This document shows, one piece after another, positions 1 to 64,000 of a stretch of 64,000 nucleotides of DNA. How positions within the stretch are numbered: the stretch's first letter is position 1; every line of letters begins with the position of its first letter. Source of the DNA: an uncultured Rhodospirillaceae bacterium (GTDB taxonomy: Bacteria; Pseudomonadota; Alphaproteobacteria; UBA9219); assembly GCA_964390005.1 (NCBI GenBank), contig CAYMGM010000002.1, positions 72,796-136,795 on the forward strand. Reading direction: 5' to 3'. The translations under genes and the position numbers were made by a program. Under the pieces are notes generated by a model, which made no database searches, was not told the DNA's origin, and saw only the letters and a list, made by a program, of their open reading frames with translations.

Positions 1-50
1 GAAAAGAGAAGAAACCGTTTAGACGTAAAAAGATTTGGAGGACATTTATT

Positions 51-779
51 ATGTCAGAAGATCTTAAACTCCGCCAGAAACTGGGAAGCGTTTTTGAAAC
101 CCTAGCCTTCGTTCATGCAGACACCCCCATCGCCGAAGCTGTTGAGGCTTTTGGCAATGTCGCTGTAACGCCTGACTCATATGTCCTTCTCAGCGAGCTT
201 TGCAATTATTCGGCAAAGATCGCGCGCGGTCGTTTCCAAGAGCTTCGTGACGATAATCGTGACCTAGCCAAACAATATGACAAGTCTTCTGGCGCCCTCA
301 TGAAAGCGGCAAAAGCGACCATTCTTCCGCTTGCCTTGCAAGACGGCTGCACGCTTTATAAAGACGTTGATGCCGAAGGTAAGACCGTTGGCGTTTTACG
401 TGGAGAAAAGCATCAAATTGGCCTTCACGGCCTTTCCGAAGAGAATCTGGCGCAGGCCGCTCCAATCCCGGAAGAGAATAAGTTTACAGGTTTCAAAAGA
501 CAGTGGCTTTCACCGGTCACCGTAGCTTCTTTCGTAGCCAAAACCGTCTTTGCGGACGTTGTCGGCGACGCATCGATGTTTGACAACTGCGCGCGCCTGC
601 TTGAAGGCGAGCTTCTGGCCGCAGGCTATAAGGGAGATGCCGTTTCCGCCATGGGAAGGCCAGCTTTACTTGAGGCTTTCACAAAATTAAATGCCCGCGC
701 AGCCGATTGGGTTATGCCGACAGTTCAGCCCAATCGTGAGCTTGTCAATCCGGCGAATAAAGAAGAATTAAAGACATAA
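51..779 (+). CDS. hypothetical protein (242 aa)
   Basis: Long ORF with a GGAGGA Shine-Dalgarno 8 nt upstream of the ATG. I recognise no motif. Confidence 0.5.
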   Translation: MSEDLKLRQKLGSVFETLAFVHADTPIAEAVEAFGNVAVTPDSYVLLSELCNYSAKIARGRFQELRDDNRDLAKQYDKSSGALMKAAKATILPLALQDGCTLYKDVDAEGKTVGVLRGEKHQIGLHGLSEENLAQAAPIPEENKFTGFKRQWLSPVTVASFVAKTVFADVVGDASMFDNCARLLEGELLAAGYKGDAVSAMGRPALLEAFTKLNARAADWVMPTVQPNRELVNPANKEELKT

Positions 780-797
780 TTGAATAGAGAACACCAA

Positions 798-1148
798 ATG
801 AATCTTTCGAATGACGACGCTTCGATATCAAACCGCTTTATATGTGCAGGCTCTATTCTTGGCCGCGGCATCGTGGCCCCTTTAACACGGCCGTTTGCCT
901 ATGCGTATCGCGCAGCAAATGGAGAGCTGATGCAAGGAAAAGACGGCGATTTTTTCCGCGCGGCTTGGGATCCTTGCGCCAGCGCACGAGCAAACGCGGA
1001 CGGCCTTGTCATAGTTTGCTCGTTCCTTTTAGGCGCCGTGACGGGCTCGCTCATTCTCTCGACATCGTTGTTTGAAGCGCCCTATCAATTGGTAAGAAGC
1101 GGAAAGCCTCAGAAACGACCATGGCTGCAAAGAAAATGTAACTGGTAG
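798..1148 (+). CDS. small hypothetical protein; start taken at internal Met of the 780..1148 ORF
   Basis: Sits between two co-oriented genes with typical GC content. No recognisable domain. May be spurious. Confidence 0.25.
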   Translation: MNLSNDDASISNRFICAGSILGRGIVAPLTRPFAYAYRAANGELMQGKDGDFFRAAWDPCASARANADGLVIVCSFLLGAVTGSLILSTSLFEAPYQLVRSGKPQKRPWLQRKCNW

Positions 1149-1186
1149 TTCGTTTTCTTTTTCCCTGATGGATTGGAAAATTATAG

Positions 1187-2233
1187 ATGAATAATCTTAC
1201 CGGCCTTTTTCCAGATAAAATAGCGGCGCAGACAGCGGAGATCGACCCTCGCTTTGAGCGGGTCATTGCGGATGCCATAAATTATTGTCAGGCCTGCGAT
1301 ACCTCTTCCCTTATTTCCTATCTTGTCGAAGAAAAAGGCTTTCCCGACATACGGGATTCTGTTGTCGATGAACGTGATTCAACACCCACGTTTCAGCATG
1401 CTTATGACATTTCGATGATATCGCTTGCCTTGATGCGACGGCCTGATTTTGCCAAGACCCTTCCGACAGAAAATAAAGAGCACGTCCTTCATCTTATCAA
1501 CAAAGCATGTAACGCCGTCGCCGGAGCCATTCATTCTCACGATCAAACCATCAAAAAGATGGAAGGCGATCGCGTTTCTCCCTCTGCATCTCCCTTGTTT
1601 TTTCGATGCGGCTATACACACGAAGACCGTTTTAACCGTATGATCCTTTTTTCTGCCGTTCCTGAGCATTACGGCCCGACAGCTGCGCCTCAACCTTATT
1701 TAAAGGGCATAGAAACGATGGCTGCGTTTTGGGGGCACCTTCTTGACCGTGGCAGCGACGCGATGGCAGACATTTTGTTTTCAAGATGGACGCATGGCGG
1801 CGAGAAAGAGGCCTTCGAATTAGAGCTTCATCAGCTAGCCGCTGCCACAACAACCGACCCCGTTTATACCGAAGAGCAAATAAACCGCTTCAAGGAAGAG
1901 CTGGTCTCTATTTTGCTTAAAACCGCAGGGACGGAAGTGGCCATGAGATATCACCCGGACCATGTGTTAGTTGAAGCCGGGGCCAACAGCGATATCTTTG
2001 TTGGCATGACAACTTTCCCGACAGATACAAGAACGATTTACACAGATTTTCCTAAAGAACCGCGCGCGCCGAGCGAACCACGTGTGGAAATTACGAATGG
2101 CCGATCTGGCACCCCCTATATCATCGCCATTGGCGAGGAAAGTAAACCAAGCCCTGGGGAATCGGCGCGCCAGACCATCACAAAACGTCTGCAAGGCTCT
2201 TCACAGACAAAGCCAGCTTTGACAGGCGATTAA
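1187..2233 (+). CDS. hypothetical protein (348 aa)
   Basis: Long ORF. No motif recognised. Confidence 0.5.
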   Translation: MNNLTGLFPDKIAAQTAEIDPRFERVIADAINYCQACDTSSLISYLVEEKGFPDIRDSVVDERDSTPTFQHAYDISMISLALMRRPDFAKTLPTENKEHVLHLINKACNAVAGAIHSHDQTIKKMEGDRVSPSASPLFFRCGYTHEDRFNRMILFSAVPEHYGPTAAPQPYLKGIETMAAFWGHLLDRGSDAMADILFSRWTHGGEKEAFELELHQLAAATTTDPVYTEEQINRFKEELVSILLKTAGTEVAMRYHPDHVLVEAGANSDIFVGMTTFPTDTRTIYTDFPKEPRAPSEPRVEITNGRSGTPYIIAIGEESKPSPGESARQTITKRLQGSSQTKPALTGD

Positions 2234-2285
2234 AAAACAACGGGAATAATAACTCACATTCTTCTCCCGACAATGCCTTGATCTT

Positions 2286-3149
2286 TTATTGTGACGAACC
2301 GGCGACTTTGGCGGCGCAAGATGGCTGATCTTTGAGAAGTTCAGGCCAATGGTCAACCCACCCCCTTTCATGGCTAACATCAGCGATCACGCGAAGCTTC
2401 ATGCAGTTTGTAGGTTTTGAGGCGACATAAAAACGTTGCGCGATAGAGGGCGGTATAACATCGTCGTCTTGCCCACTGAAATGTATTTGAGGGATCGTAT
2501 CAACGCTGCGCGCATAATCAATGGGGTTCAGCGAGCCAAGCAAAGGCGTCGCTTTGTGTTGACGGTTAAACGCAGTGTGATCCAGATTGCCAGCAACCGT
2601 GCGGATCGACAAAACATCGTTGCGACGCGCCGCAATTAAAACGGCGATGGCGCCGCCACCTGAATAACCTATTAGATTAAGATTGGGGCTTTTAGCCGGG
2701 GCAGCCAACTGGTCCACGGCTTGATTGATTGAGGCAACGACTTCCTCGGAAAACCTGCGATCTGTCCAATAAACCTCGCGACAGCTCGAATCCAATTTCA
2801 TGGGCGTAAACTGACAAGGCCGCGCGATATAGATGACATTCGCCGCCGGATCGAGCGACGCCAGATGCAACCCAAGCGCCTTGCGCGGCGTCGGATTTAA
2901 AGACGGCTCATAAGGCGACAACCAGGCCATGCCGTCGCCTTCAATATAGACATTGAACGGCTGCGTTTTATCGGTTACACGCGCATAGGTCGTCAGCAAG
3001 AAAGGCGCGGTCTGGATCTGCGCGCGGGAAAGCCCCGCCGTCTTGGCCAAAGCGTCGGCATGGGCTTGCCTGTCAGAAGCGCAACCCGACAAAAAGACAA
3101 AGGCGCTCAACACAAAAAACAGCCAATAAACAGCTAGGATGCTTTGCAT
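2286..3149 (-). CDS. alpha/beta-fold hydrolase, probable lipoprotein
   Basis: N-terminal signal with lipobox-like LSGCAS. G-Y-S-G-G nucleophile elbow (GxSxG) within GYSGGGAIAVLIAARR. Confidence 0.6.
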   Translation of the reverse strand: MQSILAVYWLFFVLSAFVFLSGCASDRQAHADALAKTAGLSRAQIQTAPFLLTTYARVTDKTQPFNVYIEGDGMAWLSPYEPSLNPTPRKALGLHLASLDPAANVIYIARPCQFTPMKLDSSCREVYWTDRRFSEEVVASINQAVDQLAAPAKSPNLNLIGYSGGGAIAVLIAARRNDVLSIRTVAGNLDHTAFNRQHKATPLLGSLNPIDYARSVDTIPQIHFSGQDDDVIPPSIAQRFYVASKPTNCMKLRVIADVSHERGWVDHWPELLKDQPSCAAKVAGSSQ

Positions 3150-3479
3150 TTCCCCTCGTTAGAATTCTTGACGGAACTGAAGCATGAAGTTGTGTCCAAG
3201 ATACTGGTCGCACACTTCGGCGTCAGACTTCGCCGACAGAGTCATGCTGCCCTCGAACTTAGCTTCAAAATCCGCGCCAAGCATGCCAGCTTTCGTCGCT
3301 GGCTTCAATCCAGGTGTCGCAAAGGAAGACCCGCCAGCATTGTTTGCCGTCGTTGAAGGCCCTTTGGGATTAAACTCGTGCAATCAGGCGGCACGAACAC
3401 TTGGCAAAAAGCCCCCACTTCAAGGCTTCCCGAAGAGCCTTCCTCTCTTTAACGATCGGGATCAATTTGACTTCATAAC

Positions 3480-3866
3480 TTAGACGAAGTCTTTCTTGGG
3501 AGCTCCAATTGAATGTTGTTTTTGGGGACGATTGGCCTTCCCCCTGCGAGAAGCAACATCTGCTTGATGCAGCTCCATCACTTTGATGAAGGGCGCGGCA
3601 TACAATTCCCCTGCCTTTTTGTATTCACTGTCGCCCCAATCATTAAACATGCTGCCCGCATCAGAGGGGGTGGGATCGTATGCCGAAGCCACGTCTCTTA
3701 ACCTGAGAATTTCTGCGATCTCTTCTGGATGCTTTCGTATGATAAGCTTGAGGCAGCTAGCAAGACGATCTGCATCATCCATTGAGGTCCAACCGGGAAT
3801 GACTTTTTCAAAATATTCTTTGTACGGTTTTGGCTCAGACATTTTCGCTCTCCTCTCAAAGTTCAT
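3480..3866 (-). CDS. hypothetical protein; likely real start MSEPKPYKEY near 3842
   Basis: ORF of typical composition. No motif recognised. Confidence 0.4.
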   Translation of the reverse strand: MNFERRAKMSEPKPYKEYFEKVIPGWTSMDDADRLASCLKLIIRKHPEEIAEILRLRDVASAYDPTPSDAGSMFNDWGDSEYKKAGELYAAPFIKVMELHQADVASRRGKANRPQKQHSIGAPKKDFV

Positions 3867-4073
3867 GTAAATGAATAGGCATATGATGGCCCGCGAGGGC
3901 CGCGTAAATCCACCTCGTTAGTCTACAACGAACGCGGGGCAAAATATACAAAAGCGCTGTCGGGAACCAACCGAGATTGAACTTTATAACCCGTTGCCCA
4001 TACTGTGAAATCAGGATCTCAGTTAACAAAGAGGGGAGATTGGTATAAATAGTTTCTATGGAATTATGTTATG

Positions 4074-4106
4074 CCGACATCATACTAGCGACAACATCAT
4101 ACTAGC
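4074..4106. repeat. tandem direct repeat, 2 x 16 bp (CATCATACTAGCGACA) in a divergent promoter region
   Basis: Read directly: catcatactagcgaca a catcatactagcgaca. Lies about 50 bp upstream of the 4154 ORF. Confidence 0.6.
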
Positions 4107-4153
4107 GACACCAGCCCTCTTGAAGGGGTTGCATTTTTGAAAAGGATCCCGTC

Positions 4154-4702
4154 GTGAGCAGATATAATAGCCTCCTGAAGCACCATCTTTACGTTAGCCT
4201 CGATTCCGCCCTTCTTAGAGAGATCTTCGGATCCGAAGCCGTTTCAGTCATTGCAGACCGACGCGAAATTAGCCGTAGCACGGGACGGCCCGCGCTCAAT
4301 TTTCCTTCTGAAGTTCATGCGGCTGTGTTTGTTGCCGAGGCTGGCGAAAAGATAAAAACTTATTGGAATATGTTATTCCCCGACAAGCCGCGTACGAGAT
4401 CACAGTTTCTCGGCGTCAGGGGAACGTATGCCGTTCATCAAGGGGGATCCGAAGGCGAAGAGTTTGTTCTTTACGTGTTTCGCGCAGAGAGAGCCACCTA
4501 TAAAGCCCTTTATGACGACATCATTGCGAGACAAAATGTCACGAGACCCGCCCCGGATGAGGGCGAAAGAATAGACTTCACACGCATAGATTCAATTCTG
4601 GCTAGCATCAAAGCAGGTGAACAAAAGCCCGCCCGTCCGTACGACCTTTCAAGGATAGATGCCTTACTGGCTTCTTTGGCCGATAAGAGGCAGAAGCCCT
4701 AG
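4154..4702 (+). CDS. hypothetical protein (182 aa)
   Basis: Long ORF. No motif recognised. Confidence 0.45.
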   Translation: MSRYNSLLKHHLYVSLDSALLREIFGSEAVSVIADRREISRSTGRPALNFPSEVHAAVFVAEAGEKIKTYWNMLFPDKPRTRSQFLGVRGTYAVHQGGSEGEEFVLYVFRAERATYKALYDDIIARQNVTRPAPDEGERIDFTRIDSILASIKAGEQKPARPYDLSRIDALLASLADKRQKP

Positions 4703-5040
4703 ATGCGCCTAAGGCTTTCTTCTTTTCAAGCTTGACCTCACGGACACTGACTTTGGATGTTTTTTGCAAATTCGGATAAGATCTCTTCATCCAAAGAAGA
4801 AACGCGAAGGAAGCGGCGACCTTCCAGTGCAGTTGGTGTATCTTGCGGCCTCAGTGCGTCTTTGCACCCGGTATTTTCTTTAGAACTTCGTCGGATGGGC
4901 CCGCGTAAAAAAATCTTTGCTGGCTTGTCAGGAAAGAGCAACCCACCGTCTGCTATTCTCTTGTCGAGAACAGTTCGGCAAAAATGTTCCGCTCGCAATT
5001 TTAGCGCACGCATCCCGTCTCCGTTGTTCGACAAAGATGC

Positions 5041-5400
5041 TTACTGAATCTCGATTTTACGACCGGGATGTCTTTCTCTGAGACCTTCAATTAGTGCGGC
5101 GCGAAGATCGGGGCGTACGCTAAGATCGATGACAGAATCCGGATCTTTGGGAGACAACGCAACCTCATCCAGACCGTAAATCGGAGGGGTTCCGACACGC
5201 TTTGGAAGCCTGTTGGTGACGATTTTTCCCTCGGTCAGAAAAGCCACAACAACCTCTGGCTTCGCTTCAACGGGAAAAGCATACACGCCGCTGTCCGCCC
5301 CAAGCCCTTTCGCGCGATAAAGCTCAGCCAACGGCCCCTCTTGGGGGTGCTGGTTCTCGGGCTTTTCTCTCAGCTCGCCTATGAAAGACGCTTCGGCCAT
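5041..5400 (-). CDS. hypothetical protein, about 119 aa (start MAEASFIGEL); ORF track extends the 5' end into the repeat
   Basis: The ORF 5' extension overlaps the repeat copy at 5461-5570, so the internal Met was chosen. Confidence 0.4.
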   Translation of the reverse strand: MAEASFIGELREKPENQHPQEGPLAELYRAKGLGADSGVYAFPVEAKPEVVVAFLTEGKIVTNRLPKRVGTPPIYGLDEVALSPKDPDSVIDLSVRPDLRAALIEGLRERHPGRKIEIQ

Positions 5401-5460
5401 GGACACCAATCTCAAATGCGGAACATGCGGGGCAAAGGGTAGGCACGCCCTACAACAAAG

Positions 5461-5570
5461 CCCCCCTGACCTCAACAATGCCCCACGCGCGCGAAGGCGC
5501 GCAAGACAAATAAGGACAATGGCATCGCGCCAGTCAGATATATCGGGGAAAAAAAGATGGTGGACCAAAG
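5461..5570. repeat. about 110-bp repeat copy 1, about 95% identical to 6543..6653: tRNA-Ala fragment + GC hairpin GCGCGCGAAGGCGCGC + degenerate tRNA acceptor-end fragment
   Basis: Aligned by eye: about 5 mismatches in 109 nt. It begins with CCCCTGACCTCAACAATGCC, which is identical to an internal segment of the tRNA-Ala gene. It ends with TGGTGGACCAAAG, which resembles the tRNA 3' end. Confidence 0.75.
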
Positions 5571-5764
5571 CGGCCAGACTTCGAACTTTTTAGCCTTCGA
5601 AGAACTCGCCCGCTGGGGTGCGATGATCGAGAAAATTCGCAGCTTTCCAAGCTATTACGGGTTCGACAGCAAATAGTAATTCGATCTTGGATTCAGCATC
5701 AAAGAGCGAATTTTAACAATTGGCCCCTTTCGTCTCATCAGAACCTTTGCTGCCCAGCTTCAAA

Positions 5765-6427
5765 TCACTTCGCCTCCGGCATGAGAACGTATTGAGAAAT
5801 AAGCGGCCCACTTTTTGCCTGCAAATCACGGTTCTCGACGGTCAGCACTAATTTGCCGGTCACGGGCGCTGGAACTTTCTCGCTATCTTCAGCGGCTATG
5901 TGAAAATTGAGCGATATCGGTATCTGAACATGCCACACGTCGTAACCATTTGGTCGACTCTTATCCTTTAATTCTGCGTTGCCCAATAGCTTGGTAGAAA
6001 CAGCAAGCTTTCGGTTAGATATCGCTTCAAGCATGCGGGACTCGACCATGGCTTCTATAAACCCGCACCAACCCTGCGACGTAAAATTGACTTGTTGGGC
6101 TGTTAATTTTTCACTCGCATCTTTAAAATCGAAGGCAAACAAATCAGGCGTGATCGTTTGCACCCATGCGAGAACATCTTGATCGCTTTTCAATCTCTCT
6201 GTTTGCGAGGAACTTCGCTGTGGATTGATCAACTCTCCGGTATTACATGCCGCTAACAACTTGTAGGGATCGGACGCTGCCAAGCGCTGTTTTGCTTCTT
6301 GGTCGTAAAAGTACTTACCCAAAGTGGTTAGCCCCACGACGACAACGATAATCGCTACAACAAAGCCGCCTAAAAACCACAGCACCTTGCTGAACGAACG
6401 GGATTGGTTTGTCTCTGTATTCTTCAT
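5765..6427 (-). CDS. single-pass membrane protein with a large periplasmic domain; possibly IcmL/DotI-like (uncertain)
   Basis: N-terminal hydrophobic helix FLGGFVVAIIVVVVGL followed by a soluble domain. It is the only gene between the two 110-bp repeats. The family assignment is from memory only. Confidence 0.5.
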   Translation of the reverse strand: MKNTETNQSRSFSKVLWFLGGFVVAIIVVVVGLTTLGKYFYDQEAKQRLAASDPYKLLAACNTGELINPQRSSSQTERLKSDQDVLAWVQTITPDLFAFDFKDASEKLTAQQVNFTSQGWCGFIEAMVESRMLEAISNRKLAVSTKLLGNAELKDKSRPNGYDVWHVQIPISLNFHIAAEDSEKVPAPVTGKLVLTVENRDLQAKSGPLISQYVLMPEAK

Positions 6428-6493
6428 GTTTACGTGCCTGCTTGAACGGCTTGAGGAAACAGAGTGATCTCAACTAATTGAAAATATAGTTAA

Positions 6494-6564
6494 TGGTGGA
6501 GCCAAGGAGGCCCGCGCGCCTGTGGCGCGTCTTATGATGAAGCACCCCTGACCTCAACAATGCC
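6494..6564. repeat. additional partial tRNA-Ala 3'-half copy: acceptor-end fragment + 37-bp GC hairpin insert + anticodon/T-arm fragment
   Basis: TGGTGGAGCCAAGG at 6494 and CCCCTGACCTCAACAATGCC at 6545 both match segments of the genuine tRNA at 6641-6716. Confidence 0.6.
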
Positions 6565-6653
6565 CCACGCGCGCGAAGGCGCGCAAAACAAATAAGGACA
6601 ATGGCATCGCGCCGGTCAGATATATCGGGGAAGAAAAAGATGGTGGAGCCAAG
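6543..6653. repeat. about 110-bp repeat copy 2; its last 13 bp are the 3' end of the genuine tRNA-Ala
   Basis: See copy 1. It abuts and overlaps the tRNA-Ala gene. Confidence 0.75.
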
Positions 6654-6716
6654 GGGGATCGAACCCCTGACCTCAACAATGCCATTGTTGCGCTCTCCCA
6701 GCTGAGCTATGGCCCC
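6641..6716 (-). tRNA. tRNA-Ala (anticodon GGC)
   Basis: Reverse complement reads GGGGCCATAGCTCAGCTGGGAGAGCGC-AACAA-TGGCATT-GTTGA-GGTC-AGGGGTTCGATCCCCCT-TGGCTCC-ACCA. Cloverleaf with a 7-bp acceptor, GGC in the anticodon loop and an encoded CCA. Confidence 0.85.
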
Positions 6717-6829
6717 ACACGTTGAAGGCCCCGTAAAATTGCCGATCTTTTACTGAATCGCAAGGGAATTCTTCTCTCTGTCCCCACTTTTTTCTTCGCC
6801 CTTCAATTTCCGCGGTTTTCTGCGGTTTT

Positions 6830-7774
6830 TCACGGGGTTACCCCTTCAAAAATCGCTTGCCACGCTTCTAGACATCCCTTTTCAAAAACGTCTGTGCTGT
6901 AGGCTTGAAGCGTCTCTTCGGCTGCCTTGGCGTATCCTTGCCGCGCGGGGCTGTCTGTCGCCTCGCCCGCTAAGTCGAGCGCTTGGCGGAGCTGTTGAAG
7001 CGCTTCCGGGAAATCGTCCTCTTGTGCCCAAAATCCATTTTTTTCGGTCGCGTATTCGCGCCCCCCGATCCCTGTAAAGCCCGTGACAATGCAGCCCGAG
7101 GCCATCGCTTCTAACGGCGTCAGGCCGAGGCCCTCTAGGCGGCTTAACGACAAAAAGGCCGCCGCTTCCCCCATTAAATGAGCGACCTCGGTTTCCGATT
7201 TGTTTTTGACCTCGATCCAATCCCAATCTTTGTATTCAGGGTGAAAATAACGGAACTGATCGCGCAGATAGATCGCTTCGACCGTTCGCTTGCGCGGCAT
7301 GTACATAATCGCGCGCAATTTGGGTGCCGGTTTGAATATTTGGCGGTCCACCGAACAGGGAACGCAGAAGCTGCGCACGTTGGGGTGGCGCTTGCGCATC
7401 GCTTCGTCAATCGTTTGGCTGCTGCACAGAATATCCGTAACGCCATAATCCGCATAGGTTTGCTGGCTGCCTACGCTCATCGCGGCGTAGAAGTGGTTTT
7501 GCGCATAGACCACTTTCTTTTGCGGCCAATCATGGAAGATCTCGAGGATCTTTTTTTGATCCTCCGGCAAGACAAAAATCTGGTCTTCCGTTCGCTGAAA
7601 CACGCCCTGCCCCACGACCGGCGCTTTCGAGGCAAACCATGTCGGGCGCCGCGCCTGCTCTTCAAAGACAACGACATCATATCCGTGGTCGATCAGCGTA
7701 TCGGCCATGCGAAAGATATATTTGATCCCGCCATTAAGCAAAACAACGGGTGGGCAGAAAAAGACGATTTGCAT
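6830..7774 (-). CDS. glycosyltransferase, GT-B fold (family 4-like)
   Basis: C-terminal EGLGLTPLEAMASGCIVTG matches the E-x7-E sugar-donor motif of GT4 enzymes. Confidence 0.65.
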   Translation of the reverse strand: MQIVFFCPPVVLLNGGIKYIFRMADTLIDHGYDVVVFEEQARRPTWFASKAPVVGQGVFQRTEDQIFVLPEDQKKILEIFHDWPQKKVVYAQNHFYAAMSVGSQQTYADYGVTDILCSSQTIDEAMRKRHPNVRSFCVPCSVDRQIFKPAPKLRAIMYMPRKRTVEAIYLRDQFRYFHPEYKDWDWIEVKNKSETEVAHLMGEAAAFLSLSRLEGLGLTPLEAMASGCIVTGFTGIGGREYATEKNGFWAQEDDFPEALQQLRQALDLAGEATDSPARQGYAKAAEETLQAYSTDVFEKGCLEAWQAIFEGVTP

Positions 7775-7866
7775 AGCGCCTCAAAAAAAACAAAGCGAAC
7801 AAGAAAGAGGCTCTACCATCCACAAAAGGACGATAGGGCGCAATAGAAAAGGTTTTTTCTTCGCTC

Positions 7867-9909
7867 TTAGACTTTGCGTCCGCGCAGGCATTGCTCGAAA
7901 AGCGCCGCGCTGGCAACCGCGGGCATCACCCCGCCGTCAGGGCTGCTGAGCGATTGGCGCAGGGCCAGAAGACCGACACGGCCGCAGAGATTGGCAATCT
8001 CGGCGGGCGAAAGGCCTTGCGTTGCTTGGGCCAGATAATCGAAGTTCACATCGCCCGACAAAGGCAGTTTATGCGCGTGGATCTCAAGGATCTTTTTGCG
8101 GGCGGCAAGGTCTGGCAAGGGCAAGGTCACCGCAAAATCTAAACGTCCCGGGCGCAAAATCTCGGTCGTCAGGCGGTCGGGCCGGTTGGTGGCTGCGATC
8201 ACGACAACGCCGGGCAAGAACGAGAGCGAGTCAAGCCCCGCCCCCAACTGTGCGACGATGGGGTGCAAGTAGGCTTGTTCGCCATCTGGAGAAACGGTCG
8301 CGGCGATTTCGAAAAGAACGTCAAGATCGTCGAAAAAAATCAAGCAAGGCGATTTGCGGCGCGCCATGACAAAGCTTTCGCGGATCATGCGCACGGCAGC
8401 GATAGGCCCCAAGGCCGCCAAGGGCGAACAGGCGATCTCGATGAAGTTCACCGGCATATAAGCGCCCAAGGCCCGGACAAGCGAGGTTTTGCCTGTTCCT
8501 TCGCCGCCCGACAAAAGGATCGAGCGTGGCGGCGTCACGCCAGCGGCGGCAAACTTATCCTGATAGCGCAGCGACCATAAAAGCGTCTCACGCATCAGTT
8601 GCTTGATATCGTCAAGCCCGGCGACATCGTCCCATGACGTTGTCGGGATATCGCAGCGTACTTCTGTCGCCGCGGAAAAACTTGCAGCGCGCAGAGCCGT
8701 GACAAAATCAGCCGAGGCGACCTTGGGCTCTTGCGTTGCGACAGAAGCCGACGTGACCAATTGGCACAAATCGCGCGCCGTCGCCCCCGCCGTCATGGCG
8801 GCCAAGCGCGGCAGATCGACATCGTCTTGCAAGGGAATATGGCGGGTCGCAAGCGACAAGATTTCTTGCCGCGCCAAGCGGTCGGGCGCATCAACGGGCA
8901 GAATTAAATCAAAGCGCTGCTGCGCTTGGAAACGCGGGTCGATTGGCCCCGAAGCCACGGCTGCCAAAAGCAAGTTCTTATGCATCGGCATTTCGTCAAG
9001 AAGGCCGAACAACAGCGCCAGAACGCCGCGCTGCGCCGCCACCAGTGCGCCGCTGGCTTCTTGGACGATGGTCAAGGCATCAAGATGGTCTAAAAGCAAA
9101 ATCGTCGGGCCGCGGCGCGCATAAGAGGTCAACGTCACATCCAGCTCATACGGCCCTTGGATCAGCCAGCGGTCGAGCATTTGGTGGGCGTCAAAAACCT
9201 CAATCGGAACATCTGTTTCTTGCCCCAGGCGAACCACTAGGCGCGATTTGCCGCACCCGGCGGGGCCCGTTAAAAGAATCGAACGCGCCGCGGTGTCTTG
9301 TTCGGCCAACAAGCGGGATTTGGCAATATCGCAACAGGTCCGGTACACATCGCGCACACCGCCAAGCGTCAAATAGTCTTTCTTTTCGTCCCGGACCGAG
9401 ACGGTAAAAAGCGTCCCCGATCCGATTTGAAACGGCCCCTGCCCGCGCGGACAGGCAACCTCAACCGTCAGCGGTTGCCGATCGCGTGTCGGCAAAAGAA
9501 GTTTGTCTCCAACAGTGACAACACGGTGCGCCCACAAGGATGTCAAATGCCGCATCTGGACCGATAAGTGCAACCGGTCCAAATCGTCATCGGCAATCAG
9601 CATAAGCGATTCAGCATAAGGCATCGCCCCGGCTGCCGTCGTCACTTGGATTTTTTCGCCGTCCATCGCTTTCATATTATTGACCAGCAAGGCGGGAGCC
9701 ACCGCAAGGCGCTGGTTTCGGTCCTCCATCAAGGTCGGCAGAGCCCGCGCATAGGTTGTGCGGCGGCCTTCCAAGCGCAAAACATCGCCCGTTTGAATGC
9801 CCAGCACGCGCATATCCATGGGGTCAAGGCGGATATAACCGTCATCAACATCAGGGGACAGCTTGATATTCAGCGTAATTTCAGCAGACATGGAACAAAC
9901 CGATGGCAA
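7867..9909 (-). CDS. double-AAA+ ATPase of the CDC48/p97-like type
   Basis: Two Walker A motifs (GPAGCGKS and GGEGTGKTS) with matching Walker B motifs (LLLDHLD and IFFDDLD). The N-terminal domain precedes the first AAA module. Confidence 0.65.
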   Translation of the reverse strand: MPSVCSMSAEITLNIKLSPDVDDGYIRLDPMDMRVLGIQTGDVLRLEGRRTTYARALPTLMEDRNQRLAVAPALLVNNMKAMDGEKIQVTTAAGAMPYAESLMLIADDDLDRLHLSVQMRHLTSLWAHRVVTVGDKLLLPTRDRQPLTVEVACPRGQGPFQIGSGTLFTVSVRDEKKDYLTLGGVRDVYRTCCDIAKSRLLAEQDTAARSILLTGPAGCGKSRLVVRLGQETDVPIEVFDAHQMLDRWLIQGPYELDVTLTSYARRGPTILLLDHLDALTIVQEASGALVAAQRGVLALLFGLLDEMPMHKNLLLAAVASGPIDPRFQAQQRFDLILPVDAPDRLARQEILSLATRHIPLQDDVDLPRLAAMTAGATARDLCQLVTSASVATQEPKVASADFVTALRAASFSAATEVRCDIPTTSWDDVAGLDDIKQLMRETLLWSLRYQDKFAAAGVTPPRSILLSGGEGTGKTSLVRALGAYMPVNFIEIACSPLAALGPIAAVRMIRESFVMARRKSPCLIFFDDLDVLFEIAATVSPDGEQAYLHPIVAQLGAGLDSLSFLPGVVVIAATNRPDRLTTEILRPGRLDFAVTLPLPDLAARKKILEIHAHKLPLSGDVNFDYLAQATQGLSPAEIANLCGRVGLLALRQSLSSPDGGVMPAVASAALFEQCLRGRKV

Positions 9910-10049
9910 CGGGAAGGATCAACGGGAAGGCAACCATAGATACCATAAAATGAGGTTAATGCCACCCTTGCCTTTCCTTACAAGGACATCGCCTTTTTTT
10001 CTCTTTTTCCAAGGGGATGACGCGCTGGCTGGCGGGGTCGCTTGGACCG

Positions 10050-10916
10050 TTAAAACGCGGCGCGCAACCACAAGCACAAGTGGCGGGTCAAAAGCGTGTC
10101 GTTCATTGTGTAAAAATGAAAATAGCTGACGCCATTTTCGATCAAGCGCGTGATCTGGTGTGACAAGACGTTCATCGCCAGCAATTTATGATCCAGCGAT
10201 TCGGGATCGACCCCTTCGAACATGCGGCTGAGAAAAGGCGGCATTTGCGCGCGGCATTTTTCGGCTAGCGCGCACGTTTTTTGAAAGTTCAATATGGGCA
10301 TCAGCCCCGGCACCAAAAGCGTACGCACGCCGCGCGCTTCAAGCTTATCGCGCCAGCGCAAAAAGACTTCGGGATCGAAAAAGAACTGCGTTAAGACGCC
10401 ATCTGCACCTGCGTCGATTTTGCGTTGCAGGTGGGTAAAATCGAAATCTTCTGTCGGCGATTCGGGGTGGCCTTCGGGATAGCCCGCGACAAAGACCTGC
10501 ATCGCTGGATAGCGGTCTTTGATCGAGCGGACAAAATCGGGGACCATAAAATAACCGTCGGGGTGCGGCTGATAGCTGCCGTCCGGCATCATGATATCGC
10601 CGCGCAAGGCAACGACATACCGCACGCCATCTGCCCAAAAACCGTCAATTGCCGCATCGACCTCGGCCCGCGAACGGCCTGCACAGGTTATATGTGCCGC
10701 CACCGGCAGGTGGGTTGCGCCCGCGATACGGCTGATGATCTGACGGTGATGCGCCAAGGCGTCTTGCGCGCCCCCGGCCCCAAAAGTGACCGTGATAATG
10801 GAAGGGTCAAAGGCCGTATAAGCGGCCACGGTTTCCATCAGTTTATCCACGCCCTTTTCCGTCTTGGGCGGAAAAACCTCTAAGCTAAAGTGGATATGAT
10901 CGGGCAGCGTATTCAT
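10050..10916 (-). CDS. metF: 5,10-methylenetetrahydrofolate reductase
   Basis: Length 288 aa with the MetF-like ITVTFGAGG motif. Its start overlaps the metE stop (ATGA). Confidence 0.8.
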   Translation of the reverse strand: MNTLPDHIHFSLEVFPPKTEKGVDKLMETVAAYTAFDPSIITVTFGAGGAQDALAHHRQIISRIAGATHLPVAAHITCAGRSRAEVDAAIDGFWADGVRYVVALRGDIMMPDGSYQPHPDGYFMVPDFVRSIKDRYPAMQVFVAGYPEGHPESPTEDFDFTHLQRKIDAGADGVLTQFFFDPEVFLRWRDKLEARGVRTLLVPGLMPILNFQKTCALAEKCRAQMPPFLSRMFEGVDPESLDHKLLAMNVLSHQITRLIENGVSYFHFYTMNDTLLTRHLCLWLRAAF

Positions 10917-13219
10917 CAGGCGCGAAGGCTTTTATATTTTGCGCGCATCGCCCGTGCCGCCGCGACCATGGCTTGCAACGACGCCTTGGTTTCAGGCCAA
11001 TCGCGCGTTTTCAAGCCGCAGTCGGGATTGACCCATATTTGCTCGGGATCCAGACGCGTGGCGGCTTTTTCGAGAAGCGCGATCATTTCATCCGCCGACG
11101 GCACGCGCGGGCTATGAATGTCATAGACGCCGGGGCCGATCTCGGCGGGGTATTTATACGTCACAAAGGCATCCAACAGTTCCATATGCGAACGGCTGGT
11201 TTCAATCGAGATCACGTCAGCATCCAGATCTTTGATCGATTCAATGATATCGTTGAAAGCTGAATAGCACATATGCGTGTGAAGCTGCGTGGCAGGCGCC
11301 AGCGGCATGCCGACAAGGCGAAAAACAGCCGCCGCCCATGACAAGTAAGCCCCCTGAGCCGCGCGCCGCAATGGTAAGCCTTCACGAAAAGCGGGTTCAT
11401 CCACTTGGATCACGCGCAAGCCCGCCGTTTCAAGATCTTTGGCTTCGTCTTGAAGCGCCAGCGCGATTTGGTGCGCCGTCACCGCGCGGGGTTGATCGTC
11501 GCGCACAAAAGACCATTGCAGGATCGTCACGGGGCCCGTTAGCATGCCTTTCACCGGTTTGGGCGTCAGGCTTTGGGCATAGGCCGACCAGGCCACCGTC
11601 ATGGGACGCGGGCGCGCCACGTCGCCATAGATAATCGGCGGTTTGACCCCGCGCGAGCCATAAGATTGAACCCAGCCATGCTCGGTAAACACAAAGCCGT
11701 CTAACTGCTCGCCGAAATATTCAACCATGTCGTTGCGTTCAAACTCGCCATGGACCAGAACGTCAAGGCCGACTTCAGTTTGAAACGCGACAAGGCCTTT
11801 GATTTGATCTTGCAGGAAAGCGTTATAGCCTTCTTGGTCGATCTTGCCCTTTTTAAAGTCGGCGCGCGCTTTGCGCACCGCCCCCGTTTGCGGAAACGAG
11901 CCGATGGTTGTCGTTGGGAACAACGGCAGACAAAGTTTATCGCGCTGCAAGACGCGACGCTCGGGGAAAGGCATGGGTCGCCGCGCTGTCTCAAGCGGCT
12001 GCCGCCGCGTGCGGGCTTTCACTGCAGGATTGTGAATGCGCGGCGCACGGCGACGCAGAGCCATAATCCGGTTGCTTTCCTTCAAATCGCTCTCAATCGC
12101 GGCGCGGCCTTGCGACAGGCCTTTGGCGAGACAAGCAACCTCGTCAAGCTTTTGACGGGCAAAAGCCATCCATGATTTGATCTCGGGGTCCATCGCCGTC
12201 TCAAGCGACAGATCATACGGCGCATGAACCAGCGAGCAAGATGTCGTAGTCCAGACGCGCGCGCCCCCCAGTTTATCGGCGGCGCGTTCCAAAAGGCCTA
12301 GCGATAAATCCAAATCGTTGCGCCAGATATTGCGCCCATCAACAACGCCCAAAGCCAAGGACAGATGCGCGGGGCATTGCTCTAACGCCGGGATCAATTG
12401 CGAGGCGCCGCGCACCATATCCAAATGAAGCACATCAATCGGAAGGCGAAGCGCTAAATCCAAATTATCTTCCAAAGCGCCAAAGGGTGTCGTGACGAAA
12501 AGCTTGGCAGACGTTGCCGCGCGCAACGCGTCATACGCCTTGGCAAAGGCAGCGCGCGCCGCGGGCGTCAGATCCATGACAAGAAGCGGCTCGTCCAACT
12601 GAATACATGTCGCCCCCGCTTTTTCAAGTTTTGTCAAAAGATGCGCGTAAGCTGGCAACAACGCATCCAGTAGCGTCAAAGGATCCACACCATCGTCGCG
12701 CTTTCCCAAAGCCAAAAACGTCACGGGCCCCACCAAAACGGGCCGCGCGGCAATGCCTTCGGCTAAAGCCTCGGTCAAGGCGTCTAAGGGTTGCGCGCCG
12801 CAAAGCGTAAACGTCGTCTCGCGCGAAAACTCGGGAACGATATAGTGATAATTGGTGTCAAACCATTTGGTCATTTCGGCGGCGGGCACATCAAGCCCTT
12901 GCCGCTGGACACCGCGCGCCATCGCAAAATACGTATCTAAATCGACGTCCCCGCCCTGCCAGCCATAGCGGGACGGCACAACGCCGAACAAGGCCGCCAT
13001 ATCAAGAACGCGGTCATAAAGCGAAAAATCGCCCGTCGGTTGAGATGTCAGGCCAGCCGCGCGTTGCAGGCCGCGCGTTTGCGCGCGCAAATCGGCTGCT
13101 ATCGAAAGCAGCGCCGCCGCGTCAATTTGACCTTTCCAATATTTCTCAAGGCCGAATTTCAACTCGCGGGCGGGACCTAAACGCGGATAACCAAGGATTG
13201 TCGCTAAAGTCATAAGCAT
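10916..13219 (-). CDS. metE: cobalamin-independent methionine synthase (5-methyltetrahydropteroyltriglutamate--homocysteine methyltransferase)
   Basis: Length 767 aa. N-terminal LGYPRLGPAREL, the two-domain MetE architecture and a C-terminal Zn-binding region are present. Confidence 0.9.
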   Translation of the reverse strand: MLMTLATILGYPRLGPARELKFGLEKYWKGQIDAAALLSIAADLRAQTRGLQRAAGLTSQPTGDFSLYDRVLDMAALFGVVPSRYGWQGGDVDLDTYFAMARGVQRQGLDVPAAEMTKWFDTNYHYIVPEFSRETTFTLCGAQPLDALTEALAEGIAARPVLVGPVTFLALGKRDDGVDPLTLLDALLPAYAHLLTKLEKAGATCIQLDEPLLVMDLTPAARAAFAKAYDALRAATSAKLFVTTPFGALEDNLDLALRLPIDVLHLDMVRGASQLIPALEQCPAHLSLALGVVDGRNIWRNDLDLSLGLLERAADKLGGARVWTTTSCSLVHAPYDLSLETAMDPEIKSWMAFARQKLDEVACLAKGLSQGRAAIESDLKESNRIMALRRRAPRIHNPAVKARTRRQPLETARRPMPFPERRVLQRDKLCLPLFPTTTIGSFPQTGAVRKARADFKKGKIDQEGYNAFLQDQIKGLVAFQTEVGLDVLVHGEFERNDMVEYFGEQLDGFVFTEHGWVQSYGSRGVKPPIIYGDVARPRPMTVAWSAYAQSLTPKPVKGMLTGPVTILQWSFVRDDQPRAVTAHQIALALQDEAKDLETAGLRVIQVDEPAFREGLPLRRAAQGAYLSWAAAVFRLVGMPLAPATQLHTHMCYSAFNDIIESIKDLDADVISIETSRSHMELLDAFVTYKYPAEIGPGVYDIHSPRVPSADEMIALLEKAATRLDPEQIWVNPDCGLKTRDWPETKASLQAMVAAARAMRAKYKSLRA

Positions 13220-13411
13220 CTCTTTCGGGCAAAGAAGGGTCTTTGACAGATTTACGCCAAGAAGATAAATTTTAGGTTTCCGCCCTTAATTCCTTTGTAT
13301 GACAAAGAACATTATATTTATCATATAGATAGCATTTACTGGGTCCATTTGCCTTTTCCCGATCCCCCGCCTATCTTGGCCTTGGAAACAGACGCGGACT
13401 AGAGGGGGACG

Positions 13412-14059
13412 ATGCGCACAGCCACCAATCTTCTTTTCGATCTCGATGGTACCATTACGGATTCGGCAGAAGGCATTATCAATTGTCTCGCCTATGCCTT
13501 GGATCAAGTCGGTTGTCCGGCCACATCAAAAGACGATTTGCGGCGCTATGTCGGCCCGCCTTTGTTCGATACGCTGACGTCTTTGGTCGGCGCGGATAAA
13601 ATGCGCACAGCCTATGATCATTATATCGACCGCTTCGACAAGCAAAACAAAGGCATTGAAGAAAACGCCGTTTACGACGATGTGCCTTTGATGCTCGATA
13701 AACTGCATCAGGCGGGCAAGCATTTGTATATCGCGACCTCAAAGCCTGAATTGACGGCTGAAAAAATCTTGAAGGCTTTTGGATTGGCCAGCGCCTTTGA
13801 TGCCATTCATGGCGCTTTGTGGGATGGCGTGCGGCGCGAAAAAAGCGCCGTTATCGCCTATGTCTGCGATATCTATCGACTGGATCCCGCCGACACAATC
13901 ATGATCGGCGACCGGCACCACGATATTGAAGGCGCGACGCAAAACGGGTTACGCTCGATCGGCGTTCTTTGGGGGTATGGCGGCCGCGACGAGCTTTTAA
14001 AAGCAGGTGCCGACGCACTGGCCGAAAAACCGGCGGATCTTATTTCGCTGCTCGTTTAG
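13412..14059 (+). CDS. HAD-superfamily phosphatase (phosphoglycolate phosphatase-like)
   Basis: HAD motif I LLFDLDGTITDS at the N-terminus. GAGGGGGA Shine-Dalgarno. Confidence 0.7.
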   Translation: MRTATNLLFDLDGTITDSAEGIINCLAYALDQVGCPATSKDDLRRYVGPPLFDTLTSLVGADKMRTAYDHYIDRFDKQNKGIEENAVYDDVPLMLDKLHQAGKHLYIATSKPELTAEKILKAFGLASAFDAIHGALWDGVRREKSAVIAYVCDIYRLDPADTIMIGDRHHDIEGATQNGLRSIGVLWGYGGRDELLKAGADALAEKPADLISLLV

Positions 14060-15011
14060 GCGGCGTCGCCAGCGGGTGGCAAGCCTCTATCGTTTGAATC
14101 AAGCGGTCGCCTGCGACATGCGTATAAATTTGCGTCGTCGCAATATCGGCGTGGCCCAGCATGGTTTGCACGCTGCGCAAATCCGCGCCATGTTCGATCA
14201 AATGCGTCGCAAAAGCATGGCGCAACACGTGAGGGCTCAGGCGTTTGGGATCGATCCCCGCCTGAAGGCCGATATCCTTCAATAATTGGAAAAAACGTTG
14301 CCGCGTCAGATGGCCTTCCTTGGCCGCCGCCGACGGAAACAAGAAAGGCGCGATAGAGGCTTTACGCACCGGCGGCACGGAATCCAGCATCGTTTGACGA
14401 AACGGCAGCCACGCCTTGACCGCCCGCAAAGCGGGATCGCCAAGCGGTACCATGCGTTCTTTGTCGCCCTTACCGCGGACTTGCACCAAGCCTTGATCGG
14501 CCAAAACCGCGCGCGCTGGAAGCCCCACCAGCTCACTAACACGCAAGCCCGCCGCGTATAACAATTCAAGCAACGCGCGTAACCGCACCCCATCGGCATG
14601 CGGCATTTTAGCGACGACTTTGAAAAGGGATTCAACCTCGCTCTCGCTGAGATATTTCGGCAAAGCGCGGCCAAGGCGCGGCGTGTCGATCAAGCGGCAA
14701 GGATCTTCGGCGCGCCTTCCTTCCGTACAGAGAAAACGAAAAAATTGCCGCAGCGCCGACAAACGGCGCGCTTGCGTGCGCGGCGCAAAGGCGCTGAGAG
14801 ACTGGATATAGGCGCGGATATCCTCTTCATTCGCGCTTTCCAGCGATACGCCGCGATGCGCGACAAAGTGGGCGGCATCCGTCAGATCGCGCTGATAGGC
14901 GGCACGCGTGTTGGCACTGGCTGCCCTTTCGGCCACCATCATATCTAAAAAGCCATCCATCGCGCCCAAGGCCGCCGCAGGCACAACAGGCGAAAGGGCT
15001 TTAGGCGTCAC
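14040..15011 (-). CDS. xerD: site-specific tyrosine recombinase XerC/XerD family, probably XerD
   Basis: C-terminal RHAFATHLIEHGADLRSVQTMLGHADIATTQIYTHV carries the R..H..R..Y catalytic residues. It is conserved next to aroK-aroB in alphaproteobacteria. GTG start lies immediately after the upstream gene's stop. Confidence 0.7.
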   Translation of the reverse strand: MTPKALSPVVPAAALGAMDGFLDMMVAERAASANTRAAYQRDLTDAAHFVAHRGVSLESANEEDIRAYIQSLSAFAPRTQARRLSALRQFFRFLCTEGRRAEDPCRLIDTPRLGRALPKYLSESEVESLFKVVAKMPHADGVRLRALLELLYAAGLRVSELVGLPARAVLADQGLVQVRGKGDKERMVPLGDPALRAVKAWLPFRQTMLDSVPPVRKASIAPFLFPSAAAKEGHLTRQRFFQLLKDIGLQAGIDPKRLSPHVLRHAFATHLIEHGADLRSVQTMLGHADIATTQIYTHVAGDRLIQTIEACHPLATPPKRAAK

Positions 15012-16913
15012 TTAGTCCCCCGCATCCAACAGGGTTAGAACCACTTCGCGCGCACGCCTGCGCGCTTCGGCGACCAAGCCCGCTTGGCGCAGCGCACGCA
15101 CACTATCGATGGTGACAAATAACGATTTGGCTTTCCCTGGATCATGTTCGGCCATCAGCAGGCTGAGTAAAACCGTCTCGCCCACCCGGCCTCTTTCGCC
15201 CGCCTCGCGCAACCGCGCATACAAGATAGGCGCAGGCGCCGGGCCCGTTTCAGACAAAAGCCCCGCGTCGATAACACGCAAAACGGCGTCTTCCGATACG
15301 GCATAGCCAGCCGCCGAAAGCAAAGCCAAAACGGCTTCGGCGCGTTCGCGTTTATCCTTGACCGACCCTGCCCCCATAAAATCGGTGAGCCAAGCCTGCA
15401 TTTGCCCGGCAAACGCCGTGTCGGGAACCAAGTCAGCCAGCGCAAAAAGAGGCCAATCCTTGACCGGTGCCCCACCCGCTTTATCAAGCCAGACACGTGC
15501 CGCATCGATTTGCCCCGCGGCAACCAACAAGCGCGCGGCCCAAGGTGCAAACGAAGCCAGCTCTGGCGCAAAGGCCAAAGGCGTGACTTCTGCCGCCCAT
15601 AAACCGGCTAATGTCCCCGTCAAGGGCACCTCGCCCGGCGTTTGTGCCAAACGTGTCAGAAGCGCTGCGCGGCGTGCGGGATCGATGCCCGCTTGCAGGG
15701 CCTGATAGATCAGTGCATGCAAACGCGCCCCTTGATCTTTGCTGGCCAACGGATCGGCCAATTGATCGGCGGTAAAGGATTGGTCGGCATAAACGCGCGC
15801 CAAAAGCGTGCGATCGATGATCCCCATCGAAGCCGCTTTTTCGGCCAGCGCCAAACGCGGTTTTTCATCTGTGGCACGGGCGGCAAGAAGCGCAGGCGCG
15901 TAAGAAAGCTGCGCCTCGGCAAATAACGCGCCCGGCAGAGGAAGCCCCGTTTGCAGCAACGCCGCCATCATGAGCGGATCGCTCGCTGACAGGCGTTTAG
16001 GCAGGTTTTTGCTGCCGCCTAAGGTGTTTTTCTCAACCACGGCAAGGAAAGGATCGTCGGCCACTTTTTGTTCATGCAAAACGTCCACGGCCAATTGAGC
16101 CGCGGCCTTATCGCCTGCTTTGATTTTGCACAAAATCAGCAATTGTTGCCAAGCGACCGCGTTTGGATCCGTTTCAGGATGCGATGCGATCATATCGGGG
16201 ACTTTGGCGCAGACTTGCGCTGGGTCCAATTGTAAAAAGGCATTTTCGGTCAGCGAACGCAGCGTCAGCGCATCCACGCGGCCAGGCCGCGCCATTTGCG
16301 CCATCGCCCAGGCATCTTTGGCGTCACCCAAGGCCAGCAAACGATCGATCCGAAGCGTCGTCAGGTTTTGCTCGCCCGCAGGGCCAATCGGCGCCGCCGC
16401 CACGCTAGTCAACAGGCGACGGGCCAGATCGTTTAAGGCCGCCGATGAGGTCGGCAAATGAAGCGCGGGAAGCAGCTTATCAATAAGCGAGCGGGGCGTT
16501 CCGTCCCACATATTACTGCCAAGCCCGCCATGCGCTTGATCGACAAGCCCCAAAGAATCGGGATCTATCGCCCCCAGTGGCACGGTTTTGACTGGCTCGC
16601 CCAAATCGACAGGTTGAAAAGCAGGCGGCGGCGTCAAGGCAACAGGTGCAGATTGCGGCGCTAGCGTTTGGGCATCGCTTGCAGCCTTGTCCGCCCCTTC
16701 TGGCGCGGGCGCTTGTGAAAAATCGGGCGCAGGCGCGCGTGCGTCGTCATCAGACGGGCGCTCGGCCATGGCCGTTTGCGCAGTTTCCTCGGCCCCGATC
16801 CGCGAAGAGAACGGCGCAGACTCGGCGGCGCTAGAGGCCCCCGTTAGGGCAAGGACGCCAAGGGCAAGGAGGCGAGAAAAGGAAAGCCATCGATCAATGC
16901 GGCAAACGGTCAT
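15012..16913 (-). CDS. Ala-rich secreted/periplasmic hypothetical protein (633 aa), co-transcribed with xerD
   Basis: N-terminal signal-like LLALGVLALTGASSAAES. Low-complexity Ala/Pro region followed by a helical repeat-like region. Its stop abuts the xerD start. Confidence 0.5.
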   Translation of the reverse strand: MTVCRIDRWLSFSRLLALGVLALTGASSAAESAPFSSRIGAEETAQTAMAERPSDDDARAPAPDFSQAPAPEGADKAASDAQTLAPQSAPVALTPPPAFQPVDLGEPVKTVPLGAIDPDSLGLVDQAHGGLGSNMWDGTPRSLIDKLLPALHLPTSSAALNDLARRLLTSVAAAPIGPAGEQNLTTLRIDRLLALGDAKDAWAMAQMARPGRVDALTLRSLTENAFLQLDPAQVCAKVPDMIASHPETDPNAVAWQQLLILCKIKAGDKAAAQLAVDVLHEQKVADDPFLAVVEKNTLGGSKNLPKRLSASDPLMMAALLQTGLPLPGALFAEAQLSYAPALLAARATDEKPRLALAEKAASMGIIDRTLLARVYADQSFTADQLADPLASKDQGARLHALIYQALQAGIDPARRAALLTRLAQTPGEVPLTGTLAGLWAAEVTPLAFAPELASFAPWAARLLVAAGQIDAARVWLDKAGGAPVKDWPLFALADLVPDTAFAGQMQAWLTDFMGAGSVKDKRERAEAVLALLSAAGYAVSEDAVLRVIDAGLLSETGPAPAPILYARLREAGERGRVGETVLLSLLMAEHDPGKAKSLFVTIDSVRALRQAGLVAEARRRAREVVLTLLDAGD

Positions 16914-17207
16914 CGGGGATCTCCTGCTCGACTTTCTGCGGGGCAGGCTTCATGTCCGCTAGCGCCAGCGTCGTCAGACCACCCGCGACAACAACAACCA
17001 ACACCAAACCAGCCAAGATAAGCGCACGCATGAAACTGCCCCTTTGTTTCCGAAAAAGTTAACCATCGGCTTTCCGTTTGTTCCATGCTTGCCTTACCGC
17101 CCCTCTTGCGCCTTGCAGCGCGTTTCGTTACACCAAAGGAAGACAGACAAGAAACAAGGCTTGGAAAATCCGATAGCTCTCAACTCCTTATTTTAAACGA
17201 TGGCTCC

Positions 17208-17789
17208 ATGAACGCAATCCCCAACCCGCATGATCCTGAAACGCCTTTGCCTACCAAGTGTTTGGTCATTGTCGGCATGCCAGGGGCCGGAAAAAGCACG
17301 ATTGGCCGTCGTTTAGCCGCCCGTTTGGGCCTTGCCTTTATCGACGCCGATCACGAGATCGAAAAAGCCGCGGGGATGAGTATTCCTGAAATTTTTGCTC
17401 AGTTGGGCGAACCTTCGTTCCGCGAGGGGGAACGTCGCGTCATCGCGCGCTTGCTGGAAGGCACACCGTGCGTCTTGGCAACGGGCGGCGGCGCTTTTAT
17501 GGATGCCTCGACCCGCGATAAGGTCAAAGAGCACGGCATTTCTATCTGGCTGGACGTTAGCATCGACACGTTGGCCGAGCGCACCGCGCGTAACACCAAT
17601 CGCCCTTTGATCCAAAACAGCGATCCGCGCGCCTCGCTTATTCCTTTGTTTGAAAAACGCGGGCCGATTTACGCGCTGGCTGACATCCATGTCGCCAGCA
17701 ACGACGGCCCCGCCGAAGGCAATGTCGAGCGCGTGTTAGACGCCTTGACCCGCCACATTCAAAGCCTTTCAGAGAAAGTCACCCCATGA
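17208..17789 (+). CDS. aroK: shikimate kinase
   Basis: Walker A VIVGMPGAGKSTIGRRLA followed by FIDADHEIE. Start taken at the internal Met MNAIPNP of the ORF-track 17085 ORF. ATGA overlap with aroB. Confidence 0.85.
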   Translation: MNAIPNPHDPETPLPTKCLVIVGMPGAGKSTIGRRLAARLGLAFIDADHEIEKAAGMSIPEIFAQLGEPSFREGERRVIARLLEGTPCVLATGGGAFMDASTRDKVKEHGISIWLDVSIDTLAERTARNTNRPLIQNSDPRASLIPLFEKRGPIYALADIHVASNDGPAEGNVERVLDALTRHIQSLSEKVTP

Positions 17790-18904
17790 CCCCTTCGCAA
17801 AAAGTCACCGTATCGATCAGTAGTGCGCCGCGCGCTTATGACATTCAAATCGGCGACGGGCTTTTAAGCCAGCTAGGCACCTTTATTACCGATGCGTTGG
17901 GACCTCAGCGCCGTGCAATTATCGTGACCGATAGCCGGGTTGGGCCTTTGTATCTTGATAAGGCGCAGGCCTCGCTGGCCGCTGCCGGGCACAGCTTTGC
18001 CGAAGCCGTTATCGTCCCCGAAGGCGAAGCCAGCAAAAGCTTTGCCGAGCTTGAGCGCGTCACGCAGCTTGTTCTTGAACGCCGCATTGACCGCAACAGC
18101 CCGCTGATCGCCCTTGGCGGCGGCGTGATCGGCGATTTAGGCGGCCTTACCGCGACGCTCGTAAAGCGCGGGATTCCTATTGTTCAAGTACCGACGACGC
18201 TTTTGTCGCAAACCGACAGCTCGGTCGGCGGCAAAACGGCGATCGATACGCCGTTTGGCAAAAACACAATCGGCGCTTTCACGCAGCCCAATCTTGTCGT
18301 CATCGACGTCGCGACATTGGACACGCTGGATAAACGCCAAACGCTGGCCGGGTACGGCGAAGTCGTCAAATATGGCTTGATCAACGATGCCGCTTTTTTT
18401 GAATGGTGCGAGACCAACGGCGCGGCCCTGATCGCGGGCGACCGCGCGCGTCAGATCGAAGCGGTGCGCCATTGCTGCGCGGCCAAAGCTGCCATCGTCG
18501 CGCAAGACGAGCATGATCGCGGCGATGTCCGCGCCCTTCTCAATCTGGGGCATACTTTTGCCCACCCGATGGAGTTGGTTTGGGATTACACGGACAAGAT
18601 CCTGCATGGCGAGGCCGTCGCCATCGGCTGCGTAATGGCCTATCGCCTGTCGGCGGCGCTGGGGCTTTGCGATCCGACTTTGGCCGACCGCATCGCGGCA
18701 CATTTTGCCAGCCTTGGCCTTCCCGCACGCCCCCCCGAAGGCGCTTATAACGTCGATAAGCTGTTGGATATGATGAGCCAAGACAAAAAGGCCATGGGCG
18801 GGCAAATCACGCTGATTTTGACCAAGGGCTTGGGACAGGCCTATGTCGAAAAGAAAGCCCCCATCGACAAAATTCGCGAAGTTTGGCAAAGCGTTATCGG
18901 TTAA
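17786..18904 (+). CDS. aroB: 3-dehydroquinate synthase
   Basis: Length 372 aa. GGGVIGDLGG NAD-binding motif and conserved aroK-aroB operon order. Confidence 0.9.
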   Translation: MTPSQKVTVSISSAPRAYDIQIGDGLLSQLGTFITDALGPQRRAIIVTDSRVGPLYLDKAQASLAAAGHSFAEAVIVPEGEASKSFAELERVTQLVLERRIDRNSPLIALGGGVIGDLGGLTATLVKRGIPIVQVPTTLLSQTDSSVGGKTAIDTPFGKNTIGAFTQPNLVVIDVATLDTLDKRQTLAGYGEVVKYGLINDAAFFEWCETNGAALIAGDRARQIEAVRHCCAAKAAIVAQDEHDRGDVRALLNLGHTFAHPMELVWDYTDKILHGEAVAIGCVMAYRLSAALGLCDPTLADRIAAHFASLGLPARPPEGAYNVDKLLDMMSQDKKAMGGQITLILTKGLGQAYVEKKAPIDKIREVWQSVIG

Positions 18905-19007
18905 CTTCAGCGGCCAAAAAACGCGTTCCCAACCGGATAAAGGGCTGGCGCTGACGGCTAAAATAGCCTATGAAAGACGCGACATTTGGGGAAAGTTTCC
19001 CTGTCAA

Positions 19008-19084
19008 GGACCCGTAGCTCAGCTGGATAGAGCGTCGCCCTCCGAAGGCGAAGGCCGTGTGTTCGAATCACATCGGGTCCGCCA
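19008..19084 (+). tRNA. tRNA-Arg (anticodon CCG)
   Basis: GGACCCG-TA-GCTC-AGCTGGATA-GAGC-G-TCGCC-CTCCGAA-GGCGA-AGGCC-GTGTG-TTCGAAT-CACAT-CGGGTCC-G-CCA. Closely resembles E. coli tRNA-Arg(CCG). Confidence 0.85.
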
Positions 19085-19086
19085 TA
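19035..19086. repeat. attL: 52-bp direct repeat (3' half of tRNA-Arg), identical to 29458..29509
   Basis: Exact 52/52 match read directly: TCGCCCTCCGAAGGCGAAGGCCGTGTGTTCGAATCACATCGGGTCCGCCATA. Confidence 0.85.
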
Positions 19087-19130
19087 TAAAACAACACGAT
19101 AGAGACATCTCCCGCATTAACAAACTATAC

Positions 19131-19149
19131 CTAGCTAGCAGATAGCTAG
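19131..19149. promoter_or_regulatory. palindrome CTAGCTA-GCAGA-TAGCTAG about 45 bp inside attL; related to the palindrome at 29324-29346
   Basis: Read directly. Both island termini carry AGCTAGC-based inverted repeats, which may be recombinase or accessory-factor binding sites. Confidence 0.4.
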
Positions 19150-19435
19150 TAACAAGTATGACTACGGCCCCTCCCCCTAAGCTATTTTGAGCTACTTTTG
19201 ATATTTTCCAAGCCCTCGCATATCATCTCCCACAATTTCCAAATAATTTTATATACGATGCCCCAAAATGGCAGCAACACGACCATTTTTAAGCAGCTTA
19301 ACATTTTATAAACCATTGATTTATCAATTACTTTCTTTCCCATCCAGTAAAATCAAAGAAACGAAAGACCCTCTTTCCGGGAGTTCATTGGTTAATAAAT
19401 AATGAAACGATTTTGAAAAAGCATAAGGAGGCGCT

Positions 19436-19837
19436 ATGTTGAACCCATCAAAAGGTAAGATCCTTTATCTGAAGCCGGGACGCATGAACGACACTTCGCC
19501 CATCGTTATCGACGGTAATGATTGCAACGGTCCTTTCGGGGAACGTATTGGGCGCGTCTATACGCTGCAAATGCCCGAAGGTTCTTATCGAAAAGTGGCT
19601 ATATATGGCGATGATCTGCCACCCGAATATGCGCATGTCCTTTTTGTGAAAAAAGGAGCTGAGGGAGAAAAGAACCCTCTATCTCACAGAGACCCCAATG
19701 AAAGCACAAAAGGTCTTCCCGCTCTTCTTGCCGCGTTTGATCAAGAAACGGCATATGGGGCCAAACCAAAGGGAAGAACATCTTCGTCAGTGCCACGGCG
19801 AGACTTTTTGGATCCCAAAGCAGCCTGCGGATCATAG
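19436..19837 (+). CDS. island cargo gene A: hypothetical protein (133 aa)
   Basis: AGGAGG Shine-Dalgarno. First gene of a tight 3-gene operon with 30- and 53-bp gaps. No motif recognised. Confidence 0.5.
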   Translation: MLNPSKGKILYLKPGRMNDTSPIVIDGNDCNGPFGERIGRVYTLQMPEGSYRKVAIYGDDLPPEYAHVLFVKKGAEGEKNPLSHRDPNESTKGLPALLAAFDQETAYGAKPKGRTSSSVPRRDFLDPKAACGS

Positions 19838-19867
19838 TTGCCACTGCGTTAAGCAAGGGAAGCAACT

Positions 19868-20752
19868 ATGGCTATACCCAAAAGGACGGCAGTGCTTGCC
19901 GCGACAGAGATTGGGCTTTGGTTGAAAGACCTGTCTCTTTGCGACCACTTTGAACTTGCCAGCAGCGAATGGCTTTTGCCCGAAGCGCGAGCCATCGGAA
20001 CATATTTAAAGATCTTGATGAAACGCAAGGGGGTGTGCCATCTCTTTGCCCCGGCTTCTCGGATTTTATGCTATTCCGGGCCTCGCAAATATGTGGATAG
20101 GGCCTGTCGAAAGGTAACAGTAGACCCCAATCACGACCGAGCCATCTATCTTGCCGATCACGGTCTTTACACATTGTTGGAACGCACAAGCATGGGCCAA
20201 CACTTGGACAATTATGTAAAACGAGAACCAGATCCCTTAAAAAGAACGCTTTATGGCTTTTTGAAAAGCATCTATGTCACAGAAAAAATAGATGTAAATA
20301 TTAGGGAAGAACAAAAGAAGCGAGCGCAAAAGCAAGGCGATCTTTTGATGGGGTTTGTGTCGGCGGCTTATATCTTTACATCACGGGATCATGTCGAAAC
20401 CGTGGTAGCCGGGGCCAGTTTTGAAAAAGTATTCTACCTGTTTGAGCTTCCCGCGCTGATGCTGAATCCAGAAATCAAAACGATCAACGCCGTATCGGCA
20501 GACCGTTTCAGAAAGATCTATTTTTCCGGCCATCCCAACGCCGCCTATGAAACATATAAAATGATTTGCGAAAGCGAAGTCGCCCTTTTCAAGAAAAGAG
20601 CCAAGGCTGCAGGAAAAGGGACGCCGTCTTGGCAACTGTGGAAAGAACAACACGCCGTTTGGCAGGCGGATTTGAGCCAATTTAGAGCTGTTAGCGTCTT
20701 TCGCGGCATTTTATCGAAAAAGGCGCTTTGCGCGGGGGCTGGGGTGGCTTGA
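19868..20752 (+). CDS. island cargo gene B: hypothetical protein (294 aa)
   Basis: Long ORF in AT-rich DNA. No motif recognised. Confidence 0.55.
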   Translation: MAIPKRTAVLAATEIGLWLKDLSLCDHFELASSEWLLPEARAIGTYLKILMKRKGVCHLFAPASRILCYSGPRKYVDRACRKVTVDPNHDRAIYLADHGLYTLLERTSMGQHLDNYVKREPDPLKRTLYGFLKSIYVTEKIDVNIREEQKKRAQKQGDLLMGFVSAAYIFTSRDHVETVVAGASFEKVFYLFELPALMLNPEIKTINAVSADRFRKIYFSGHPNAAYETYKMICESEVALFKKRAKAAGKGTPSWQLWKEQHAVWQADLSQFRAVSVFRGILSKKALCAGAGVA

Positions 20753-20805
20753 TCGGTTGCAAAGTCTTGTGGCATAGATCGCATGATATTTGATGATGAA
20801 TTGCT

Positions 20806-21612
20806 TTGACAGGTTTAAGCATGCGTAAGGTCTATTACGGAGAAGATGGCGATCTTGTCAATCTTCGAACCTTTGTCGAGAGACAAGGCCCCGATCCCAA
20901 TAAATGGACGCTCCAACCCATTTGCAAGGGCTGCGGGCGGGTCGTTACCCCCATCAATGTCAAAGTCGTCTTGGGGTTTAGCGAAGTTAGCGAAGAAGTC
21001 GCCCAAAGAGCCGGGGAAATGGGAAGGAAGCCTCAAGCCCCTCATTTCCGTCATAAAGATGGCGAAGGCGAAGGTTGCCCTTATGACGACAGAAAGGACC
21101 CTCTTTTCGCGCCATTTCATGAAAATGAATTCGATATAAGAGCGAGGGAGCGCGTGCGTGATGTGTTGTTCTCGCCAGAAGTAAAGGCAATGAACGGGGC
21201 CATGATGCGCATGCTGTATTGGCATTTGACCGGAAAGTGGGCAATCCCAGACGGAGACGGAAAAGCAATATGGCGCTTCGCTGAAAAGAGAGTTTGCAGC
21301 ATGTCCGTTCTTATTCAACGTCCGTGGATCTTTCCATTTGCTCAAATACTTTTTGCGGGGGCGCGGGATGCTTACTTTAAAGGCGTCAAAACGCCTTTGC
21401 AGTTTCTTCCCATGGGAAAACAGGCTTTCGAATTTCGAGATTTTGAAGGCAGAAAAAGACATGCCGAGCTTCCACAGGGCGTCGGCCTTTATTTCGCGAG
21501 CAACTTTGCTGAGTTTCGTTCGCGCGGACAGGACAGGCAACATGTCCGTTATGAACTCTCGGAACAAGGGGTCATCAAGATCGCAGAGGCTTCAAGAGCA
21601 ACGTTTGGATAA
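20806..21612 (+). CDS. island cargo gene C: hypothetical protein (268 aa) with a possible Cys/His zinc-ribbon-like motif
   Basis: C-x2-C (CKGCGR), a later HFRH and then CPYDD. No family recognised. Confidence 0.5.
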   Translation: MTGLSMRKVYYGEDGDLVNLRTFVERQGPDPNKWTLQPICKGCGRVVTPINVKVVLGFSEVSEEVAQRAGEMGRKPQAPHFRHKDGEGEGCPYDDRKDPLFAPFHENEFDIRARERVRDVLFSPEVKAMNGAMMRMLYWHLTGKWAIPDGDGKAIWRFAEKRVCSMSVLIQRPWIFPFAQILFAGARDAYFKGVKTPLQFLPMGKQAFEFRDFEGRKRHAELPQGVGLYFASNFAEFRSRGQDRQHVRYELSEQGVIKIAEASRATFG

Positions 21613-22032
21613 AGAAAAATTGCGCAAAGCATCATTATGCGTGCACCATACAAACCTATTCAAAATGTGTTTTTTCTTGGCACTTTTACAGTTTTCTTCC
21701 ACCGTCTTTGACAGAGTGAGGGATTTCCCATCTTCGGGGTATCGAAACCTCACCTGTAGCGGTTGTCTTGCTCTGCCTGTCCGAAAACAGCGCGTTTTCT
21801 AAAACAGACTCAGCACGACGAAGACGTTGGTTTTTTGGTCCAGCGCTGATTGACGTTGCCGAAACAAACGTTGCCCCCGGCTTATCGGCTGGAAGGCAGG
21901 CGCGGACATCCAAGCCTTGCGGCCAAAGGCCCTTGCATCGTCTACAGGCGATTTCGAACTCCCAGCCACCAGCGGGTGAACCCCGTTGGTTGGCTCTTGC
22001 GAAACTTACTTGCTTTTGCAAAGGAGAAGCCG

Positions 22033-22320
22033 ATGCTTTGTAGAAACGATGGATGGCTCTTTGTCGTCCCGCTCATGTGTTTTGTGTTCTTGGGGGCTCT
22101 CACAGCATATGCAGAGCAAAATGAGAAACAACCGCACCCGCCCGAACGATCAGCGTTCTTATTGCTAAACGTAGAAAATCAAATACCAGAAAACTGGCCA
22201 AGCCAAAGCCATCCTGAATACAGGGGATGCTGTTCACATCATGGCGGGGTCTGCGGTTGCAGTGGTGGAAGCGCCTCTTGCTGCGATGGCGCAATCAGCC
22301 CGACTTGCGGCTGCAATTAA
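22033..22320 (+). CDS. small secreted Cys-rich protein, DUF3761-like (CSHHGGV core motif)
   Basis: AAGGAGA Shine-Dalgarno 8 nt upstream of the ATG at 22033, so the ORF-track 5' extension is probably not translated. Signal peptide WLFVVPLMCFVFLGALTAYA. C-terminal GCCSHHGGVCGCSGGSASCCDGAISPTCGCN. Confidence 0.5.
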   Translation: MLCRNDGWLFVVPLMCFVFLGALTAYAEQNEKQPHPPERSAFLLLNVENQIPENWPSQSHPEYRGCCSHHGGVCGCSGGSASCCDGAISPTCGCN

Positions 22321-22334
22321 GCGAGGATGGCATT

Positions 22335-22847
22335 ATGAAGCGCATCCCGCGATTCCTTGCTCTGCTGTTTTGGGTTTCTGTTTTTTCATTACAGGTTTGT
22401 TATGCCGATAACGTTTCGTTGGAAGCAGCCTTTTCGCCAAGGCAGGGCGCAACCGAGCTTGTTGTAAAAACGATCAATGAAGCCCAAGAAAGCGTACGAT
22501 TGGCTGGGTATTCTTTTACTTCTCGGCGTGTTGCCGCGTCTCTTGTTGCCGCAATGCGACGCGGTATTGACGTTAAAGTCGTTCTGGATAAAAGCCAAGA
22601 TAACAACCGGAGCCTGGCTGGGCTACTGAAAGAAAACAACGTCCCGGTGCGGATCAATCGTCGTTATTCTATCATGCATAACAAGTTCATCGTCGTTGAT
22701 AACAAGGCTCTGGAACTTGGAAGCTTCAACTATTCTAGGGCTGCCGAGGAACGAAACGCCGAGAATGTATTGGTTATTCGCGGCGCACCTTCTATCGTCG
22801 CAGACTATGCCCGACAATGGGACAAGCTTTGGGGTGAGGCCGAGTAA
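22335..22847 (+). CDS. periplasmic phospholipase-D-family endonuclease (Nuc-like, single HKD motif)
   Basis: GAGGA Shine-Dalgarno. Signal peptide MKRIPRFLALLFWVSVFSLQVCYA. HKD motif MHNKFIVVDNKALELGSFNYS. Size and layout match plasmid pKM101 Nuc. Confidence 0.7.
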   Translation: MKRIPRFLALLFWVSVFSLQVCYADNVSLEAAFSPRQGATELVVKTINEAQESVRLAGYSFTSRRVAASLVAAMRRGIDVKVVLDKSQDNNRSLAGLLKENNVPVRINRRYSIMHNKFIVVDNKALELGSFNYSRAAEERNAENVLVIRGAPSIVADYARQWDKLWGEAE

Positions 22848-22920
22848 CCATACAAAAGAAAATATGGCCCTTGCATTGGTTTGAACACCAACAGTATTAT
22901 TAATCAACATTGGCTGCTAA

Positions 22921-23640
22921 ATGGAGGTTGTAAACATTTCTATGAGAAAAGTTTTCACATTGTCAGCCTTTGTCTTCATGCTTTGTTTTGGAACTTCTGC
23001 TTCTGGCTTAGTCACAGAAACAGGGCGAGTTATGCCATTCAAAATTCTATGTGCCATTCGAAACCCATTTTTTCAAAATAATATGGTGGCGGCGCAAATT
23101 TCCATAACCGTTGAAGGCGGTACACCCATCGATTGGATGGCGACAGGAATTTATGTTGCCGAGAATTCTATAATTAATGGTGTAACCTTTAGTGAGGTTG
23201 AGGTTTATGTGCCATCTCCTTGGGGGGACCAGCCCCCAACACTTTCCAAGCAGTTGGCAAATGTTTATTACGCACCAGATCCTGCGCATTCTCCATGGAA
23301 AGAACGGTGGCAAATCACAGCCGCAGATCATGCGGGAACTCTTGCTGATATTGAGTACCAAAAATTACAAAACGATCTCATTGAGAAATACGCTGGCCAA
23401 TACTCTGATCCTGATGTCCTTACAAAAAAAGTCGATGCAGAGGCAAAAAAAATCGTCACTCACAAATACAGACTTACACCTAAATGGAAACCCGACATGA
23501 ATTTGGGTTTAAAAGGAAAGCTACATGATCGAGCTGAAATTAATGTGGTGAGTTTAGGAAAAGATCAATATCCGCTATCCTTGATGGCAAAGTGTTTAAG
23601 AAACCCACCTGCAGCAAATACATGCCAGCAGTCTCGATAA
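22921..23640 (+). CDS. secreted hypothetical protein (alternative start MRKVF at 22942)
   Basis: Signal peptide MRKVFTLSAFVFMLCFGTSASG. Lowest-GC stretch in the window. Confidence 0.5.
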   Translation: MEVVNISMRKVFTLSAFVFMLCFGTSASGLVTETGRVMPFKILCAIRNPFFQNNMVAAQISITVEGGTPIDWMATGIYVAENSIINGVTFSEVEVYVPSPWGDQPPTLSKQLANVYYAPDPAHSPWKERWQITAADHAGTLADIEYQKLQNDLIEKYAGQYSDPDVLTKKVDAEAKKIVTHKYRLTPKWKPDMNLGLKGKLHDRAEINVVSLGKDQYPLSLMAKCLRNPPAANTCQQSR

Positions 23641-23645
23641 CGCTT

Positions 23646-24194
23646 CTAAACAGTAGATGCTTCTAATCCCGTTGTTTCGCGATTAAAGGTTTGAAAGCCG
23701 CCTTTACCGCAATCGATCCGCGCCGTGTCGGTTGTGATGGCTATAACGCTTCGCCCCTCCAGCGCGGGAACAAGCCCCATAGCATCATAACGGATTTCTG
23801 GCGCGCGAGGATCGACGCCAAAGATGTCCGATGCTTTCCAGCCCAATGCCGCCGCTTTGTCGCCCCATTTATCCAAAAACAGTCCCCCATCATTTAATAA
23901 TTGTTCCCAGCGTTCGATTGCATAAGCCGAGGGGCGCGGCATAGTGCAGAGCGCCGCAAACCCTTCGGACCATTCTTTGGGTACACCGTTCGCCTCAATA
24001 AGCGCTGCACGTTCTTCCCAAGCGTCAGGATCAAGTTCTAAAGAAACGGGCGTTATTTTTTCCGCCATCTGTTGTTCAGAATGTTCAGAACGTTCAAAAC
24101 AACCCAACACGTCCTCATTCTGAACAAATTGAACATTTTGAACAGGCGCGATCACATGTTGGCTTTTCTCAAGCATTGCAAACCAGCGGCTCAT
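23646..24194 (-). CDS. hypothetical protein downstream of the primase; N-terminus uncertain, start may be at 24068
   Basis: Its start overlaps the primase stop. The first 40 codons coincide with the iteron cluster, so the true start may be the internal Met MAEKITPV. Confidence 0.4.
   Translation of the reverse strand: MSRWFAMLEKSQHVIAPVQNVQFVQNEDVLGCFERSEHSEQQMAEKITPVSLELDPDAWEERAALIEANGVPKEWSEGFAALCTMPRPSAYAIERWEQLLNDGGLFLDKWGDKAAALGWKASDIFGVDPRAPEIRYDAMGLVPALEGRSVIAITTDTARIDCGKGGFQTFNRETTGLEASTV
24073..24144. promoter_or_regulatory. iteron cluster: 3 direct 9-bp repeats TGTTCA(G/A)AA, an 18-bp spacer, then 3 inverted copies; putative replication origin for the adjacent primase
   Basis: Read directly: tgttcagaa tgttcagaa cgttcaaaa ... 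ttctgaaca aattgaaca ttttgaaca. As I recall, the phage P4 ori and crr are built from TGTTCACC octamers bound by the alpha protein. Confidence 0.45.
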
Positions 24195-26593
24195 GATAAG
24201 CCCCCTGCCACCATGGGGTTGACTTCCCAGTCACTGCGTTTACGCCCAATAAGAGCGAGCCCTGCGCGCCGGATCCAGCCATCACGTTCAAGAATGTTAA
24301 AAGCGGCTTGTCTTGGGGCCTTCTTTCGCAAGTGACCAAAACCTGACGTTTGATACAAGGTTCTCTCGTTAATCAAGTCGGCTTTATTGTTGACGATAAA
24401 GCGCATGATCGAAACGGCATCTGTTTCAGCTTCGTCAACGGCTAGCCCATGGAGAACCCGATCAAACATCGCCTCCAGATAATCAAGATAGGTACAGGCA
24501 TGCGCCATAGAGGCAGCGGAAATATCATGCGGTTCGGATGCCGAGGAATCAATGGCCCAGCGAAGATACTCTATCGTCAGAGCAAGGCGAAGAGCGCGGG
24601 CGGGCGTCTTCCCGTGCCATCCTGCGGCCAATCCTTTGGCGTCTCTTGCCTTCTCAATCGCTTCATGGCGGGCCGTTTCAAACAAGCGCATAGCTTCGTC
24701 TGATAAGCGGACAATCCGAGGCGAGACGCTTCCATCTTTGTCTTCATCCATTTGAAGACCACGTAAACGCCGCACCAACACCAACAGAAAGTCGCGTCTT
24801 TTTTGACTTTCGATATGATCTTCTTCTCTCAACGGGGCATAGGGTGCCAGCCGTGGCCAAACGTAACAAAAACGGGCGGAAAGCCCATCATCTGCCCCAG
24901 CCATTGCTTCGCGCAATTTGTCGGGCTGAAGGCCGCCCAGAATGGCAAGCGAAGCGTAAGGCACAACAACGGGCTTCCCCGCATTCTTGACAAGATCAAC
25001 GCTAAAACGCCCACCGTTCCAACTTTCCAGATAAAAACTCCGATCTGCCCCTGCGCCGCTGTAACGGTCAAAACTACCAAGCCAGCCCGAAAGTTCATCC
25101 CGCAAAAGCAACAGGCCTTTTGGATTTCGGCTTAATATGTTTGTCGTTTCCTGCGTTGTCGATTCACAAAGTAGAACGCGGGGTTCCACGGGGGCCTCAG
25201 GGATTTGCGCCTCTGGCGGCATCGGTGGCGCAGGAAAGCCATCTTTTGCTGCCTTTGCAATATCGCTTTCCCAGAGCTTGCGCTTCGCGTTGGCAAAAGC
25301 GCATTTCGTCTCATGGTCGATCATTTGTGTTTGCCATGCCGGACTCGCGTCTGCCTCCAGCGTTTTGCAAACTTCCGTAAAAACCTGTTGGGATGGTGTT
25401 TTGCCTCCGCTTGGCGGTGAAACAATAGCACCCCAAATATGAGGCGGTTCAACCCAATCCCCTGTTGCTGCAATGCGCCGAGCATTACCTAAGCAAGCGC
25501 TGGCAACTGTCAGAAGGTTCAGGGCAACGAAATCCACAGGACAAGCCTTTGCCACGGCCATATCTTGGCACCACGCCCACAAGGCGGGAGGCAAACTGTC
25601 CGGGTCAAAGGTCGGTGGGGCTATATCTTCATTCCGATATAAGGACAGGTCGGGTTCGGGCCAAGGAAGCCCAGAGCTATTGGTCATTGGCATTTTTTCT
25701 TCCACGCGAATGTTTTTAAGCTGGCTCTTGACGGCTTCCAATCCTTCCAAAATGTGAAGGTCGTTAAAGTCAGTCGGGCGGGTGGTTGTGTCTTTGAATG
25801 TCGGGAAAACGACGCCGCAGCCAAACTTTGAAGCCATGGCCTCGGCTTTCGTGCGTCCCGCGTTACCCTTTTCGGGCTTCCATCGATCATCGTCGCCCGC
25901 AAGGACAAGACAGAGCTTGGGATTCCGTTCACGCAAAGCAGTAACGACAGGTTCAAGATTCCCGGCATCAAAGGCCACGATGACAGGTTGTCCTGTTGCC
26001 ATATAAAGGCTGGCCCCTGTGGCGTAGCCCTCTGCCACATAGGCAAAGGTAATATCAGACAAGACCGCCGCACCGATCAGGTGAAAGCAACCTTTCTTCC
26101 GCGCCCCTTCTTGAAAAAGCTTACGCCCGTCTTTGTCGATGGTTTGAATGTTCCAAAGCTTTCCATCAACATCACGCAAGGGAAGGATTAGGGTTTCCGG
26201 TGCGTTGACCCCTTGCTTCAATCCATAAGCTTTGACACGCTTTACAGAAAGATATGGCGTTGTCTGAGCCTCTGGAAGCTTTTCCCAATACTTTGTCAGC
26301 CGTGCCGCGGTCGCTTGTTGTTGGTCCCGTTCTTGGTTTTCTCGCCGCCGTCTTTCTTGTTCGATTTGCTCGGCCTGTCTTTGTTGTTCGGATTGGGTTA
26401 ACCGCGCCCCGCCGTTAGACCATTTTCCGTTAACCCCGCCCGCCCAATCGCCAAAAGCGCCGTGATCGCCATAAAAGACATACCACGCATCCGGGGCTTT
26501 GCGTCCGTTGGGTCTAAAGCGATGGATTTTTCCATCTGGAACCAACCCTCCCGGTGGCGCTCCGATCCCTGCCGCTAACATGGCCTCAAGCAT
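24191..26593 (-). CDS. P4-alpha-like DNA primase/helicase (N-terminal zinc-binding/primase region, TOPRIM, C-terminal DUF3987-like helicase-type domain)
   Basis: TOPRIM-like AYVAEGYATGASLYMATGQPVIVAFDAGNL. P-loop-like SPPSGGKT. Length 800 aa, close to P4 alpha at 777 aa. Confidence 0.65.
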   Translation of the reverse strand: MLEAMLAAGIGAPPGGLVPDGKIHRFRPNGRKAPDAWYVFYGDHGAFGDWAGGVNGKWSNGGARLTQSEQQRQAEQIEQERRRRENQERDQQQATAARLTKYWEKLPEAQTTPYLSVKRVKAYGLKQGVNAPETLILPLRDVDGKLWNIQTIDKDGRKLFQEGARKKGCFHLIGAAVLSDITFAYVAEGYATGASLYMATGQPVIVAFDAGNLEPVVTALRERNPKLCLVLAGDDDRWKPEKGNAGRTKAEAMASKFGCGVVFPTFKDTTTRPTDFNDLHILEGLEAVKSQLKNIRVEEKMPMTNSSGLPWPEPDLSLYRNEDIAPPTFDPDSLPPALWAWCQDMAVAKACPVDFVALNLLTVASACLGNARRIAATGDWVEPPHIWGAIVSPPSGGKTPSQQVFTEVCKTLEADASPAWQTQMIDHETKCAFANAKRKLWESDIAKAAKDGFPAPPMPPEAQIPEAPVEPRVLLCESTTQETTNILSRNPKGLLLLRDELSGWLGSFDRYSGAGADRSFYLESWNGGRFSVDLVKNAGKPVVVPYASLAILGGLQPDKLREAMAGADDGLSARFCYVWPRLAPYAPLREEDHIESQKRRDFLLVLVRRLRGLQMDEDKDGSVSPRIVRLSDEAMRLFETARHEAIEKARDAKGLAAGWHGKTPARALRLALTIEYLRWAIDSSASEPHDISAASMAHACTYLDYLEAMFDRVLHGLAVDEAETDAVSIMRFIVNNKADLINERTLYQTSGFGHLRKKAPRQAAFNILERDGWIRRAGLALIGRKRSDWEVNPMVAGGLS

Positions 26594-26728
26594 GAGACAA
26601 CCCTAGCGCAGAGATAAGGAAATCAACAACATTAGGAGCAAACAAACCAAGCTCCTTTGCCAGTAAAATCGTCCGTTTGGCCGCTTGAGGTGGCAGGAAG
26701 ACAATAAGAACAAGAAAGGCCTTTAACT

Positions 26729-26971
26729 TCATTTCTGGCCTCCCGTCTCAGAAGTGCTGCATCGTGGCGAGCTTAGGCGGTTTTCAGCCCAATCCAAGGC
26801 ATCGCCCCAACGATAGAGAACTCTTGAGCCAAAGGTTCTGAAGATCGGCCCCCCGCCCCGGCTTGCTTTCGTGGCTAATGTCTTGGCCTTAACCGGAAAC
26901 CCACAAGCTGTTAAGGCGGCAGCCGTAGCTTCACGGGTTAAAAAATCGTCTGGATTATTTAGTGTTTTCAT
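26729..26971 (-). CDS. alpA: AlpA-family phage transcriptional regulator/excisionase-like HTH protein
   Basis: An 80-aa protein with LTREATAAALTACGFPVKAKTLATKASRGGGPIFRTFGSRVLYRWGDALDW, typical of AlpA/Xis-type winged-helix regulators. Confidence 0.55.
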   Translation of the reverse strand: MKTLNNPDDFLTREATAAALTACGFPVKAKTLATKASRGGGPIFRTFGSRVLYRWGDALDWAENRLSSPRCSTSETGGQK

Positions 26972-27060
26972 AAGACCACCATGTAATTTTCGATGGTCAT
27001 ATTATTTCATTCTACAACTATTGATTTCAATTAATTATAACTATTGTGTGCATTTACTTT

Positions 27061-27112
27061 GTAAAAGTCTGACAGACATTAACGTGTTTTCGTAAAGTCT
27101 GGCCCAGACATT
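27061..27112. promoter_or_regulatory. two adjacent about 23-bp operator-like direct repeats, each an internal palindrome (GTCTG-A-CAGAC and GTCTGG-C-CCAGAC), upstream of alpA
   Basis: Read directly: aaagtctgacagacattaacgtg / aaagtctggcccagacattaatac in the AT-rich alpA leader. Confidence 0.4.
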
Positions 27113-27273
27113 AATACAAGCCTGAAACGAAATAGTCATGAACACCTAGATCGCAACCAAAAACCAACAATGCAAACCTGTCGTACTGGACACGCTTTTT
27201 AACATATCGATTCGCCCCAACGCCTTTCTGGCCACCTGTCACTGTTTCACTCGCTCGCCTTCGCACCTTGAAA

Positions 27274-28011
27274 CTAACGCGCCTTCTTTGCCGTGGACAG
27301 GGCTCTTGCGACAGAACTTTCTGCATACCTCTTGATTGAACCATCGCTTTTGGGTCTCCCGGTGCCTTCCATGATCGTTTTTATTTGCTTCCGAACAGGC
27401 ATTCTTAAAAAATCAACATTATTGAGAGCCTGTTCTATTGCATCTCTAAGGTTGAGTTGTCCCTGATCCCCTCTTTGTTTGTTACGCCCGCTTCCTTTCG
27501 ACCTCCCCTCATCCATTCGCAAACGTTGTTTTGCATATGCCGCAGCGACGATAAGATTACCGATGGATCCATCCAACTCTCCCCGTTCATCTTTTCTTTC
27601 AGGAAAAAAGTCCCAAATACTTACCATTCCATCTATTTTGTAAAAATCTGCCATTTCCATCAAAGCAAAGGCGTATTCATTGTCAAAACAATTACGAACC
27701 ACGTTTATCAGCTTTCCAAAAGGTTCCATTAAAAAACGTTCTTCGTCCGTAAGTGTCGGATCGATCATAACGTCGCCCCACCTCCTATCATCTGTTGAAT
27801 CCACAAATGTGCGGACCACTCGTATATCGGGAAGATTTGAATCTTCAATCTTTTCATACAGGGCCGGATTTTTCTTCGCGACGAACTCAATGTGAGAGAT
27901 GAAGCAGCTTTCGACCTCATTTTCGATCCAATCCGCGACTTGCCTGCCAATATTTTCATAAAACTCTTTCTCGCCCGCTTTCTTCGCCTTCTGTTCTGTC
28001 TTTCGTGTCAT
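27274..28011 (-). CDS. hypothetical protein (245 aa), translationally coupled downstream of int
   Basis: A 4-nt overlap with the int stop. AT-rich. No motif recognised. Confidence 0.5.
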   Translation of the reverse strand: MTRKTEQKAKKAGEKEFYENIGRQVADWIENEVESCFISHIEFVAKKNPALYEKIEDSNLPDIRVVRTFVDSTDDRRWGDVMIDPTLTDEERFLMEPFGKLINVVRNCFDNEYAFALMEMADFYKIDGMVSIWDFFPERKDERGELDGSIGNLIVAAAYAKQRLRMDEGRSKGSGRNKQRGDQGQLNLRDAIEQALNNVDFLRMPVRKQIKTIMEGTGRPKSDGSIKRYAESSVARALSTAKKAR

Positions 28012-29300
28012 TTTCTTCCCCTTTGACGCATTGGAAGTATGTCTGCGGAATAATGAAAAGCCCCCATCATCTCTCCAACCTTATTCGCGATCACATCTGC
28101 GGCTGCAAGCAAAACCATATCTGCCGAATGAATATATCGCGATGTTATTGAATGCCCTTTATGCCCGACAAGAGCGGCAATCGTGGGCTCGGAATAACCT
28201 AGGTCGGCGGCCAGAGAAGCAAAAGAGTGGCGCAAAACGTGTGGCGTAATATCAGTATTAAGTTCACCCATTTTGGCAATCTTGGCCCAGAATTTTGGAA
28301 ACCCAACCATCGTGCCACGGCCTCGCGAAGCCGGAAAAACAAGATCATTTCCATCCCGCATCTTAATTCCCTTAAGAACATCGCATGCGGCCATCGAAAG
28401 TGGACGAATAGATAGGCCTGTTTTGGTATCTTCTAATGTTGCGGTTCTGTGCGCAAAGTCTATTTCTTTCCATTTAAGATTTAAGACCTCTCCACTGCGC
28501 CAACCCGTCAAAGCGAGCAAGCGCACAGCACACAAAGCTGGCGGCCAAACATCGTTCAATTCGGCTTTTCTTAACGCCGTTCCCAGCGCGTTAAATTCAT
28601 CTTCAGATAGACGTCTTTGTCGCTTTCCGTCTGCATAACGAATAACCCCATGAACCGGATTATCCAGACGCAAGCCGAGCTTAATCGCATAGGCAAATAT
28701 GGCACCTAAAAGACCAACCGTTCGGCTGGCCGCACCCTTGCCACCACGCACATTTGAAAGAGCATGTTTCTTTTCGCCTTTAATCTTACATGCCGTCTTT
28801 CCTTCGGCCACCTTGTGCATAAACGCTTCAATATCGTTTTGCGTAACTGCAGCAACCTTCATTTTCCCTAAAAGTGGCCTAATATGTCTTTCAATGCGCC
28901 CCTTATCAGATATAAGGGTACTCGCCTTCTTGGGAATCTTACGCCGCGTTAATAGCCTCCCGGCTTCAGCATCTTTCCAGTATTTGTCACATAGGTCAGC
29001 AACGGTTGGAGCTTTGCGTGCTTCCCCTTTTTCTGTGGCGGGATCTAGCCCCTTGGAAACATCCCCCAAAAGCTCACGCGCCTTTTCTCGCGCCATATCC
29101 GGTGTCCAAGGCGCACCATGGCGACCTATCGTGAACCAACGCTGACGACCTTCTTTGGTTCTATAAAAAAGAACGTACGAAACGGCATCCCCTTTCTGAC
29201 GCCGCGCTCCAAATCCCTTTACGGTCGTATCCCAAATAATATCTCCAGCACCTAAGGAGCGTATCTCTCGCAATCCGATCTTTATTGTTTTTGTCGTCAC
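28008..29300 (-). CDS. int: tyrosine site-specific integrase (P4-type, with N-terminal arm-binding domain)
   Basis: C-terminal HVLRHSFASLAADLGYSEPTIAALVGHKGHSITSRYIH gives the R-H-R-Y catalytic tetrad. GTG start. Lies adjacent to attR. Confidence 0.85.
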   Translation of the reverse strand: MTTKTIKIGLREIRSLGAGDIIWDTTVKGFGARRQKGDAVSYVLFYRTKEGRQRWFTIGRHGAPWTPDMAREKARELLGDVSKGLDPATEKGEARKAPTVADLCDKYWKDAEAGRLLTRRKIPKKASTLISDKGRIERHIRPLLGKMKVAAVTQNDIEAFMHKVAEGKTACKIKGEKKHALSNVRGGKGAASRTVGLLGAIFAYAIKLGLRLDNPVHGVIRYADGKRQRRLSEDEFNALGTALRKAELNDVWPPALCAVRLLALTGWRSGEVLNLKWKEIDFAHRTATLEDTKTGLSIRPLSMAACDVLKGIKMRDGNDLVFPASRGRGTMVGFPKFWAKIAKMGELNTDITPHVLRHSFASLAADLGYSEPTIAALVGHKGHSITSRYIHSADMVLLAAADVIANKVGEMMGAFHYSADILPMRQRGRK

Positions 29301-29323
29301 AGCAAAACCCTTTGTTTGGTTGC

Positions 29324-29346
29324 TTAGCTAGCAATTAGCTAGCTAA
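29324..29346. promoter_or_regulatory. palindrome TTAGCTAGC-AATTA-GCTAGCTAA, 24 bp upstream of the int start and about 110 bp inside attR
   Basis: Read directly. Related to the AGCTAGC palindrome near attL. Confidence 0.45.
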
Positions 29347-29457
29347 CTTTAGCACAAACACGCAACCAAAGGCAAAGCCCAACAAACAAATACAACGTGT
29401 TTTGTTGGATAAATCAAATTCGATCCGCTTGCTAGGAATAATTGCAAACGCTAAGAT

Positions 29458-29509
29458 TCGCCCTCCGAAGGCGAAGGCCGTGTGTTCGAATCACATCGGG
29501 TCCGCCATA
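29458..29509. repeat. attR: 52-bp direct repeat copy of the tRNA-Arg 3' half
   Basis: Identical to 19035..19086. Confidence 0.85.
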
Positions 29510-29558
29510 GAAGCTATTGTTCGCCCTCATCAGGCATGCGATGCGTTTTGAGCCTGCC

Positions 29559-30356
29559 TTACGAACATGTCCACGAAAAATAGACCCATCCGCAGCCGCT
29601 GTTACAGCAGCCGGACCATGTGTTGTAATACTGCGTGTCGGCGGCAATCGCCCCGTAATTAAACGACGTCAAGCAGCCACAAGTATTGCCGATGCTCAAT
29701 GAAAAATTGGGGACGCCATATGTTGCATTCGTATTCACACACGAAGGCGTCACCGTCGGCGATGCGTTCGACCCCGAACAACTCCACATCGGTTGAATCC
29801 ACATGCGCCACTCAGACGTTCCGCATGCGCCGCTTCCAATTTCTGAATACTGCGAAACACCATTATTCAGCCTTTGGGCTGGTGCTGTCCAATCACCGCC
29901 GCAACACACCCCAGCGCGAATATTGATTGTTACATAGCCAAAGGATCCATCGGCTTTTTTACAAATATTCTCACGCAAGGGAAATGAACTGCCGCTTTGC
30001 CCCATCGTCTGCCAAGACGTGCCATTACAGGCTTCAAAGGCCGTCCCGTTCCACTGAAGAACCCCAGCGTGTGAGGCATCACAGGCCACCGAGCTATTTC
30101 CAAGCGACAAAGAGGCGCGCTTCCATACGCCGCCCGAACATTGAAAGATTGTATCCCAATCCACACCGCTAGCGCCTTCTGAAGAACAGGCTGTGCCATA
30201 GTCATGTTTTTCATTATCAACTTTGGCCGCGCGCGCTGGCGACAGGCCGCACAAAAAGATAAGACAAAGAAAGACAGCCCACAGATGTTTCTTGCTTTGA
30301 CGATACAAAAGAAGATAAGGCATCATGATAAACCACCTCAAAGGACGGCGTCCCAT
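29559..30356 (-). CDS. secreted Cys/Trp/Gly-rich repeat protein of unknown function (start probably MMPYLLLY)
   Basis: Signal peptide. At least four internal about 27-aa repeats with the pattern C-x5-G-x2-W-x6-C-x-G-x-W. Ends CCNSGCGWVYFSWTCS. Lies immediately outside attR. Confidence 0.5.
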   Translation of the reverse strand: MGRRPLRWFIMMPYLLLYRQSKKHLWAVFLCLIFLCGLSPARAAKVDNEKHDYGTACSSEGASGVDWDTIFQCSGGVWKRASLSLGNSSVACDASHAGVLQWNGTAFEACNGTSWQTMGQSGSSFPLRENICKKADGSFGYVTINIRAGVCCGGDWTAPAQRLNNGVSQYSEIGSGACGTSEWRMWIQPMWSCSGSNASPTVTPSCVNTNATYGVPNFSLSIGNTCGCLTSFNYGAIAADTQYYNTWSGCCNSGCGWVYFSWTCS

Positions 30357-30455
30357 CTTAGAGAAAGGAGAGAAAGGTCTATCTATTCATATAAAATAAC
30401 ACAAATATTTTCCTCTACAAAACACCATCGCAACGACAGGAAGATGGGATCCATT

Positions 30456-31286
30456 TCATTCCGTTAAAAATCCATTATTATTGGAATCGATCCACTTTAA
30501 AATGACTCGTACCATTCCGCGATCGAACATATCGCTGTGCGCGCCTTGGGGATCGAAATAATATTGTTTCGGCTCATTGGCCAAGGCATAGAGCGCCCGC
30601 CCCTGCGCGACCGGGACAACCCGATCCAGCCCGCCATTGGCCAACAAAAGAGGCATATGAAGATCCTTGATCTTCGCGCCGCTATCAAAGCGGTCTCGCG
30701 TTAAATATTTAACGGGGAAATAGGGGAAGCGCACTTGCGCCATTTCGGAAATCGACAAAAAAGGCGCGAGCAAAATCAGGCCGCGCGGATGAAAGACACG
30801 CGCCATTTGAACAGCAACGCCCGTTCCCAGCGAATGGCCCCAGAAAATCATGTTGTCTTCGCTGACGCCGCGCGCCTTCAGCGCATTGATCGCGGCGCTG
30901 GCATCGGCGTAGAGACCTGTCTCGGACGGCGCGCCCGGCATGCCGCTATAGCCGCGATACTCGACGATATAAAAGCCATACCCCGCCGCGAGATAAGGCG
31001 CAGCCCATGGCGCTGCCGAGCTTAGATAGGTCGCATTGCCGTGAAAGAAGACGATGGTTTCTTTTTTTGTCGTGGGCGGCGCATACCAGGCTTTCAGTTT
31101 CAACCCGTCTTCGGTCGTCACGTCCATTTCTGAAAAGCGAGGATTGGTATGCGCCGCTTGCGGCGTCTCGTAAGTCGCTGAGGGGAAGAAAAGAAAATGA
31201 CGCTGAAAAGCATAAATCCCGGCCAGCGCCAGCAGATAAGCCAAAACGAGCAAGAAGAAAAAACGGGCGATCTGTTTTTGTTTCAT
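30456..31286 (-). CDS. alpha/beta-fold hydrolase with N-terminal membrane anchor (start taken at MKQKQIARFFF)
   Basis: GHSLGTGVA nucleophile elbow. The ORF-track start was trimmed to avoid a 50-nt overlap with tag. Confidence 0.6.
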   Translation of the reverse strand: MKQKQIARFFFLLVLAYLLALAGIYAFQRHFLFFPSATYETPQAAHTNPRFSEMDVTTEDGLKLKAWYAPPTTKKETIVFFHGNATYLSSAAPWAAPYLAAGYGFYIVEYRGYSGMPGAPSETGLYADASAAINALKARGVSEDNMIFWGHSLGTGVAVQMARVFHPRGLILLAPFLSISEMAQVRFPYFPVKYLTRDRFDSGAKIKDLHMPLLLANGGLDRVVPVAQGRALYALANEPKQYYFDPQGAHSDMFDRGMVRVILKWIDSNNNGFLTE

Positions 31287-31822
31287 TTGTGTTTCCTTGC
31301 TTTTTGCCGCGCCAGTTTTTCTCCCACCGGGCATCCTGCACGGTGCGCGCCGGGCATCAGGCCAAGGCTCATCAAAAACTCATGCACGACTTCGGGGCCT
31401 GTAAAACGAAAGGCTCCGCGAAAGATCTTGGTCCATGTTTTCAGGTCAGGATTGGCGGCTTGGTGGCGATCAAGCCACGCGGCAAAGCCGCCTTCCGATT
31501 GACGCATTTCTTTGATGACCGCTGCGTTACCGATGATCGCTGCGATTTTCAGGCGATTGCGAATAATCCCCTCGTCTGCCAAAAGACGCGCCACATCCTT
31601 TTCGCCAAAACGCGCGACTTTATCGACATCGAAAGCGCGAAAGGCTTTGTTCAGCGGCGCGCGTTTCTTTAAGACAATCTCCCACGACAGGCCCGCTTGC
31701 ATGATTTCAAGTGCTAGCCTTTCGAACAAAACGCGCTCATCGCGCGACGGAAAACCGTATTCGGTATCGTGATAAGGGCCATGCAGTGGATGCCCCGGCG
31801 CGATATCGCAATAGGACGTCAT
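31283..31822 (-). CDS. tag: DNA-3-methyladenine glycosylase I
   Basis: C-x-W...HDTEYGFP...LFERLALEIMQAGLSW and a C-terminal Zn site match Tag. Confidence 0.8.
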   Translation of the reverse strand: MTSYCDIAPGHPLHGPYHDTEYGFPSRDERVLFERLALEIMQAGLSWEIVLKKRAPLNKAFRAFDVDKVARFGEKDVARLLADEGIIRNRLKIAAIIGNAAVIKEMRQSEGGFAAWLDRHQAANPDLKTWTKIFRGAFRFTGPEVVHEFLMSLGLMPGAHRAGCPVGEKLARQKARKHK

Positions 31823-32278
31823 TTAATCGTCCATCGCCGCCGATAAATCCGCCGCCACCTGAATATCGTCGATGACGCCGGGAATGAAGTCGTAAGTTTC
31901 GATCGCATCAAGCGGCATAAAACGGATTTCATCATGCTCGCCAGGGTCGGCTTTCAGTTCATATTCTTCGACGATATCGCATAAGAATTTAAGACCCGGA
32001 ATCTTGGTCTCGCCGTCGTCGATAAAATAAGTGCCAATAACGGCTAGGGGCTCGACCATCACGCCGAACTCTTCGCGGAATTGGCGTTTACAAGCGTCTT
32101 CAAAACGCTCGCCATAACGCACCTGACCGCCGCCGCATTCCCATTTTCCCGGAAACAATTTGCGCGCCTGCGTGCGTTTGGCACACAAGACTTGGCCGTC
32201 TTTCAGGCAAATGCCCGCGACGTGGACTTCGATTTTCTCTAATTCCTTTTCGCGCATCATCTTCCCCCTGAATGCCAA
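31823..32278 (-). CDS. NUDIX hydrolase
   Basis: Nudix box GGGQVRYGERFEDACKRQFREEFGV. Confidence 0.7.
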   Translation of the reverse strand: MAFRGKMMREKELEKIEVHVAGICLKDGQVLCAKRTQARKLFPGKWECGGGQVRYGERFEDACKRQFREEFGVMVEPLAVIGTYFIDDGETKIPGLKFLCDIVEEYELKADPGEHDEIRFMPLDAIETYDFIPGVIDDIQVAADLSAAMDD

Positions 32279-32298
32279 ATGCTAAATGCTGAAGGCTC

Positions 32299-33984
32299 TT
32301 ACTTCACCCGGATCAGGTGAACGTCAAGAACTGGCCGTTTGCCGTGCGTTTGATTAAGCGACCGCTTGGCCCCTTGAACAACCGCGCGTTTGACGGCTTC
32401 GTCATCCAGACGCGACGATTTCGGCATGCTTTCAACCGAATCCAAAACAACTGCGATAATCTCGTCGCGCAAAGCCTCGACGCTATCATTGTCTTCTAGC
32501 CCCAAAAGGCTGACTTGCGGATCGCTGAGGACCATGCCGCGCTGATCGATCACGACCGTGACAACCGCCGCGCCGCTAAAGCTCATCCGGCGGCGGTGTT
32601 TGACGACATCGCGATCCAACATACGCAAGACTTTGCCATCAAGGCCAACGCGACCGACTTGAACTTCACCCACGATTTCGCTGACGCCGGGGCCAAGGCG
32701 CGCGATTTGGCCGTTATCGACCATTAAGACGGCAGGGACTTCGGCTTCTTCTGCCAAATGCGCGTGCGCCGTCCGATGCCGCAATTCGCCGTGGACAGGA
32801 ACCGATAAGGAAGGCCGCAGCCACTGATAAAGCTGTTTAACCTCTTCCTGATGCGCGTGGCCCGAGACGTGAACCAAGGCGCTATCGGGGGTCAAAATCT
32901 CGATCCCCGATTGAATGAGGCCGTTTTGGACGCGCGCAATCGCTTTTTCGTTGCCAGGAATGTTACGCGACGAGAAAATGACCGTATCGCCCTTGTCCAA
33001 CGTCACGCTCGGATGTTCGCCCACCGCAATACGCGACAGGGCCGAGCGCGGCTCGCCCTGACAGCCCGTTGTGATCAACACAACTTTGTCGCGGGGCGCT
33101 TGCATCGCTTCATGTTCACTTAAAAAATCGCTGAACATCGGCAAATAGCCCTGCGCTTCCGCCGTTTCGGCGTTGCGCCACAGCGAGCGTCCGACAAGCG
33201 CGACATAGCGCCCCTGTTCATGCGCCGCTTTCGCAATGCTTTTCATGCGCGCGACATTGCTGGAAAAACAGGTCACGACGATCCTGTTTTTCAATTTGCC
33301 AAACAGATCAATCAGGCAATGCTGGACTTCTTTTTCCGAACGCGAATGGCCGGGGACCATCGCATTGGTCGAATCTGCCATCACCGCCATCACGCCTTCG
33401 CCGCCCAGAGCTTTTAAACGTTCTTCGTCAGTCAAAGCGCCAACAACGGGGTTTCCGTCGAACTTCCAGTCACCGGTATGAACGATGGTGCCGTTGGGCG
33501 TTTTCAGTGCCAACATTCGGGAATCAGGGACCGAATGCGTCACAGGGATCAATTCGCCCTTAAAAGGGCCGATCTCGAACGTTGTATCGGTCAGCGGCAA
33601 ATCCATCAGGCGGACCTGCCCCTTCATGCCCGCTTGCGCCAGTTTGGCGCGCAGCATCGCCGCCGTAAAGGGCGCGGCGTAAACGGGGCATTGCAATTGC
33701 GACCATAAATATTCAATCGCGCCAAAATGATCTTCATGGCCGTGCGTCACGACAATGCCGACTAAATCGTCGCGCCGTTCATAGATAAACGAGATATCCG
33801 GCATGATGATTTCGATCCCCGGCGTCATATCGTCGGGAAACGTCACGCCGCATTCGACCATCAACCATTTGCCGCAAGTGCCGTACAAATACATATTCAT
33901 GCCGATTTCGGCGCAGCCGCCAAGAGGCACCATCCACAGCGCATCTTCTGGTGGTTTGTACGGGTCTTTTTTACGCGAAGCCAT
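32299..33984 (-). CDS. rnj: ribonuclease J (metallo-beta-lactamase / beta-CASP)
   Basis: VVTHGHEDHFGAIEYL (HxHxDH). Length 561 aa with beta-CASP architecture. Conserved next to coaX-birA-nuoN in alphaproteobacteria. Confidence 0.85.
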   Translation of the reverse strand: MASRKKDPYKPPEDALWMVPLGGCAEIGMNMYLYGTCGKWLMVECGVTFPDDMTPGIEIIMPDISFIYERRDDLVGIVVTHGHEDHFGAIEYLWSQLQCPVYAAPFTAAMLRAKLAQAGMKGQVRLMDLPLTDTTFEIGPFKGELIPVTHSVPDSRMLALKTPNGTIVHTGDWKFDGNPVVGALTDEERLKALGGEGVMAVMADSTNAMVPGHSRSEKEVQHCLIDLFGKLKNRIVVTCFSSNVARMKSIAKAAHEQGRYVALVGRSLWRNAETAEAQGYLPMFSDFLSEHEAMQAPRDKVVLITTGCQGEPRSALSRIAVGEHPSVTLDKGDTVIFSSRNIPGNEKAIARVQNGLIQSGIEILTPDSALVHVSGHAHQEEVKQLYQWLRPSLSVPVHGELRHRTAHAHLAEEAEVPAVLMVDNGQIARLGPGVSEIVGEVQVGRVGLDGKVLRMLDRDVVKHRRRMSFSGAAVVTVVIDQRGMVLSDPQVSLLGLEDNDSVEALRDEIIAVVLDSVESMPKSSRLDDEAVKRAVVQGAKRSLNQTHGKRPVLDVHLIRVK

Positions 33985-34001
33985 TGACTTAAACCTTTAT
34001 C

Positions 34002-34799
34002 TTAACGTTTCATTTTTTCTTGTTGAAAGAGATCAAAAACAAGCCGCAGGCCTCGTAAGGTCAAATCAGGCTCGATATACTGGATCGCCGGAACGGGTTC
34101 GCGGAACAACGCCGCAAGGCCCCCTGTTGCGATCACGGTCATGGACGCGGGGCAGGTTTCGGCGAACTCGGTCTGCAGGCGCGTGATCAAGCCTTCGACC
34201 ATTCCGACATAGCCCCAGAAAATACCCGACTGGATCGCCGGAACGGTTGCCTTGCCGATGACTTTTTGCGGACGCGCCATAGCGACCCGCGGCAGTTTGG
34301 CCGCCGCCATATGAAGCGCTTTCAGCGACAAATTGGCCCCTGGCGCAATCGCACCGCCGCAATAATCGCCATTGGCATCGACCAAATCAAACGTTGTCGC
34401 CGTCCCGAAATCCACGATCATCAAAGGCGGCTTATGCGCCGCGCGCGCGGCCAAGGCGTTTAACAGCCTGTCAGCGCCTAATTCCTCTGGGCGGTCGATT
34501 TTGATTTGCATGCCGACGTCAATCGGCGTTTGGCCAATATGTAACGGCTCGGTCTTAAAGTGATCGCGGCATAGTTTCAGCAAATTGAAATTCGCGTCTG
34601 GCACAACGCTGCCCAACACGGCTTCGTGCACATCATCGGGGGTCAGGCCCGCGATAAGCATCATCGGCGTTAAAAAAGCCGCGTATTCATCCGAGGTCCG
34701 CTCGGCATCCGCCGCCATGCGCCACATGCCCCGCAGCACAGCGCCGTCAAACAGGGCAAAGACCGTATTCGTATTGCCCGCATCAATCGCTAGAAGCAT
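34002..34799 (-). CDS. coaX: type III pantothenate kinase
   Basis: N-terminal MLLAIDAGNTNTVFALF (ASKHA fold). Length 265 aa. Confidence 0.8.
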   Translation of the reverse strand: MLLAIDAGNTNTVFALFDGAVLRGMWRMAADAERTSDEYAAFLTPMMLIAGLTPDDVHEAVLGSVVPDANFNLLKLCRDHFKTEPLHIGQTPIDVGMQIKIDRPEELGADRLLNALAARAAHKPPLMIVDFGTATTFDLVDANGDYCGGAIAPGANLSLKALHMAAAKLPRVAMARPQKVIGKATVPAIQSGIFWGYVGMVEGLITRLQTEFAETCPASMTVIATGGLAALFREPVPAIQYIEPDLTLRGLRLVFDLFQQEKMKR

Positions 34800-34811
34800 T
34801 AAAACCTACTT

Positions 34812-35552
34812 TTATGTTGTGTCTGGGAAAAATAAGTCCCCTGCTGCTATAGCTCTTTCTGCGCCGTCCGCCAACCTTAAGATCAGGTGTCCTTCCTCAT
34901 CCAGGCGAACAAATTGGCCCTGAACGACCTCGTCCGGCAGGCGGGCCGTCATTTCGCCCGTTTTGGCCCGGTCGCGCCAAGCCGCGCGAATCGCGCCAAA
35001 GCCTTCGGTTTGAAGCATTTGATCCCAAAAGGCAAAAGCCTTGAGAAAACAGGCCACAACGGCGTCAAGCGACGCCTCGCCCCCCTCGCCCGCCAGCGAG
35101 GTGGTGGGGTACAAAGCCTGCGCCGGGCACGAGACGACATTGATCCCAACCCCAACGACAAGCCACGGAATGTTTTTCTCTTCGTCAGGGGCACCCGTTT
35201 CCAGCAAAAGGCCGCTGATTTTCTTGCCGCCAACCAAAACATCATTGGGCCACTTAATGACAACGTCGGCGGCAGGCAAAAAGGCCTTGACCGTATCAAA
35301 GACCGCCAGCGAAGCGACAAAGCTATAAGCCCCCGCCGAGCGCACTGTCACGGCAGGCCGCAGCAATAACGACACATACATATTGCCGCGCGGCGACGAC
35401 CAAACGCGCCCTTGCCTTCCGCGCCCGGCTGTTTGCTCAAGCGCCTGAATGACAAGGCCGGATTCTTCGCCGGTCTGCCCGGCCATGCGCGCCAAATCGT
35501 TTGTGCTGGTGACAACGTCTTTGACTTGAAGACGGAAGCTATCGGGTATCAT
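34812..35552 (-). CDS. birA: biotin--[acetyl-CoA-carboxylase] ligase (catalytic domain only, no N-terminal HTH)
   Basis: GRGRQGRVW and KWPNDVLVGGKKISGLLLE motifs. Confidence 0.75.
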   Translation of the reverse strand: MIPDSFRLQVKDVVTSTNDLARMAGQTGEESGLVIQALEQTAGRGRQGRVWSSPRGNMYVSLLLRPAVTVRSAGAYSFVASLAVFDTVKAFLPAADVVIKWPNDVLVGGKKISGLLLETGAPDEEKNIPWLVVGVGINVVSCPAQALYPTTSLAGEGGEASLDAVVACFLKAFAFWDQMLQTEGFGAIRAAWRDRAKTGEMTARLPDEVVQGQFVRLDEEGHLILRLADGAERAIAAGDLFFPDTT

Positions 35553-35574
35553 TTAAAACCTTCGTTTCTTGAGA

Positions 35575-37011
35575 TTATCCGCCCCACAAGCCTTGCGCAG
35601 CCAAAGCCGCCTTATCGGTCAACCAGCCGGGGAAGACAACAAGGCAGGCAATAGCGACGGCGGCCCCTGTCGTCAACAAACGCAGCGACCATTCGGGAAC
35701 TTGGTCGAGAACATCGTCTGTCCGTTCGTCGAAGTAAAGGGCTTTCACGACCCTGAGGTAATAGCCCGCGGCAAGAACGCTGGCCAAAACCCCGGCCAAG
35801 GCGAGCGCCCAAAGGCCTTTTTGAACGGCTGCGGCAAAAACGAAATATTTGCCGAAAAAACCCGCCAGCGGCGGAACCCCCGCCAGCGAAAACATGAAAA
35901 AAGCCATCAGCGCCGCAAAATAGGGATGCGATTCCGACAAACCGGCCAGATCGGCAAGACCATCGACCATCTGCCCATCGCGGCGCAGCGCATGCAAAAT
36001 GCCGAAAGCGCCCAGCGTCGCCAGCGTATAAAGCGCAACATAGATCAACAAAGCGCCCACCCCATCGGGGCCATAGGCGATCAAGCCGACAAGAGCCGTC
36101 CCCATATTGGTGATCGCGCTATAGGCCAACAGCCGTTTAAGGCGCGTCTGTACCAGACCGCCAATCGCGCCCAAGAACATCGACGCCACGGCAAGGACCA
36201 ATAAAACTTGCTGCCAAGCGCTTTCGATCCCCCCAAAGATCTGAACGAAAACGCGGACGAAAAGCGCGACAGCCGCGACCTTGGCAGCCGAAGCCAAAAA
36301 GAACGAAACGCTGGTCGGCGCTTTTTCATAAACGTCGGGCGTCCACATATGAAACGGCACCAGCGACAGTTTGAAGGCAAGCCCGGCCAACACAAAGCCA
36401 AAACCGAAATAGGCCCCCAGCGGCAAGTGGGCTTTACCATCCAACGCCGCCGCCAAAAGCGAAAAGCGCGTACCGCCCGCAAAGCCATAGAGCAGCGACA
36501 AACCATAAAGCAGCATGCCAGACGACAGCGCGCCCAGCACAAAATATTTAAGCCCGGCTTCGCTGCCTGAAATATGATCGCGCCGAAAAGTCACAAGGAT
36601 GTAAAGCGCAAGGCTTTGCATCTCAAGACCGACATAAAGAACGGTCAGATCCGCCGCCGAGGCCATCAACATCATGCCCAGCGCGCTGAAAAGGATCAAT
36701 GCCGGATATTCGGCGCGCGCTGTCCGTATTTTTTGCAAATAAGGAACAGCCATCAAAACGGCAGCGCTGCCCGCCCCCAAAATCAAGGTTTTGGCAAAAC
36801 GACCAAAGGGATCGGAAATATAAAGCCCGTCAAAAGCCCCCAAGACATGATCTTGCAGGCAGACCAAAACCAAAGCCCCCAAAAGCGCCAGCGCCGAGAG
36901 GCGCGACGTCCAAACAAACGCATCAAGCCGCCGCACCGTACCGAACAGCAACAAAAGGCAGGCGCAAACGGCTAAAAAAATCTCGGGAACGGCAGCGGTC
37001 AAATCCGTCAC
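35575..37011 (-). CDS. nuoN: NADH-quinone oxidoreductase subunit N
   Basis: Polytopic antiporter-like subunit, 478 aa, last gene of the nuo operon. Confidence 0.85.
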   Translation of the reverse strand: MTDLTAAVPEIFLAVCACLLLLFGTVRRLDAFVWTSRLSALALLGALVLVCLQDHVLGAFDGLYISDPFGRFAKTLILGAGSAAVLMAVPYLQKIRTARAEYPALILFSALGMMLMASAADLTVLYVGLEMQSLALYILVTFRRDHISGSEAGLKYFVLGALSSGMLLYGLSLLYGFAGGTRFSLLAAALDGKAHLPLGAYFGFGFVLAGLAFKLSLVPFHMWTPDVYEKAPTSVSFFLASAAKVAAVALFVRVFVQIFGGIESAWQQVLLVLAVASMFLGAIGGLVQTRLKRLLAYSAITNMGTALVGLIAYGPDGVGALLIYVALYTLATLGAFGILHALRRDGQMVDGLADLAGLSESHPYFAALMAFFMFSLAGVPPLAGFFGKYFVFAAAVQKGLWALALAGVLASVLAAGYYLRVVKALYFDERTDDVLDQVPEWSLRLLTTGAAVAIACLVVFPGWLTDKAALAAQGLWGG

Positions 37012-38540
37012 GGCAGGCTCTCCCCTTCTTCCAAAACGTCGGGCGATGGCGCGCCCGGATACAGATTAATGCTTTCGATAATCTGAGCCGACGGCCCCGC
37101 AAAAAGCTTTTGAACCCCAGCGGGCGCAACGCCGATGCCGATGATCAAAACAACCAGCGGCAACAAGGCAATCCCTTCGCGCAGCCGAAGGTCCGGCATC
37201 GCCGCCACGCCTTCGCCCATCGCAGGGCCATAGAACAAGCGGCCATAAAGGCGCAGCATATAAGCCGCCCCGAGGATCAGCCCCAGCGCCGCGACAGCCG
37301 TCGCATGCGGACTGGCGCGCCACGCGCCCGCCAACGAAAGAAACTCGCCTAAAAAGCCGCTGGTCCCCGGCAGGCCCATCGCCCCTAAGGAGAACAGCAT
37401 AAAGAACACGGCAAAGCGCGGCATCACGCGCACCACCGCGCCATAGCGGGCAATCTCGCGCGTGTGCAAACGGTCATACAAAACGCCCGCGCCAAGAAAC
37501 AGCGCCGCCGACACAAGCCCGTGCGAGACCATGACAAACATCGCGCCTTGCAAGCCTTCGGCTGTGCCTGAAAAGATCCCCAGCAAGGCATAGCCCATAT
37601 GGGCGACCGACGAATAAGCGATCAAGCGTTTGAAATCGGTCTGCATCAACGCAACCAGAGACGTATAGACGATCCCGATAACAGCCAGATCAATCATCAG
37701 CGGCGCAAAAGACTGGCTGGCTTCGGGCAACATTTGTAAGCCGACCCGAATAAAACCATAGCCGCCCATTTTTAAAAGCAAGGCCGCCAAGACGACCGAC
37801 CCCGCCGTTGGCGCTTCGCCATGCGCATAAGGCAGCCAGGTATGAAACGGCCATAGCGGCGTTTTGACAGCAAAGGACGCAAAAAAACCAAGCCACAAAA
37901 GCATCGACAAACGCGGCGCGAACTTATGCCCGATCATCGCCGTCATATCGGTCGTTCCGACTTCATGCGCCATCACGATGATGGCGATCAGCATGAAGAC
38001 CGAGCCTAAAAACGTATAAAGGAAGAACTTGATCGCCGCATAGATGCGCTTTTCGCCGCCCCATAGCCCAATCATGATGAACATGGGGATCAGCGCGCCT
38101 TCGAAAAAGATATAGAATAAAACAAAGTCCAGCGACGTAAAGACGCCCAGAAGCATCGTCTCGATCAGCAGCAAAAGGCTCATAAACAACGGCACGCGCT
38201 TTTGCACGGAAAAGCCGCCCAAAATGGCAAGCGGCGTGATCAAAGCCGTCAGCAGCACAAGGGTCAGCGAGATCCCGTCAATGCCCTTGAAATAGTAAAT
38301 ATGGAAAGACGGGATCCAAAGAGCCTTTTCAATCCACTGAAAGCCTGTTGTCACGCCGTGATCAAAATGAGCCCAAGCGCACAAAGACAGCCCCAGCGTC
38401 GCCAGCGATGTCGCAAGCGCAATCCAACGCGCCAAAGAAACGCGCTTTTCTTCTTCGGTCCACGAAAGAAGACCGATCAGCGCAACGCCAAGCAAAGGCA
38501 AAAAAGTCAAAAGACTTAAAAGAGGCCAAGGCGCGTTCAT
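37008..38540 (-). CDS. nuoM: NADH-quinone oxidoreductase subunit M
   Basis: Antiporter-like membrane subunit of 510 aa, placed by operon order. Confidence 0.85.
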   Translation of the reverse strand: MNAPWPLLSLLTFLPLLGVALIGLLSWTEEEKRVSLARWIALATSLATLGLSLCAWAHFDHGVTTGFQWIEKALWIPSFHIYYFKGIDGISLTLVLLTALITPLAILGGFSVQKRVPLFMSLLLLIETMLLGVFTSLDFVLFYIFFEGALIPMFIMIGLWGGEKRIYAAIKFFLYTFLGSVFMLIAIIVMAHEVGTTDMTAMIGHKFAPRLSMLLWLGFFASFAVKTPLWPFHTWLPYAHGEAPTAGSVVLAALLLKMGGYGFIRVGLQMLPEASQSFAPLMIDLAVIGIVYTSLVALMQTDFKRLIAYSSVAHMGYALLGIFSGTAEGLQGAMFVMVSHGLVSAALFLGAGVLYDRLHTREIARYGAVVRVMPRFAVFFMLFSLGAMGLPGTSGFLGEFLSLAGAWRASPHATAVAALGLILGAAYMLRLYGRLFYGPAMGEGVAAMPDLRLREGIALLPLVVLIIGIGVAPAGVQKLFAGPSAQIIESINLYPGAPSPDVLEEGESLP

Positions 38541-38544
38541 GGGT

Positions 38545-40521
38545 TTACCTCCAAATCCAGTACCACGCGGCGGCGAACCACGTTAAAACGGCAGCAAGCC
38601 CCAGTACCATCGCAAAAGCATAATGATAGACAAAGCCCGATTGCAGCAAGCTGGCGCGGCGCGATAATTTTTGCGCGACAAGCCCCACCCCATCGGGCCC
38701 CAGCCCATCGATCAAACGATCATCGCCATAGCGCCCGAGCCAGACGCCCAGCTTTTCCGCGCCGCGCACAAAAACGCGGTTATACAGCGCATCGATCCCA
38801 AAGCCTGAGCGCGCAAAAGATAAGAAAGCGTCAAACGCGGCGCCCCATGAATCCAGCCGCTGCCTTTGGCCGATATAAAGAATAGCGGCCACGGCAAAGC
38901 CTAAAAGCGCGGCCATCAACGGCGCTTGGGCGGCAAGACCATGCGCTTCGGTAGAGGCTTCATGCGTTGCCGTCACAGCCCCTTGCCAAAAAGACGCGGC
39001 CTTTGTGCCAACAAAATACGGCGCGCCCCACGCCCCTGCAGCCAAAGCCCCCACACCTAAAGGAAGCATCGGCAGCAGCATAGACAAAGGCGCTTCGTGC
39101 GCATGGGCTTTGACCTCTTCATCATGCGGCGCGCCGTGAAAGGCCAGCAGCAAAAGGCGCAGACTGTAAAAAGCCGTCAACGTCGCCGCGACAAGCCCCA
39201 AAACATAGACAAACGAGCCATAGAAAAGAGGACTGGTTTGCGCCGCCTCTAAAATAGCGTCTTTTGAATAGAACCCGGCAAACCCGCCATAGGGCGCGAT
39301 CCCAATCCCCGCCAGCGCCAGCGAGCCGATCCACATCAAGCCATAGGTGACAGGCAGCTTGCGCCACAGGCCGCCCATCTGCCGCAAATCTTGCTTTCCC
39401 GCCACGGCATGAATAACGGCCCCCGCTCCAAGAAACAAAAGCGCTTTGAAAAAGGCGTGGGTCATCAGGTGGAAAATCGACGCTTCATAAGCCCCGACCC
39501 CGGCGGCAAAAAACATGTACCCCAATTGGCTCATCGTCGAATAGGCGATGACGCGCTTGATATCGGTCTGAAAAACGCCTGTGATCGCGCCGAACAAAGC
39601 GGTGCCCCCGCCCAAAAGGGCGACGACCGTCAGCGCCAAAGGCGCGATATCGAACAAAGGTGAAAGCCGCGCCAACATAAAGACGCCAGCCGTCACCATT
39701 GTCGCCGCATGGATAAGCGCCGAGACAGGCGTCGGGCCTTCCATCGCATCGGGGAGCCATACGTGAAGCCCCAGTTGAGCCGATTTGCCGACCGCCCCGA
39801 TAAAGAGCAAAAGAGCCAACACATCGGCGGTTGGAAGCGTCAAAGATCCAAAAGACATTTGAAAGCCCGCGACATCGCCAAGGCGCGCAAAAATTTCATC
39901 GAAGCGCACACTGCCAAAGGCGGCATAGCAACCGATGATCCCCAAAACGAACCCGGCATCGCCAACGCGGTTGACGAGAAAGGCTTTGATCCCGGCGCTG
40001 TTCGCGGCAGGACGATCGTGCCAAAAATTGATCAGAAGATAAGAGCAAAGGCCAACGCCTTCCCACCCGAAAAACATCTGTACCAAGTTATCCGCCGAAA
40101 CCAACGACAGCATGAAAAAGGTGAAAAGAGAAAGATAGCTCATAAAGCGCGGCACGCTGTGATCGCCATGCATATAGCCAATGGCATAAAAATGAACGCA
40201 GGCCGAAATCACAGACACCGTCGCCATCATAACCGCCGACAACGCATCAACCTTTATCGCCCAATCGGCATGCAGATCGCCCGCTGCCAACCAAGCGCCC
40301 AGCGTTTGTTGAAACGGCGTGGCGCCATCCGCCACGCGCAGAAAAAGCGCGCAAGCCAACGCAGCCGAGGCCAAAACCAAAAGCGACGTCACGCCAGCGG
40401 TCAAACGATCCCCCCATGGCGAGGCCTGTTTAGGAAAGAACGCGCCAAGCCCCGCCAAGACCGATCCCAAAAGCGGCAAGAAGATAATCAAGGCAGGCGG
40501 GAAAGAAGAAAGAAAAGACAT
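38545..40521 (-). CDS. nuoL: NADH-quinone oxidoreductase subunit L
   Basis: Antiporter-like subunit of 658 aa with a long C-terminal helix region. Confidence 0.85.
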   Translation of the reverse strand: MSFLSSFPPALIIFLPLLGSVLAGLGAFFPKQASPWGDRLTAGVTSLLVLASAALACALFLRVADGATPFQQTLGAWLAAGDLHADWAIKVDALSAVMMATVSVISACVHFYAIGYMHGDHSVPRFMSYLSLFTFFMLSLVSADNLVQMFFGWEGVGLCSYLLINFWHDRPAANSAGIKAFLVNRVGDAGFVLGIIGCYAAFGSVRFDEIFARLGDVAGFQMSFGSLTLPTADVLALLLFIGAVGKSAQLGLHVWLPDAMEGPTPVSALIHAATMVTAGVFMLARLSPLFDIAPLALTVVALLGGGTALFGAITGVFQTDIKRVIAYSTMSQLGYMFFAAGVGAYEASIFHLMTHAFFKALLFLGAGAVIHAVAGKQDLRQMGGLWRKLPVTYGLMWIGSLALAGIGIAPYGGFAGFYSKDAILEAAQTSPLFYGSFVYVLGLVAATLTAFYSLRLLLLAFHGAPHDEEVKAHAHEAPLSMLLPMLPLGVGALAAGAWGAPYFVGTKAASFWQGAVTATHEASTEAHGLAAQAPLMAALLGFAVAAILYIGQRQRLDSWGAAFDAFLSFARSGFGIDALYNRVFVRGAEKLGVWLGRYGDDRLIDGLGPDGVGLVAQKLSRRASLLQSGFVYHYAFAMVLGLAAVLTWFAAAWYWIWR

Positions 40522-40524
40522 GGC

Positions 40525-40848
40525 TTAGACCTCGCGGTGCGGGGCATCGGGAATAGCGACATTGCCGCGAACGCGGAACGTCACCACCAAAATGGCCAAG
40601 CCGATGGCGGCTTCTGCCGCGGCAATGGTCAAAACGATCAACGCGAAAGCCTGCCCCGTCAAGTTTTGCAAACTTCCGGCAAAGGAAACAAAGTTCAAAT
40701 TGACGGCCAAAAGCATCATTTCAATCGACATCAAAATGACGATAACATTTTTGCGATTGATAAAAATGCCGACAATCGCAATCGTAAAAAGCATGGAAGC
40801 GACAATCAGAAAGGGCGCAAGCCCGATGGTTTGCATGGCTTGTGTCAT
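40525..40848 (-). CDS. nuoK: NADH-quinone oxidoreductase subunit K
   Basis: A 107-aa protein with three TM helices, placed by operon order. Confidence 0.8.
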
Positions 40849-41465
40849 AAGGCCCCCTCGCCGCTATCGACCTTGATCAGTTCGACGACATCTTCTGGAC
40901 GCCGCGCCAATTGCGCGCGAACATTCTGCCGACGCGTATCTTTGCGGCCCCGGTGGGTCAGCACAATCGCGCCGACCGTCGCAATCAACAAAACGACGCC
41001 CGATCCCAAAAACGGCAGCATCAAATCCGTGTACAAAATACCGCCCAAAGCGCGCGTATTATCCATAACCGCCAGCCCCTGAACCGGCGTGCTGCTGGCG
41101 ACCGCGCTGGGCTGCCACGCCAAAGCGACCAACGTCATTTCAAAAAGAAGCAAAGCGCCAATACCAATGCCCAGCGGCAGATATTTTAAATAGCCGCGCC
41201 GCATTTCATAGAAATTGACATCCAGCATCATGACGACAAACAAAAACAAAACAGCCACGGCCCCGCCATACACAATGACAAGGATCATGGCGACAAACGT
41301 CGCGCCCGTCATCACGAACAGCCCCGCGGCGTTAAAAAAGCAAACGATCAGCCAAAGCATGGCATGAACGGGATTGCGTACTGCCACGACCAACGTCGCG
41401 GCCGATAACATGACGCCCGAAAAGAAATAGAAAAGGGCCTGGGTTAAAAGTTGTTCCATCGACAT
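40845..41465 (-). CDS. nuoJ: NADH-quinone oxidoreductase subunit J
   Basis: A 206-aa membrane subunit. Confidence 0.8.
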
Positions 41466-41481
41466 GTTCTTTCCCCTCCCC

Positions 41482-41970
41482 TTACCTGTATTTTCCGTCG
41501 GCCTTCAGGCAAGCGGCGACAGCCGCCTCCCATCTATCGCCGTTTTGCAACAGACGCGCCTTGTCATAAAAAAGATCGGCATGCGTTTCCGCCACATATT
41601 CAAAGTTCGGCGTTTCGACAATGGCCTCGACTGGGCAAACTTCTTGGCAATAGCCGCAAAAGATGCATTTGCTCATATCGATGTCATAGCGTGTCGTCCG
41701 GCGCGATCCATCGGGCGCAGGCGCGGCTTCGATCGTGATGGCTTGCGCGGGGCAAATGGCTTCGCACATTTTGCAAGCGATGCAACGCTCGGTCCCGTCG
41801 TCATAACGGCGCAGCGCATGCTCGCCGCGAAAGCGTGGGCTGATCGCCGCCTTTTCATACGGATAGTTGATCGTAACCTTGGGACGGAACATCGCCCGAA
41901 AGGTCGCCCAAAATCCGGCAATCAGATCAAGCCCCAGCCAATAACGAAAACGGGATACGATGCGCATCAA
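41482..41970 (-). CDS. nuoI: NADH-quinone oxidoreductase subunit I (2x[4Fe-4S] ferredoxin)
   Basis: Two CxxCxxCxxxCP motifs: [12 protein letters not shown] and [12 protein letters not shown]. Confidence 0.9.
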
Positions 41971-41976
41971 GCCCCC

Positions 41977-42984
41977 TTACCCCTTCAGCGGTCCAAAAAC
42001 ATTCAGCGCGGCCTGAAACACGACCCAAACAAGCCCAATCGGCAGTAAAAACTTCCAGCCGATCCGCATTAATTGGTCATAGCGATAACGCGGCAAGGCC
42101 GCGCGCGCCCAAAGATAAAGAAAAAGGCAAAAGGCGATCTTGGCCGCAAACCAGACAAAGCCGGGAATAAAGGCAAGGCTCGCATGCGGCGGCAGCCAGC
42201 CGCCCAAGAAAAGGATCGAGGTCAGCGCGCTCATCAAAATCATGTTGGCGTATTCGCCCAAGAAAAACAGCGCGAAACTCATCGAAGAATATTCAGTGTT
42301 AAAGCCGCCGACCAATTCGGATTCGCCTTCGGGCAAATCGAACGGATGACGATTGGTCTCAGCCACCGCCGCGACGAAAAACAAAACAGCCATGGGGAAA
42401 AGGCTAGAAAACAAAAACCATCCGCCCTGCTGCGCTTCGACAATGTGGCTGAGGTTCAGCGAATGCGCCCGCAGCAAAACCGTTACCAGCGCCAGACCAA
42501 TCGCAACTTCGTACGAGATCATCTGCGCCGCCGACCGCAGTCCGCCCAAGAAAGCGTATTTCGAGTTCGACGCCCAGCCCGCGACGATAATGCCGTAAAC
42601 GCTCATCGACGACAGCGCGAAAAGATACAAAACGCCGACATTGATATCGGACAAAACAATACCGCGATCCAGCGGAATGACAGCCCACGCCGACAGCGCC
42701 AGAAAGAACGTAAAGATCGGCGCGCCCAAAAACAAAACGGCATCCGCGCCCGACGGAATGATCGTTTCTTTGCCCAAAAGCTTGATCCCGTCAGCCATCG
42801 GCTGAAGAAGCCCCAAAGGCCCCGTCGTATTGGGGCCTTTGCGATACTGCATGGCCGCCAAGACTTTGCGCTCGGCATAGGTCAGATAAGCCGTCCCCAA
42901 CAAAAGAAGGATGATAAGCCCGACGATCTCGGCCAGCGTGATGGCAAGATCCATGCCGTAATTTTGCCAAAGCTCAAGGATCAT
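41977..42984 (-). CDS. nuoH: NADH-quinone oxidoreductase subunit H (start taken at [10 protein letters not shown]; the ORF-track 5' extension is probably untranslated)
   Basis: The 335-aa membrane protein from the internal Met. That Met overlaps the nuoG stop (ATGA). Confidence 0.8.
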
Positions 42985-45059
42985 GCGCGCCTCCTTTCCG
43001 GATTTTGCGGCTCTTGATAGGGGGCAATCTCGGCCGTGCACCGCGCCATGGTCGGCGACACGCGGCTGATCGGATCGGTCATGTAAAAGTTTTGAATGGC
43101 GGGCGCAAAGGCATCCAAGCTCAATTTGTCGAAAGAGCCAAAAGCCTTCCAAGGCGCAGGCACGCGCGCGCCATAGTTCTGCGGCGCATAAAGCGCGCAA
43201 GCGTCGCTCATCGCCTGGCGCAGCGCCGCCAGCGTATCGAACGGCAAGCGCTGCGCTACGACATCGGATAAAGCGCGCAAAATGCGCCAATCTTCTTTGG
43301 CCTCTCCCGGCGGGGGCAAGGCCGCGCGCGCGACTTGCACGCGCCCTTCCGTGTTGGTGTAAAGAGCTTCTTTTTCGGTATAGGCCGCGCCAGGCAAAAC
43401 GACATCGGCCCGAAGCGCGCCACGGTCGCCATGATGACCTTGATAGATAACAAACGCTTTGCCGTATGAGTCAGGCGCGATTTCATCGGCCCCCAACAGA
43501 TAGACCAGATCGATCTTGCCATAGGTCGCGGCTTGACAGATACCCCGCGTCCCTAGCGCATAGCTGCCTTGCGGCACAAAGCCCAAATCAAGCCCGGCCA
43601 CGCGGCCAGCGGCCAATTGCAACACGTTAAACCCATTCCAATCGGGACGGATCATGCCCAACGTTTCAGCGGCTTCGCGCAGAAGCGCATGAACCGATGC
43701 GCCATCGGGGCGCGCCAAAGCCCCAGCCCCCACAATCAGCATCGGCTTTTGCGCATCACGCAAAATCTGCGCAAAGGGGTTTTTGCCTTCCATCAAATCG
43801 CGAACGGCCATCGGCGACACGCCCAAATGGCGATAGGGATAGGTCAGATCGACGGCAGGCCCGATAAGCCCCACAGACAAGCCGCCTTTGCGGCTGCGCT
43901 TGCGCAGGCGCGCATTGACCAGCGTCGCTTCGATCCGCGGATTAACCCCGACCAAAAGAACGGCATCGGCTTCTTCAATACCTGCAATGCCGGTATTCAT
44001 GATATAGCCCGCCCGCGCCGAGACATCGTACGCAGCCCCATCTTGACGGCAATCCAAATGAAAAGCGCCCAAGCTGAGCATCAAGCTTTTCAAGGCAAAC
44101 AAGCTTTCGGCATCGACCAAATCGCCAGCCAGCGCCGCCATTTTTTCCGGCGGTGTCACGCGCAGACGCGCGCCAATAGCGGCCAAAGCTTCATCCCACG
44201 ACACGCTTTCCAAGCGCCCGTCCTTGCGCAACAAAGGACGGTCCAGCCGTTGCAGCGCCAGCCCGTCAAAGGCAAAGCGCGTTTTGTCGTTGATCCATTC
44301 TTCGTTGATGTCTTCGCAAAGACGCGGCAAAACGCGCATGACTTTATCGCCGCGCGTCTCAACCCGAATGTGACAACCGACGGCGTCCATCACGTCTATC
44401 GTCTCGGTCGGTTTCAGTTCCCAGGACCGCGCCTGAAAAGCATAAGGTTTGGCCGTCAACGCGCCCACAGGGCAAACGTCGGCCAAATTGCCCGACAGTT
44501 CAGAAGTCAACGGCAGGCCTGTTCCCGTATCGATTTCCATGTGATGGCCGCGAAAAAGGCCGCCCAGCTCGGGCGTCCCCGCGATTTCATTTAAAAAGCG
44601 AATGCAGCGCGTACAATGGATACAGCGCGTCATCACGGTTTTAATCAGCGGGCCCAGTTCTTTTTCCGAGACAAGCCGCCTTTTCTCGCACGACCGCCCG
44701 CGATCCGCGCCATAGGCAACGGCTTGGTCTTGCAAATCGCATTCGCCCCCTTGATCGCAAACGGGGCAATCCAGCGGATGATTTAACAAAAGCATTTCCA
44801 TCACGTCGGCGCGCATTTGGCGCACTTCGGGCGTGTCGGTATGAACCACCATGCCGTCGCCGCACGCAATGGTGCAGCTCGCGACCGGTTTTGGCATTTT
44901 TTCAATGGCGACAAGGCACATGCGGCAATTGCCTGCAACCGACAGCCGGTCATGATAGCAAAAACGTGGCACTTCGATGCCAAGCTGCTCGCACGCTTGT
45001 AAAACAGAGGTGCCTTTTTCAACCTCGACCTCGCGGCCATCGATGGTCAGTTTAGGCAT
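42981..45059 (-). CDS. nuoG: NADH-quinone oxidoreductase subunit G
   Basis: N-terminal 2Fe-2S/4Fe-4S cysteine clusters ([29 protein letters not shown]). Length 692 aa. Confidence 0.9.
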
Positions 45060-46329
45060 GCGCGGCCTCCTTTCCGGCGCGCAAGCGCTCTTCCAAAAGC
45101 GGCCTAAAATGGCGGATCAAGCCTTGGATCGGCCAAGCCGCCGCATCGCCGAGCGCGCAAATCGTATGGCCTTCGACCCGGCGGGTGATGTCTAAAAGCT
45201 GATCGATCTCTTCCGGAGCCGCCTGCCCGCGCGCCATCCGGCGCATGATCTTGGCCATCCAAGCCGTGCCTTCGCGGCAGGGCGTGCATTGCCCGCAGCT
45301 TTCGTGCCGATAAAACGCGCTGATCCGCGCGATGGCTTCGATCAAATCGGTCGATTGATCCATCACAATCACGCCCGCCGTGCCAAGACCTGTTTTCTCG
45401 GCCTTCAAGGCATCGAAATCCATCGTCATCGTCTCGCAAATGGATTTAGGCAAAAGCGGCGTGGACGATCCGCCCGGAATAACCGCCAGCAAATTGTCCC
45501 AGCTGCCCCGCACGCCGCCGCCATATTGTTCAATCAGCTCGCGCAGCGGAATGCCCATTTCAGCTTCGACCGTGCAAGGCGTGTTCACATGCCCCGACAG
45601 GCAAAACAGCTTGGTCCCCGTGTTGTTTGGCTTGCCGATGCCCGCGAACCACGCGCTGCCGCGCCGCAGGATTTCAGGCACGACCGCGATGGTTTCAACA
45701 TTGTTGACCGTCGTCGGGCATGCATAAAGTCCAGCGCCCGCCGGAAAAGGCGGCTTGTTGCGCGGCTGGCCTTTTTTGCCTTCCAAGCTTTCCATAAGCG
45801 CGGTTTCTTCGCCGCAAACATAAGCGCCCGCGCCGCGATGAACGAAAACTTCGCAATCCCAGCCCGATCCCGCCGCGTTGGGCCCCAAAAGCCCGGCGTC
45901 ATAAGCTTCATCGACCGCGCGTTGCAGTATTTCGGCTTCGCGCACAAACTCGCCGCGCACATAAATGTAAACCGTATGCGCCCCAATCGCGAAAGCGGCG
46001 CACAAAGCGCCTTCGATCAAACGATGCGGATCAAAACGCAAAATATCGCGGTCTTTGCAGGTCCCCGGCTCGGACTCGTCGGCGTTGACGATCAGAAAAT
46101 GCGGCAAATCCGAAGGCTTCGGCATAAAGGACCATTTCAGCCCCGTCGCAAAGCCAGCCCCACCGCGCCCGCGCAGGCCCGATGCTTTAACTTCCTCAAT
46201 CAGTTTCTCGCGCCCCATACCGATCAAGGCGGCGGTTTCCTTCCACACGCCGCGGCGCTGGGCGGCGGCCAGCCACGGATCGTCCGTGCCATAGATATTC
46301 GTAAAGATGCGGTCGCGCTCGGCTAGCAT
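45052..46329 (-). CDS. nuoF: NADH-quinone oxidoreductase subunit F (start taken at MLAERDRIF)
   Basis: FMN/NADH-binding [25 protein letters not shown] and a C-terminal 4Fe-4S cysteine cluster. Confidence 0.9.
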
Positions 46330-46934
46330 GCGGATCCATCCTTTCCTTTTCCTTCGGCGCAGGCCTGACACGTTTGCGGACATGCGCCTTTTCGACCGCT
46401 TTGCGGCCCCGGCGTTGGGCGTCGCCCTGCCGCCAGTTCATCCAACACATGCGCAAAGTTTTCCGGCGTCAAATCTTCGTAATAATCGTCGTTGATTTGC
46501 GCGACCGGCGCGCAGGCACAAGCGCCAAGGCATTCAACCTCGACCAAAGAAAACAAACCGTCCGGCGTTGTCTGCCCCGGCTTGATCCCCAGCTTTTCCT
46601 GACAAAGGGCCGAGATCTGATCCGCCCCGCGCAGCCAGCAAGGCGTGCTGCGGCACAGTTGGATCAAATATTTCCCCACCGGCTCAAGATTGAACATGGT
46701 GTAAAAAGTCGCCACTTCATAAGCGCGGATTGGCGCAAGCCCCAACAATTCGGCCACATGATCCATCGCCGCACGCGGCAGCCACCCGCCCGCCTGCTTT
46801 TGCGCCAAGTGCAAAAGCGGCAAGATAGCGCTGGCCTGTTTGCCTGCCGGATATTGCGCGATGATTTGACGCGCCTTTTCTTGATTTTCAGGCGTCAAAT
46901 AAAAGCTTGTCGGTTGTTGCGCTTTTTCCGTCAC
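46323..46934 (-). CDS. nuoE: NADH-quinone oxidoreductase subunit E, probable GTG start overlapping the nuoD stop (GTGA); has a C-terminal Cys/Gly/Lys-rich extension
   Basis: The conserved [19 protein letters not shown]...[12 protein letters not shown] core is present. The ORF-track ATG start would overlap nuoD by 79 nt. An in-frame GTG lies at the GTGA junction. Confidence 0.75.
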
Positions 46935-48151
46935 CGATCGATCTCCCCGAAGACAACGTCCAGATTGCCGACAATCGCAACCGTATCGGCCAATAGATGA
47001 TTTTGGCACATCATCTCAAGCGCCTGTAAATGCGCAAAGCTTGGCGCGCGAATCTTGCACCGGTACGGCCTGTTCGTGCCATCGGCGACCAGATAAACGC
47101 CGAACTCGCCCTTGGGCGCTTCGACGGCGGTATAGGTCTCGCCCTGCGGCACATGATAGCCTTCGGTCACGAGCTTAAAGTGATGGATAAGCTCTTCCAT
47201 CGAGCTTTTCATCCGCGCGCGCGGCGGCAAGGCCACTTTGTAGTTGTTGACGATCGAAGGCCCATCGGGCATCTGCTGGATCGCCTGCAAAATCAAGCGC
47301 ACCGATTGGCGCATTTCCGCCATACGCACCAGATAACGCGCATAACAATCGCCTGTTTTGCCGACCGGAATATCAAAATCCAATTGATCATAGGTGTCAT
47401 AAGGCTGGCTGCGCCGCAAATCCCACGCAACGCCGGAAGCGCGCAACATCGGGCCCGAAAAGCCCCAATCCAGCGCTTGCTCTTTGGTCACAATGCCGAT
47501 ATCGACGGTGCGCTGCTTAAAGATGCGGTTTTCGGTCAAAAGCGTTTCAAGATCGTCCAAAAAGGCCGGAAAGCCTTCAGCCCAGCGCGCGATATCGTCC
47601 AGCAAGCCATCGGGCAAATCCTGACGCACACCGCCCACACGAAAATAATTGGCATGCATGCGCGCGCCGCTGGCGCGTTCGTAAAAGCCCATCAGGATTT
47701 CGCGCTGTTCAAAGCCCCACAAGGGCGGCGTTGTCGCGCCCAGATCCAGCGCAAAGGTCGTGCAATTCAGCAAATGGCTCAAGATACGGCTGATTTCGGC
47801 AAACAGCACGCGGGTCATCGCGCCGCGTGGCGTCGGCTGCACGCCCATCAATTTCTCGACGGCCAAAACAAACGCATGCTCTTGGTTCAACGGCGCGACA
47901 TAGTCCAGCCGGTCGAAATAAGGGATCGCCTGCGCATAAGTTTTATGCTCAATCAACTTTTCGGTGCCGCGATGCAAAAGGCCTATATGCGGATCGGCCC
48001 GCGTGACGACTTCGCCGTCCATTTCTAAAATCAAGCGCAAAACGCCGTGCGCGCCCGGATGCTGGGGCCCCAAATTGACGGTAAAGGGCCTGATCTTCCG
48101 ATCGTCTTCGGTCGGTAGATGTTCGCTGGCGGTTAGGTCTTGAGGCGTCAT
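46931..48151 (-). CDS. nuoD: NADH-quinone oxidoreductase subunit D
   Basis: A 406-aa protein. NiFe-hydrogenase large-subunit-like 49-kDa subunit, placed by operon order. Confidence 0.9.
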
Positions 48152-48155
48152 GGCT

Positions 48156-48761
48156 TCATTCCTTCTCCGCTGTTTTGGCCGACGGGCCTTCCCAAGGACT
48201 TAGATTATCAAACGCGCGATAATCCTGTTGAAGCTGCACGGGGCCATAGACAACCCGCTTTTCAACGTCGTCATAATGGACTTCGGTAAACCCGGTTAGC
48301 GGGAAATCTTTGCGCAGCGGGTGCCCTTCGAAACCATAGTCAGTCAAAAGACGCCGCAGGTTCGGATGCCCGCCAAAAGCGATGCCGAAAAGGTCCCAAA
48401 CTTCGCGCTCGAACCAATCTGCCGTGCTAAAGACATTCGAGATCGACGGCACCGGCGTCGTTTCATCCGTCGTCACCTTCACGCGCAAACGCTGATTATA
48501 GCGAAGGCTTAAAAGATTATAGACGACCTCGAACCGTTCGGGCCGCGCGGGATAATCGGCGCCGCACACATCCATCAGTTGGGTCATCGCAAGGCTTGGC
48601 GTCTCACGCAATGTCATCATAACTTCACGAACGCGCGCGCGCGGCACGGTCACACAAAGCTCATTCGCTTGTGCGCCCCCTTGCATTTCCAAAGCCAGAA
48701 CATCGGCCCCTAAAGCTTCACGAACGGCAAAGGCCCAATCATCAAGATTTTCTTTTTGCAT
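48156..48761 (-). CDS. nuoC: NADH-quinone oxidoreductase subunit C
   Basis: A 201-aa protein lying between nuoB and nuoD. Confidence 0.85.
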
Positions 48762-49321
48762 CAGACCTCGCGCCGAAAAACGGTTTCGCCCTGCCGGATT
48801 TTGCGGTGAAGCTGCAAAATGCCAAACAACAGAGCCTCAGCCGACGGCGGGCAGCCCGGCACATAAATATCGACGGGCACGATCCGATCGCACCCCCGCA
48901 CCACCGAATAGGAATAATGGTAATAGCCGCCGCCATTGGCGCAGCTTCCCATCGAGATCACCCAGCGCGGCTCGGGCATCTGGTCATAAACGCGCCGCAA
49001 GGCGGGGGCCATTTTGTTGGTCAGCGTCCCGGCCACGATCATGACGTCGGATTGGCGCGGGCTAGGCCGCGGCATCATGCCCATACGATCCAAATCATAC
49101 CGCGCCATATAGGCGTGAATCATTTCGATGCCACAACAAGCTAAACCAAACGTCATTGGCCACATAGACCCGGTCCGCGCCCATGTTAGCAAATCATCCA
49201 GCTTAGCCAGCAAAAACCCGCGATCTTCAACGATTTCGCCGATTTTGTGCGCCGCCTGATCGGGCGCCACAATCGTCTCTTGAGGCATGATCATTCCCAT
49301 TCCAGCGCGCCCTTTCTCCAT
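48761..49321 (-). CDS. nuoB: NADH-quinone oxidoreductase subunit B
   Basis: The [10 protein letters not shown]2-cluster motif. The true start is probably the internal Met MGMIMPQ. Confidence 0.9.
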
Positions 49322-49683
49322 TCATAGATAAAGGCCACGGTCAAAATGCCCAAAAAGACCATCATCGCGCCAAAGCCGACAGCGCCGATGGCCTCTAAAG
49401 CGACAGCCCAAGGGAATAAAAAGACCACCTCGATATCGAAAATAATGAACAGGATCGCAACAAGATAGAAGCGCACATCAAACCGCGCGCGCGCGTCGTC
49501 AAAGGGATCAAAACCGCACTCGTATGCGGATAATTTTGCGGCATAGGGCTTCTGGCGGCCAATAAGAAAGGATAAGGCAACGACCGTGACGCCGATAGCA
49601 AAGGCGACGCCCCAAAACAAAACGATCGGGAAATAATCTTGCAACGTATCAAGAGACATAAGAGACCGGCGCGAACGAATCAC
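49291..49683 (-). CDS. nuoA: NADH-quinone oxidoreductase subunit A
   Basis: A small membrane subunit with three TM helices, first gene of the operon. Confidence 0.8.
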
Positions 49684-49799
49684 TGAGGAAGGGAGGCCCT
49701 CAGGATGCGGCCCCGGCCCCCGAAATGCAAGGGCCTAGCCCGTCCTTAGAAGAAAAAGTACCTTTGTATGGCCTTTAGCGAAGGCCCGCCAAGGGAAGG

Positions 49800-50693
49800 T
49801 CAGCTTCCAAGCACATTGCAGTTTTCAACAAGATAATGATGCCCCGTAAAAGCCTGCGCTATTTTCTGAGCATGGACCAAAGAAGCTGTAAAATGCTGTC
49901 TTTTGTCGAGTGTATCGTGCATTTCGCCAGCGCGGTCATAGGAAACGGAACGCAAACGACCGCAGATGTCATGCTCGGCGGTTACAAGCCCCACAAATTC
50001 GCCGACATCAAAAGACCCACGCGGCACGATCCCCAGCGCCCACGACGCCACATCGCCAAGCGAAAGCCCCTTAACGTTCTCTTCCCGATATTCGGCCATA
50101 GCCTGTTGCATGACATCAATCGTGTCATGGGTAGAACGCGGGATAACGCCGCGCCAGGCAATGGCTTCTTGAGCCAAGTGATTGTTTTCTTTTTCTCCAT
50201 CAAAATTAGACAAGATGTAAAGAAGAGCCCCGGCGTCGGCGACCTTCTCTTTTTCAGATCGGTCGCTATAGGCCTTGATCCAGGATTGAGGTCCACTTAA
50301 GGCCGATGTCCATACATAATCCGTTACAACATGAACGGCTTCATGAACGGCGACATATAAACGATACGAAGGCGAATGCGTGTGAATCAGCGCTTCGCTG
50401 ACCGGCTTAAAGCCATAATGCTTAAAAAACGCGCCGTTCAGAGCCTTGCGGCGAACCATAACTTCCTGAGCCACAGGCTGCGTGGCAACACCAGAGGCAT
50501 AGATAATGCCACCAGATAGTCCGTCAGGAGACATAAAACCTTCAATTTTCCCGCGGCGTCGTTTGGTTGGAAAAAGCGAACCGTGGAGCCCATAGGCGTT
50601 GCCATACACCCCCATTTCGTCGCGCAAAACAGCTTCAACCCGCTTGGCATCGTAGTCTTTGGCCGTCATGCCAGAAAAAAGTTCTTTTCCCAT
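49800..50693 (-). CDS. hypothetical protein with an HExxH zinc-metallopeptidase-like motif (YVAVHEAVHVV)
   Basis: HEAVH read directly. No signal peptide. Lies between the nuo promoter and tRNA-Asp. Confidence 0.45.
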   Translation of the reverse strand: MGKELFSGMTAKDYDAKRVEAVLRDEMGVYGNAYGLHGSLFPTKRRRGKIEGFMSPDGLSGGIIYASGVATQPVAQEVMVRRKALNGAFFKHYGFKPVSEALIHTHSPSYRLYVAVHEAVHVVTDYVWTSALSGPQSWIKAYSDRSEKEKVADAGALLYILSNFDGEKENNHLAQEAIAWRGVIPRSTHDTIDVMQQAMAEYREENVKGLSLGDVASWALGIVPRGSFDVGEFVGLVTAEHDICGRLRSVSYDRAGEMHDTLDKRQHFTASLVHAQKIAQAFTGHHYLVENCNVLGS

Positions 50694-50713
50694 CCTGATC
50701 TCCTTGTGATCTT

Positions 50714-51268
50714 TTAATGGCTCCCGCGTCCGAGGCGATGTTTATCGGCCTTATCAATACCGGTTGGCTGGGTTGGTTGCGTTGGTTTTTCGCCTGAAAG
50801 AACAGCCTGTTGCGCCGCTGTTTGAAGGTGATGAATCCAATTTGAAAAATCGGGATAGGTATAGCCCTCACGGTGCGAAACGCCGCCGACCGTCAAGCGG
50901 CGATACACCATCACCGGGAAATGGCGCACCATCACTTCAATCGACACGACGTCTCTTTTTTCTGCTGGATTGGTTCGATGTTCACAAGCCACGTGCAAAT
51001 CGGCACCGCGTGCATCCACATCTTTCCACGTTGCCAGCAACACATTTGACGTTGTTGTCTTATGCCCACGATCGACGAGATAGAAAATGGCTTCTAAAAG
51101 CCCACCCGGCTGTTCGATGGCGTCCAACATCTGGACATTAAGCGCCCGCAAGGGGCCTTGCATGTCATCAGCGAAGACGGGTTTGCGTTGCGCCGTCTCT
51201 TGCCCGGCCCGCGAGAAAAAAGAAGCAAAGCGATTCCAAAAATGCGGCATAGAAACCTCGCCCTTCAA
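50714..51268 (-). CDS. hypothetical protein (184 aa) upstream of and co-oriented with the HExxH protein
   Basis: ORF of typical composition. No motif recognised. Confidence 0.4.
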   Translation of the reverse strand: MKGEVSMPHFWNRFASFFSRAGQETAQRKPVFADDMQGPLRALNVQMLDAIEQPGGLLEAIFYLVDRGHKTTTSNVLLATWKDVDARGADLHVACEHRTNPAEKRDVVSIEVMVRHFPVMVYRRLTVGGVSHREGYTYPDFSNWIHHLQTAAQQAVLSGEKPTQPTQPTGIDKADKHRLGRGSH

Positions 51269-51409
51269 AATAGTCTTTTAAAAAATCAAACGCTGACGAT
51301 CCTAGCAAATTGACGCGCGAAAGCAAAAACACCTTTTCCCGGAATGGTTAAGATGACGTCGTTCAAGGAAAATGTTAAGAGGCGCGTAAAAGGCAGGGCA
51401 CCATAAAAA

Positions 51410-51486
51410 TGGCGCGAGTGACGGGACTTGAACCCGCGGCCTTCGGCGTGACAGGCCGACGCTCTAACCAACTGAGCTACACCCGC
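51410..51486 (-). tRNA. tRNA-Asp (anticodon GTC)
   Basis: Reverse complement reads GCGGGTG-TA-GCTC-AGTTGGTTA-GAGC-G-TCGGC-CTGTCAC-GCCGA-AGGCC-GCGGG-TTCAAGT-CCCGT-CACTCGC-G-CCA. Confidence 0.85.
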
Positions 51487-51625
51487 GCACTCTACCGGGA
51501 ACGACCAAAGCCGCATATCCCGGGACAGGCCGGGACAAATAAGGGATAAGAGCCCCCAAGTCAACCATTATTCTGCACAAAACGCCGTTTCTTCCGAAAA
51601 AACTTTTCGCATAACATTTTGAAGA

Positions 51626-52246
51626 TCAAACATTTTCAGCAAAACGAGGATCCTCGCCCAAAATGGCGGCAATCACATCATAAGAAAAACCGGCCCGCGC
51701 TAACGCCGCCGAGTCTTTGCGGTTTAACACTTGCCGCGCGGCGGGCTCATCAGGCCACCGATCAGCCCGGCGATACGGCCCCAAAGCGCGCTTGCGCGCA
51801 AAAACGCGCGCAGCGGCCCGCTCGGTATCTTCGCCCTCTTCCTCTTGGTGCGCTTCGACTGCTTGAGAGATCAAGGGCGAAGCTACCCCTTTTTGACCTA
51901 GTTTCTGAACAATACGCCGCGCGCTGGCCCCGCTGCGCCGCAGCGAGCGCACTTTCATCTCGGCAAAAGAAGCGTCGTTGATGACGCCCGAACGTTTATG
52001 TTGGGCCACAATTTTTTCAATCGCCTCGGCCAGCACGGCTTGCCGCGCCGTATCTGCCGCAAAAGCTTCATCGTCGAGACAAGCGCGGCGCAAACGATTT
52101 TGCAAAACGCGCCGCAAGCTCGCTTCCGAGGCCGCGAATTTCTCAAGATAACGCAAAGCCGCAGCGGCAAGACGCTCAGGCGTCGGCAGCTTGCGTTTCT
52201 TGGGCTGATAAGGCGATCGCCTTGGTCTTGTCTCTCCGTCGTTCAT
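51626..52246 (-). CDS. recX: RecX-family regulatory protein (start taken at MNDGETRP)
   Basis: Arg/Ala-rich three-repeat helical protein of about 200 aa. ERLAAAALRYLEKFAASEASLRRVLQNRL is typical of the RecX N-terminus. Confidence 0.55.
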   Translation of the reverse strand: MNDGETRPRRSPYQPKKRKLPTPERLAAAALRYLEKFAASEASLRRVLQNRLRRACLDDEAFAADTARQAVLAEAIEKIVAQHKRSGVINDASFAEMKVRSLRRSGASARRIVQKLGQKGVASPLISQAVEAHQEEEGEDTERAAARVFARKRALGPYRRADRWPDEPAARQVLNRKDSAALARAGFSYDVIAAILGEDPRFAENV

Positions 52247-52355
52247 GCGCCTCTCCTTCGACGGCCTTGCCACAAAAACGCCACACAACGGCCAAAGAAC
52301 ATAAACCAATTATAAACGATAGAACAGCTAGGATCTGTTTCGTCATCGAATCATC

Positions 52356-52751
52356 TTGATTGTTATTGCGTTGAATATCTCTGTCTTGCCCCTCCGCCCG
52401 AAAGAAGCCGTCGTGACACACGAAAGCTATCGTTACTTTATCGAGCTGCGACCCTCGACCCCGGAAACGGCGAGCCGTCTGCATGCGCAGGAAGAACGGC
52501 GGCGGCATGCTTTGGCCTTTATCCATGATTTGCGTGAATGGCTGGATGAAAACAGCCTACAAGACAAAGTCCAAACGCTGGATGTCACGGTTTTTGGCCA
52601 GGTTCACATTACGTGTGAGCCTGATGTCATTGATTTTGTTCGCGAACATGACGACAGCCAAATTGCCGTGATCCGCCCGGCTTCGGTTTTTCATGAAGGC
52701 GTGCGTCGGCTCATGACGGAAAGCGCCACCGCGCTGCGCCAAACAGCTTAA
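52356..52751 (+). CDS. small hypothetical protein
   Basis: ORF only. Start uncertain. Confidence 0.3.
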   Translation: MIVIALNISVLPLRPKEAVVTHESYRYFIELRPSTPETASRLHAQEERRRHALAFIHDLREWLDENSLQDKVQTLDVTVFGQVHITCEPDVIDFVREHDDSQIAVIRPASVFHEGVRRLMTESATALRQTA

Positions 52752-52845
52752 AAAAGGCTGTTTTCGGTTTATTCTTTCAAAAAAACGCCCTACCTTCTTC
52801 CCCGACCTATAGATATTTTATCGCTTTATCGCGGAGAAGCCTTTT

Positions 52846-54699
52846 ATGAGCCTTGATATACCCGCGCTTTTACGCGCCATCGGGAAGAATTTTGTCTTGC
52901 CCATTTTCGACGGCAAGATCGATCAAAACGACGTCGAAAAATCGCCGGGCAATCCCGTCACCATCGCCGATATCGGCGCTCAAATCCTGATTACGCGCGC
53001 GATCCTTCAAGAAAACCCGCGCGACATCGTCTTCGGCGAAGAATACGCGCCTGTTTTTTCCAAGGCCGATCAAGCCATCGTCGATAGCCACAATATTCAT
53101 GCGCCTCTTGATCCCGCGGCGCCCTTTCTGGCCTTGGTCCGCCAGCTGATCGCCGAAGGAAAATCGCTTCCCAAATCGGCTCTGCTCGAATACCGCCCGG
53201 ATCGTTATGCATCGGGGTGGATTATCGACCCCGTTGACGGCACCCTTCCGTTTCGTGCCAAAGACCCCAGATTTTCAATGCAAATGGCCAGAACAAGCGA
53301 AGGGCGTATTATCGGCGGCTGGATTTATCGCCCTGTCGAAGACGTTCTTTTTCAAGCCGAGGGCGATAAGGCCGCCGAAATTGTCACGTTTGCCCCCGAT
53401 GGAACCTGGGCAAGCCGCCCCGTGGCCGAGCCGGAGACCGGCCCTTTGTCCGCGATGACCGTTCTTTATCCCCACGCGCACATGAGCGCGGCGCATGATG
53501 AGACCGTTCGCCAGATTTTCGTGCGCGACAACGCCCCCATTCCCTTTGAGGAGCTTCAAGCTCGCGTCCAAGACAAGTTTGCCCATATCCTCCATTCCGA
53601 TGGTTATTCCTATCATCATGGCGAGCTGTTTTTGGGCCATATCGGCGCTGTCAGCAATTCGAGCTGTTGGCCGTGGGATCAATTTGCGCAAGCCTTTATT
53701 GCCCAGCGCGCCGGGTATCGCGTCGCCTTCTTTGATGGACAAGATTATCTTGGGCCTCAAGACGAAATCCCCTTTGTCGAAGGGAAAAACGGCCTTCCCT
53801 TTGTGCGTTACACGGGCGGACTTTTATATGCCGCCCCGTCGCGCTGGGATGAAATCAACCGCACCTTGCACACGCCTTACACAACCGCCCTGACGGAAAG
53901 ACCCCACGTGATACACCTTCCAAACACGCCCACGCTTCCCTTTATTGGCGTCGAGGGCAACAATGTCCTGCTTCACGTAGCTCTTTTGCCATCGCAAGCG
54001 CTTGGGGCTTCGCTCGGCGCGTTGTCGGCCACGACCTTCACCGGCGTCAGCCAAAGCCAGATTTATTATCAAGTGCTGCCACCCGCTGAATGGAACCGCT
54101 GGGCCTCTTATCTTTATGAAGGCGGCGCTGAGACGCCCCCAGCGGCCACGGGGCCTTTTTCTCTTCCCCACCTCACCCTTGCCCACGGCTTGGTTGCGCA
54201 AGAGAAAACCGCGGACCTTCTCGGCGCTCTCATAGACACCGCGACAATCCAACAACCGCCACCTGTTGTGCTTGGCGGCTCTGAATCTATTATTGTCCCC
54301 CATTGGACATGCGGGGCGCGTCATCCCAGCCTGAAAGACGGCGTTGTCTGGATTGGCGCACAAAAAACGCCGGACCTGTTCGCGTATCAAGAACAAGTGC
54401 AACAAGCCTTACGCCAAAAGGGCGACATCAACGTCGTCACGCCGATGGGCGATCAATGGAATCCGCACTACACCTTAGGCATTCATAAAGGCGGCGCGAT
54501 CCCGGATGAAAACAATCGCCAAATACAAAAGGAGTGGGGTTTAGCGGGGGGCCTCGCCGACAATATCCTTGCCATCGGCGTCTCAGGACCCGACGGCCAG
54601 TTTCGAGCCCCCTGCTTTACGCTGGCACCGGATGGAAGCCAAACATCCCGCCAGCAAGCACAGAAAAATCTGGACCGGCTTTTAACGCACCATCTTTAA
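52846..54699 (+). CDS. fusion protein: N-terminal inositol-monophosphatase/CysQ-family phosphatase domain + C-terminal 2H phosphoesterase (LigT-like) domain
   Basis: IMPase signature WIIDPVDGTLPF and a later WPWD..A..AG-type motif. Two H-x-T-L motifs (PHLTLAHG and PHYTLGIHK) about 85 residues apart, as in 2H phosphoesterases. Confidence 0.55.
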   Translation: MSLDIPALLRAIGKNFVLPIFDGKIDQNDVEKSPGNPVTIADIGAQILITRAILQENPRDIVFGEEYAPVFSKADQAIVDSHNIHAPLDPAAPFLALVRQLIAEGKSLPKSALLEYRPDRYASGWIIDPVDGTLPFRAKDPRFSMQMARTSEGRIIGGWIYRPVEDVLFQAEGDKAAEIVTFAPDGTWASRPVAEPETGPLSAMTVLYPHAHMSAAHDETVRQIFVRDNAPIPFEELQARVQDKFAHILHSDGYSYHHGELFLGHIGAVSNSSCWPWDQFAQAFIAQRAGYRVAFFDGQDYLGPQDEIPFVEGKNGLPFVRYTGGLLYAAPSRWDEINRTLHTPYTTALTERPHVIHLPNTPTLPFIGVEGNNVLLHVALLPSQALGASLGALSATTFTGVSQSQIYYQVLPPAEWNRWASYLYEGGAETPPAATGPFSLPHLTLAHGLVAQEKTADLLGALIDTATIQQPPPVVLGGSESIIVPHWTCGARHPSLKDGVVWIGAQKTPDLFAYQEQVQQALRQKGDINVVTPMGDQWNPHYTLGIHKGGAIPDENNRQIQKEWGLAGGLADNILAIGVSGPDGQFRAPCFTLAPDGSQTSRQQAQKNLDRLLTHHL

Positions 54700-54729
54700 G
54701 AAAAAAGCTGGATTCAAAAAAAGCCGGGC

Positions 54730-55852
54730 TTACTGCCCGGCTTCTTCTTTTTGGCCTTGGATGCGCTGCGCCAGCGAGGCTTGAAGGAAGCGATCAATGT
54801 CGCCATCCAAAACATCGGCTGACGCGCTTGTCTCGACGTTTGTGCGAACGTCCTTGACCAACTGATAGGGCTGCAAAACATACGAGCGGATCTGATGTCC
54901 CCACGCGATGTCGCTTTTACCCGCTTCAATAACGGCGGCGGCATCTTCGCGCTTTTTCAGCTCCATCTCATAGATCTTGGCGCGCAGCATTTCCATCGCT
55001 TTGGCACGGTTCTTGTGCTGCGAGCGTTCCTGTTGGCAGGCAACGACAATGCCTGTTGGCAAGTGCGTAAAACGCACGGCACTTTCCGTTTTATTGACGT
55101 GCTGACCGCCCGCCCCCGAGGAACGGAACGTATCAACCTTCAAATCCTTTTCGTCGATCTCGACCGTGATAGAGTCATCGATCACCGGACTGACAGAAAC
55201 GCTTGAAAAGCTTGTATGGCGACGCGCGTTGGCGTCGTAAGGGCTGATACGCACCAAACGGTGCACGCCGCTTTCGGTCTTCAACCAGCCATAGGCGTTA
55301 TGCCCCGAAATCTGAATGGTCGTGGATTTAATGCCCGCTTCTTCGCCCCGCGTCTCATCCAGCAAAAAGACCTTATAGGCGTGCTTTTCGGCCCAACGCA
55401 TATACATGCGCAAAAGCATCTCGGCCCAGTCTTGCGCTTCGGTCCCGCCTGCGCCCGCATTGACTTCCAGATAGCAGTCGTTCGCGTCGGCTTCGCCCGA
55501 CAGCAAACTTTCCAGCTCGCGCTGGGCCGCTGTCTCACGCAAGGCAAACAAGGCATTCTCGGCATCTGTGACCATGCCCGCATCGCCTTCGGCTTCGGCC
55601 ATTTCCAAAAGTTCGATGTTGTCTTTCAGAACCTGTTCGATATCGCGATAGCCACGCACGCCTTGCTCAAGCAACGTACGTTCGCGCATCAGGCTTTGCG
55701 CTTTGGGAGGATCGTCCCACAATTTCGGGTCTTCGGCGAGCGCGTTCAATTCCTCAAGCTTTAGAACAGCTTGGTCGTAGTCAAAGATGCCTCCTCAGCA
55801 GCGCCAGCGACTTTTCCGTCGCGGCCACCGCCGACTGAATTTCAGCCCGCAT
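54730..55852 (-). CDS. prfB: peptide chain release factor 2 with programmed +1 ribosomal frameshift (ORF1 ATG at 55852, 24 codons, shift at CTT-TGA-C near 55781-55786)
   Basis: GGQ motif [16 protein letters not shown]. Upstream short [26 protein letters not shown] ends at UGA within GAGGAGGCAUCUUUGAC. The +1 frame continues [24 protein letters not shown], matching RF2. Confidence 0.9.
55781..55795 (-). promoter_or_regulatory. RF2 autoregulatory +1 frameshift site (internal SD-like GAGGAGG + CUU UGA C)
   Basis: Read directly on the minus strand. Confidence 0.85.
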
Positions 55853-56036
55853 AATATGATCCTCTATTTTTCGTGTGATTGCCGGGTCTTCATGCCTGAT
55901 TTGGCCGCTGTAATCAAGCTTTTCCGTTTCTTTCTTGCCCCAGATTAACCAAGACTCACCGCCCGCGACATGTTTAAGTGGACATCATTGAATCGTTTCA
56001 CCCTTTATCTACGCAAAAATAAATCGGAGAGACCCC

Positions 56037-57107
56037 ATGCAAGACAATCAAAACAACAGCGCTGTTTATTTGCTCAATCAATTGGACCCCTTGCTTCATC
56101 CTGAACTGACCGGATGCCGCGGCCAAATTAATAAACAGCTCCGTATGGTCATCGAAAGCCCCGGGTTTGATCCGAATGTTTGGGTCTTCAAAAATTACCC
56201 CGAGCCTCTTTCTTACATGAATGTGAAAGTTCCCGCCTTTTTCGCGGCTTTGGCCCACGGCGATCAGGAAACAGCCAAAATCTTTTGGGAGCTGCCGACA
56301 CTAGACCGCGCCCCTTATGGCACGCGCCAGATCAATAAACGCGACATCAGCGCTTTTGCCTATTTTGGCATGAACGCCCATCACCGTGACGAGATAGACG
56401 GCGTCCATCCGAACCCCGTCACCATTGATTTGTTTAGCATGCTGGGCAGCGATGCGCGTTTGACCCCCGACAACCAACGTACGGCAGAAGCTTTCAGCAT
56501 GGATGGCTCGGAAGGCATTGGTTTTGGAGAACCTGTTGATCTGCGAAACGTAATGTTCTGGGTCAAAAGGGATTCCGCCTATCCCTCCGCTATCGAAGAT
56601 ATGCTGACCTTGCGCGATATTCATATTGTACGCCCCCACGGCGCTCTTTTAATGGAGGCCCTGCGCGACGCTGTTCCTCAATCCATGGAAGATGCTATCG
56701 ACTTCGAGGATGGCCATGATTACAGCGATCGCTTGGCCGAGCCTGTTGAGCTTTTGTCCCGCTATCTGCGCGGGCCTGCCGAAAATCAATTGCAAGCCAT
56801 TACCCCTGCCAATCCCCTTATTCCTTTTGATGCCGATCGTTTCGACCGAACACGTAAAATCGCTCAAGAAACGGGGGTCGCCGACCGGGGAAGCTTGATC
56901 AAAGATGACGGTCAATATCCCTATACAGTCCCGGCGATGTTTCGCGTTAGCCAAAATATCTTGTATCGCCTGGCCACCAAGCTAGCCGAAGAAAAGAAAG
57001 ACGTGTTGGCCGAACCCGATATGCTTTACACGGTCTGCCGTCGTAGTCTTTCGCCGCTTGTCGCCCAAATCACGGAAAGAACAACGCCTGTGGAGGCTGC
57101 GCCGTAA
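56037..57107 (+). CDS. hypothetical protein, paralog of 57918..59135
   Basis: Shared blocks with the paralog: P.FFxALxHG, ISxFAY, LLGSDARLxPD, and IPFDADRFDRT..ETGVADRG versus IVFDSQRFQTT..RTGVCRAG. Confidence 0.55.
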   Translation: MQDNQNNSAVYLLNQLDPLLHPELTGCRGQINKQLRMVIESPGFDPNVWVFKNYPEPLSYMNVKVPAFFAALAHGDQETAKIFWELPTLDRAPYGTRQINKRDISAFAYFGMNAHHRDEIDGVHPNPVTIDLFSMLGSDARLTPDNQRTAEAFSMDGSEGIGFGEPVDLRNVMFWVKRDSAYPSAIEDMLTLRDIHIVRPHGALLMEALRDAVPQSMEDAIDFEDGHDYSDRLAEPVELLSRYLRGPAENQLQAITPANPLIPFDADRFDRTRKIAQETGVADRGSLIKDDGQYPYTVPAMFRVSQNILYRLATKLAEEKKDVLAEPDMLYTVCRRSLSPLVAQITERTTPVEAAP

Positions 57108-57120
57108 AACAAACGGAAGA

Positions 57121-57927
57121 TCAAAAAAGAAAGCGAACGCCGGGGCCGCGAAAGCGTAACCGGCGTCCGGCAATATGACTATGAGGACTATAGGTTTTCG
57201 ACAATCTGTCTAATGTTTGCCGTTCTTTTTCATCTAAGAACAGCGTCGCGCCTAACTGTTGTTTAATATCGCGCCAAAGCCGAAAATCCATCACAGGCAA
57301 GTACCGACCGCACGCCTTGATATTGAGGATCTGCCGTCCGACCACATAACAGCAGCGTAAGTTTTCAAGCGTCAAATGACCTGCTTTAGGGCTTTCGTCC
57401 GCACGCTTCATCATAAAGATCGTTTTTTCGTGCGCAGCGCGATCTGGCTTTCCTTGTTGATAGGTGTCCACAAGTGTGACCGCACATGGCAAACGCAAAA
57501 GATGAAGCGGCTTAAAAAAACCAAGGCGAGGCAACTGAACGACACGTAAAAAAGCATATTCTAATGCCTCACGCCGTTCGCGCTCGTGTTGCAAAAGCAA
57601 AATATCGTCTTCCGATAAAAGGGGTGGTCCGCCCTGTTTGCCGTGGCCTTCTTTTTTAAGGCCAAGCCAATCGCTCCCGAGCGTCATGTTGGGAAGATCT
57701 TTTTTTCGCCACCCCTTAATTCCGCGCGAAAGGCTACAACCATAACCAAAAGGCGCAATTTCCCCATCGTTCAAACGAAAATAAACCGCTGGACGCAAGC
57801 CCGACAGTTTGCGCCCGCAATTGCCGCACACAGCGCCCGCCGCAGGAATGTAATCAATATAAATAGGTCTTTGCGAATGAGGAGAATAACGGCTGCTCAT
57901 CGTTTCGTCTGCCTTTAATGAATGCAC
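57121..57927 (-). CDS. hypothetical protein (268 aa) between the two paralogs
   Basis: ORF only. Contains C-G-N-C-G. Confidence 0.45.
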   Translation of the reverse strand: MHSLKADETMSSRYSPHSQRPIYIDYIPAAGAVCGNCGRKLSGLRPAVYFRLNDGEIAPFGYGCSLSRGIKGWRKKDLPNMTLGSDWLGLKKEGHGKQGGPPLLSEDDILLLQHERERREALEYAFLRVVQLPRLGFFKPLHLLRLPCAVTLVDTYQQGKPDRAAHEKTIFMMKRADESPKAGHLTLENLRCCYVVGRQILNIKACGRYLPVMDFRLWRDIKQQLGATLFLDEKERQTLDRLSKTYSPHSHIAGRRLRFRGPGVRFLF

Positions 57928-59135
57928 GCGGATCCTGTCACAATCTTGTGAAAATAGAAAGAAGCGCGCAGGGGCGGGTTATTAACCATGACGCGACGCT
58001 TCCTTTATGGTCTACTGGGATAAAAGAAGCGGTTTCCCGTCCTCTTAAGCTGCCCTTTTGCCTTAAAACCATGCCAAAGACTTCTCAAACGTCTCAAGAT
58101 CTTTTTCAGACCCAGCTCACGCTTTTGGCGGCGCATGAGCCTTTTGATGTGCCTTTTCCCGAAGCCAAGCTTTCGGACGCTTTGAGGGATGACACCATCA
58201 ATCCCAACATTTTTATTTCAACGCGCCTTTATCACCTTCCCGGTTTTTTTGTCGCGCTTGGCCATGGATCGCCGGATTTAGCCCGTCTTTATCTGGATCA
58301 CCCGCGTCTTGATCGCTTAAGCCACGGCATGGATCACAGGCAAGACCGGTGCATCAGCTCGTTTGCCTATACGGCTTATCGCGCCATGGACAGAGACAGC
58401 GCTTTTGGCCATTCCCCCTCGCCCGATGCCTTGGCGGTTTTAAGCCTTTTAGGAAGCGATGCACGCCTTGTCCCCGACACCACCTGCATCGGTTATCGCT
58501 GCAACTGGAACGACAACTTGCTTGGCACCATGGCCTTACGTAACCCTGACAGCGCGCTTCCTCTGGCGATCGAATCCTTTTTATGCGTACGCGATCTTTA
58601 TCTTGCTCAAGAAAGAGAGGCTTTTTTCCAAGCCGATCTTATCGCCGCCGCAAAAGAGCTGAGCCTCTATCCAACATTAAGACGCCTAGACAAAAACACA
58701 TTCAGTCGATTCTATCCCGGCGCGGCCAAGATTATTGAAAGCATCGATTCAACATCTTTGGATCAAATGGTCACGGTCTCAAAAATTTGGGGAAGTCTTT
58801 TCACAGAAAAAGCAGGCCAGCTATTCAGTTTGGCTCCGCCATGCCAAAGCCCTATTGTTTTTGATTCCCAACGCTTCCAGACGACGCTCGTCGAAGCCGC
58901 CCGCACCGGCGTTTGCCGCGCCGGACAGCGCGAGGCCGTCGATATTTGGCATCCGCTTCACCTCAGCCCTTGCATTCGGACGGCTTGGCGTCTTTTAGAC
59001 CGCTTGAGCGAAGAGGCTCAAACCTGTCCTGACCTTCCCGCCGCCGCGCGAAAAAATGCAGCCCGTTGTCTTGGAATAATGACCCAAGAAAATCTTGAAA
59101 ACCGCGCGCTTCTCTCTGCGGCCAGCCCAAGTTAA
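57918..59135 (+). CDS. hypothetical protein, paralog of 56037..57107
   Basis: See 56037. Confidence 0.55.
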   Translation: MNARGSCHNLVKIERSAQGRVINHDATLPLWSTGIKEAVSRPLKLPFCLKTMPKTSQTSQDLFQTQLTLLAAHEPFDVPFPEAKLSDALRDDTINPNIFISTRLYHLPGFFVALGHGSPDLARLYLDHPRLDRLSHGMDHRQDRCISSFAYTAYRAMDRDSAFGHSPSPDALAVLSLLGSDARLVPDTTCIGYRCNWNDNLLGTMALRNPDSALPLAIESFLCVRDLYLAQEREAFFQADLIAAAKELSLYPTLRRLDKNTFSRFYPGAAKIIESIDSTSLDQMVTVSKIWGSLFTEKAGQLFSLAPPCQSPIVFDSQRFQTTLVEAARTGVCRAGQREAVDIWHPLHLSPCIRTAWRLLDRLSEEAQTCPDLPAAARKNAARCLGIMTQENLENRALLSAASPS

Positions 59136-59152
59136 AAAATCAATTTTCACTT

Positions 59153-59638
59153 TTAAAGACGCCGAACAACGCTTGTGTGCGTTAAAACGTCCTGGGGCAG
59201 TTTTTTCAACGTATCACTATAATCTATACGAAAGAGGTTCCTCTCTAATAAAATAAAGATAAAATAGATAAAAAGTAAAACCATGCAAATTTGTCGTGCC
59301 ATAGACCGCCAAAAGGAGAGTCTTTCTCCATTCATATCTGTCACACGCAGTCCTAGCATCGCTTTTCCAAGGCTCGCGCTTAGGATGGTTGTTTCTAAAA
59401 AACCAGCATACAACCAACCTGTCAGCACAAAGACACCTATATATGCATAAGATAAATGAGAGAGTACCAAACCATCCGTCACAACATTCTCTACCCAGAT
59501 GGCAGGAATGAAGGAGAGGCCTGCGGCCGTTCCTGCAGTTAAAATTCCATAGACAACAAATTGATCTATCACATAGGCGATAAAGCGCCGCCCCCAAAAA
59601 CGAGGCTCTGAGGACGTCCCCCCTAAATCTTCTATCAA
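59153..59638 (-). CDS. RDD-family membrane protein
   Basis: N-terminal RRFIAYVIDQ...and 3-4 TM helices. Overlaps the PBP1A stop by 4 nt. Confidence 0.55.
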   Translation of the reverse strand: MIEDLGGTSSEPRFWGRRFIAYVIDQFVVYGILTAGTAAGLSFIPAIWVENVVTDGLVLSHLSYAYIGVFVLTGWLYAGFLETTILSASLGKAMLGLRVTDMNGERLSFWRSMARQICMVLLFIYFIFILLERNLFRIDYSDTLKKLPQDVLTHTSVVRRL

Positions 59639-62163
59639 TACAGCCCCCCCGTTCCTGCTGTCGCGGGGCTGCTTGCCGCATTATCGCCTGCAACCGAACC
59701 ATTTTCTGGCGCCGGGGCGCTTTCTGATCCCGCCGGAGCCGCCGCTAATCCAGCCGCCGCCGCGCCATTCGCCGCGATGCCTGTGACATTTCCATCCAAA
59801 ACAGGGCGCGGCGCGCCTTCTTGCGGCTCGGTCCCCGGAATAAAGGCTTCCCAAATGGCTCCTTTATCCGACGGACTGGCCAAAGCCCCCGTGTCGGGGC
59901 GCACGCGCACCATACGCAGCCCCGGCGGCACGCGAAATGGCAGGGCTGGCTTGCCTTCCATCGCGCCCTTCATAAAACGCTCAAAAACAGGAATGGCAAG
60001 ACTGGCCCCTGTTTCATGACTGCCCAACGGCTTGGGATCGTCAAAGCCAACATAGACGGCGCAAACCAGATCGGGCGTAAAGCCTAAAAACCACGCATCC
60101 TTGCTGTCGTTTGTCGTTCCTGTTTTTCCAGCCAACGGAAAGCCGATATTTTTCATGCGGGCGGCTGTGCCGCGCTGAACGACGCCTTCCAAAATAGATG
60201 TCATTTGATAGGCTGTCCGCGGATCTTCAATTTGCTCTCGCTCATCCGGCACGTCGGGCGGCTGCATTCCCGGCGTCCAATAGGTCGCGACGCAATCGCC
60301 ACAAGCCCGCTTATCCGCACGCCAAATCGTGTGGCCTTCGCGGTCTTGCACACGGTCAATCAACGACGGGGTAATCTTTTTCCCGCCATTGACGATCATC
60401 CCATAAGCTGTCGCCATACGCAGCGGCGTCGTTTCTTTGGCCCCCAGCGAAAACGACAAAAGCGAAGGCATGTCATCGACAATCCCAAACTTTTTCGCAT
60501 ATTCGACGACGGTTTCCATGCCGATGGCATTGGCCAAGCGCACGGTCATCACATTGCGCGATTTTTCGATGCCAACGCGCAGCGGCGTCGGGCCATAAAA
60601 CTGCTGGGAATAATTTTCAGGCCGCCAAACAGGAAGCCCCGGCCCCTGTTCATATTCAAAAGGCGCGTCCAGAACGAGGCTAGAGGGCGTAAAGCCTTTA
60701 TCCAAAGCGGCCATATAGACGAACGGTTTGAAGGACGATCCCGGCTGACGCAGCGCCTGCGTTGCGCGATTAAACTGGCTGATCTGGGCACTGAACCCAC
60801 CGCTCATGGCTTTGACGCGCCCCGTATGAGGGTCAAGCGCGACAAGCGCGCCCTGGACCTGCGGCACTTGGCGCAAGGTATAACTTGCGGCAGGATAGTC
60901 TTTGCCTGCGGCATCTTTCAAAACAGGCTCGACCAAGATCACATCCCCCGCGGCCAGAACATCTGCCGGACGGCGAACCGCAGGGCCAAACGTATCGCCT
61001 GCCAGCTCGCGCCGTGCCCATTTCATCTCGGCCCATGGAATCTGTCCGCGCGCGCCGTCGATCACCGCGATTTCAGCCGCGTTATCCTTCAAGGCAAGAA
61101 CAACAGCCATTTGCCAACCGTCGCTGCCTGCTGGCGGCGCGATTTTTTTAAGTTGCGCTTGCCAATCTTGAAACGAAGCCATATGAGCCACGGGCCCGCG
61201 CCAACCGCGCGCGCGACGGTCATAATCGACCAAGCCATCGCGCAAAGCCGCCGTCGCCAGCGCTTGCATCGCCGGATCTAGCGACGTTTTCACAGCAAGA
61301 CCGCCTTCTAAAACAGGTTTCTCGCCAAAATCGGCAAGAAGCTGACGACGAACCTCTTCTGAAAAATAATCGGCTGACACCGTTTCCGCCTCGCCGCGGG
61401 CGCGCGTTAAAAGCGGGTCTTTTTTAGCGGCTTCGGCTTCGGCTTCCGTAATACGGCCATCTTCGGCCATACGCTGAATAACCCAGTTGCGCCGCGCAAC
61501 GGCGGCTTCATGTTCGCGCACGGGGTTATAGTTGTTCGGCCCTTTGGGCAAAGCCCCAAGATAGGCGGCCTCGGCAATGGTCAGTTCATCCAAAGACTTG
61601 TTGAAATAGTTCAACGCCGCCGCCGCCACACCATAGGAGCGGTTTCCAAGGAAAATTTCATTTAAATAAATCTCAAGAATACGGTCTTTAGACAAAACCT
61701 TTTCCATGCGGGTGGCCAAAATCATCTCGCGCACTTTGCGGGCGACCGAGACTTCATTCCCCAGCAGCATGTTCTTCGCCACCTGCTGCGTAATTGTCGA
61801 CGCCCCCATCGGACGCCGATCACGCCCAAGATTTTGCAGATTGGCCAACGCAGCGCGTACGATCCCGGTCACATCAACGCCGGGATGATGATAAAAATCT
61901 TGGTCTTCCGCGGATAAAAACGCGCCGATCACTCTTTGCGGAATGGCCGAAATAGGCACAAAAATGCGCTGTTCTGCCGCGATTGTCGCCATCATGCGTC
62001 CATCGTCGGCATAAACACGCGTTAAAATAGGCGGCTGATAATCCTTAAGCCCCGAGTAATCTGGCAAGCCTTCGGCATAGTGCTGAAACATAAAGATGAC
62101 GCCCAGAACGGCCAACGTAGCCAGCAAAAGCGCAAGCGAAAAAAGACCACCTATCAACCGCAT
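59635..62163 (-). CDS. mrcA: penicillin-binding protein 1A (bifunctional transglycosylase/transpeptidase) with Ala/Gly/Pro-rich C-terminal tail
   Basis: N-terminal TM. GT51 motifs (EDQDFYHHPGVD and the RKxxE region). Transpeptidase SxxK/SxN/KTG-type motifs (KTGTTND). Length 842 aa. Confidence 0.85.
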   Translation of the reverse strand: MRLIGGLFSLALLLATLAVLGVIFMFQHYAEGLPDYSGLKDYQPPILTRVYADDGRMMATIAAEQRIFVPISAIPQRVIGAFLSAEDQDFYHHPGVDVTGIVRAALANLQNLGRDRRPMGASTITQQVAKNMLLGNEVSVARKVREMILATRMEKVLSKDRILEIYLNEIFLGNRSYGVAAAALNYFNKSLDELTIAEAAYLGALPKGPNNYNPVREHEAAVARRNWVIQRMAEDGRITEAEAEAAKKDPLLTRARGEAETVSADYFSEEVRRQLLADFGEKPVLEGGLAVKTSLDPAMQALATAALRDGLVDYDRRARGWRGPVAHMASFQDWQAQLKKIAPPAGSDGWQMAVVLALKDNAAEIAVIDGARGQIPWAEMKWARRELAGDTFGPAVRRPADVLAAGDVILVEPVLKDAAGKDYPAASYTLRQVPQVQGALVALDPHTGRVKAMSGGFSAQISQFNRATQALRQPGSSFKPFVYMAALDKGFTPSSLVLDAPFEYEQGPGLPVWRPENYSQQFYGPTPLRVGIEKSRNVMTVRLANAIGMETVVEYAKKFGIVDDMPSLLSFSLGAKETTPLRMATAYGMIVNGGKKITPSLIDRVQDREGHTIWRADKRACGDCVATYWTPGMQPPDVPDEREQIEDPRTAYQMTSILEGVVQRGTAARMKNIGFPLAGKTGTTNDSKDAWFLGFTPDLVCAVYVGFDDPKPLGSHETGASLAIPVFERFMKGAMEGKPALPFRVPPGLRMVRVRPDTGALASPSDKGAIWEAFIPGTEPQEGAPRPVLDGNVTGIAANGAAAAGLAAAPAGSESAPAPENGSVAGDNAASSPATAGTGGLY

Positions 62164-62386
62164 AGCCTGATAAAGCCTTTCAAGAGAAAGAAAAGGACGC
62201 TGGATGCGGCGCCCCTTGAAGATAACCTGCCCCCTCTTTACCCTTTTTTAAGGCCTTTGTCAGCCATCGCCATTCTCAGCCGACAAAAAAACTTAAGAGC
62301 CCGTATCGGCATGTCTTTCAATATTTTATCAAATCTTTTGCGCTAGGATGGTCTTCATTCAAGAATGATATAATCAGGACACGAAG

Positions 62387-63079
62387 ATGGATGCGAACGA
62401 AACGTCTTTCAGCACATCGAATTTTAAACGGGCCCTAGAAGACTATAGAAACGAGCTTTTTACTATCTATCATCTGATGGTCATGCTTGCCACCGAGATG
62501 CATCTTCTTCCCGATCCGCGTTATGCCAACGATGCCGCACGTTTGGATAGCCTTGCGCCAGAAGCTTTCAGCGCACTTTTAAACCGTGCGCGCCATTATT
62601 CCATTTTTGAAAATCGTCAAACGGAAAACAAAAACCGGATCAGGCCCTTTCCTCGTCGCTATTTGCATCCGGCCAGCTGCGAAGTCGTTCAGGGCAAAGA
62701 ACAAAGGCAGGCCTTGATTGCCTCGATGCGAAGCAACAAAAACAGCTTGGAGAAGTTAAGAGCCAAAGTCCGCGAACTCAATCGAACGGAATCCGCCGTG
62801 CATTTTAAACGTGCCTTTAACGAAGCCCTTAAACTGACAGGCCTATCGCACGGCCTTTTTCGAGATCCGCCCGAGATAAATGAAGCGCAACAAAAAAGCA
62901 AAACAAAGATGGGGCCGTTTTTTCTCAACGCTTCAACCCCTTTTTTGACGACACCGGCCATGAAAAAAGAATTAGCGCGTTTTGGCTTATCGCCTGAAAA
63001 AATGCTGTCGCGCCCACGGTCTGGCTCAACAAATTTCCATCAACTTCCGCCTCACTTGCGCCCCAAGGCTGGGTCTTGA
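62387..63079 (+). CDS. hypothetical protein (230 aa)
   Basis: ORF only. Confidence 0.45.
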   Translation: MDANETSFSTSNFKRALEDYRNELFTIYHLMVMLATEMHLLPDPRYANDAARLDSLAPEAFSALLNRARHYSIFENRQTENKNRIRPFPRRYLHPASCEVVQGKEQRQALIASMRSNKNSLEKLRAKVRELNRTESAVHFKRAFNEALKLTGLSHGLFRDPPEINEAQQKSKTKMGPFFLNASTPFLTTPAMKKELARFGLSPEKMLSRPRSGSTNFHQLPPHLRPKAGS

Positions 63080-63081
63080 CC

Positions 63082-63696
63082 TTATCCCCCAACGGCTTGA
63101 AAAAAAGCATTAACGCAAGCGACTCCATCGCGATCGCGCACGTCTTCGATAGATCGCTCGGTCTCGCTGGATAAAAACCCGACCAAAAGCCACTGAAGCG
63201 TGTTGGCTGCCACACGCGGCGACCAACCGGGCGCTAACAATTTAAGGCGCTGCGCCTTTTCAAAAAAACGCGTAAAACGTTCAACGACGCGATCCTTGCA
63301 AGTCAAACGACGCTCGACCAAAGCTTCCATGCCGTCAATAATCTCACACTTATGCATTAAAATCGAAAAAACGCGGCGGCGCTGAAAATCGCGCACCATG
63401 GATTTCATCATATCGACGCACGCCTGACGCAAATCTTCAAGCGGCGTTTTGGAATCGCTGGCTAAAAGCCTTTCCAAAAGGTCTTCTTGCGGCAAATAAA
63501 TACGCTGCCCCATAGCTTCTAAAATCGCGGCCTTGTCTCGGAAATGCCAATAAACCGCGCCGCGCGTCACCCCCGCACAGGAAGCGATATCCTGCATGGA
63601 TGTATAAGAAACGCCCTTTTCATAAAAGACTTTTTCCGCTGCGTCTAAAATTGCGTCGCGCGTTTTTTCCGCCTCTTCCTTTGTCCGCCGAACCAT
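63082..63696 (-). CDS. TetR/AcrR-family transcriptional regulator
   Basis: N-terminal HTH TRDAILDAAEKVFYEKGVSYTSMQDIASCAGVTRGAVYWHFRDKAAI closely resembles AcrR. Confidence 0.8.
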   Translation of the reverse strand: MVRRTKEEAEKTRDAILDAAEKVFYEKGVSYTSMQDIASCAGVTRGAVYWHFRDKAAILEAMGQRIYLPQEDLLERLLASDSKTPLEDLRQACVDMMKSMVRDFQRRRVFSILMHKCEIIDGMEALVERRLTCKDRVVERFTRFFEKAQRLKLLAPGWSPRVAANTLQWLLVGFLSSETERSIEDVRDRDGVACVNAFFQAVGG

Positions 63697-63872
63697 GGGA
63701 ATTCTCCCTCAAGTTTTCGCTTTACATACATTCATGAATGGATGTATAAGCGCCCTATGGGTGGTTGTAAAGCCTAAAAGATATATTCGCTGAAAGCCTG
63801 AAACGCCCACCAATAGAAAAGTTTGTTAAGACAAAACGGGTTTTGGCCTTGGATAAAAAAGGAAAAGACGCT

Positions 63873-64000
63873 ATGAAGAAGAGCCTTTTGCCCTTTTCTC
63901 CCCGGCCTTTTGACACAGGAAAAACCTCTATGCTTATGCGCCCTCTTTCGACGGCATCCGTAGTCTGTCTTGCGCTCGCTCTTGGCGGCTGCGCGGTTGG
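63873..64000 (+). CDS. 5' end of a lipoprotein gene divergent from the TetR regulator (possibly an efflux-pump periplasmic adaptor); truncated by the window edge
   Basis: AAGGA Shine-Dalgarno. Signal with lipobox LALGGC. Its divergent position to an AcrR-like regulator suggests an efflux operon. Confidence 0.3.
   Translation, partial: MKKSLLPFSPRPFDTGKTSMLMRPLSTASVVCLALALGGCAV

Follow-up and report, generated by a model that had tools for sequence, protein, structure and literature searches.

The closest described layout to that of the locus analysed here belongs to PICMI, a phage-mobilised satellite of the Vibrionaceae whose prototype, PICMI115, encodes an integrase (int), iolg, alpA and a DUF3987 primase but no packaging genes; its iolg gene overlaps int by an ATGA and is needed for excision (PMC10803314). 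The trio of int, alpA and primase alone is called a low-confidence 'Type C' set by the authors of SatelliteFinder and may represent another kind of mobile element (PMC10085698). Within the 64-kb stretch of DNA that was analysed (the window), a real mobile island of 10.4 kb, inserted in a tRNA-Arg gene, was confirmed at the level of sequence. Compared by layout, it shares with PICMI an int gene, a gene overlapping it by ATGA, a winged-HTH (wHTH) protein of the alpA/excisionase type, an optional small gene and a DUF3987 primase. It likewise combines small accessory cargo of putative defence function with a lack of capsid-remodelling or packaging genes, and its int-overlapping gene is an ORFan, as are the diverse iolg families. 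The hallmarks of PICMI are nevertheless absent, since the island lies at tRNA-Arg(CCG) rather than downstream of fis, the site named as the hallmark by the PICMI authors, and its host is not a Vibrio. It is also larger (10.4 kb against about 6.7 kb), and its wHTH protein falls below the PF05930 and PF12728 profiles of the PICMI model.

Boundaries and attachment sites

The integration target, an intact tRNA-Arg(CCG) gene, was placed at 19008-19084 (+) by both ARAGORN and Rfam (tRNA, 67.5 bits). An identity block of 52 bp that runs from the anticodon stem-loop to the CCA end plus 2 nt (attL, 19035-19086) recurs at 29458-29509 as a displaced copy of the tRNA 3' part (attR), confirming the exact duplication reported in the first-pass annotation. 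The two copies match at 52 of 52 positions, the next base differing (T versus G), and are separated by 10,371 bp. The first base of the anticodon stem opens the repeat, which consists of the last 50 nt of the tRNA and 2 nt beyond its CCA end; the 3' part of the gene is supplied from the island side (attL). A search of the 64 kb for the final 24 nt of the tRNA, with up to 3 mismatches allowed, gave only two occurrences, against 0.00 expected from shuffles. A second tRNA gene at 29458-29509, an alternative that the first-pass annotation had raised, was looked at and rejected: neither ARAGORN nor Rfam called a tRNA there and no tRNA 5' half precedes the copy, which is therefore an att-type duplication. 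Consistent with a 10.4-kb insertion, GC content drops from 54.6% in the flanks to 48.4% over the whole island. The 'distinct AT-rich cargo block' described earlier is only weakly apparent, as the island is AT-richer than its flanks but the cargo, at 47.0% GC, compares with 49.5% for the core, and the int-overlapping gene equals the cargo in AT content.

Several short motifs near the two att copies are candidate arm-type sites. The palindromic motif CTAGCTAGC-AGA-TAGCTAGT (19131-19150), 45 bp inside attL, may bind Int or the recombination directionality factor (RDF). All four occurrences of TAGCTAGC in the 64 kb, where 0.44 were expected, are close to one or other att copy. Two copies of TTAGCTAGC and an inverted one (29324-29346) lie between attR and the start of int; they too are candidate arm-type sites and may overlap the int promoter.

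The integration and replication core

The tyrosine integrase (28008-29300, -) is full length, with its RHR-Y region present, and has the P4-type layout of arm-binding, SAM-like and catalytic domains (Arm-DNA-bind_3, E 1e-9; Phage_int_M, E 1e-6; Phage_integrase, E 1.5e-23). The earlier label 'P4-type integrase' is thus apt for the architecture, but identity to P4 Int is only 26% over 160 aa (E 3e-4, BLASTP against all P4 proteins). Both elements use an arm-domain tyrosine integrase to enter a tRNA gene, and both place the attP core some 150 bp upstream of the start of int (152 bp in P4, NC_001609; 157 bp from attR in the island), whereas the P4 core is 20 bp and the identity block here is 52 bp from the anticodon stem. 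The integrase stop codon overlaps the ATG of w245, a 245-aa ORFan gene (27274-28011, -); this ATGA overlap was read directly in the sequence and agrees with the co-transcribed gene reported earlier, as well as with the integrase-overlapping gene of PICMI. As w245 has no homologue among 5.8 billion proteins and no match in Pfam, PHROG or PDB, its role is assigned by position only, making it, by analogy, the positional equivalent of iolg.

An excisionase- or RDF-like wHTH protein of 80 aa is encoded at 26729-26971 (-). It is 46% identical to a homologue in L180 and matches the directionality factor RdfS (8dgl) with a phmmer E-value of 0.008. When eight such small proteins were aligned, seven of which sit just upstream of the primase gene of relatives, five were found to match HTH_17, and their profile matched RdfS at E 3.7e-7. 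The name 'AlpA' given previously therefore holds in so far as the protein appears to be an excisionase/RDF-type wHTH, tied to HTH_17 through its relatives and to RdfS, but it has no Pfam match of its own. A 48-aa ORF (26586-26732, -), called as a gene in Logan contig L138, follows it; an ATGA overlap links it to the RDF stop and an overlap of 8 nt to the primase start. The regulatory region of this RDF-primase operon (27001-27115, -) contains a sigma70-like promoter (27030-27001), two CAATAGTT repeats and two TTAATGTCTG-N-CAGAC palindromes (27067-27077 and 27097-27109), with neither the TTAATGTCTG nor the CAATAGTT motif found in the rest of the window. No repressor or inducer sensor was detectable in the island.

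The 800-aa primase-helicase (24191-26593, -) consists of a Toprim domain of the DnaG/P4-alpha type (Toprim_3, E 2e-8), a DUF3987 helicase (E 3e-61) and a C-terminal domain, and matches PHROG DNA primase/helicase families. Its Toprim residues E188, D234 and D236 and Walker-like K398 and D499-E500 are invariant across a 24-sequence alignment. With hhalign, residues of about 110-300 were aligned with 128-311 of P4 alpha at 99.4% probability, a homology confined to the primase domain, and no match to the C-terminal origin-binding domain of alpha was found. The helicase is instead DUF3987, demonstrated to be a 5'-3' helicase (PMC11724360). The 'alpha-like' 800-aa protein and 'P4-like core' of the first-pass annotation are consequently sustained by the ORF, the primase domain and the integrase architecture, but not by the helicase.

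A candidate replication origin (24073-24144) begins 47 nt past the primase stop and comprises three (T/C)GTTCA units at 9-bp spacing, a 24-nt spacer and three inverted copies. This triple pattern, of which 0.00 copies were expected, has a single occurrence in the window and gives coordinates to a putative iteron origin previously reported with none. Relatives of the primase (approximately 26-47% identity) have, immediately 3' of the gene, an inverted array with 9-bp spacing, made up of TGTTCA in close relatives (L051, L053-L056 and L147) and of other 9-bp units in distant ones, namely CTGCTAC (L201), GACAAAAC (L166) and CCCGAC (L152). That the position of the array is kept while the iteron sequence differs argues for a cognate origin. 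P4, too, has TGTTCA-based iterons at about 9-bp spacing immediately downstream of its primase gene (crr: TGTTCACC). The origin of SaPIs likewise has its iterons immediately 3' of the replication gene, as does the candidate origin of the island. Downstream of this candidate origin is an ORF of 140 aa if counted from Met43 of a 182-aa ORF (23646-24068, -); the first 42 codons of the longer version are the iteron DNA itself, and its sole 'homology', to L053 over residues 1-70, covers the iterons.

Searches of the island ORFs against Pfam, PHROGs and NCBIfam, and by BLASTP against all P4 proteins, identified no capsid, terminase, tail, sid, psu, delta, epsilon, cI or relaxase gene, in line with the earlier statement that capsid, sid, psu and delta were lacking. 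[quoted passage not shown] It shares int, alpA/xis and a pri-rep module with PICI/SaPI elements but not terS, ppi/rpp or capsid-morphogenesis genes, and as a PICI it would score as low-confidence 'Type C' in SatelliteFinder, with 3 of 5 components (PMC10085698).

Cargo genes

The cargo is transcribed convergently to the minus-strand core. Its first two genes form a conserved cassette in which w133 (19436-19837, +), a small protein with a strong Shine-Dalgarno sequence, precedes w294 (19868-20752, +), a homologue of NAD(P)+ glycohydrolases with the ADP-ribosyl-cyclase (CD38/ARC) fold. The profile of the w294 family (47 representatives) matched PDB entry 9ro8, an 'ADP-ribosylcyclase toxin', at E 4e-4 and aligned the LEDT, S..F..A.G.V and ELP.L (catalytic Glu) blocks with the Aplysia cyclase. 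Nearly all Foldseek PDB matches of its AF2 model (pLDDT 93) were NADase/ARC folds (8ka1, 9ro8, 3zwm, 1lbe, CD38 and 9ouf). In w294, Met takes the place of the Trp found ahead of the conserved Ser block of ARC enzymes, so that activity as an NADase cannot be taken for granted. The w133 protein had no match in Pfam, PHROG or PADLOC. In L143, the w294 homologue is immediately preceded by a homologue of w133 (36% over 72 aa, E 3e-9); a 134-aa gene occupies the same position in L144, and a KAACG-like C-terminal tail is common to the proteins at this position in all four contexts. The w133 product may thus be an immunity protein or antitoxin, and the cassette is a candidate toxin-immunity or abortive-infection module. 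Like the toxins Tac1/ARCtox (PMC12356396, PMC12605009), w294 matches 9ro8 and the ARC fold, retains the E(146-like), Ser and catalytic-Glu blocks and adjoins a small conserved partner gene in the manner of toxin and immunity gene. In contrast to those toxins, however, it is predicted to be a stand-alone cytoplasmic protein of 294 aa with extra N- and C-terminal helices, it has no fused T6SS, T7SS or CDI delivery domains, its partner gene is upstream rather than downstream, and one active-site Trp is Met.

Among the remaining cargo genes, an endonuclease of the PLD family (Nuc/NucT-like; 22335-22847, +) carries a signal peptide, has its HxK(x)4D motif intact and matches PLDc_2 (E 1e-24) and phrog_12711 (E 5.5e-44), with the NucT and DrmC models matching below their cut-offs. 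Immediately before it, the w156 ORF (22033-22320, +; likely start Met62) encodes a small secreted Cys-rich protein with a hydrophobic, signal-like stretch at the N-terminus and CCSHHGGVCGC...CGC at the C-terminus, for which searches including Pfam, PHROG and PADLOC gave no family match. The w239 protein (22921-23640, +) is taken as secreted from its signal-peptide-like N-terminus; it had no family match and forms a singleton cluster. The w268 protein (20821-21612, +), with a CxxC...HFRHK...CPYDD motif, has only two homologue clusters (40-41% identity), in another context (HTH_3 and GNAT), and its AF2 model was unusable (pLDDT 35).

Relatives, alternative readings and proposed mechanism

The order of int, an overlapping or contiguous gene, a 75-91-aa HTH protein and a primase recurs in L051, L147, L152, L166 and L201. 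The module adjoins tRNA-Ser in L152 and tRNA-Lys in L166, and in L201 an exact 47-bp repeat of the 3' part of tRNA-Arg(CCT) delimits an island of 12.7 kb, whose int lies 155 bp from that repeat. Cargo in the relatives is defence, comprising Type I R-M (L053 and L201), a CBASS-like CD-NTase with patatin (L056) and Schlafen/AlbA (L201). With integration and replication genes of its own and no virus-particle genes, the locus reads as an ordinary minimal phage-satellite-like island whose cargo is somewhat unusual, and its core of int, excisionase, primase-helicase and origin upholds the earlier view that this is no prophage but an island of satellite-like or mobilisable kind. A self-integrating, self-replicating, particle-less genomic island of minimal phage-satellite type, PICMI-like or P4-like, is accordingly the favoured reading, at a probability of about 0.6; its excision, replication and helper dependence are what we infer. 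Several observations count against this reading: no island gene is known to interact with a phage, neither a helper phage nor a repressor or inducer sensor was recognised, the island comes from essentially one genome or sample, and no empty tRNA-Arg site was found, close relatives of the host not having been retrievable. The 'Type C' grading of a bare int, alpA and primase trio, the lack of homologues of w245, the missing Pfam match of the RDF and the Met for Trp in w294 weigh in the same direction.

The same parts could instead make up a phage-independent integrative and replicative element that carries cargo, either of the tycheposon type or a mobilisable island, and that moves via vesicles, transformation or mobilisation by a conjugative element. 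The cargo-carrying tycheposons of Prochlorococcus and other marine bacteria share the parts list (a tRNA-targeting tyrosine recombinase, an excisionase, a primase/helicase and variable cargo), have a full tRNA on one flank and a partial copy on the other, and are enriched in vesicles (bioRxiv 10.1101/2020.12.28.424599). Tycheposon integrases form a clade of their own; by architecture, that of the island is of the P4/arm-domain kind. In addition to the shared parts, the island holds no gene to interfere with or redirect a phage capsid, and the ARC cassette of L143 adjoins a MobA relaxase and a serine recombinase. Such an element is nonetheless considered unlikely here, as the island yielded no sign of a relaxase, an oriT-like feature or a coupling protein, and the closest described layout, with its int-overlapping gene and DUF3987 primase, is that of an experimentally proven phage satellite. 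Full-length primase relatives on small contigs classed as viral by IMG/VR weakly point the same way. It is more doubtful still that the island is fixed or decaying, kept for its cargo after losing the ability to excise or replicate. The island was seen in essentially one genome or sample, no regulator was recognised and several cargo ORFs are orphans; yet the core ORFs are all full length with their catalytic motifs (RHR-Y, Toprim and Walker), the non-functional attR copy is still identical to the tRNA over its whole length, and the ATGA-overlap translational coupling and iterons are intact. A temperate prophage remnant stripped of structural genes is very improbable: the Toprim primase domain and PLD nuclease do have homologues in phage genomes, but the island contains neither whole nor fragmentary structural, lysis or terminase genes, the compact int-X-HTH-primase-ori module recurs in many small defence-cargo islands, and both the size and the exact att sites are as expected of a small element that is complete.

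As a minimal satellite-type island, the element would integrate when Int recombines the 52-bp attP core with the tRNA gene, regenerating the tRNA, with crossover probably in the anticodon loop and TAGCTAGC arm sites flanking the core on both sides aiding intasome assembly. Excision would require Int and the wHTH RDF and probably also, by analogy with PICMI, w245. The operator-rich promoter at approximately 27000-27115 would drive the RDF-orf48-primase operon, and the primase-helicase would bind its cognate TGTTCA iterons, unwind the origin and prime the excised circle for replication by the host polymerase. As packaging, capsid and conjugation genes are lacking, spread from cell to cell would need a helper, the likeliest route, as in PICMI, being headful packaging of concatemers by a phage. 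The cargo, with its ARC-fold cassette and secreted PLD/Nuc nuclease, may in turn pay the host for carrying the island.

Insertion site and boundaries of the island

The 10.4-kb island lies in a plus-strand tRNA-Arg(CCG) gene (19008-19084), on which ARAGORN and Rfam agree. The exact 52-bp att duplication claimed in the first-pass annotation was borne out, as positions 19035-19086 (attL) and 29458-29509 (attR) were identical over 52 bp without mismatch, the next base already differing. The duplicated block runs from the first base of the anticodon stem (TCGCC / CTCCGAA / GGCGA) to 2 nt beyond the CCA end, and the last 24 nt of the tRNA matched two sites only in the 64 kb at up to three mismatches, against 0.00 expected. 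The same annotation had allowed that the repeat might be a second tRNA gene. Neither ARAGORN nor Rfam called a tRNA at 29458-29509, and no tRNA 5' half was present ahead of this copy; it was therefore determined that the duplication is an attL/attR pair rather than an additional gene. Between the two copies, 10,371 bp had a GC content of 48.4%, compared with 54.6% on both flanks. The flanking genes were of a housekeeping nature: aroK-aroB on the left flank and, on the right, tag, RNase J and the genes for an alpha/beta hydrolase and a Cys-rich secreted protein. From these boundaries, attB is predicted to consist of the tRNA 5' half ending in GGATAGAGCG, the 52-bp block and GAAGCTATTGTTCGCC, and attP of sequence ending in CAAACGCTAAGAT, the same block and TAAAACAACACGATAG. 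The octamer TAGCTAGC was found four times in the 64 kb against 0.44 expected (19131-19150 and 29324-29346), every copy being within about 130 bp of, and on the inner side of, the two att copies. These octamers are probably arm-type sites for the recombinase or for the excisionase-like (RDF) protein.

An empty tRNA-Arg site was sought with an AroB-based search of genome contigs. None was found, only distant relatives being returned (identity of 52% or less), the best of which were Alphaproteobacteria such as Sphingomonas and Methylorubrum at 47-52% identity; exact-protein look-ups with the flanking hydrolase and the primase gave no matches. The island itself was seen on one NCBI contig and in one or two sequencing runs. 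A fixed island is one rival to an element that still excises. An aroB-bearing Logan contig (L001, from run SRR9878565) breaks 30 nt into the 52-bp repeat (window position ~19064). As a k=31 assembly graph breaks at the repeat either way, this break is uninformative with regard to excision.

Several features were noted outside the island. Just beyond attR, a 265-aa Cys-rich secreted protein without family match (w265) is encoded on the minus strand at 29559-30356, followed by a spacer of 35% GC (30357-30455). This region could be older horizontally acquired DNA at the same tRNA hotspot; no additional att remnant was found. A gene for a XerC/XerD-type tyrosine recombinase (Phage_int_SAM_1 and Phage_integrase; a Logan gene call) lies at 14040-15011 on the minus strand, 4 kb left of the tRNA, and is chromosomal.

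Integration and replication core

The core genes are all encoded on the minus strand. The integrase gene, int (28008-29300), starts 157 bp from attR, and its product carries Arm-DNA-bind_3, Phage_int_M/SAM and Phage_integrase domains. The start of the next gene (27274-28011), encoding the 245-aa protein w245, overlaps the int stop as ATGA (28008-28011). No homologue of w245 was found among 5.8 billion proteins, nor any match in Pfam, PHROG or the PDB, and hhalign detected no similarity to its positional equivalents at the related loci L051 and L147. As neither homologues, the PDB nor hhalign offered support, any functional label beyond resemblance by position to iolg, the integrase-overlapping gene of the PICMI satellites, was rejected.

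The following protein (80 aa, 26729-26971) had been called AlpA in the first-pass annotation. It gave no Pfam match of its own, including to PF05930 and PF12728, and matched the recombination directionality factor RdfS at E 0.008 (8dgl). It was aligned with seven other small proteins, namely a homologue at locus L180 (46% identity) and six whose genes immediately precede that of the primase in related loci. HTH_17 was matched by five of the eight, and the family profile reached RdfS at E 3.7e-7. Through its RdfS similarity and its HTH_17-matching relatives, the protein is assigned to the excisionase/RDF-type winged helices and not to AlpA as defined by Pfam. A 48-aa ORF (26586-26732) overlaps the genes on both sides, and is followed by the 800-aa primase-helicase (24191-26593), which matched Toprim_3 (E 2e-8) and DUF3987 (E 3e-61) as well as primase and helicase families of PHROG. 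Its Toprim acidic and Walker-type residues were invariant in an alignment of 24 sequences. For a DUF3987 protein, 5'-3' helicase activity with Walker A/B motifs has been proved biochemically (PMC11724360). An Rfam scan of the island returned nothing apart from the tRNA.

The 300-bp intergenic region between the genes for w245 and the RDF-type protein (39% GC) contains a predicted sigma70-like promoter on the minus strand (27030-27001). At 27001-27115, the repeat CAATAGTT is present twice, as is a TTAATGTCTG-N(1-3)-CAGAC palindrome; the CAATAGTT and TTAATGTCTG motifs are absent from the rest of the window. These repeats look like operators, and no repressor was recognisable among the island genes. 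The repeats at 27013-27115 were also considered as an origin, which was rejected because they overlap the promoter and because the iterons of relatives sit 3' of the primase gene.

In the island, an iteron array likewise begins 47 nt past the primase stop (24073-24144), in which (T/C)GTTCA stands three times at 9-bp spacing and, beyond a spacer of 24 nt, three times more in inverted orientation. The triple pattern was unique in the 64 kb (0.00 expected) and, in 2.1 Mb of fetched loci, was found elsewhere only in close relatives of the island. Inverted TGTTCA arrays were observed at or just past the primase stop at L051, L053-L056 and L147, whose primases are 46-47% identical to that of the island. 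In distant relatives, the equivalent position was occupied by inverted, 9-bp-spaced arrays of other units, these being CTGCTAC at L201, GACAAAAC at L166 and CCCGAC at L152. As position and geometry are kept while the sequence varies with the adjacent protein, the array has the appearance of a cognate Rep-iteron origin, and this pattern is the strongest comparative result for the island. An apparent homology to L053 of a 182-aa ORF (w182) that spans the array was rejected, the match being translated iteron DNA and not protein conservation.

Relatives of the core were numerous. More than 1,400 proteins matched the primase-helicase at E <= 1e-10, many of them from metagenome bins labelled Alphaproteobacteria. 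The order of int, an overlapping or contiguous gene (169-347 aa), a 75-91-aa HTH protein and primase was observed at L051, L147, L152, L166 and L201, with a tRNA-Ser neighbouring at L152 and a tRNA-Lys at L166; no kinship was detectable among the int-adjacent genes of these relatives save for the L051/L147 pair. Locus L201 holds a complete 12.7-kb island (944-13714; primase 26% identical), at whose boundary the 3' part of a tRNA-Arg(CCT) gene recurs exactly over 47 bp; int starts 155 bp from this copy, the same int-repeat geometry as that of the tRNA-Arg(CCG) island. Full-length distant primase relatives (26-33% identity) were found on IMG/VR contigs of 5-15 kb, which is compatible with satellites but no proof of them. 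The sequence itself establishes where the island ends and shows that its core is intact, that core genes are translationally coupled and that the position of the origin is conserved within the lineage.

Comparison with named satellites

The first-pass annotation had described a satellite-like or mobilisable island rather than a prophage, a reading which proved essentially right: an int/excisionase/primase core is present, and no capsid, terS or sid genes were matched. A prophage remnant is a rival reading of low probability. The island is a small tRNA-integrating island of satellite type, a well-known kind. With the annotated P4 record it shares the use of a tRNA site by an arm-domain integrase, an attP core-to-int distance of about 150 bp (152 bp in P4, 157 bp in the island), a primase domain homologous to alpha (BLASTP 35% over 102 aa, E 1e-14) and TGTTCA-based iterons directly 3' of the primase gene (P4 crr, TGTTCACC). 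The two integrases matched weakly (26% over 160 aa, E 3e-4), and the primase homology covered alpha residues 128-311 (hhalign probability 99.4%), the helicase and C-terminal parts of alpha remaining unmatched. The identity block, in contrast, is 20 bp in P4 and 52 bp in the island. BLASTP of the island ORFs against P4 Sid, Psu, Delta, Epsilon, cI and Vis gave no significant match, and no sid/psu/delta/epsilon-type family was matched in Pfam or PHROG; the best Sid match (E 0.004) came from w265, outside attR. The SatelliteFinder P4-like model comprises seven core components, of which at most two may be missing (PMC10085698). As four of the seven are missing here, the island is not a P4-like satellite by this definition (PMC10085698).

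The layout is nearer to that of the PICMIs. PICMI115 carries int, iolg (mostly with an ATGA overlap), alpA and a further small gene, and its primase is recognised by the DUF3987 profile; its iolg is needed for excision, it has a defence gene and no packaging or capsid-remodelling genes, and a virulent helper phage packages it in the form of concatemers (PMC10803314). The iolg genes fall into varied families without known function (PMC10803314), in which w245 resembles them. A PICMI is expected to co-localise int, alpA and a DUF3987 or DUF5906 primase. Similarly, the island co-localises int, a DUF3987 primase and an alpA equivalent (the latter through its relatives and RdfS similarity), and its ATGA-overlapping gene after int resembles iolg by position. 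The authors of that study regard fis integration as the hallmark and found complete PICMIs only in Vibrio (PMC10803314), whereas the island is located in tRNA-Arg(CCG), between aroB and the hydrolase/tag/RNase J block, and not at fis; PICMI hosts are Vibrionaceae, unlike the Alphaproteobacteria that provide the best aroB relatives here. Lacking a fis site and a Vibrio host, the island is not a PICMI by the authors' criteria, yet by analogy it plausibly works like one.

Compared with PICIs, the island has int, alpA and pri-rep, three of five components, which corresponds to a low-confidence "Type C PICI" in SatelliteFinder (PMC10085698), and differs from PICIs and cfPICIs in having no terS, capsid or capsid-morphogenesis genes (Pfam/PHROG, all ORFs). 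The parts list of the cargo-carrying tycheposons is also shared, consisting of a tRNA site with a partial tRNA, a tyrosine recombinase, an excisionase, a primase/helicase and cargo; the integrase architecture of the island is of the P4/arm-domain type. A cargo element that moves independently of phages is a rival reading. As to an integrative mobilisable element, which would carry a relaxase and/or an oriT, no relaxase family of Pfam or NCBIfam was matched among the island ORFs; an oriT may still be present.

Cargo and significance of the island

The cargo genes are transcribed from the plus strand, convergent with the core. The first two (19436-20752) form a cassette of a small protein, w133, followed by w294, a 294-aa stand-alone homologue of the CD38/ADP-ribosyl cyclase (ARC) fold. 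In a set of 1.84 billion proteins, the w294 family had 47 representatives; it was matched by neither Pfam nor PADLOC, from which the cassette as a whole is absent too. The family profile reached a Pantoea T6SS "ADP-ribosylcyclase toxin" (9ro8, E 4e-4), and its LEDT-like, S..F..A.G.V and ELP.L blocks aligned in order with Aplysia ADP-ribosyl cyclase and Tac1. An AF2 model from the family alignment (pLDDT 93) was compared with the PDB using Foldseek, and nearly all matches were NADase/ARC folds (RDTND, ARCtox, Aplysia cyclase, CD38, BST-1 and Tac1), with weak scores (E 4e-3 to about 1, TM of 0.53 or less on the target). The profile match, block alignment, model and Foldseek matches together place w294 in the ARC fold. 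The catalytic Glu (E193, in ELPAL) was invariant, and the E105/D block and S165 were conserved; of the two Trp expected in the active site, the one preceding the Ser block is Met in the family. In two other mobile contexts, a w133 homologue immediately precedes the w294 homologue: at L143 the pair neighbours a MobA relaxase and a serine recombinase, and at L144 a P4-type integrase. A KAACG-like C-terminal tail of w133-type proteins was common to all four contexts. Bacterial ARC enzymes were characterised in 2025, some as toxins that deplete NAD(P)+ and are encoded beside their immunity genes, others as stand-alone enzymes without a known role (PMC12356396, PMC12605009). By analogy with these, we infer that w133-w294 may be a toxin-immunity or abortive-infection cassette.

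The visible cargo of relatives was defence: downstream of the TGTTCA origin, a type I R-M system at L053 (10865-16523) and a CBASS-like CD-NTase and patatin pair with an HTH-methylase-S (R-M) fusion at L056 (5270-9681), these two loci being the closest relatives; and, at L201, type I R-M together with a Schlafen/AlbA-HATPase gene. The remaining plus-strand cargo of the island comprises w268, a small secreted Cys-rich protein, a PLD/Nuc-type nuclease and a secreted orphan of 239 aa (w239). For w268, two homologue clusters only were found, distant and in an unrelated context; its AF2 model (pLDDT 35) was discarded, as was a CoiA-like Zn-ribbon/nuclease motif, an impression supported by no tool. 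The nuclease has a signal peptide and an intact HKD motif (PLDc_2 E 1e-24, phrog_12711 E 5.5e-44). As PADLOC gave only sub-family DrmC-like matches to the PLD domain and no DISARM partners, a DISARM system was rejected. The 38-kb IMG/VR contig L059 holds the gene for a 42% identical homologue of this nuclease (2153-2566) and, elsewhere, one for a Toprim primase akin to that of the island. The stretch of about 420 bp (21613-22032) that separates w268 from the probable start of the gene for the small Cys-rich protein contains only weak overlapping ORFs on both strands and gave no family or Rfam match.

In the proposed mechanism, Int would recombine within the 52-bp block, with the crossover in the anticodon loop and the TAGCTAGC motifs acting as arm sites. 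Such a crossover would fit the sublocation classes reportedly described by Williams in 2002 for tRNA-integrating elements. Excision would be carried out by Int and the RDF-type protein, probably also with w245, the primase-helicase would fire the origin, and transfer between cells would depend on a helper. The full reading, to which a probability of roughly one in four is given, is that of a functional, helper-dependent "minimalist" satellite. Its lineage, unnamed but widespread, would be recognised by its Toprim-DUF3987 primase-helicase, by the cognate inverted-iteron origin directly 3' of that gene and by an int-overlapping ORFan, and w133-w294 would be an undescribed NADase system.

As tRNA-integrated islands with integrase, excisionase and primase are common, and their transfer route is often unknown, the island adds little by itself. 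Its interest, which is moderate, rests on the co-varying origin rule and the ARC-fold cassette. The former provides an annotation rule for the lineage, whereby inverted 9-bp-spaced iterons are expected 3' of the primase-helicase gene, with a unit that diverges with the primase, and could be used for testing primase-origin specificity. The PICMI-style layout, an ATGA-overlapping gene combined with a DUF3987 primase, is here seen outside Vibrionaceae and at a tRNA site. If the full reading is true, the range of PICMI-type satellites would reach beyond the fis site of Vibrio and take in tRNA genes in other Proteobacteria, and such elements would carry, in w133-w294, a toxin-immunity or abortive-infection system built on a stand-alone NADase of the CD38/ARC fold. 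If the cassette serves for defence or addiction by depleting NAD, it would tie the recently described bacterial ARC toxins to the biology of mobile elements.

Follow-up and report, generated by a model that had tools for sequence, protein, structure and literature searches.

A two-gene cassette, A-B, lies at one end of an integrative island in the window (the whole stretch of 64,000 nucleotides of DNA from an uncultured Rhodospirillaceae bacterium that was analysed), and judged by its profile matches and predicted structure, its second gene encodes a highly diverged ADP-ribosyl cyclase (ARC/CD38)-fold enzyme. The fold of B and the pairing of the two genes on mobile elements make A-B look like a new NAD-depleting toxin-and-partner cassette. 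From sequence comparison, structural modelling and analogy, we consider it a plausible, if somewhat less than probable, reading that A-B is an NAD(P)+-consuming toxin with its neutraliser, acting as an addiction or abortive-infection cassette. We advance tentatively the broader proposal, drawn from alignments and models, that A-B is the founding family of the first intracellular, mobile-element-borne ARC-fold toxin-antitoxin or abortive-infection module, in which a novel, fast-evolving partner would restrain the NADase.

The setting of the cassette largely agrees with the preliminary description, which had placed it in an element integrated at a tRNA-Arg gene. The island spans 10.4 kb, with a 55-nt direct repeat at both borders, and its integration target is a tRNA-Arg(CCG) gene (positions 19,008–19,084, + strand; found by ARAGORN, Rfam tRNA 67.5 bits). 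A repeat search gave the two borders: attL overlies the 3′ part of the tRNA (19,035–19,089), and attR (29,458–29,512) carries a partial tRNA 3′ end and matches attL at 54/55 positions. A tyrosine integrase of 430 aa (28,008–29,300, − strand; Arm-DNA-bind_3, Phage_int_M and Phage_integrase domains) and an 800-aa island replication primase/helicase (24,191–26,593, − strand; Toprim PF13362 and DUF3987 PF13148; PHROG 2249, DNA primase, 1.9e-73) complete the core. The label ‘P4-like’ was borne out for this P4-type integrase and primase core and for nothing beyond it, because no capsid-redirection or helper-exploitation gene of P4 (psu, sid, delta, cos) was recognised in the island. An AlpA regulator had also been proposed; the 80-aa ORF in that position (26,729–26,971, − strand) has no Pfam match at E≤0.1. 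Each of the two remaining − strand ORFs overlaps a neighbour at its start, the 245-aa one (27,274–28,011) at the end of the integrase gene and the acidic 182-aa one (23,646–24,194) at the stop of the primase gene. On the + strand, beyond the three genes under study, there is a secreted protein of 95 aa, Cys-rich at its C-terminus (CCSHHGGVCGCSGG...CCDG...CGCN) and lacking a Pfam match (22,033–22,320), a phospholipase-D/Nuc-like nuclease of 170 aa (22,335–22,847; PF13091 at 1e-24) and a 239-aa protein with a signal-peptide-like N-terminus that belongs to no known family (22,921–23,640). The nuclease also gave weak matches to NucT and DrmC, both under the cut-off, and its hydrophobic N-terminal stretch reads as a signal peptide. 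The 245-aa, 239-aa and 182-aa ORFs gave no significant PHROG or Pfam match, apart from one sub-threshold PHROG of unknown function (E=0.02). Compared with plasmids by megablast, the island had no match, and an Rfam scan of it returned the tRNA and no other RNA.

Genes A, B and C adjoin the tRNA-Arg end of the island and thus occupy the integrase-distal cargo position originally assigned to them. Their low GC content was likewise confirmed: 0.47–0.50 (GC3 0.43–0.51), compared with 0.56–0.60 (GC3 0.65–0.67) in the flanking housekeeping genes. Upstream of A lies an AT-rich non-coding leader (19,090–19,435, + strand) that holds sigma-70-like hexamers at 19,198–19,226 and 19,413–19,440 and a Shine-Dalgarno sequence, AAGGAGG; the promoter scan yielded consensus matches at a frequency not above chance expectation.

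The three co-oriented genes were found at the lengths originally given, with one adjustment. Gene A (19,436–19,837, + strand; 133 aa) starts at an ATG with AAGGAGG 7 nt upstream, and is followed after 30 nt by gene B (19,868–20,752, + strand; 294 aa). Gene C (+ strand) ends at 21,612 and can start at a TTG at 20,806 (268 aa) or at an ATG at 20,821 (263 aa), which leaves a gap after B of 53 or 68 nt, respectively. The ATG start is more likely, as it gives the length of an identical protein in a public collection. Because each of the three has relatives, we regard A, B and C as real genes and not chance ORFs. A 250-aa ORF antisense to C (20,815–21,567) is a shadow ORF.

The three proteins had been called unrecognisable, and when each was scanned as a single sequence against Pfam, PADLOC, PHROGs and NCBIfam, nothing was found; for B, this description gave way once profiles and structure were compared. 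Membership of a described defence family was also correctly denied, with no PADLOC match for A, B or C. Among 34 B relatives, PADLOC matches were scattered, confined to single members and had E values of at least 0.0018.

The unit that is conserved is A-B, not a three-gene operon. We found a co-oriented ORF of 129–274 aa directly upstream of the B homologue in all ten other distinct loci, and in the nine where the gap can be measured it is 18–32 nt (the upstream ORF of the tenth, L011, is cut by the contig start). Sequence similarity ties six of these ten upstream ORFs to A: that of L007 is matched by A at E=3e-9, a local jackhmmer search recovered L007, L012, L013, L014 and L015 (L013 duplicates the L012 stretch at 99.9% identity), and the ORF in L121 is linked through its match to L014. 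The genes downstream of the B homologues, by comparison, differ at every locus and include C, MobA, HTH_3, AlpA and others. Most loci are integrative or conjugative elements. Specifically, L015 is an integrase-AlpA-PrimPol island with the same layout as in the window, L008 adjoins an integrase, L007 is carried by an element with a relaxase and a serine recombinase, and L016/L017 belongs to an integrative and conjugative element (ICE) with a type IV secretion system (T4SS); in L012 the pair lies beside HipBA. An adjacent, co-oriented pair is therefore kept across unrelated genomes and mobile elements, as is characteristic of type II-like toxin-antitoxin modules. The expectation of a conserved mobile multi-gene module whose members co-occur inside integrative islands thus held for A and B and failed for C, which is never near a B homologue in the ten other loci.

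The preliminary description had envisaged A, B and C together as one undescribed three-component anti-phage system. In the window the three are co-oriented low-GC island cargo with short gaps, there is no terminator-like site between B and C (the first lies after C, at 21,816–21,829), and the metagenome samples SRR26541438, SRR26541439 and SRR26541446 contain both a B homologue (P0010) and a C homologue (P0004). However, C is missing from all ten other B-homolog loci, and in the shared samples the C homologue lies on a separate contig, where it follows genes for an XRE regulator and a GNAT acetyltransferase instead of B. That is also the only context in which relatives of C were seen. They form two other clusters among 5.8 billion clustered proteins, with 40–43% identity over the full length, and none turned up in collections of viral sequences, genomes and metagenomes (related-locus scans) or of plasmids and phages (tblastn). 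These neighbourhood data already largely refute a three-component system, which we regard as very improbable.

Because C is absent from the other loci, we do not count it as part of the A-B module; it is an independently distributed neighbouring cargo gene that may be co-transcribed with A-B in the window. The zinc-ribbon-like Cys/His patch that had been noted in it is conserved, with C35, C38, H75, H78 and C86 invariant in four C sequences, and a further motif, WIFPFAQILFAG, is likewise invariant. The CxxC...HFxH...C pattern may resemble the N-terminal zinc ribbon of CoiA. A 22-residue stretch (PHFRHK...CPYDD) has a sub-threshold match to DUF7830 (E 0.12–0.23), a family with no mention in the literature searched. 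A profile of C retrieved nothing meaningful from the PDB, and the AF2 model built from the four sequences has a pLDDT of 38.

A word-indexed search had left B as an orphan; this was a false negative, as an exhaustive HMMER (phmmer) search gave 46 relatives. The family is nevertheless rare, with 47 clusters among 1.84 billion representatives. The best PDB match of a 34-sequence profile of B is 9ro8, annotated as ‘ADP-ribosylcyclase toxin’ (E=4e-4), and the profile weakly reaches 9ouf (Tac1) and the Aplysia cyclase. The AF2 model of B (pLDDT 93, pTM 0.89) has the two-lobed Rossmannoid architecture of ARC enzymes, and almost all of its top 50 Foldseek matches are ARC/CD38/RDTND structures. The ARC fold is grouped with the TIR NADases in the TIR-DrHyd-SLOG Rossmannoid class. 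Thus, the original statement that the three proteins lack any nuclease, ATPase, Sir2, TIR or HEPN signature does not do justice to B, which combines a fold of a TIR-related class with intact catalytic residues. Pfam PF02267 (Rib_hydrolayse) does not match B and matches one of 34 relatives, at E=0.18. That neither this ARC model nor PADLOC nor NCBIfam lends support to the B family counts against the toxin reading.

The signature residues of B are Y69-S70-G71-P72, E105-x-T107-x-x-G110, S165 and E193-L-P. Across 34 family sequences, G71, S165 and E193 are present in all, S70 in 33 and an acidic residue at position 105 in 32. In HMMER alignments the invariant Glu of the ELP motif falls on E179 of the Aplysia cyclase and the D/E-x-T-x-x-G motif on its LEDTLPG; hhalign places E193 on E226 of CD38. 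E193 thus corresponds to the catalytic Glu of these enzymes (CD38 E226, Aplysia E179, Tac1 E573), E105 to the second acidic residue (CD38 E146, Tac1 E516) and S165 to the active-site Ser (CD38 S193). This pattern fits the Tox-ARC signature, ‘[ST] [DE], S, E’ (PMC3482391), and mutagenesis of Tac1 has established essential and hydrolytic roles for the two Glu residues (PMC12356396). With E193, E105 and S165 all kept, B would be predicted to break NAD(P)+ at the nicotinamide-ribose bond, with cyclic ADP-ribose (cADPR) as intermediate or product. Both stacking Trp residues of CD38 are replaced in B, W125 by Y69 and W189 by M161 (hhalign), and so the substrate could differ; in the family, position 69 is Tyr in 29 of 34 members, and position 161 is Met in 24 and Trp in 5.

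The residue at position 105 bears on what such an enzyme would release. It is Glu in the B of the window and Asp in 27 of the 34 members, which could favour release of a cyclic product. Standalone Nac ARC enzymes are non-toxic and make cADPR, so the ARC fold does not by itself prove a toxin: Nac1, a standalone bacterial ARC enzyme, can be non-toxic and releases cADPR (PMC12356396), and NAD-derived cyclic signals serve bacterial immunity (PMC9503650). A-B could then be a signalling module, with B a cyclase that makes cADPR or another NAD-derived messenger, A its regulator, sensor or effector, and NAD depletion incidental. We consider this unlikely. Nac1 has Ala at the second acidic position, a signal peptide and no conserved partner, whereas B has E105, no apparent signal peptide and an obligate partner, and A contains no effector or sensor domain recognisable with Pfam, PADLOC, PHROGs or NCBIfam.

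CD38-type enzymes also hydrolyse cADPR through their second Glu, and the A-B pair is found on ICEs and on integrative islands near the integrase or att end. This leads to a counter-defence or establishment role, in which B would destroy NAD-derived immune messengers of the host (the cADPR isomers of Thoeris and TIR systems) or alter NAD metabolism and so ease entry or persistence of the element, with A as a cofactor or chaperone. Phages and giant viruses contain sporadic ARC domains whose roles are unclear (PMC9503650), and the best viral structural match to B is a Marseillevirus protein. However, no relative of B was found in the phage records (tblastn, which gave no match in plasmids either) or in the viral contigs scanned, and the literature searched describes no anti-defence ARC enzyme. 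Such a role would also leave the strictly conserved, fast-evolving partner unexplained, and we give it little credence. A metagenome scan with a degenerate DNA pattern for GxVETxVCGA returned 120 loci, two of them true B homologues.

Beyond the core, B has helical extensions at both termini, the N-terminal one about 60 aa long in the AF2 model. No Pfam domain was found in B and 33 relatives, including those for trafficking (LXG, PAAR, Rhs, VgrG, CdiA and TPS), and reading of its N-terminus revealed no signal peptide; B is thus presumably intracellular. Many homologues of B and of A carry conserved C-terminal tails, which might instead indicate export or transfer; in A the tail ends in ...KKAACG. 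In roughly one-third of B homologues the tail is Pro-rich and basic and ends in ...GLH or ...LH, and in L016/L017 a B paralogue directly follows the T4SS gene set. With the experimentally described ARC toxins all secreted and ARC effectors of intracellular bacteria on record (PMC9503650), B might be an effector delivered through a T4SS or conjugation channel by its tail, with A as chaperone or immunity protein. We find this very improbable, as the B of the window lacks the tail motif, B contains no known trafficking domain, and most carriers (the island of the window, L015, L008, L014 and L140) encode no secretion system.

Gene A appears to be the fast-evolving small partner of the ARC-like B, of no known family, and a putative neutraliser in the manner of an antitoxin or immunity protein. 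Its relatives share 98%, 83% (P0006, NCBI contig) and about 36% identity with it, and a related-locus scan of the genome collection found none. An Imm74-type immunity function was rejected, as neither Imm74 nor any other Pfam family matched A even at E≤10. Searches of A and its relatives detected no HTH, RHH or AbrB domain. The lack of a DNA-binding domain typical of type II antitoxins counts against reading B as a toxin, as does the upstream position of A, since the immunity genes of ARC toxins lie downstream.

The toxin-neutraliser reading implies the following scheme, which takes its lead from characterised bacterial ARC toxins, which require a cognate immunity protein (PMC12356396, PMC12605009). 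A would keep B inactive by binding it, in the way of an antitoxin or an immunity protein. Loss or displacement of A would free B, and the trigger could be that the element is lost, that host synthesis is shut off or that a phage supplies some factor; the freed enzyme would then collapse the NAD(P)+ pool and arrest the cell. This would either stabilise the element, as in addiction, or act as abortive infection.

To our knowledge, the characterisation of bacterial CD38-fold enzymes dates from no earlier than 2025 and is limited to secreted polymorphic toxins and orphan ‘non-toxic’ cyclases. The B clade, invisible to the Pfam ARC model, apparently intracellular, always with an upstream partner and riding integrative and conjugative elements, would give the fold a third setting, that of intracellular conflict, addiction and immunity modules. 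If the broader proposal of a founding family is true, the CD38 fold would join TIR and SIR2 among the NAD-based effectors of bacterial immunity or addiction. Should A neutralise B, the pair would provide both a new partner (inhibitor) fold for CD38-type enzymes and a compact two-gene system of about 1.3 kb for studying the activation of an ARC NADase in cells, and it would bear on whether bacterial immunity employs cADPR-type chemistry beyond TIR domains.

We take A-B to be a variant, with a predicted function, of two known themes, ARC toxin-immunity pairs and NADase defence. The best sequence and structure matches of B are Tac1-Tci1 of Streptococcus parasanguinis (PDB 9ouf) and ARCtox-ARCimm of Pantoea ananatis (PDB 9ro8), with which it shares the catalytic fold, the catalytic Glu, the second acidic residue, the active-site Ser, a small adjacent partner gene and, as far as its sequence suggests, NAD(P)+ cleavage chemistry. 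Despite these similarities, B lacks LXG, PAAR, Rhs, CdiA or any other trafficking domain and a recognisable signal peptide, is too diverged for PF02267, and at 294 aa adds N- and C-terminal helices to what in those toxins is a core of about 130–150 aa. Its partner is encoded upstream instead of downstream and is unrelated to Imm74, and B is carried by integrative or conjugative elements instead of lying in secretion-system loci. From the metazoan cyclases (CD38, BST-1/CD157 and that of Aplysia) B differs in being bacterial and presumably cytoplasmic, having a partner gene, lacking the context of a disulphide-rich ectodomain and having both stacking Trp residues replaced. It resembles Nac1 in being a standalone ARC-fold protein outside polymorphic-toxin loci, and differs from it in E105, the obligate partner and the missing signal peptide. 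In contrast to the TIR and SIR2 NADase defence systems (Thoeris ThsA/ThsB, DSR2 and SpbK), A-B has no PADLOC match and no recognisable sensor domain. In layout it is like RES-Xre, MbcT-MbcA and NatT-NatR: a two-gene operon, often on mobile elements, with the small partner first and an NAD-consuming enzyme second, and a predicted path from NAD(P)+ depletion to growth arrest. Those antitoxins, unlike A, have recognisable HTH or other domains, and where those toxins have an ART/RES fold, B has the ARC Rossmannoid fold.

Three co-oriented genes occupy the tRNA-proximal end of the window's integrative island: A (19436-19837, 133 aa), B (19868-20752, 294 aa) and C (20806-21612 from a TTG codon, 268 aa), all on the plus strand, all judged real and all where the preliminary description had placed them. 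A strong Shine-Dalgarno sequence, AAGGAGG, lies 7 nt upstream of A. For C, a start at ATG 20821 is more likely than the TTG; the product would then have 263 aa, as in a public protein collection. The gap between A and B is 30 nt, and that between B and C is 53 or 68 nt, depending on the start of C. The genes lie 346 nt downstream of tRNA-Arg(CCG) (19008-19084), in an island of 10.4 kb bounded by a 55-nt direct repeat (19035-19089 and 29458-29512, 54 of 55 positions identical). Their GC content is 0.47-0.50 (GC3 0.43-0.51); that of the flanking aroB and RNase J genes is 0.56-0.58 (GC3 0.65-0.67). A tyrosine integrase (28008-29300, minus strand) stands at the far end of the island, and a Toprim-DUF3987 primase is encoded at 24191-26593 (minus strand). 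The earlier label 'P4-like' holds for the integrase and primase and no further, since no P4 capsid-hijack genes were recognised; the 80-aa ORF that had been called AlpA has no Pfam match. In the attL-proximal arm, about 45 nt past the tRNA end, a perfect 7-bp inverted repeat (19131-19149, CTAGCTA-gcaga-TAGCTAG) might bind a recombinase or excisionase, or act as a terminator.

As single sequences, A, B and C match nothing in Pfam, PADLOC, PHROGs or NCBIfam, and nothing meaningful in PDB sequence searches. Word-indexed searches returned relatives of A at 98% and 83% identity, three full-length metagenomic relatives of C in two clusters (40-43% identity) and, for B, only B itself. This 'orphan' result did not stand: searched exhaustively with HMMER, 1.84 billion representatives yielded 46 relatives of B, most of them 260-308 aa long and five (besides B itself) at 39-45% identity. 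The family is rare, with 47 clusters at 50% identity, and no PADLOC or NCBIfam model covers it.

B has the ADP-ribosyl cyclase (ARC, or CD38) fold with an intact catalytic constellation. Searched against the PDB, the profile of its family best matches 9ro8, a Pantoea ananatis 'ADP-ribosylcyclase toxin' (E=4e-4), and more weakly 9ouf (Tac1) and the Aplysia cyclase. In a 34-sequence alignment, S165 (S-x-x-F), G182 (G-x-V-E-T-x-V-C-G-A), E193 (ELP) and N207 are invariant, N88 (NHxRA), C234 and E237 are each present in 33 sequences, and position 105, in the (D/E)-x-T-x-x-G motif, is acidic in 32 (E in B). The LYSGP motif is nearly as constant (Y69 in 29, S70 in 33, G71 in 34 and P72 in 32 sequences). 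The HMMER alignment to the Aplysia cyclase sets the family's D/E-x-T-x-x-G on LEDTLPG, the S-x-x-F...G-x-V block on SSSYAHSAEGEV, and the invariant ELP on ELPNL; E193 thus falls on E179, the residue changed in PDB entry 1r0s ('Glu179Ala mutant'). An hhalign comparison with human CD38, which informs on register only, gives the same register (E105/E146, S165/S193, E193/E226, M161/W189). The conserved residues also match the published Tox-ARC signature '[ST] [DE], S, E' (PMC3482391). Mutagenesis of Tac1 identified the Glu that corresponds to E226 as essential, and the one that corresponds to E146 as driving the hydrolysis of the cyclic intermediate (PMC12356396). Several features count against simple ARC membership: the family escapes detection by Pfam PF02267, both stacking Trp residues of CD38 are replaced in B (by Y69 and M161), and B is extended by about 60 residues at its N-terminus and by two long helices at its C-terminus. 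On balance, B is very probably an enzyme of ARC fold whose active site is competent; its substrate and product we infer. No trafficking domain was recognised in B, nor a signal peptide on reading its N-terminus.

We surveyed 10 other distinct B-homologue loci (29-45% identity, very distant members included), and in these, as in the window, B always has an upstream partner gene. The pair may accompany a MobA relaxase and a serine recombinase (L007; partner 152 aa, gap 28 nt), directly follow a tyrosine integrase (L008-L010; 134 aa, 30 nt), share the window's layout with HTH_17, PrimPol/PriCT and integrase genes (L015; 129 aa, 32 nt), or lie where a VirB/Trb T4SS ICE ends, with AlpA and integrase genes following (L016-L019; 206 aa, 25 nt). 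It also occurs in a variable chromosomal spot (L014; 138 aa, 24 nt), after lepB-rnc-era (L140; 233 aa, 18 nt), and with an HTH_3 gene downstream on the opposite strand (L011; at least 101 aa, cut by the contig start, 27 nt). Beside a HipA-HTH toxin-antitoxin pair, the 274-aa partner (L012 2690-3514; gap 29 nt) consists of two A-like domains duplicated in tandem, each of about 130 aa; its counterpart on the short contig L013 has 130 aa. The last two partners have 143 aa (L121; 29 nt) and 178 aa (L075; adjacent to a B gene cut by the contig end). These partners evolve fast, and many are demonstrably related to A: A matches the L007 partner at E=3e-9, a jackhmmer search run locally on every ORF from the fetched loci recovered those of L007, L012, L013, L014 and L015 (E 1e-12 to 1e-33), and partners match one another between L014 and L121 and between L011 and L075. 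The A-B pair travels as cargo on integrative, mobilisable and conjugative elements, or else occupies variable positions in the chromosome.

In several loci the short spacer that separates the stop codon of A from the start codon of B (window 19820-19870, L007, L011, L012, L014) shows unusual DNA-level conservation, CTAATCGTC ... AGAGAYGAC GATGGC, with flanking proteins merely 30-45% identical; the window's own spacer is more diverged. This suggests a translational-coupling or regulatory element. The ICE-borne form is a distant B paralogue of 302 aa (P0041; L017 7455-8363, L018 626-1534, also L016 and L019) with its 206-aa partner, in the order TrbL, VirB8, CagX, TrbI, DUF2274, DUF736, HTH_17, partner, B paralogue, AlpA, integrase, at a host-like GC of 0.58. 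Its samples (SRR9878565, SRR9860463) also hold contigs 100% identical to the window's island (L005/L006), and one organism or community may carry two such modules.

The hydrolysis of NAD+ and NADP+ by bacterial ARC enzymes is rapid enough to arrest growth, and producers of ARC toxins require a cognate immunity protein that fills the active-site cleft (PMC12356396, PMC12605009). An intracellular, catalytically competent B would need a neutraliser, for which A is the sole conserved candidate. The pair would then behave as a toxin-antitoxin-like cassette: release of B through loss of the element, a halt in translation or a phage trigger would collapse NAD(P)+ and so stabilise the element or abort infection. 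We favour this reading tentatively. A cADPR-type signalling module, on the analogy of the non-toxic standalone ARC enzyme Nac1, is unlikely; unlike Nac1, B keeps the second acidic residue, lacks a recognisable signal peptide and has a partner. Less probable still is a counter-defence or establishment enzyme that would degrade NAD-derived immune messengers.

The protein ends bear on another alternative. In about 11 of the 34 aligned B homologues the C-terminus is a basic tail rich in Pro (...GLH, ...LH or ...SH), and several partners end in ...KKAACG(S), ...KKAANG, ...RKACG or ...KKTLG, as A does in ...KAACGS; these tails might signal transfer, tag the proteins for processing or make contacts. 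The tails on about a third of the B homologues suggest an exported effector with a chaperone, but the window's B has no such tail, and we consider this very improbable.

Gene C stands apart. Its product has the invariant motifs C35-x2-C38, P-H75-F-R-H78-K, C86-P-Y-D-D and WIFPFAQILFAG, of which the Cys/His ones are zinc-ribbon-like; its AF2 model is unusable (pLDDT 38), and it has no match in the PDB or family libraries beyond a sub-threshold, 22-residue similarity to DUF7830. Its sole relatives (261 aa) follow co-oriented XRE/HTH_3 (222 aa) and GNAT acetyltransferase (210 aa) genes in a tight trio with gaps of 10 and 29 nt (L001 8660-10786, also L002-L004). The GC of their contig is low, and all four contigs end 107 nt past the C homologue; the trio might be a module of GNAT toxin type to which C adds a third gene. 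A B homologue (L008-L010) occurs in those metagenomes too, on a separate, non-overlapping integrase-bearing contig. C occurs in none of the 10 other B-homologue loci, which makes the three-gene defence or accessory system first proposed very improbable: homologues of A and B lie together across loci, and those of C never join them. The conserved module survives as A-B, without C. With no terminator-like site between them, B and C may share a transcript in the window; we treat C as an independent cargo gene. The locus carries a conserved two-gene module around a cryptic CD38-fold enzyme, putatively an NADase, and an unrelated zinc-ribbon-like neighbour.

Downstream of C, three genes (22033-23640, plus strand) encode products with hydrophobic, signal-peptide-like N-termini: a 95-aa protein that is Cys-rich at its C-terminus (GCCSHHGGVCGCSGGSASCCDGAISPTCGCN) and lacks a Pfam match, a 170-aa PLD/Nuc-like nuclease (PF13091 at 1e-24) with weak similarity to NucT and DrmC, and a 239-aa protein of no assigned family. 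They resemble an exported accessory cluster of their own. Directly outside attR, where GC is intermediate (about 0.50), a 265-aa Cys- and Gly-rich ORF (29559-30356, minus strand) with a signal-peptide-like N-terminus has no Pfam, PHROG, PADLOC or NCBIfam match. Further on, a very strong plus-strand AT skew (0.34-0.44) extends over about 8 kb (35000-43000); we attribute it to minus-strand genes for hydrophobic membrane proteins, of which one ORF was read (35575-37011, NuoN-like on reading alone).

No ARC-fold toxin-antitoxin or defence system is described in the literature searched, and one survey found ARC domains exclusively alongside secretion-targeting domains. As a candidate toxin-antitoxin-like cassette, A-B is closest to the ARC polymorphic toxin-immunity pairs Tac1-Tci1 and ARCtox-ARCimm, whose toxins share with B the fold, the catalytic residues and the presumed chemistry. 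Unlike A-B, those pairs have trafficking domains, a downstream partner gene of a different family and a setting in a secretion-system locus, and existing models detect them. The NAD-targeting toxin-antitoxin systems RES-Xre, MbcTA and NatTR, and the TIR and SIR2 NADase defence effectors, resemble A-B in its presumed function but differ in fold.
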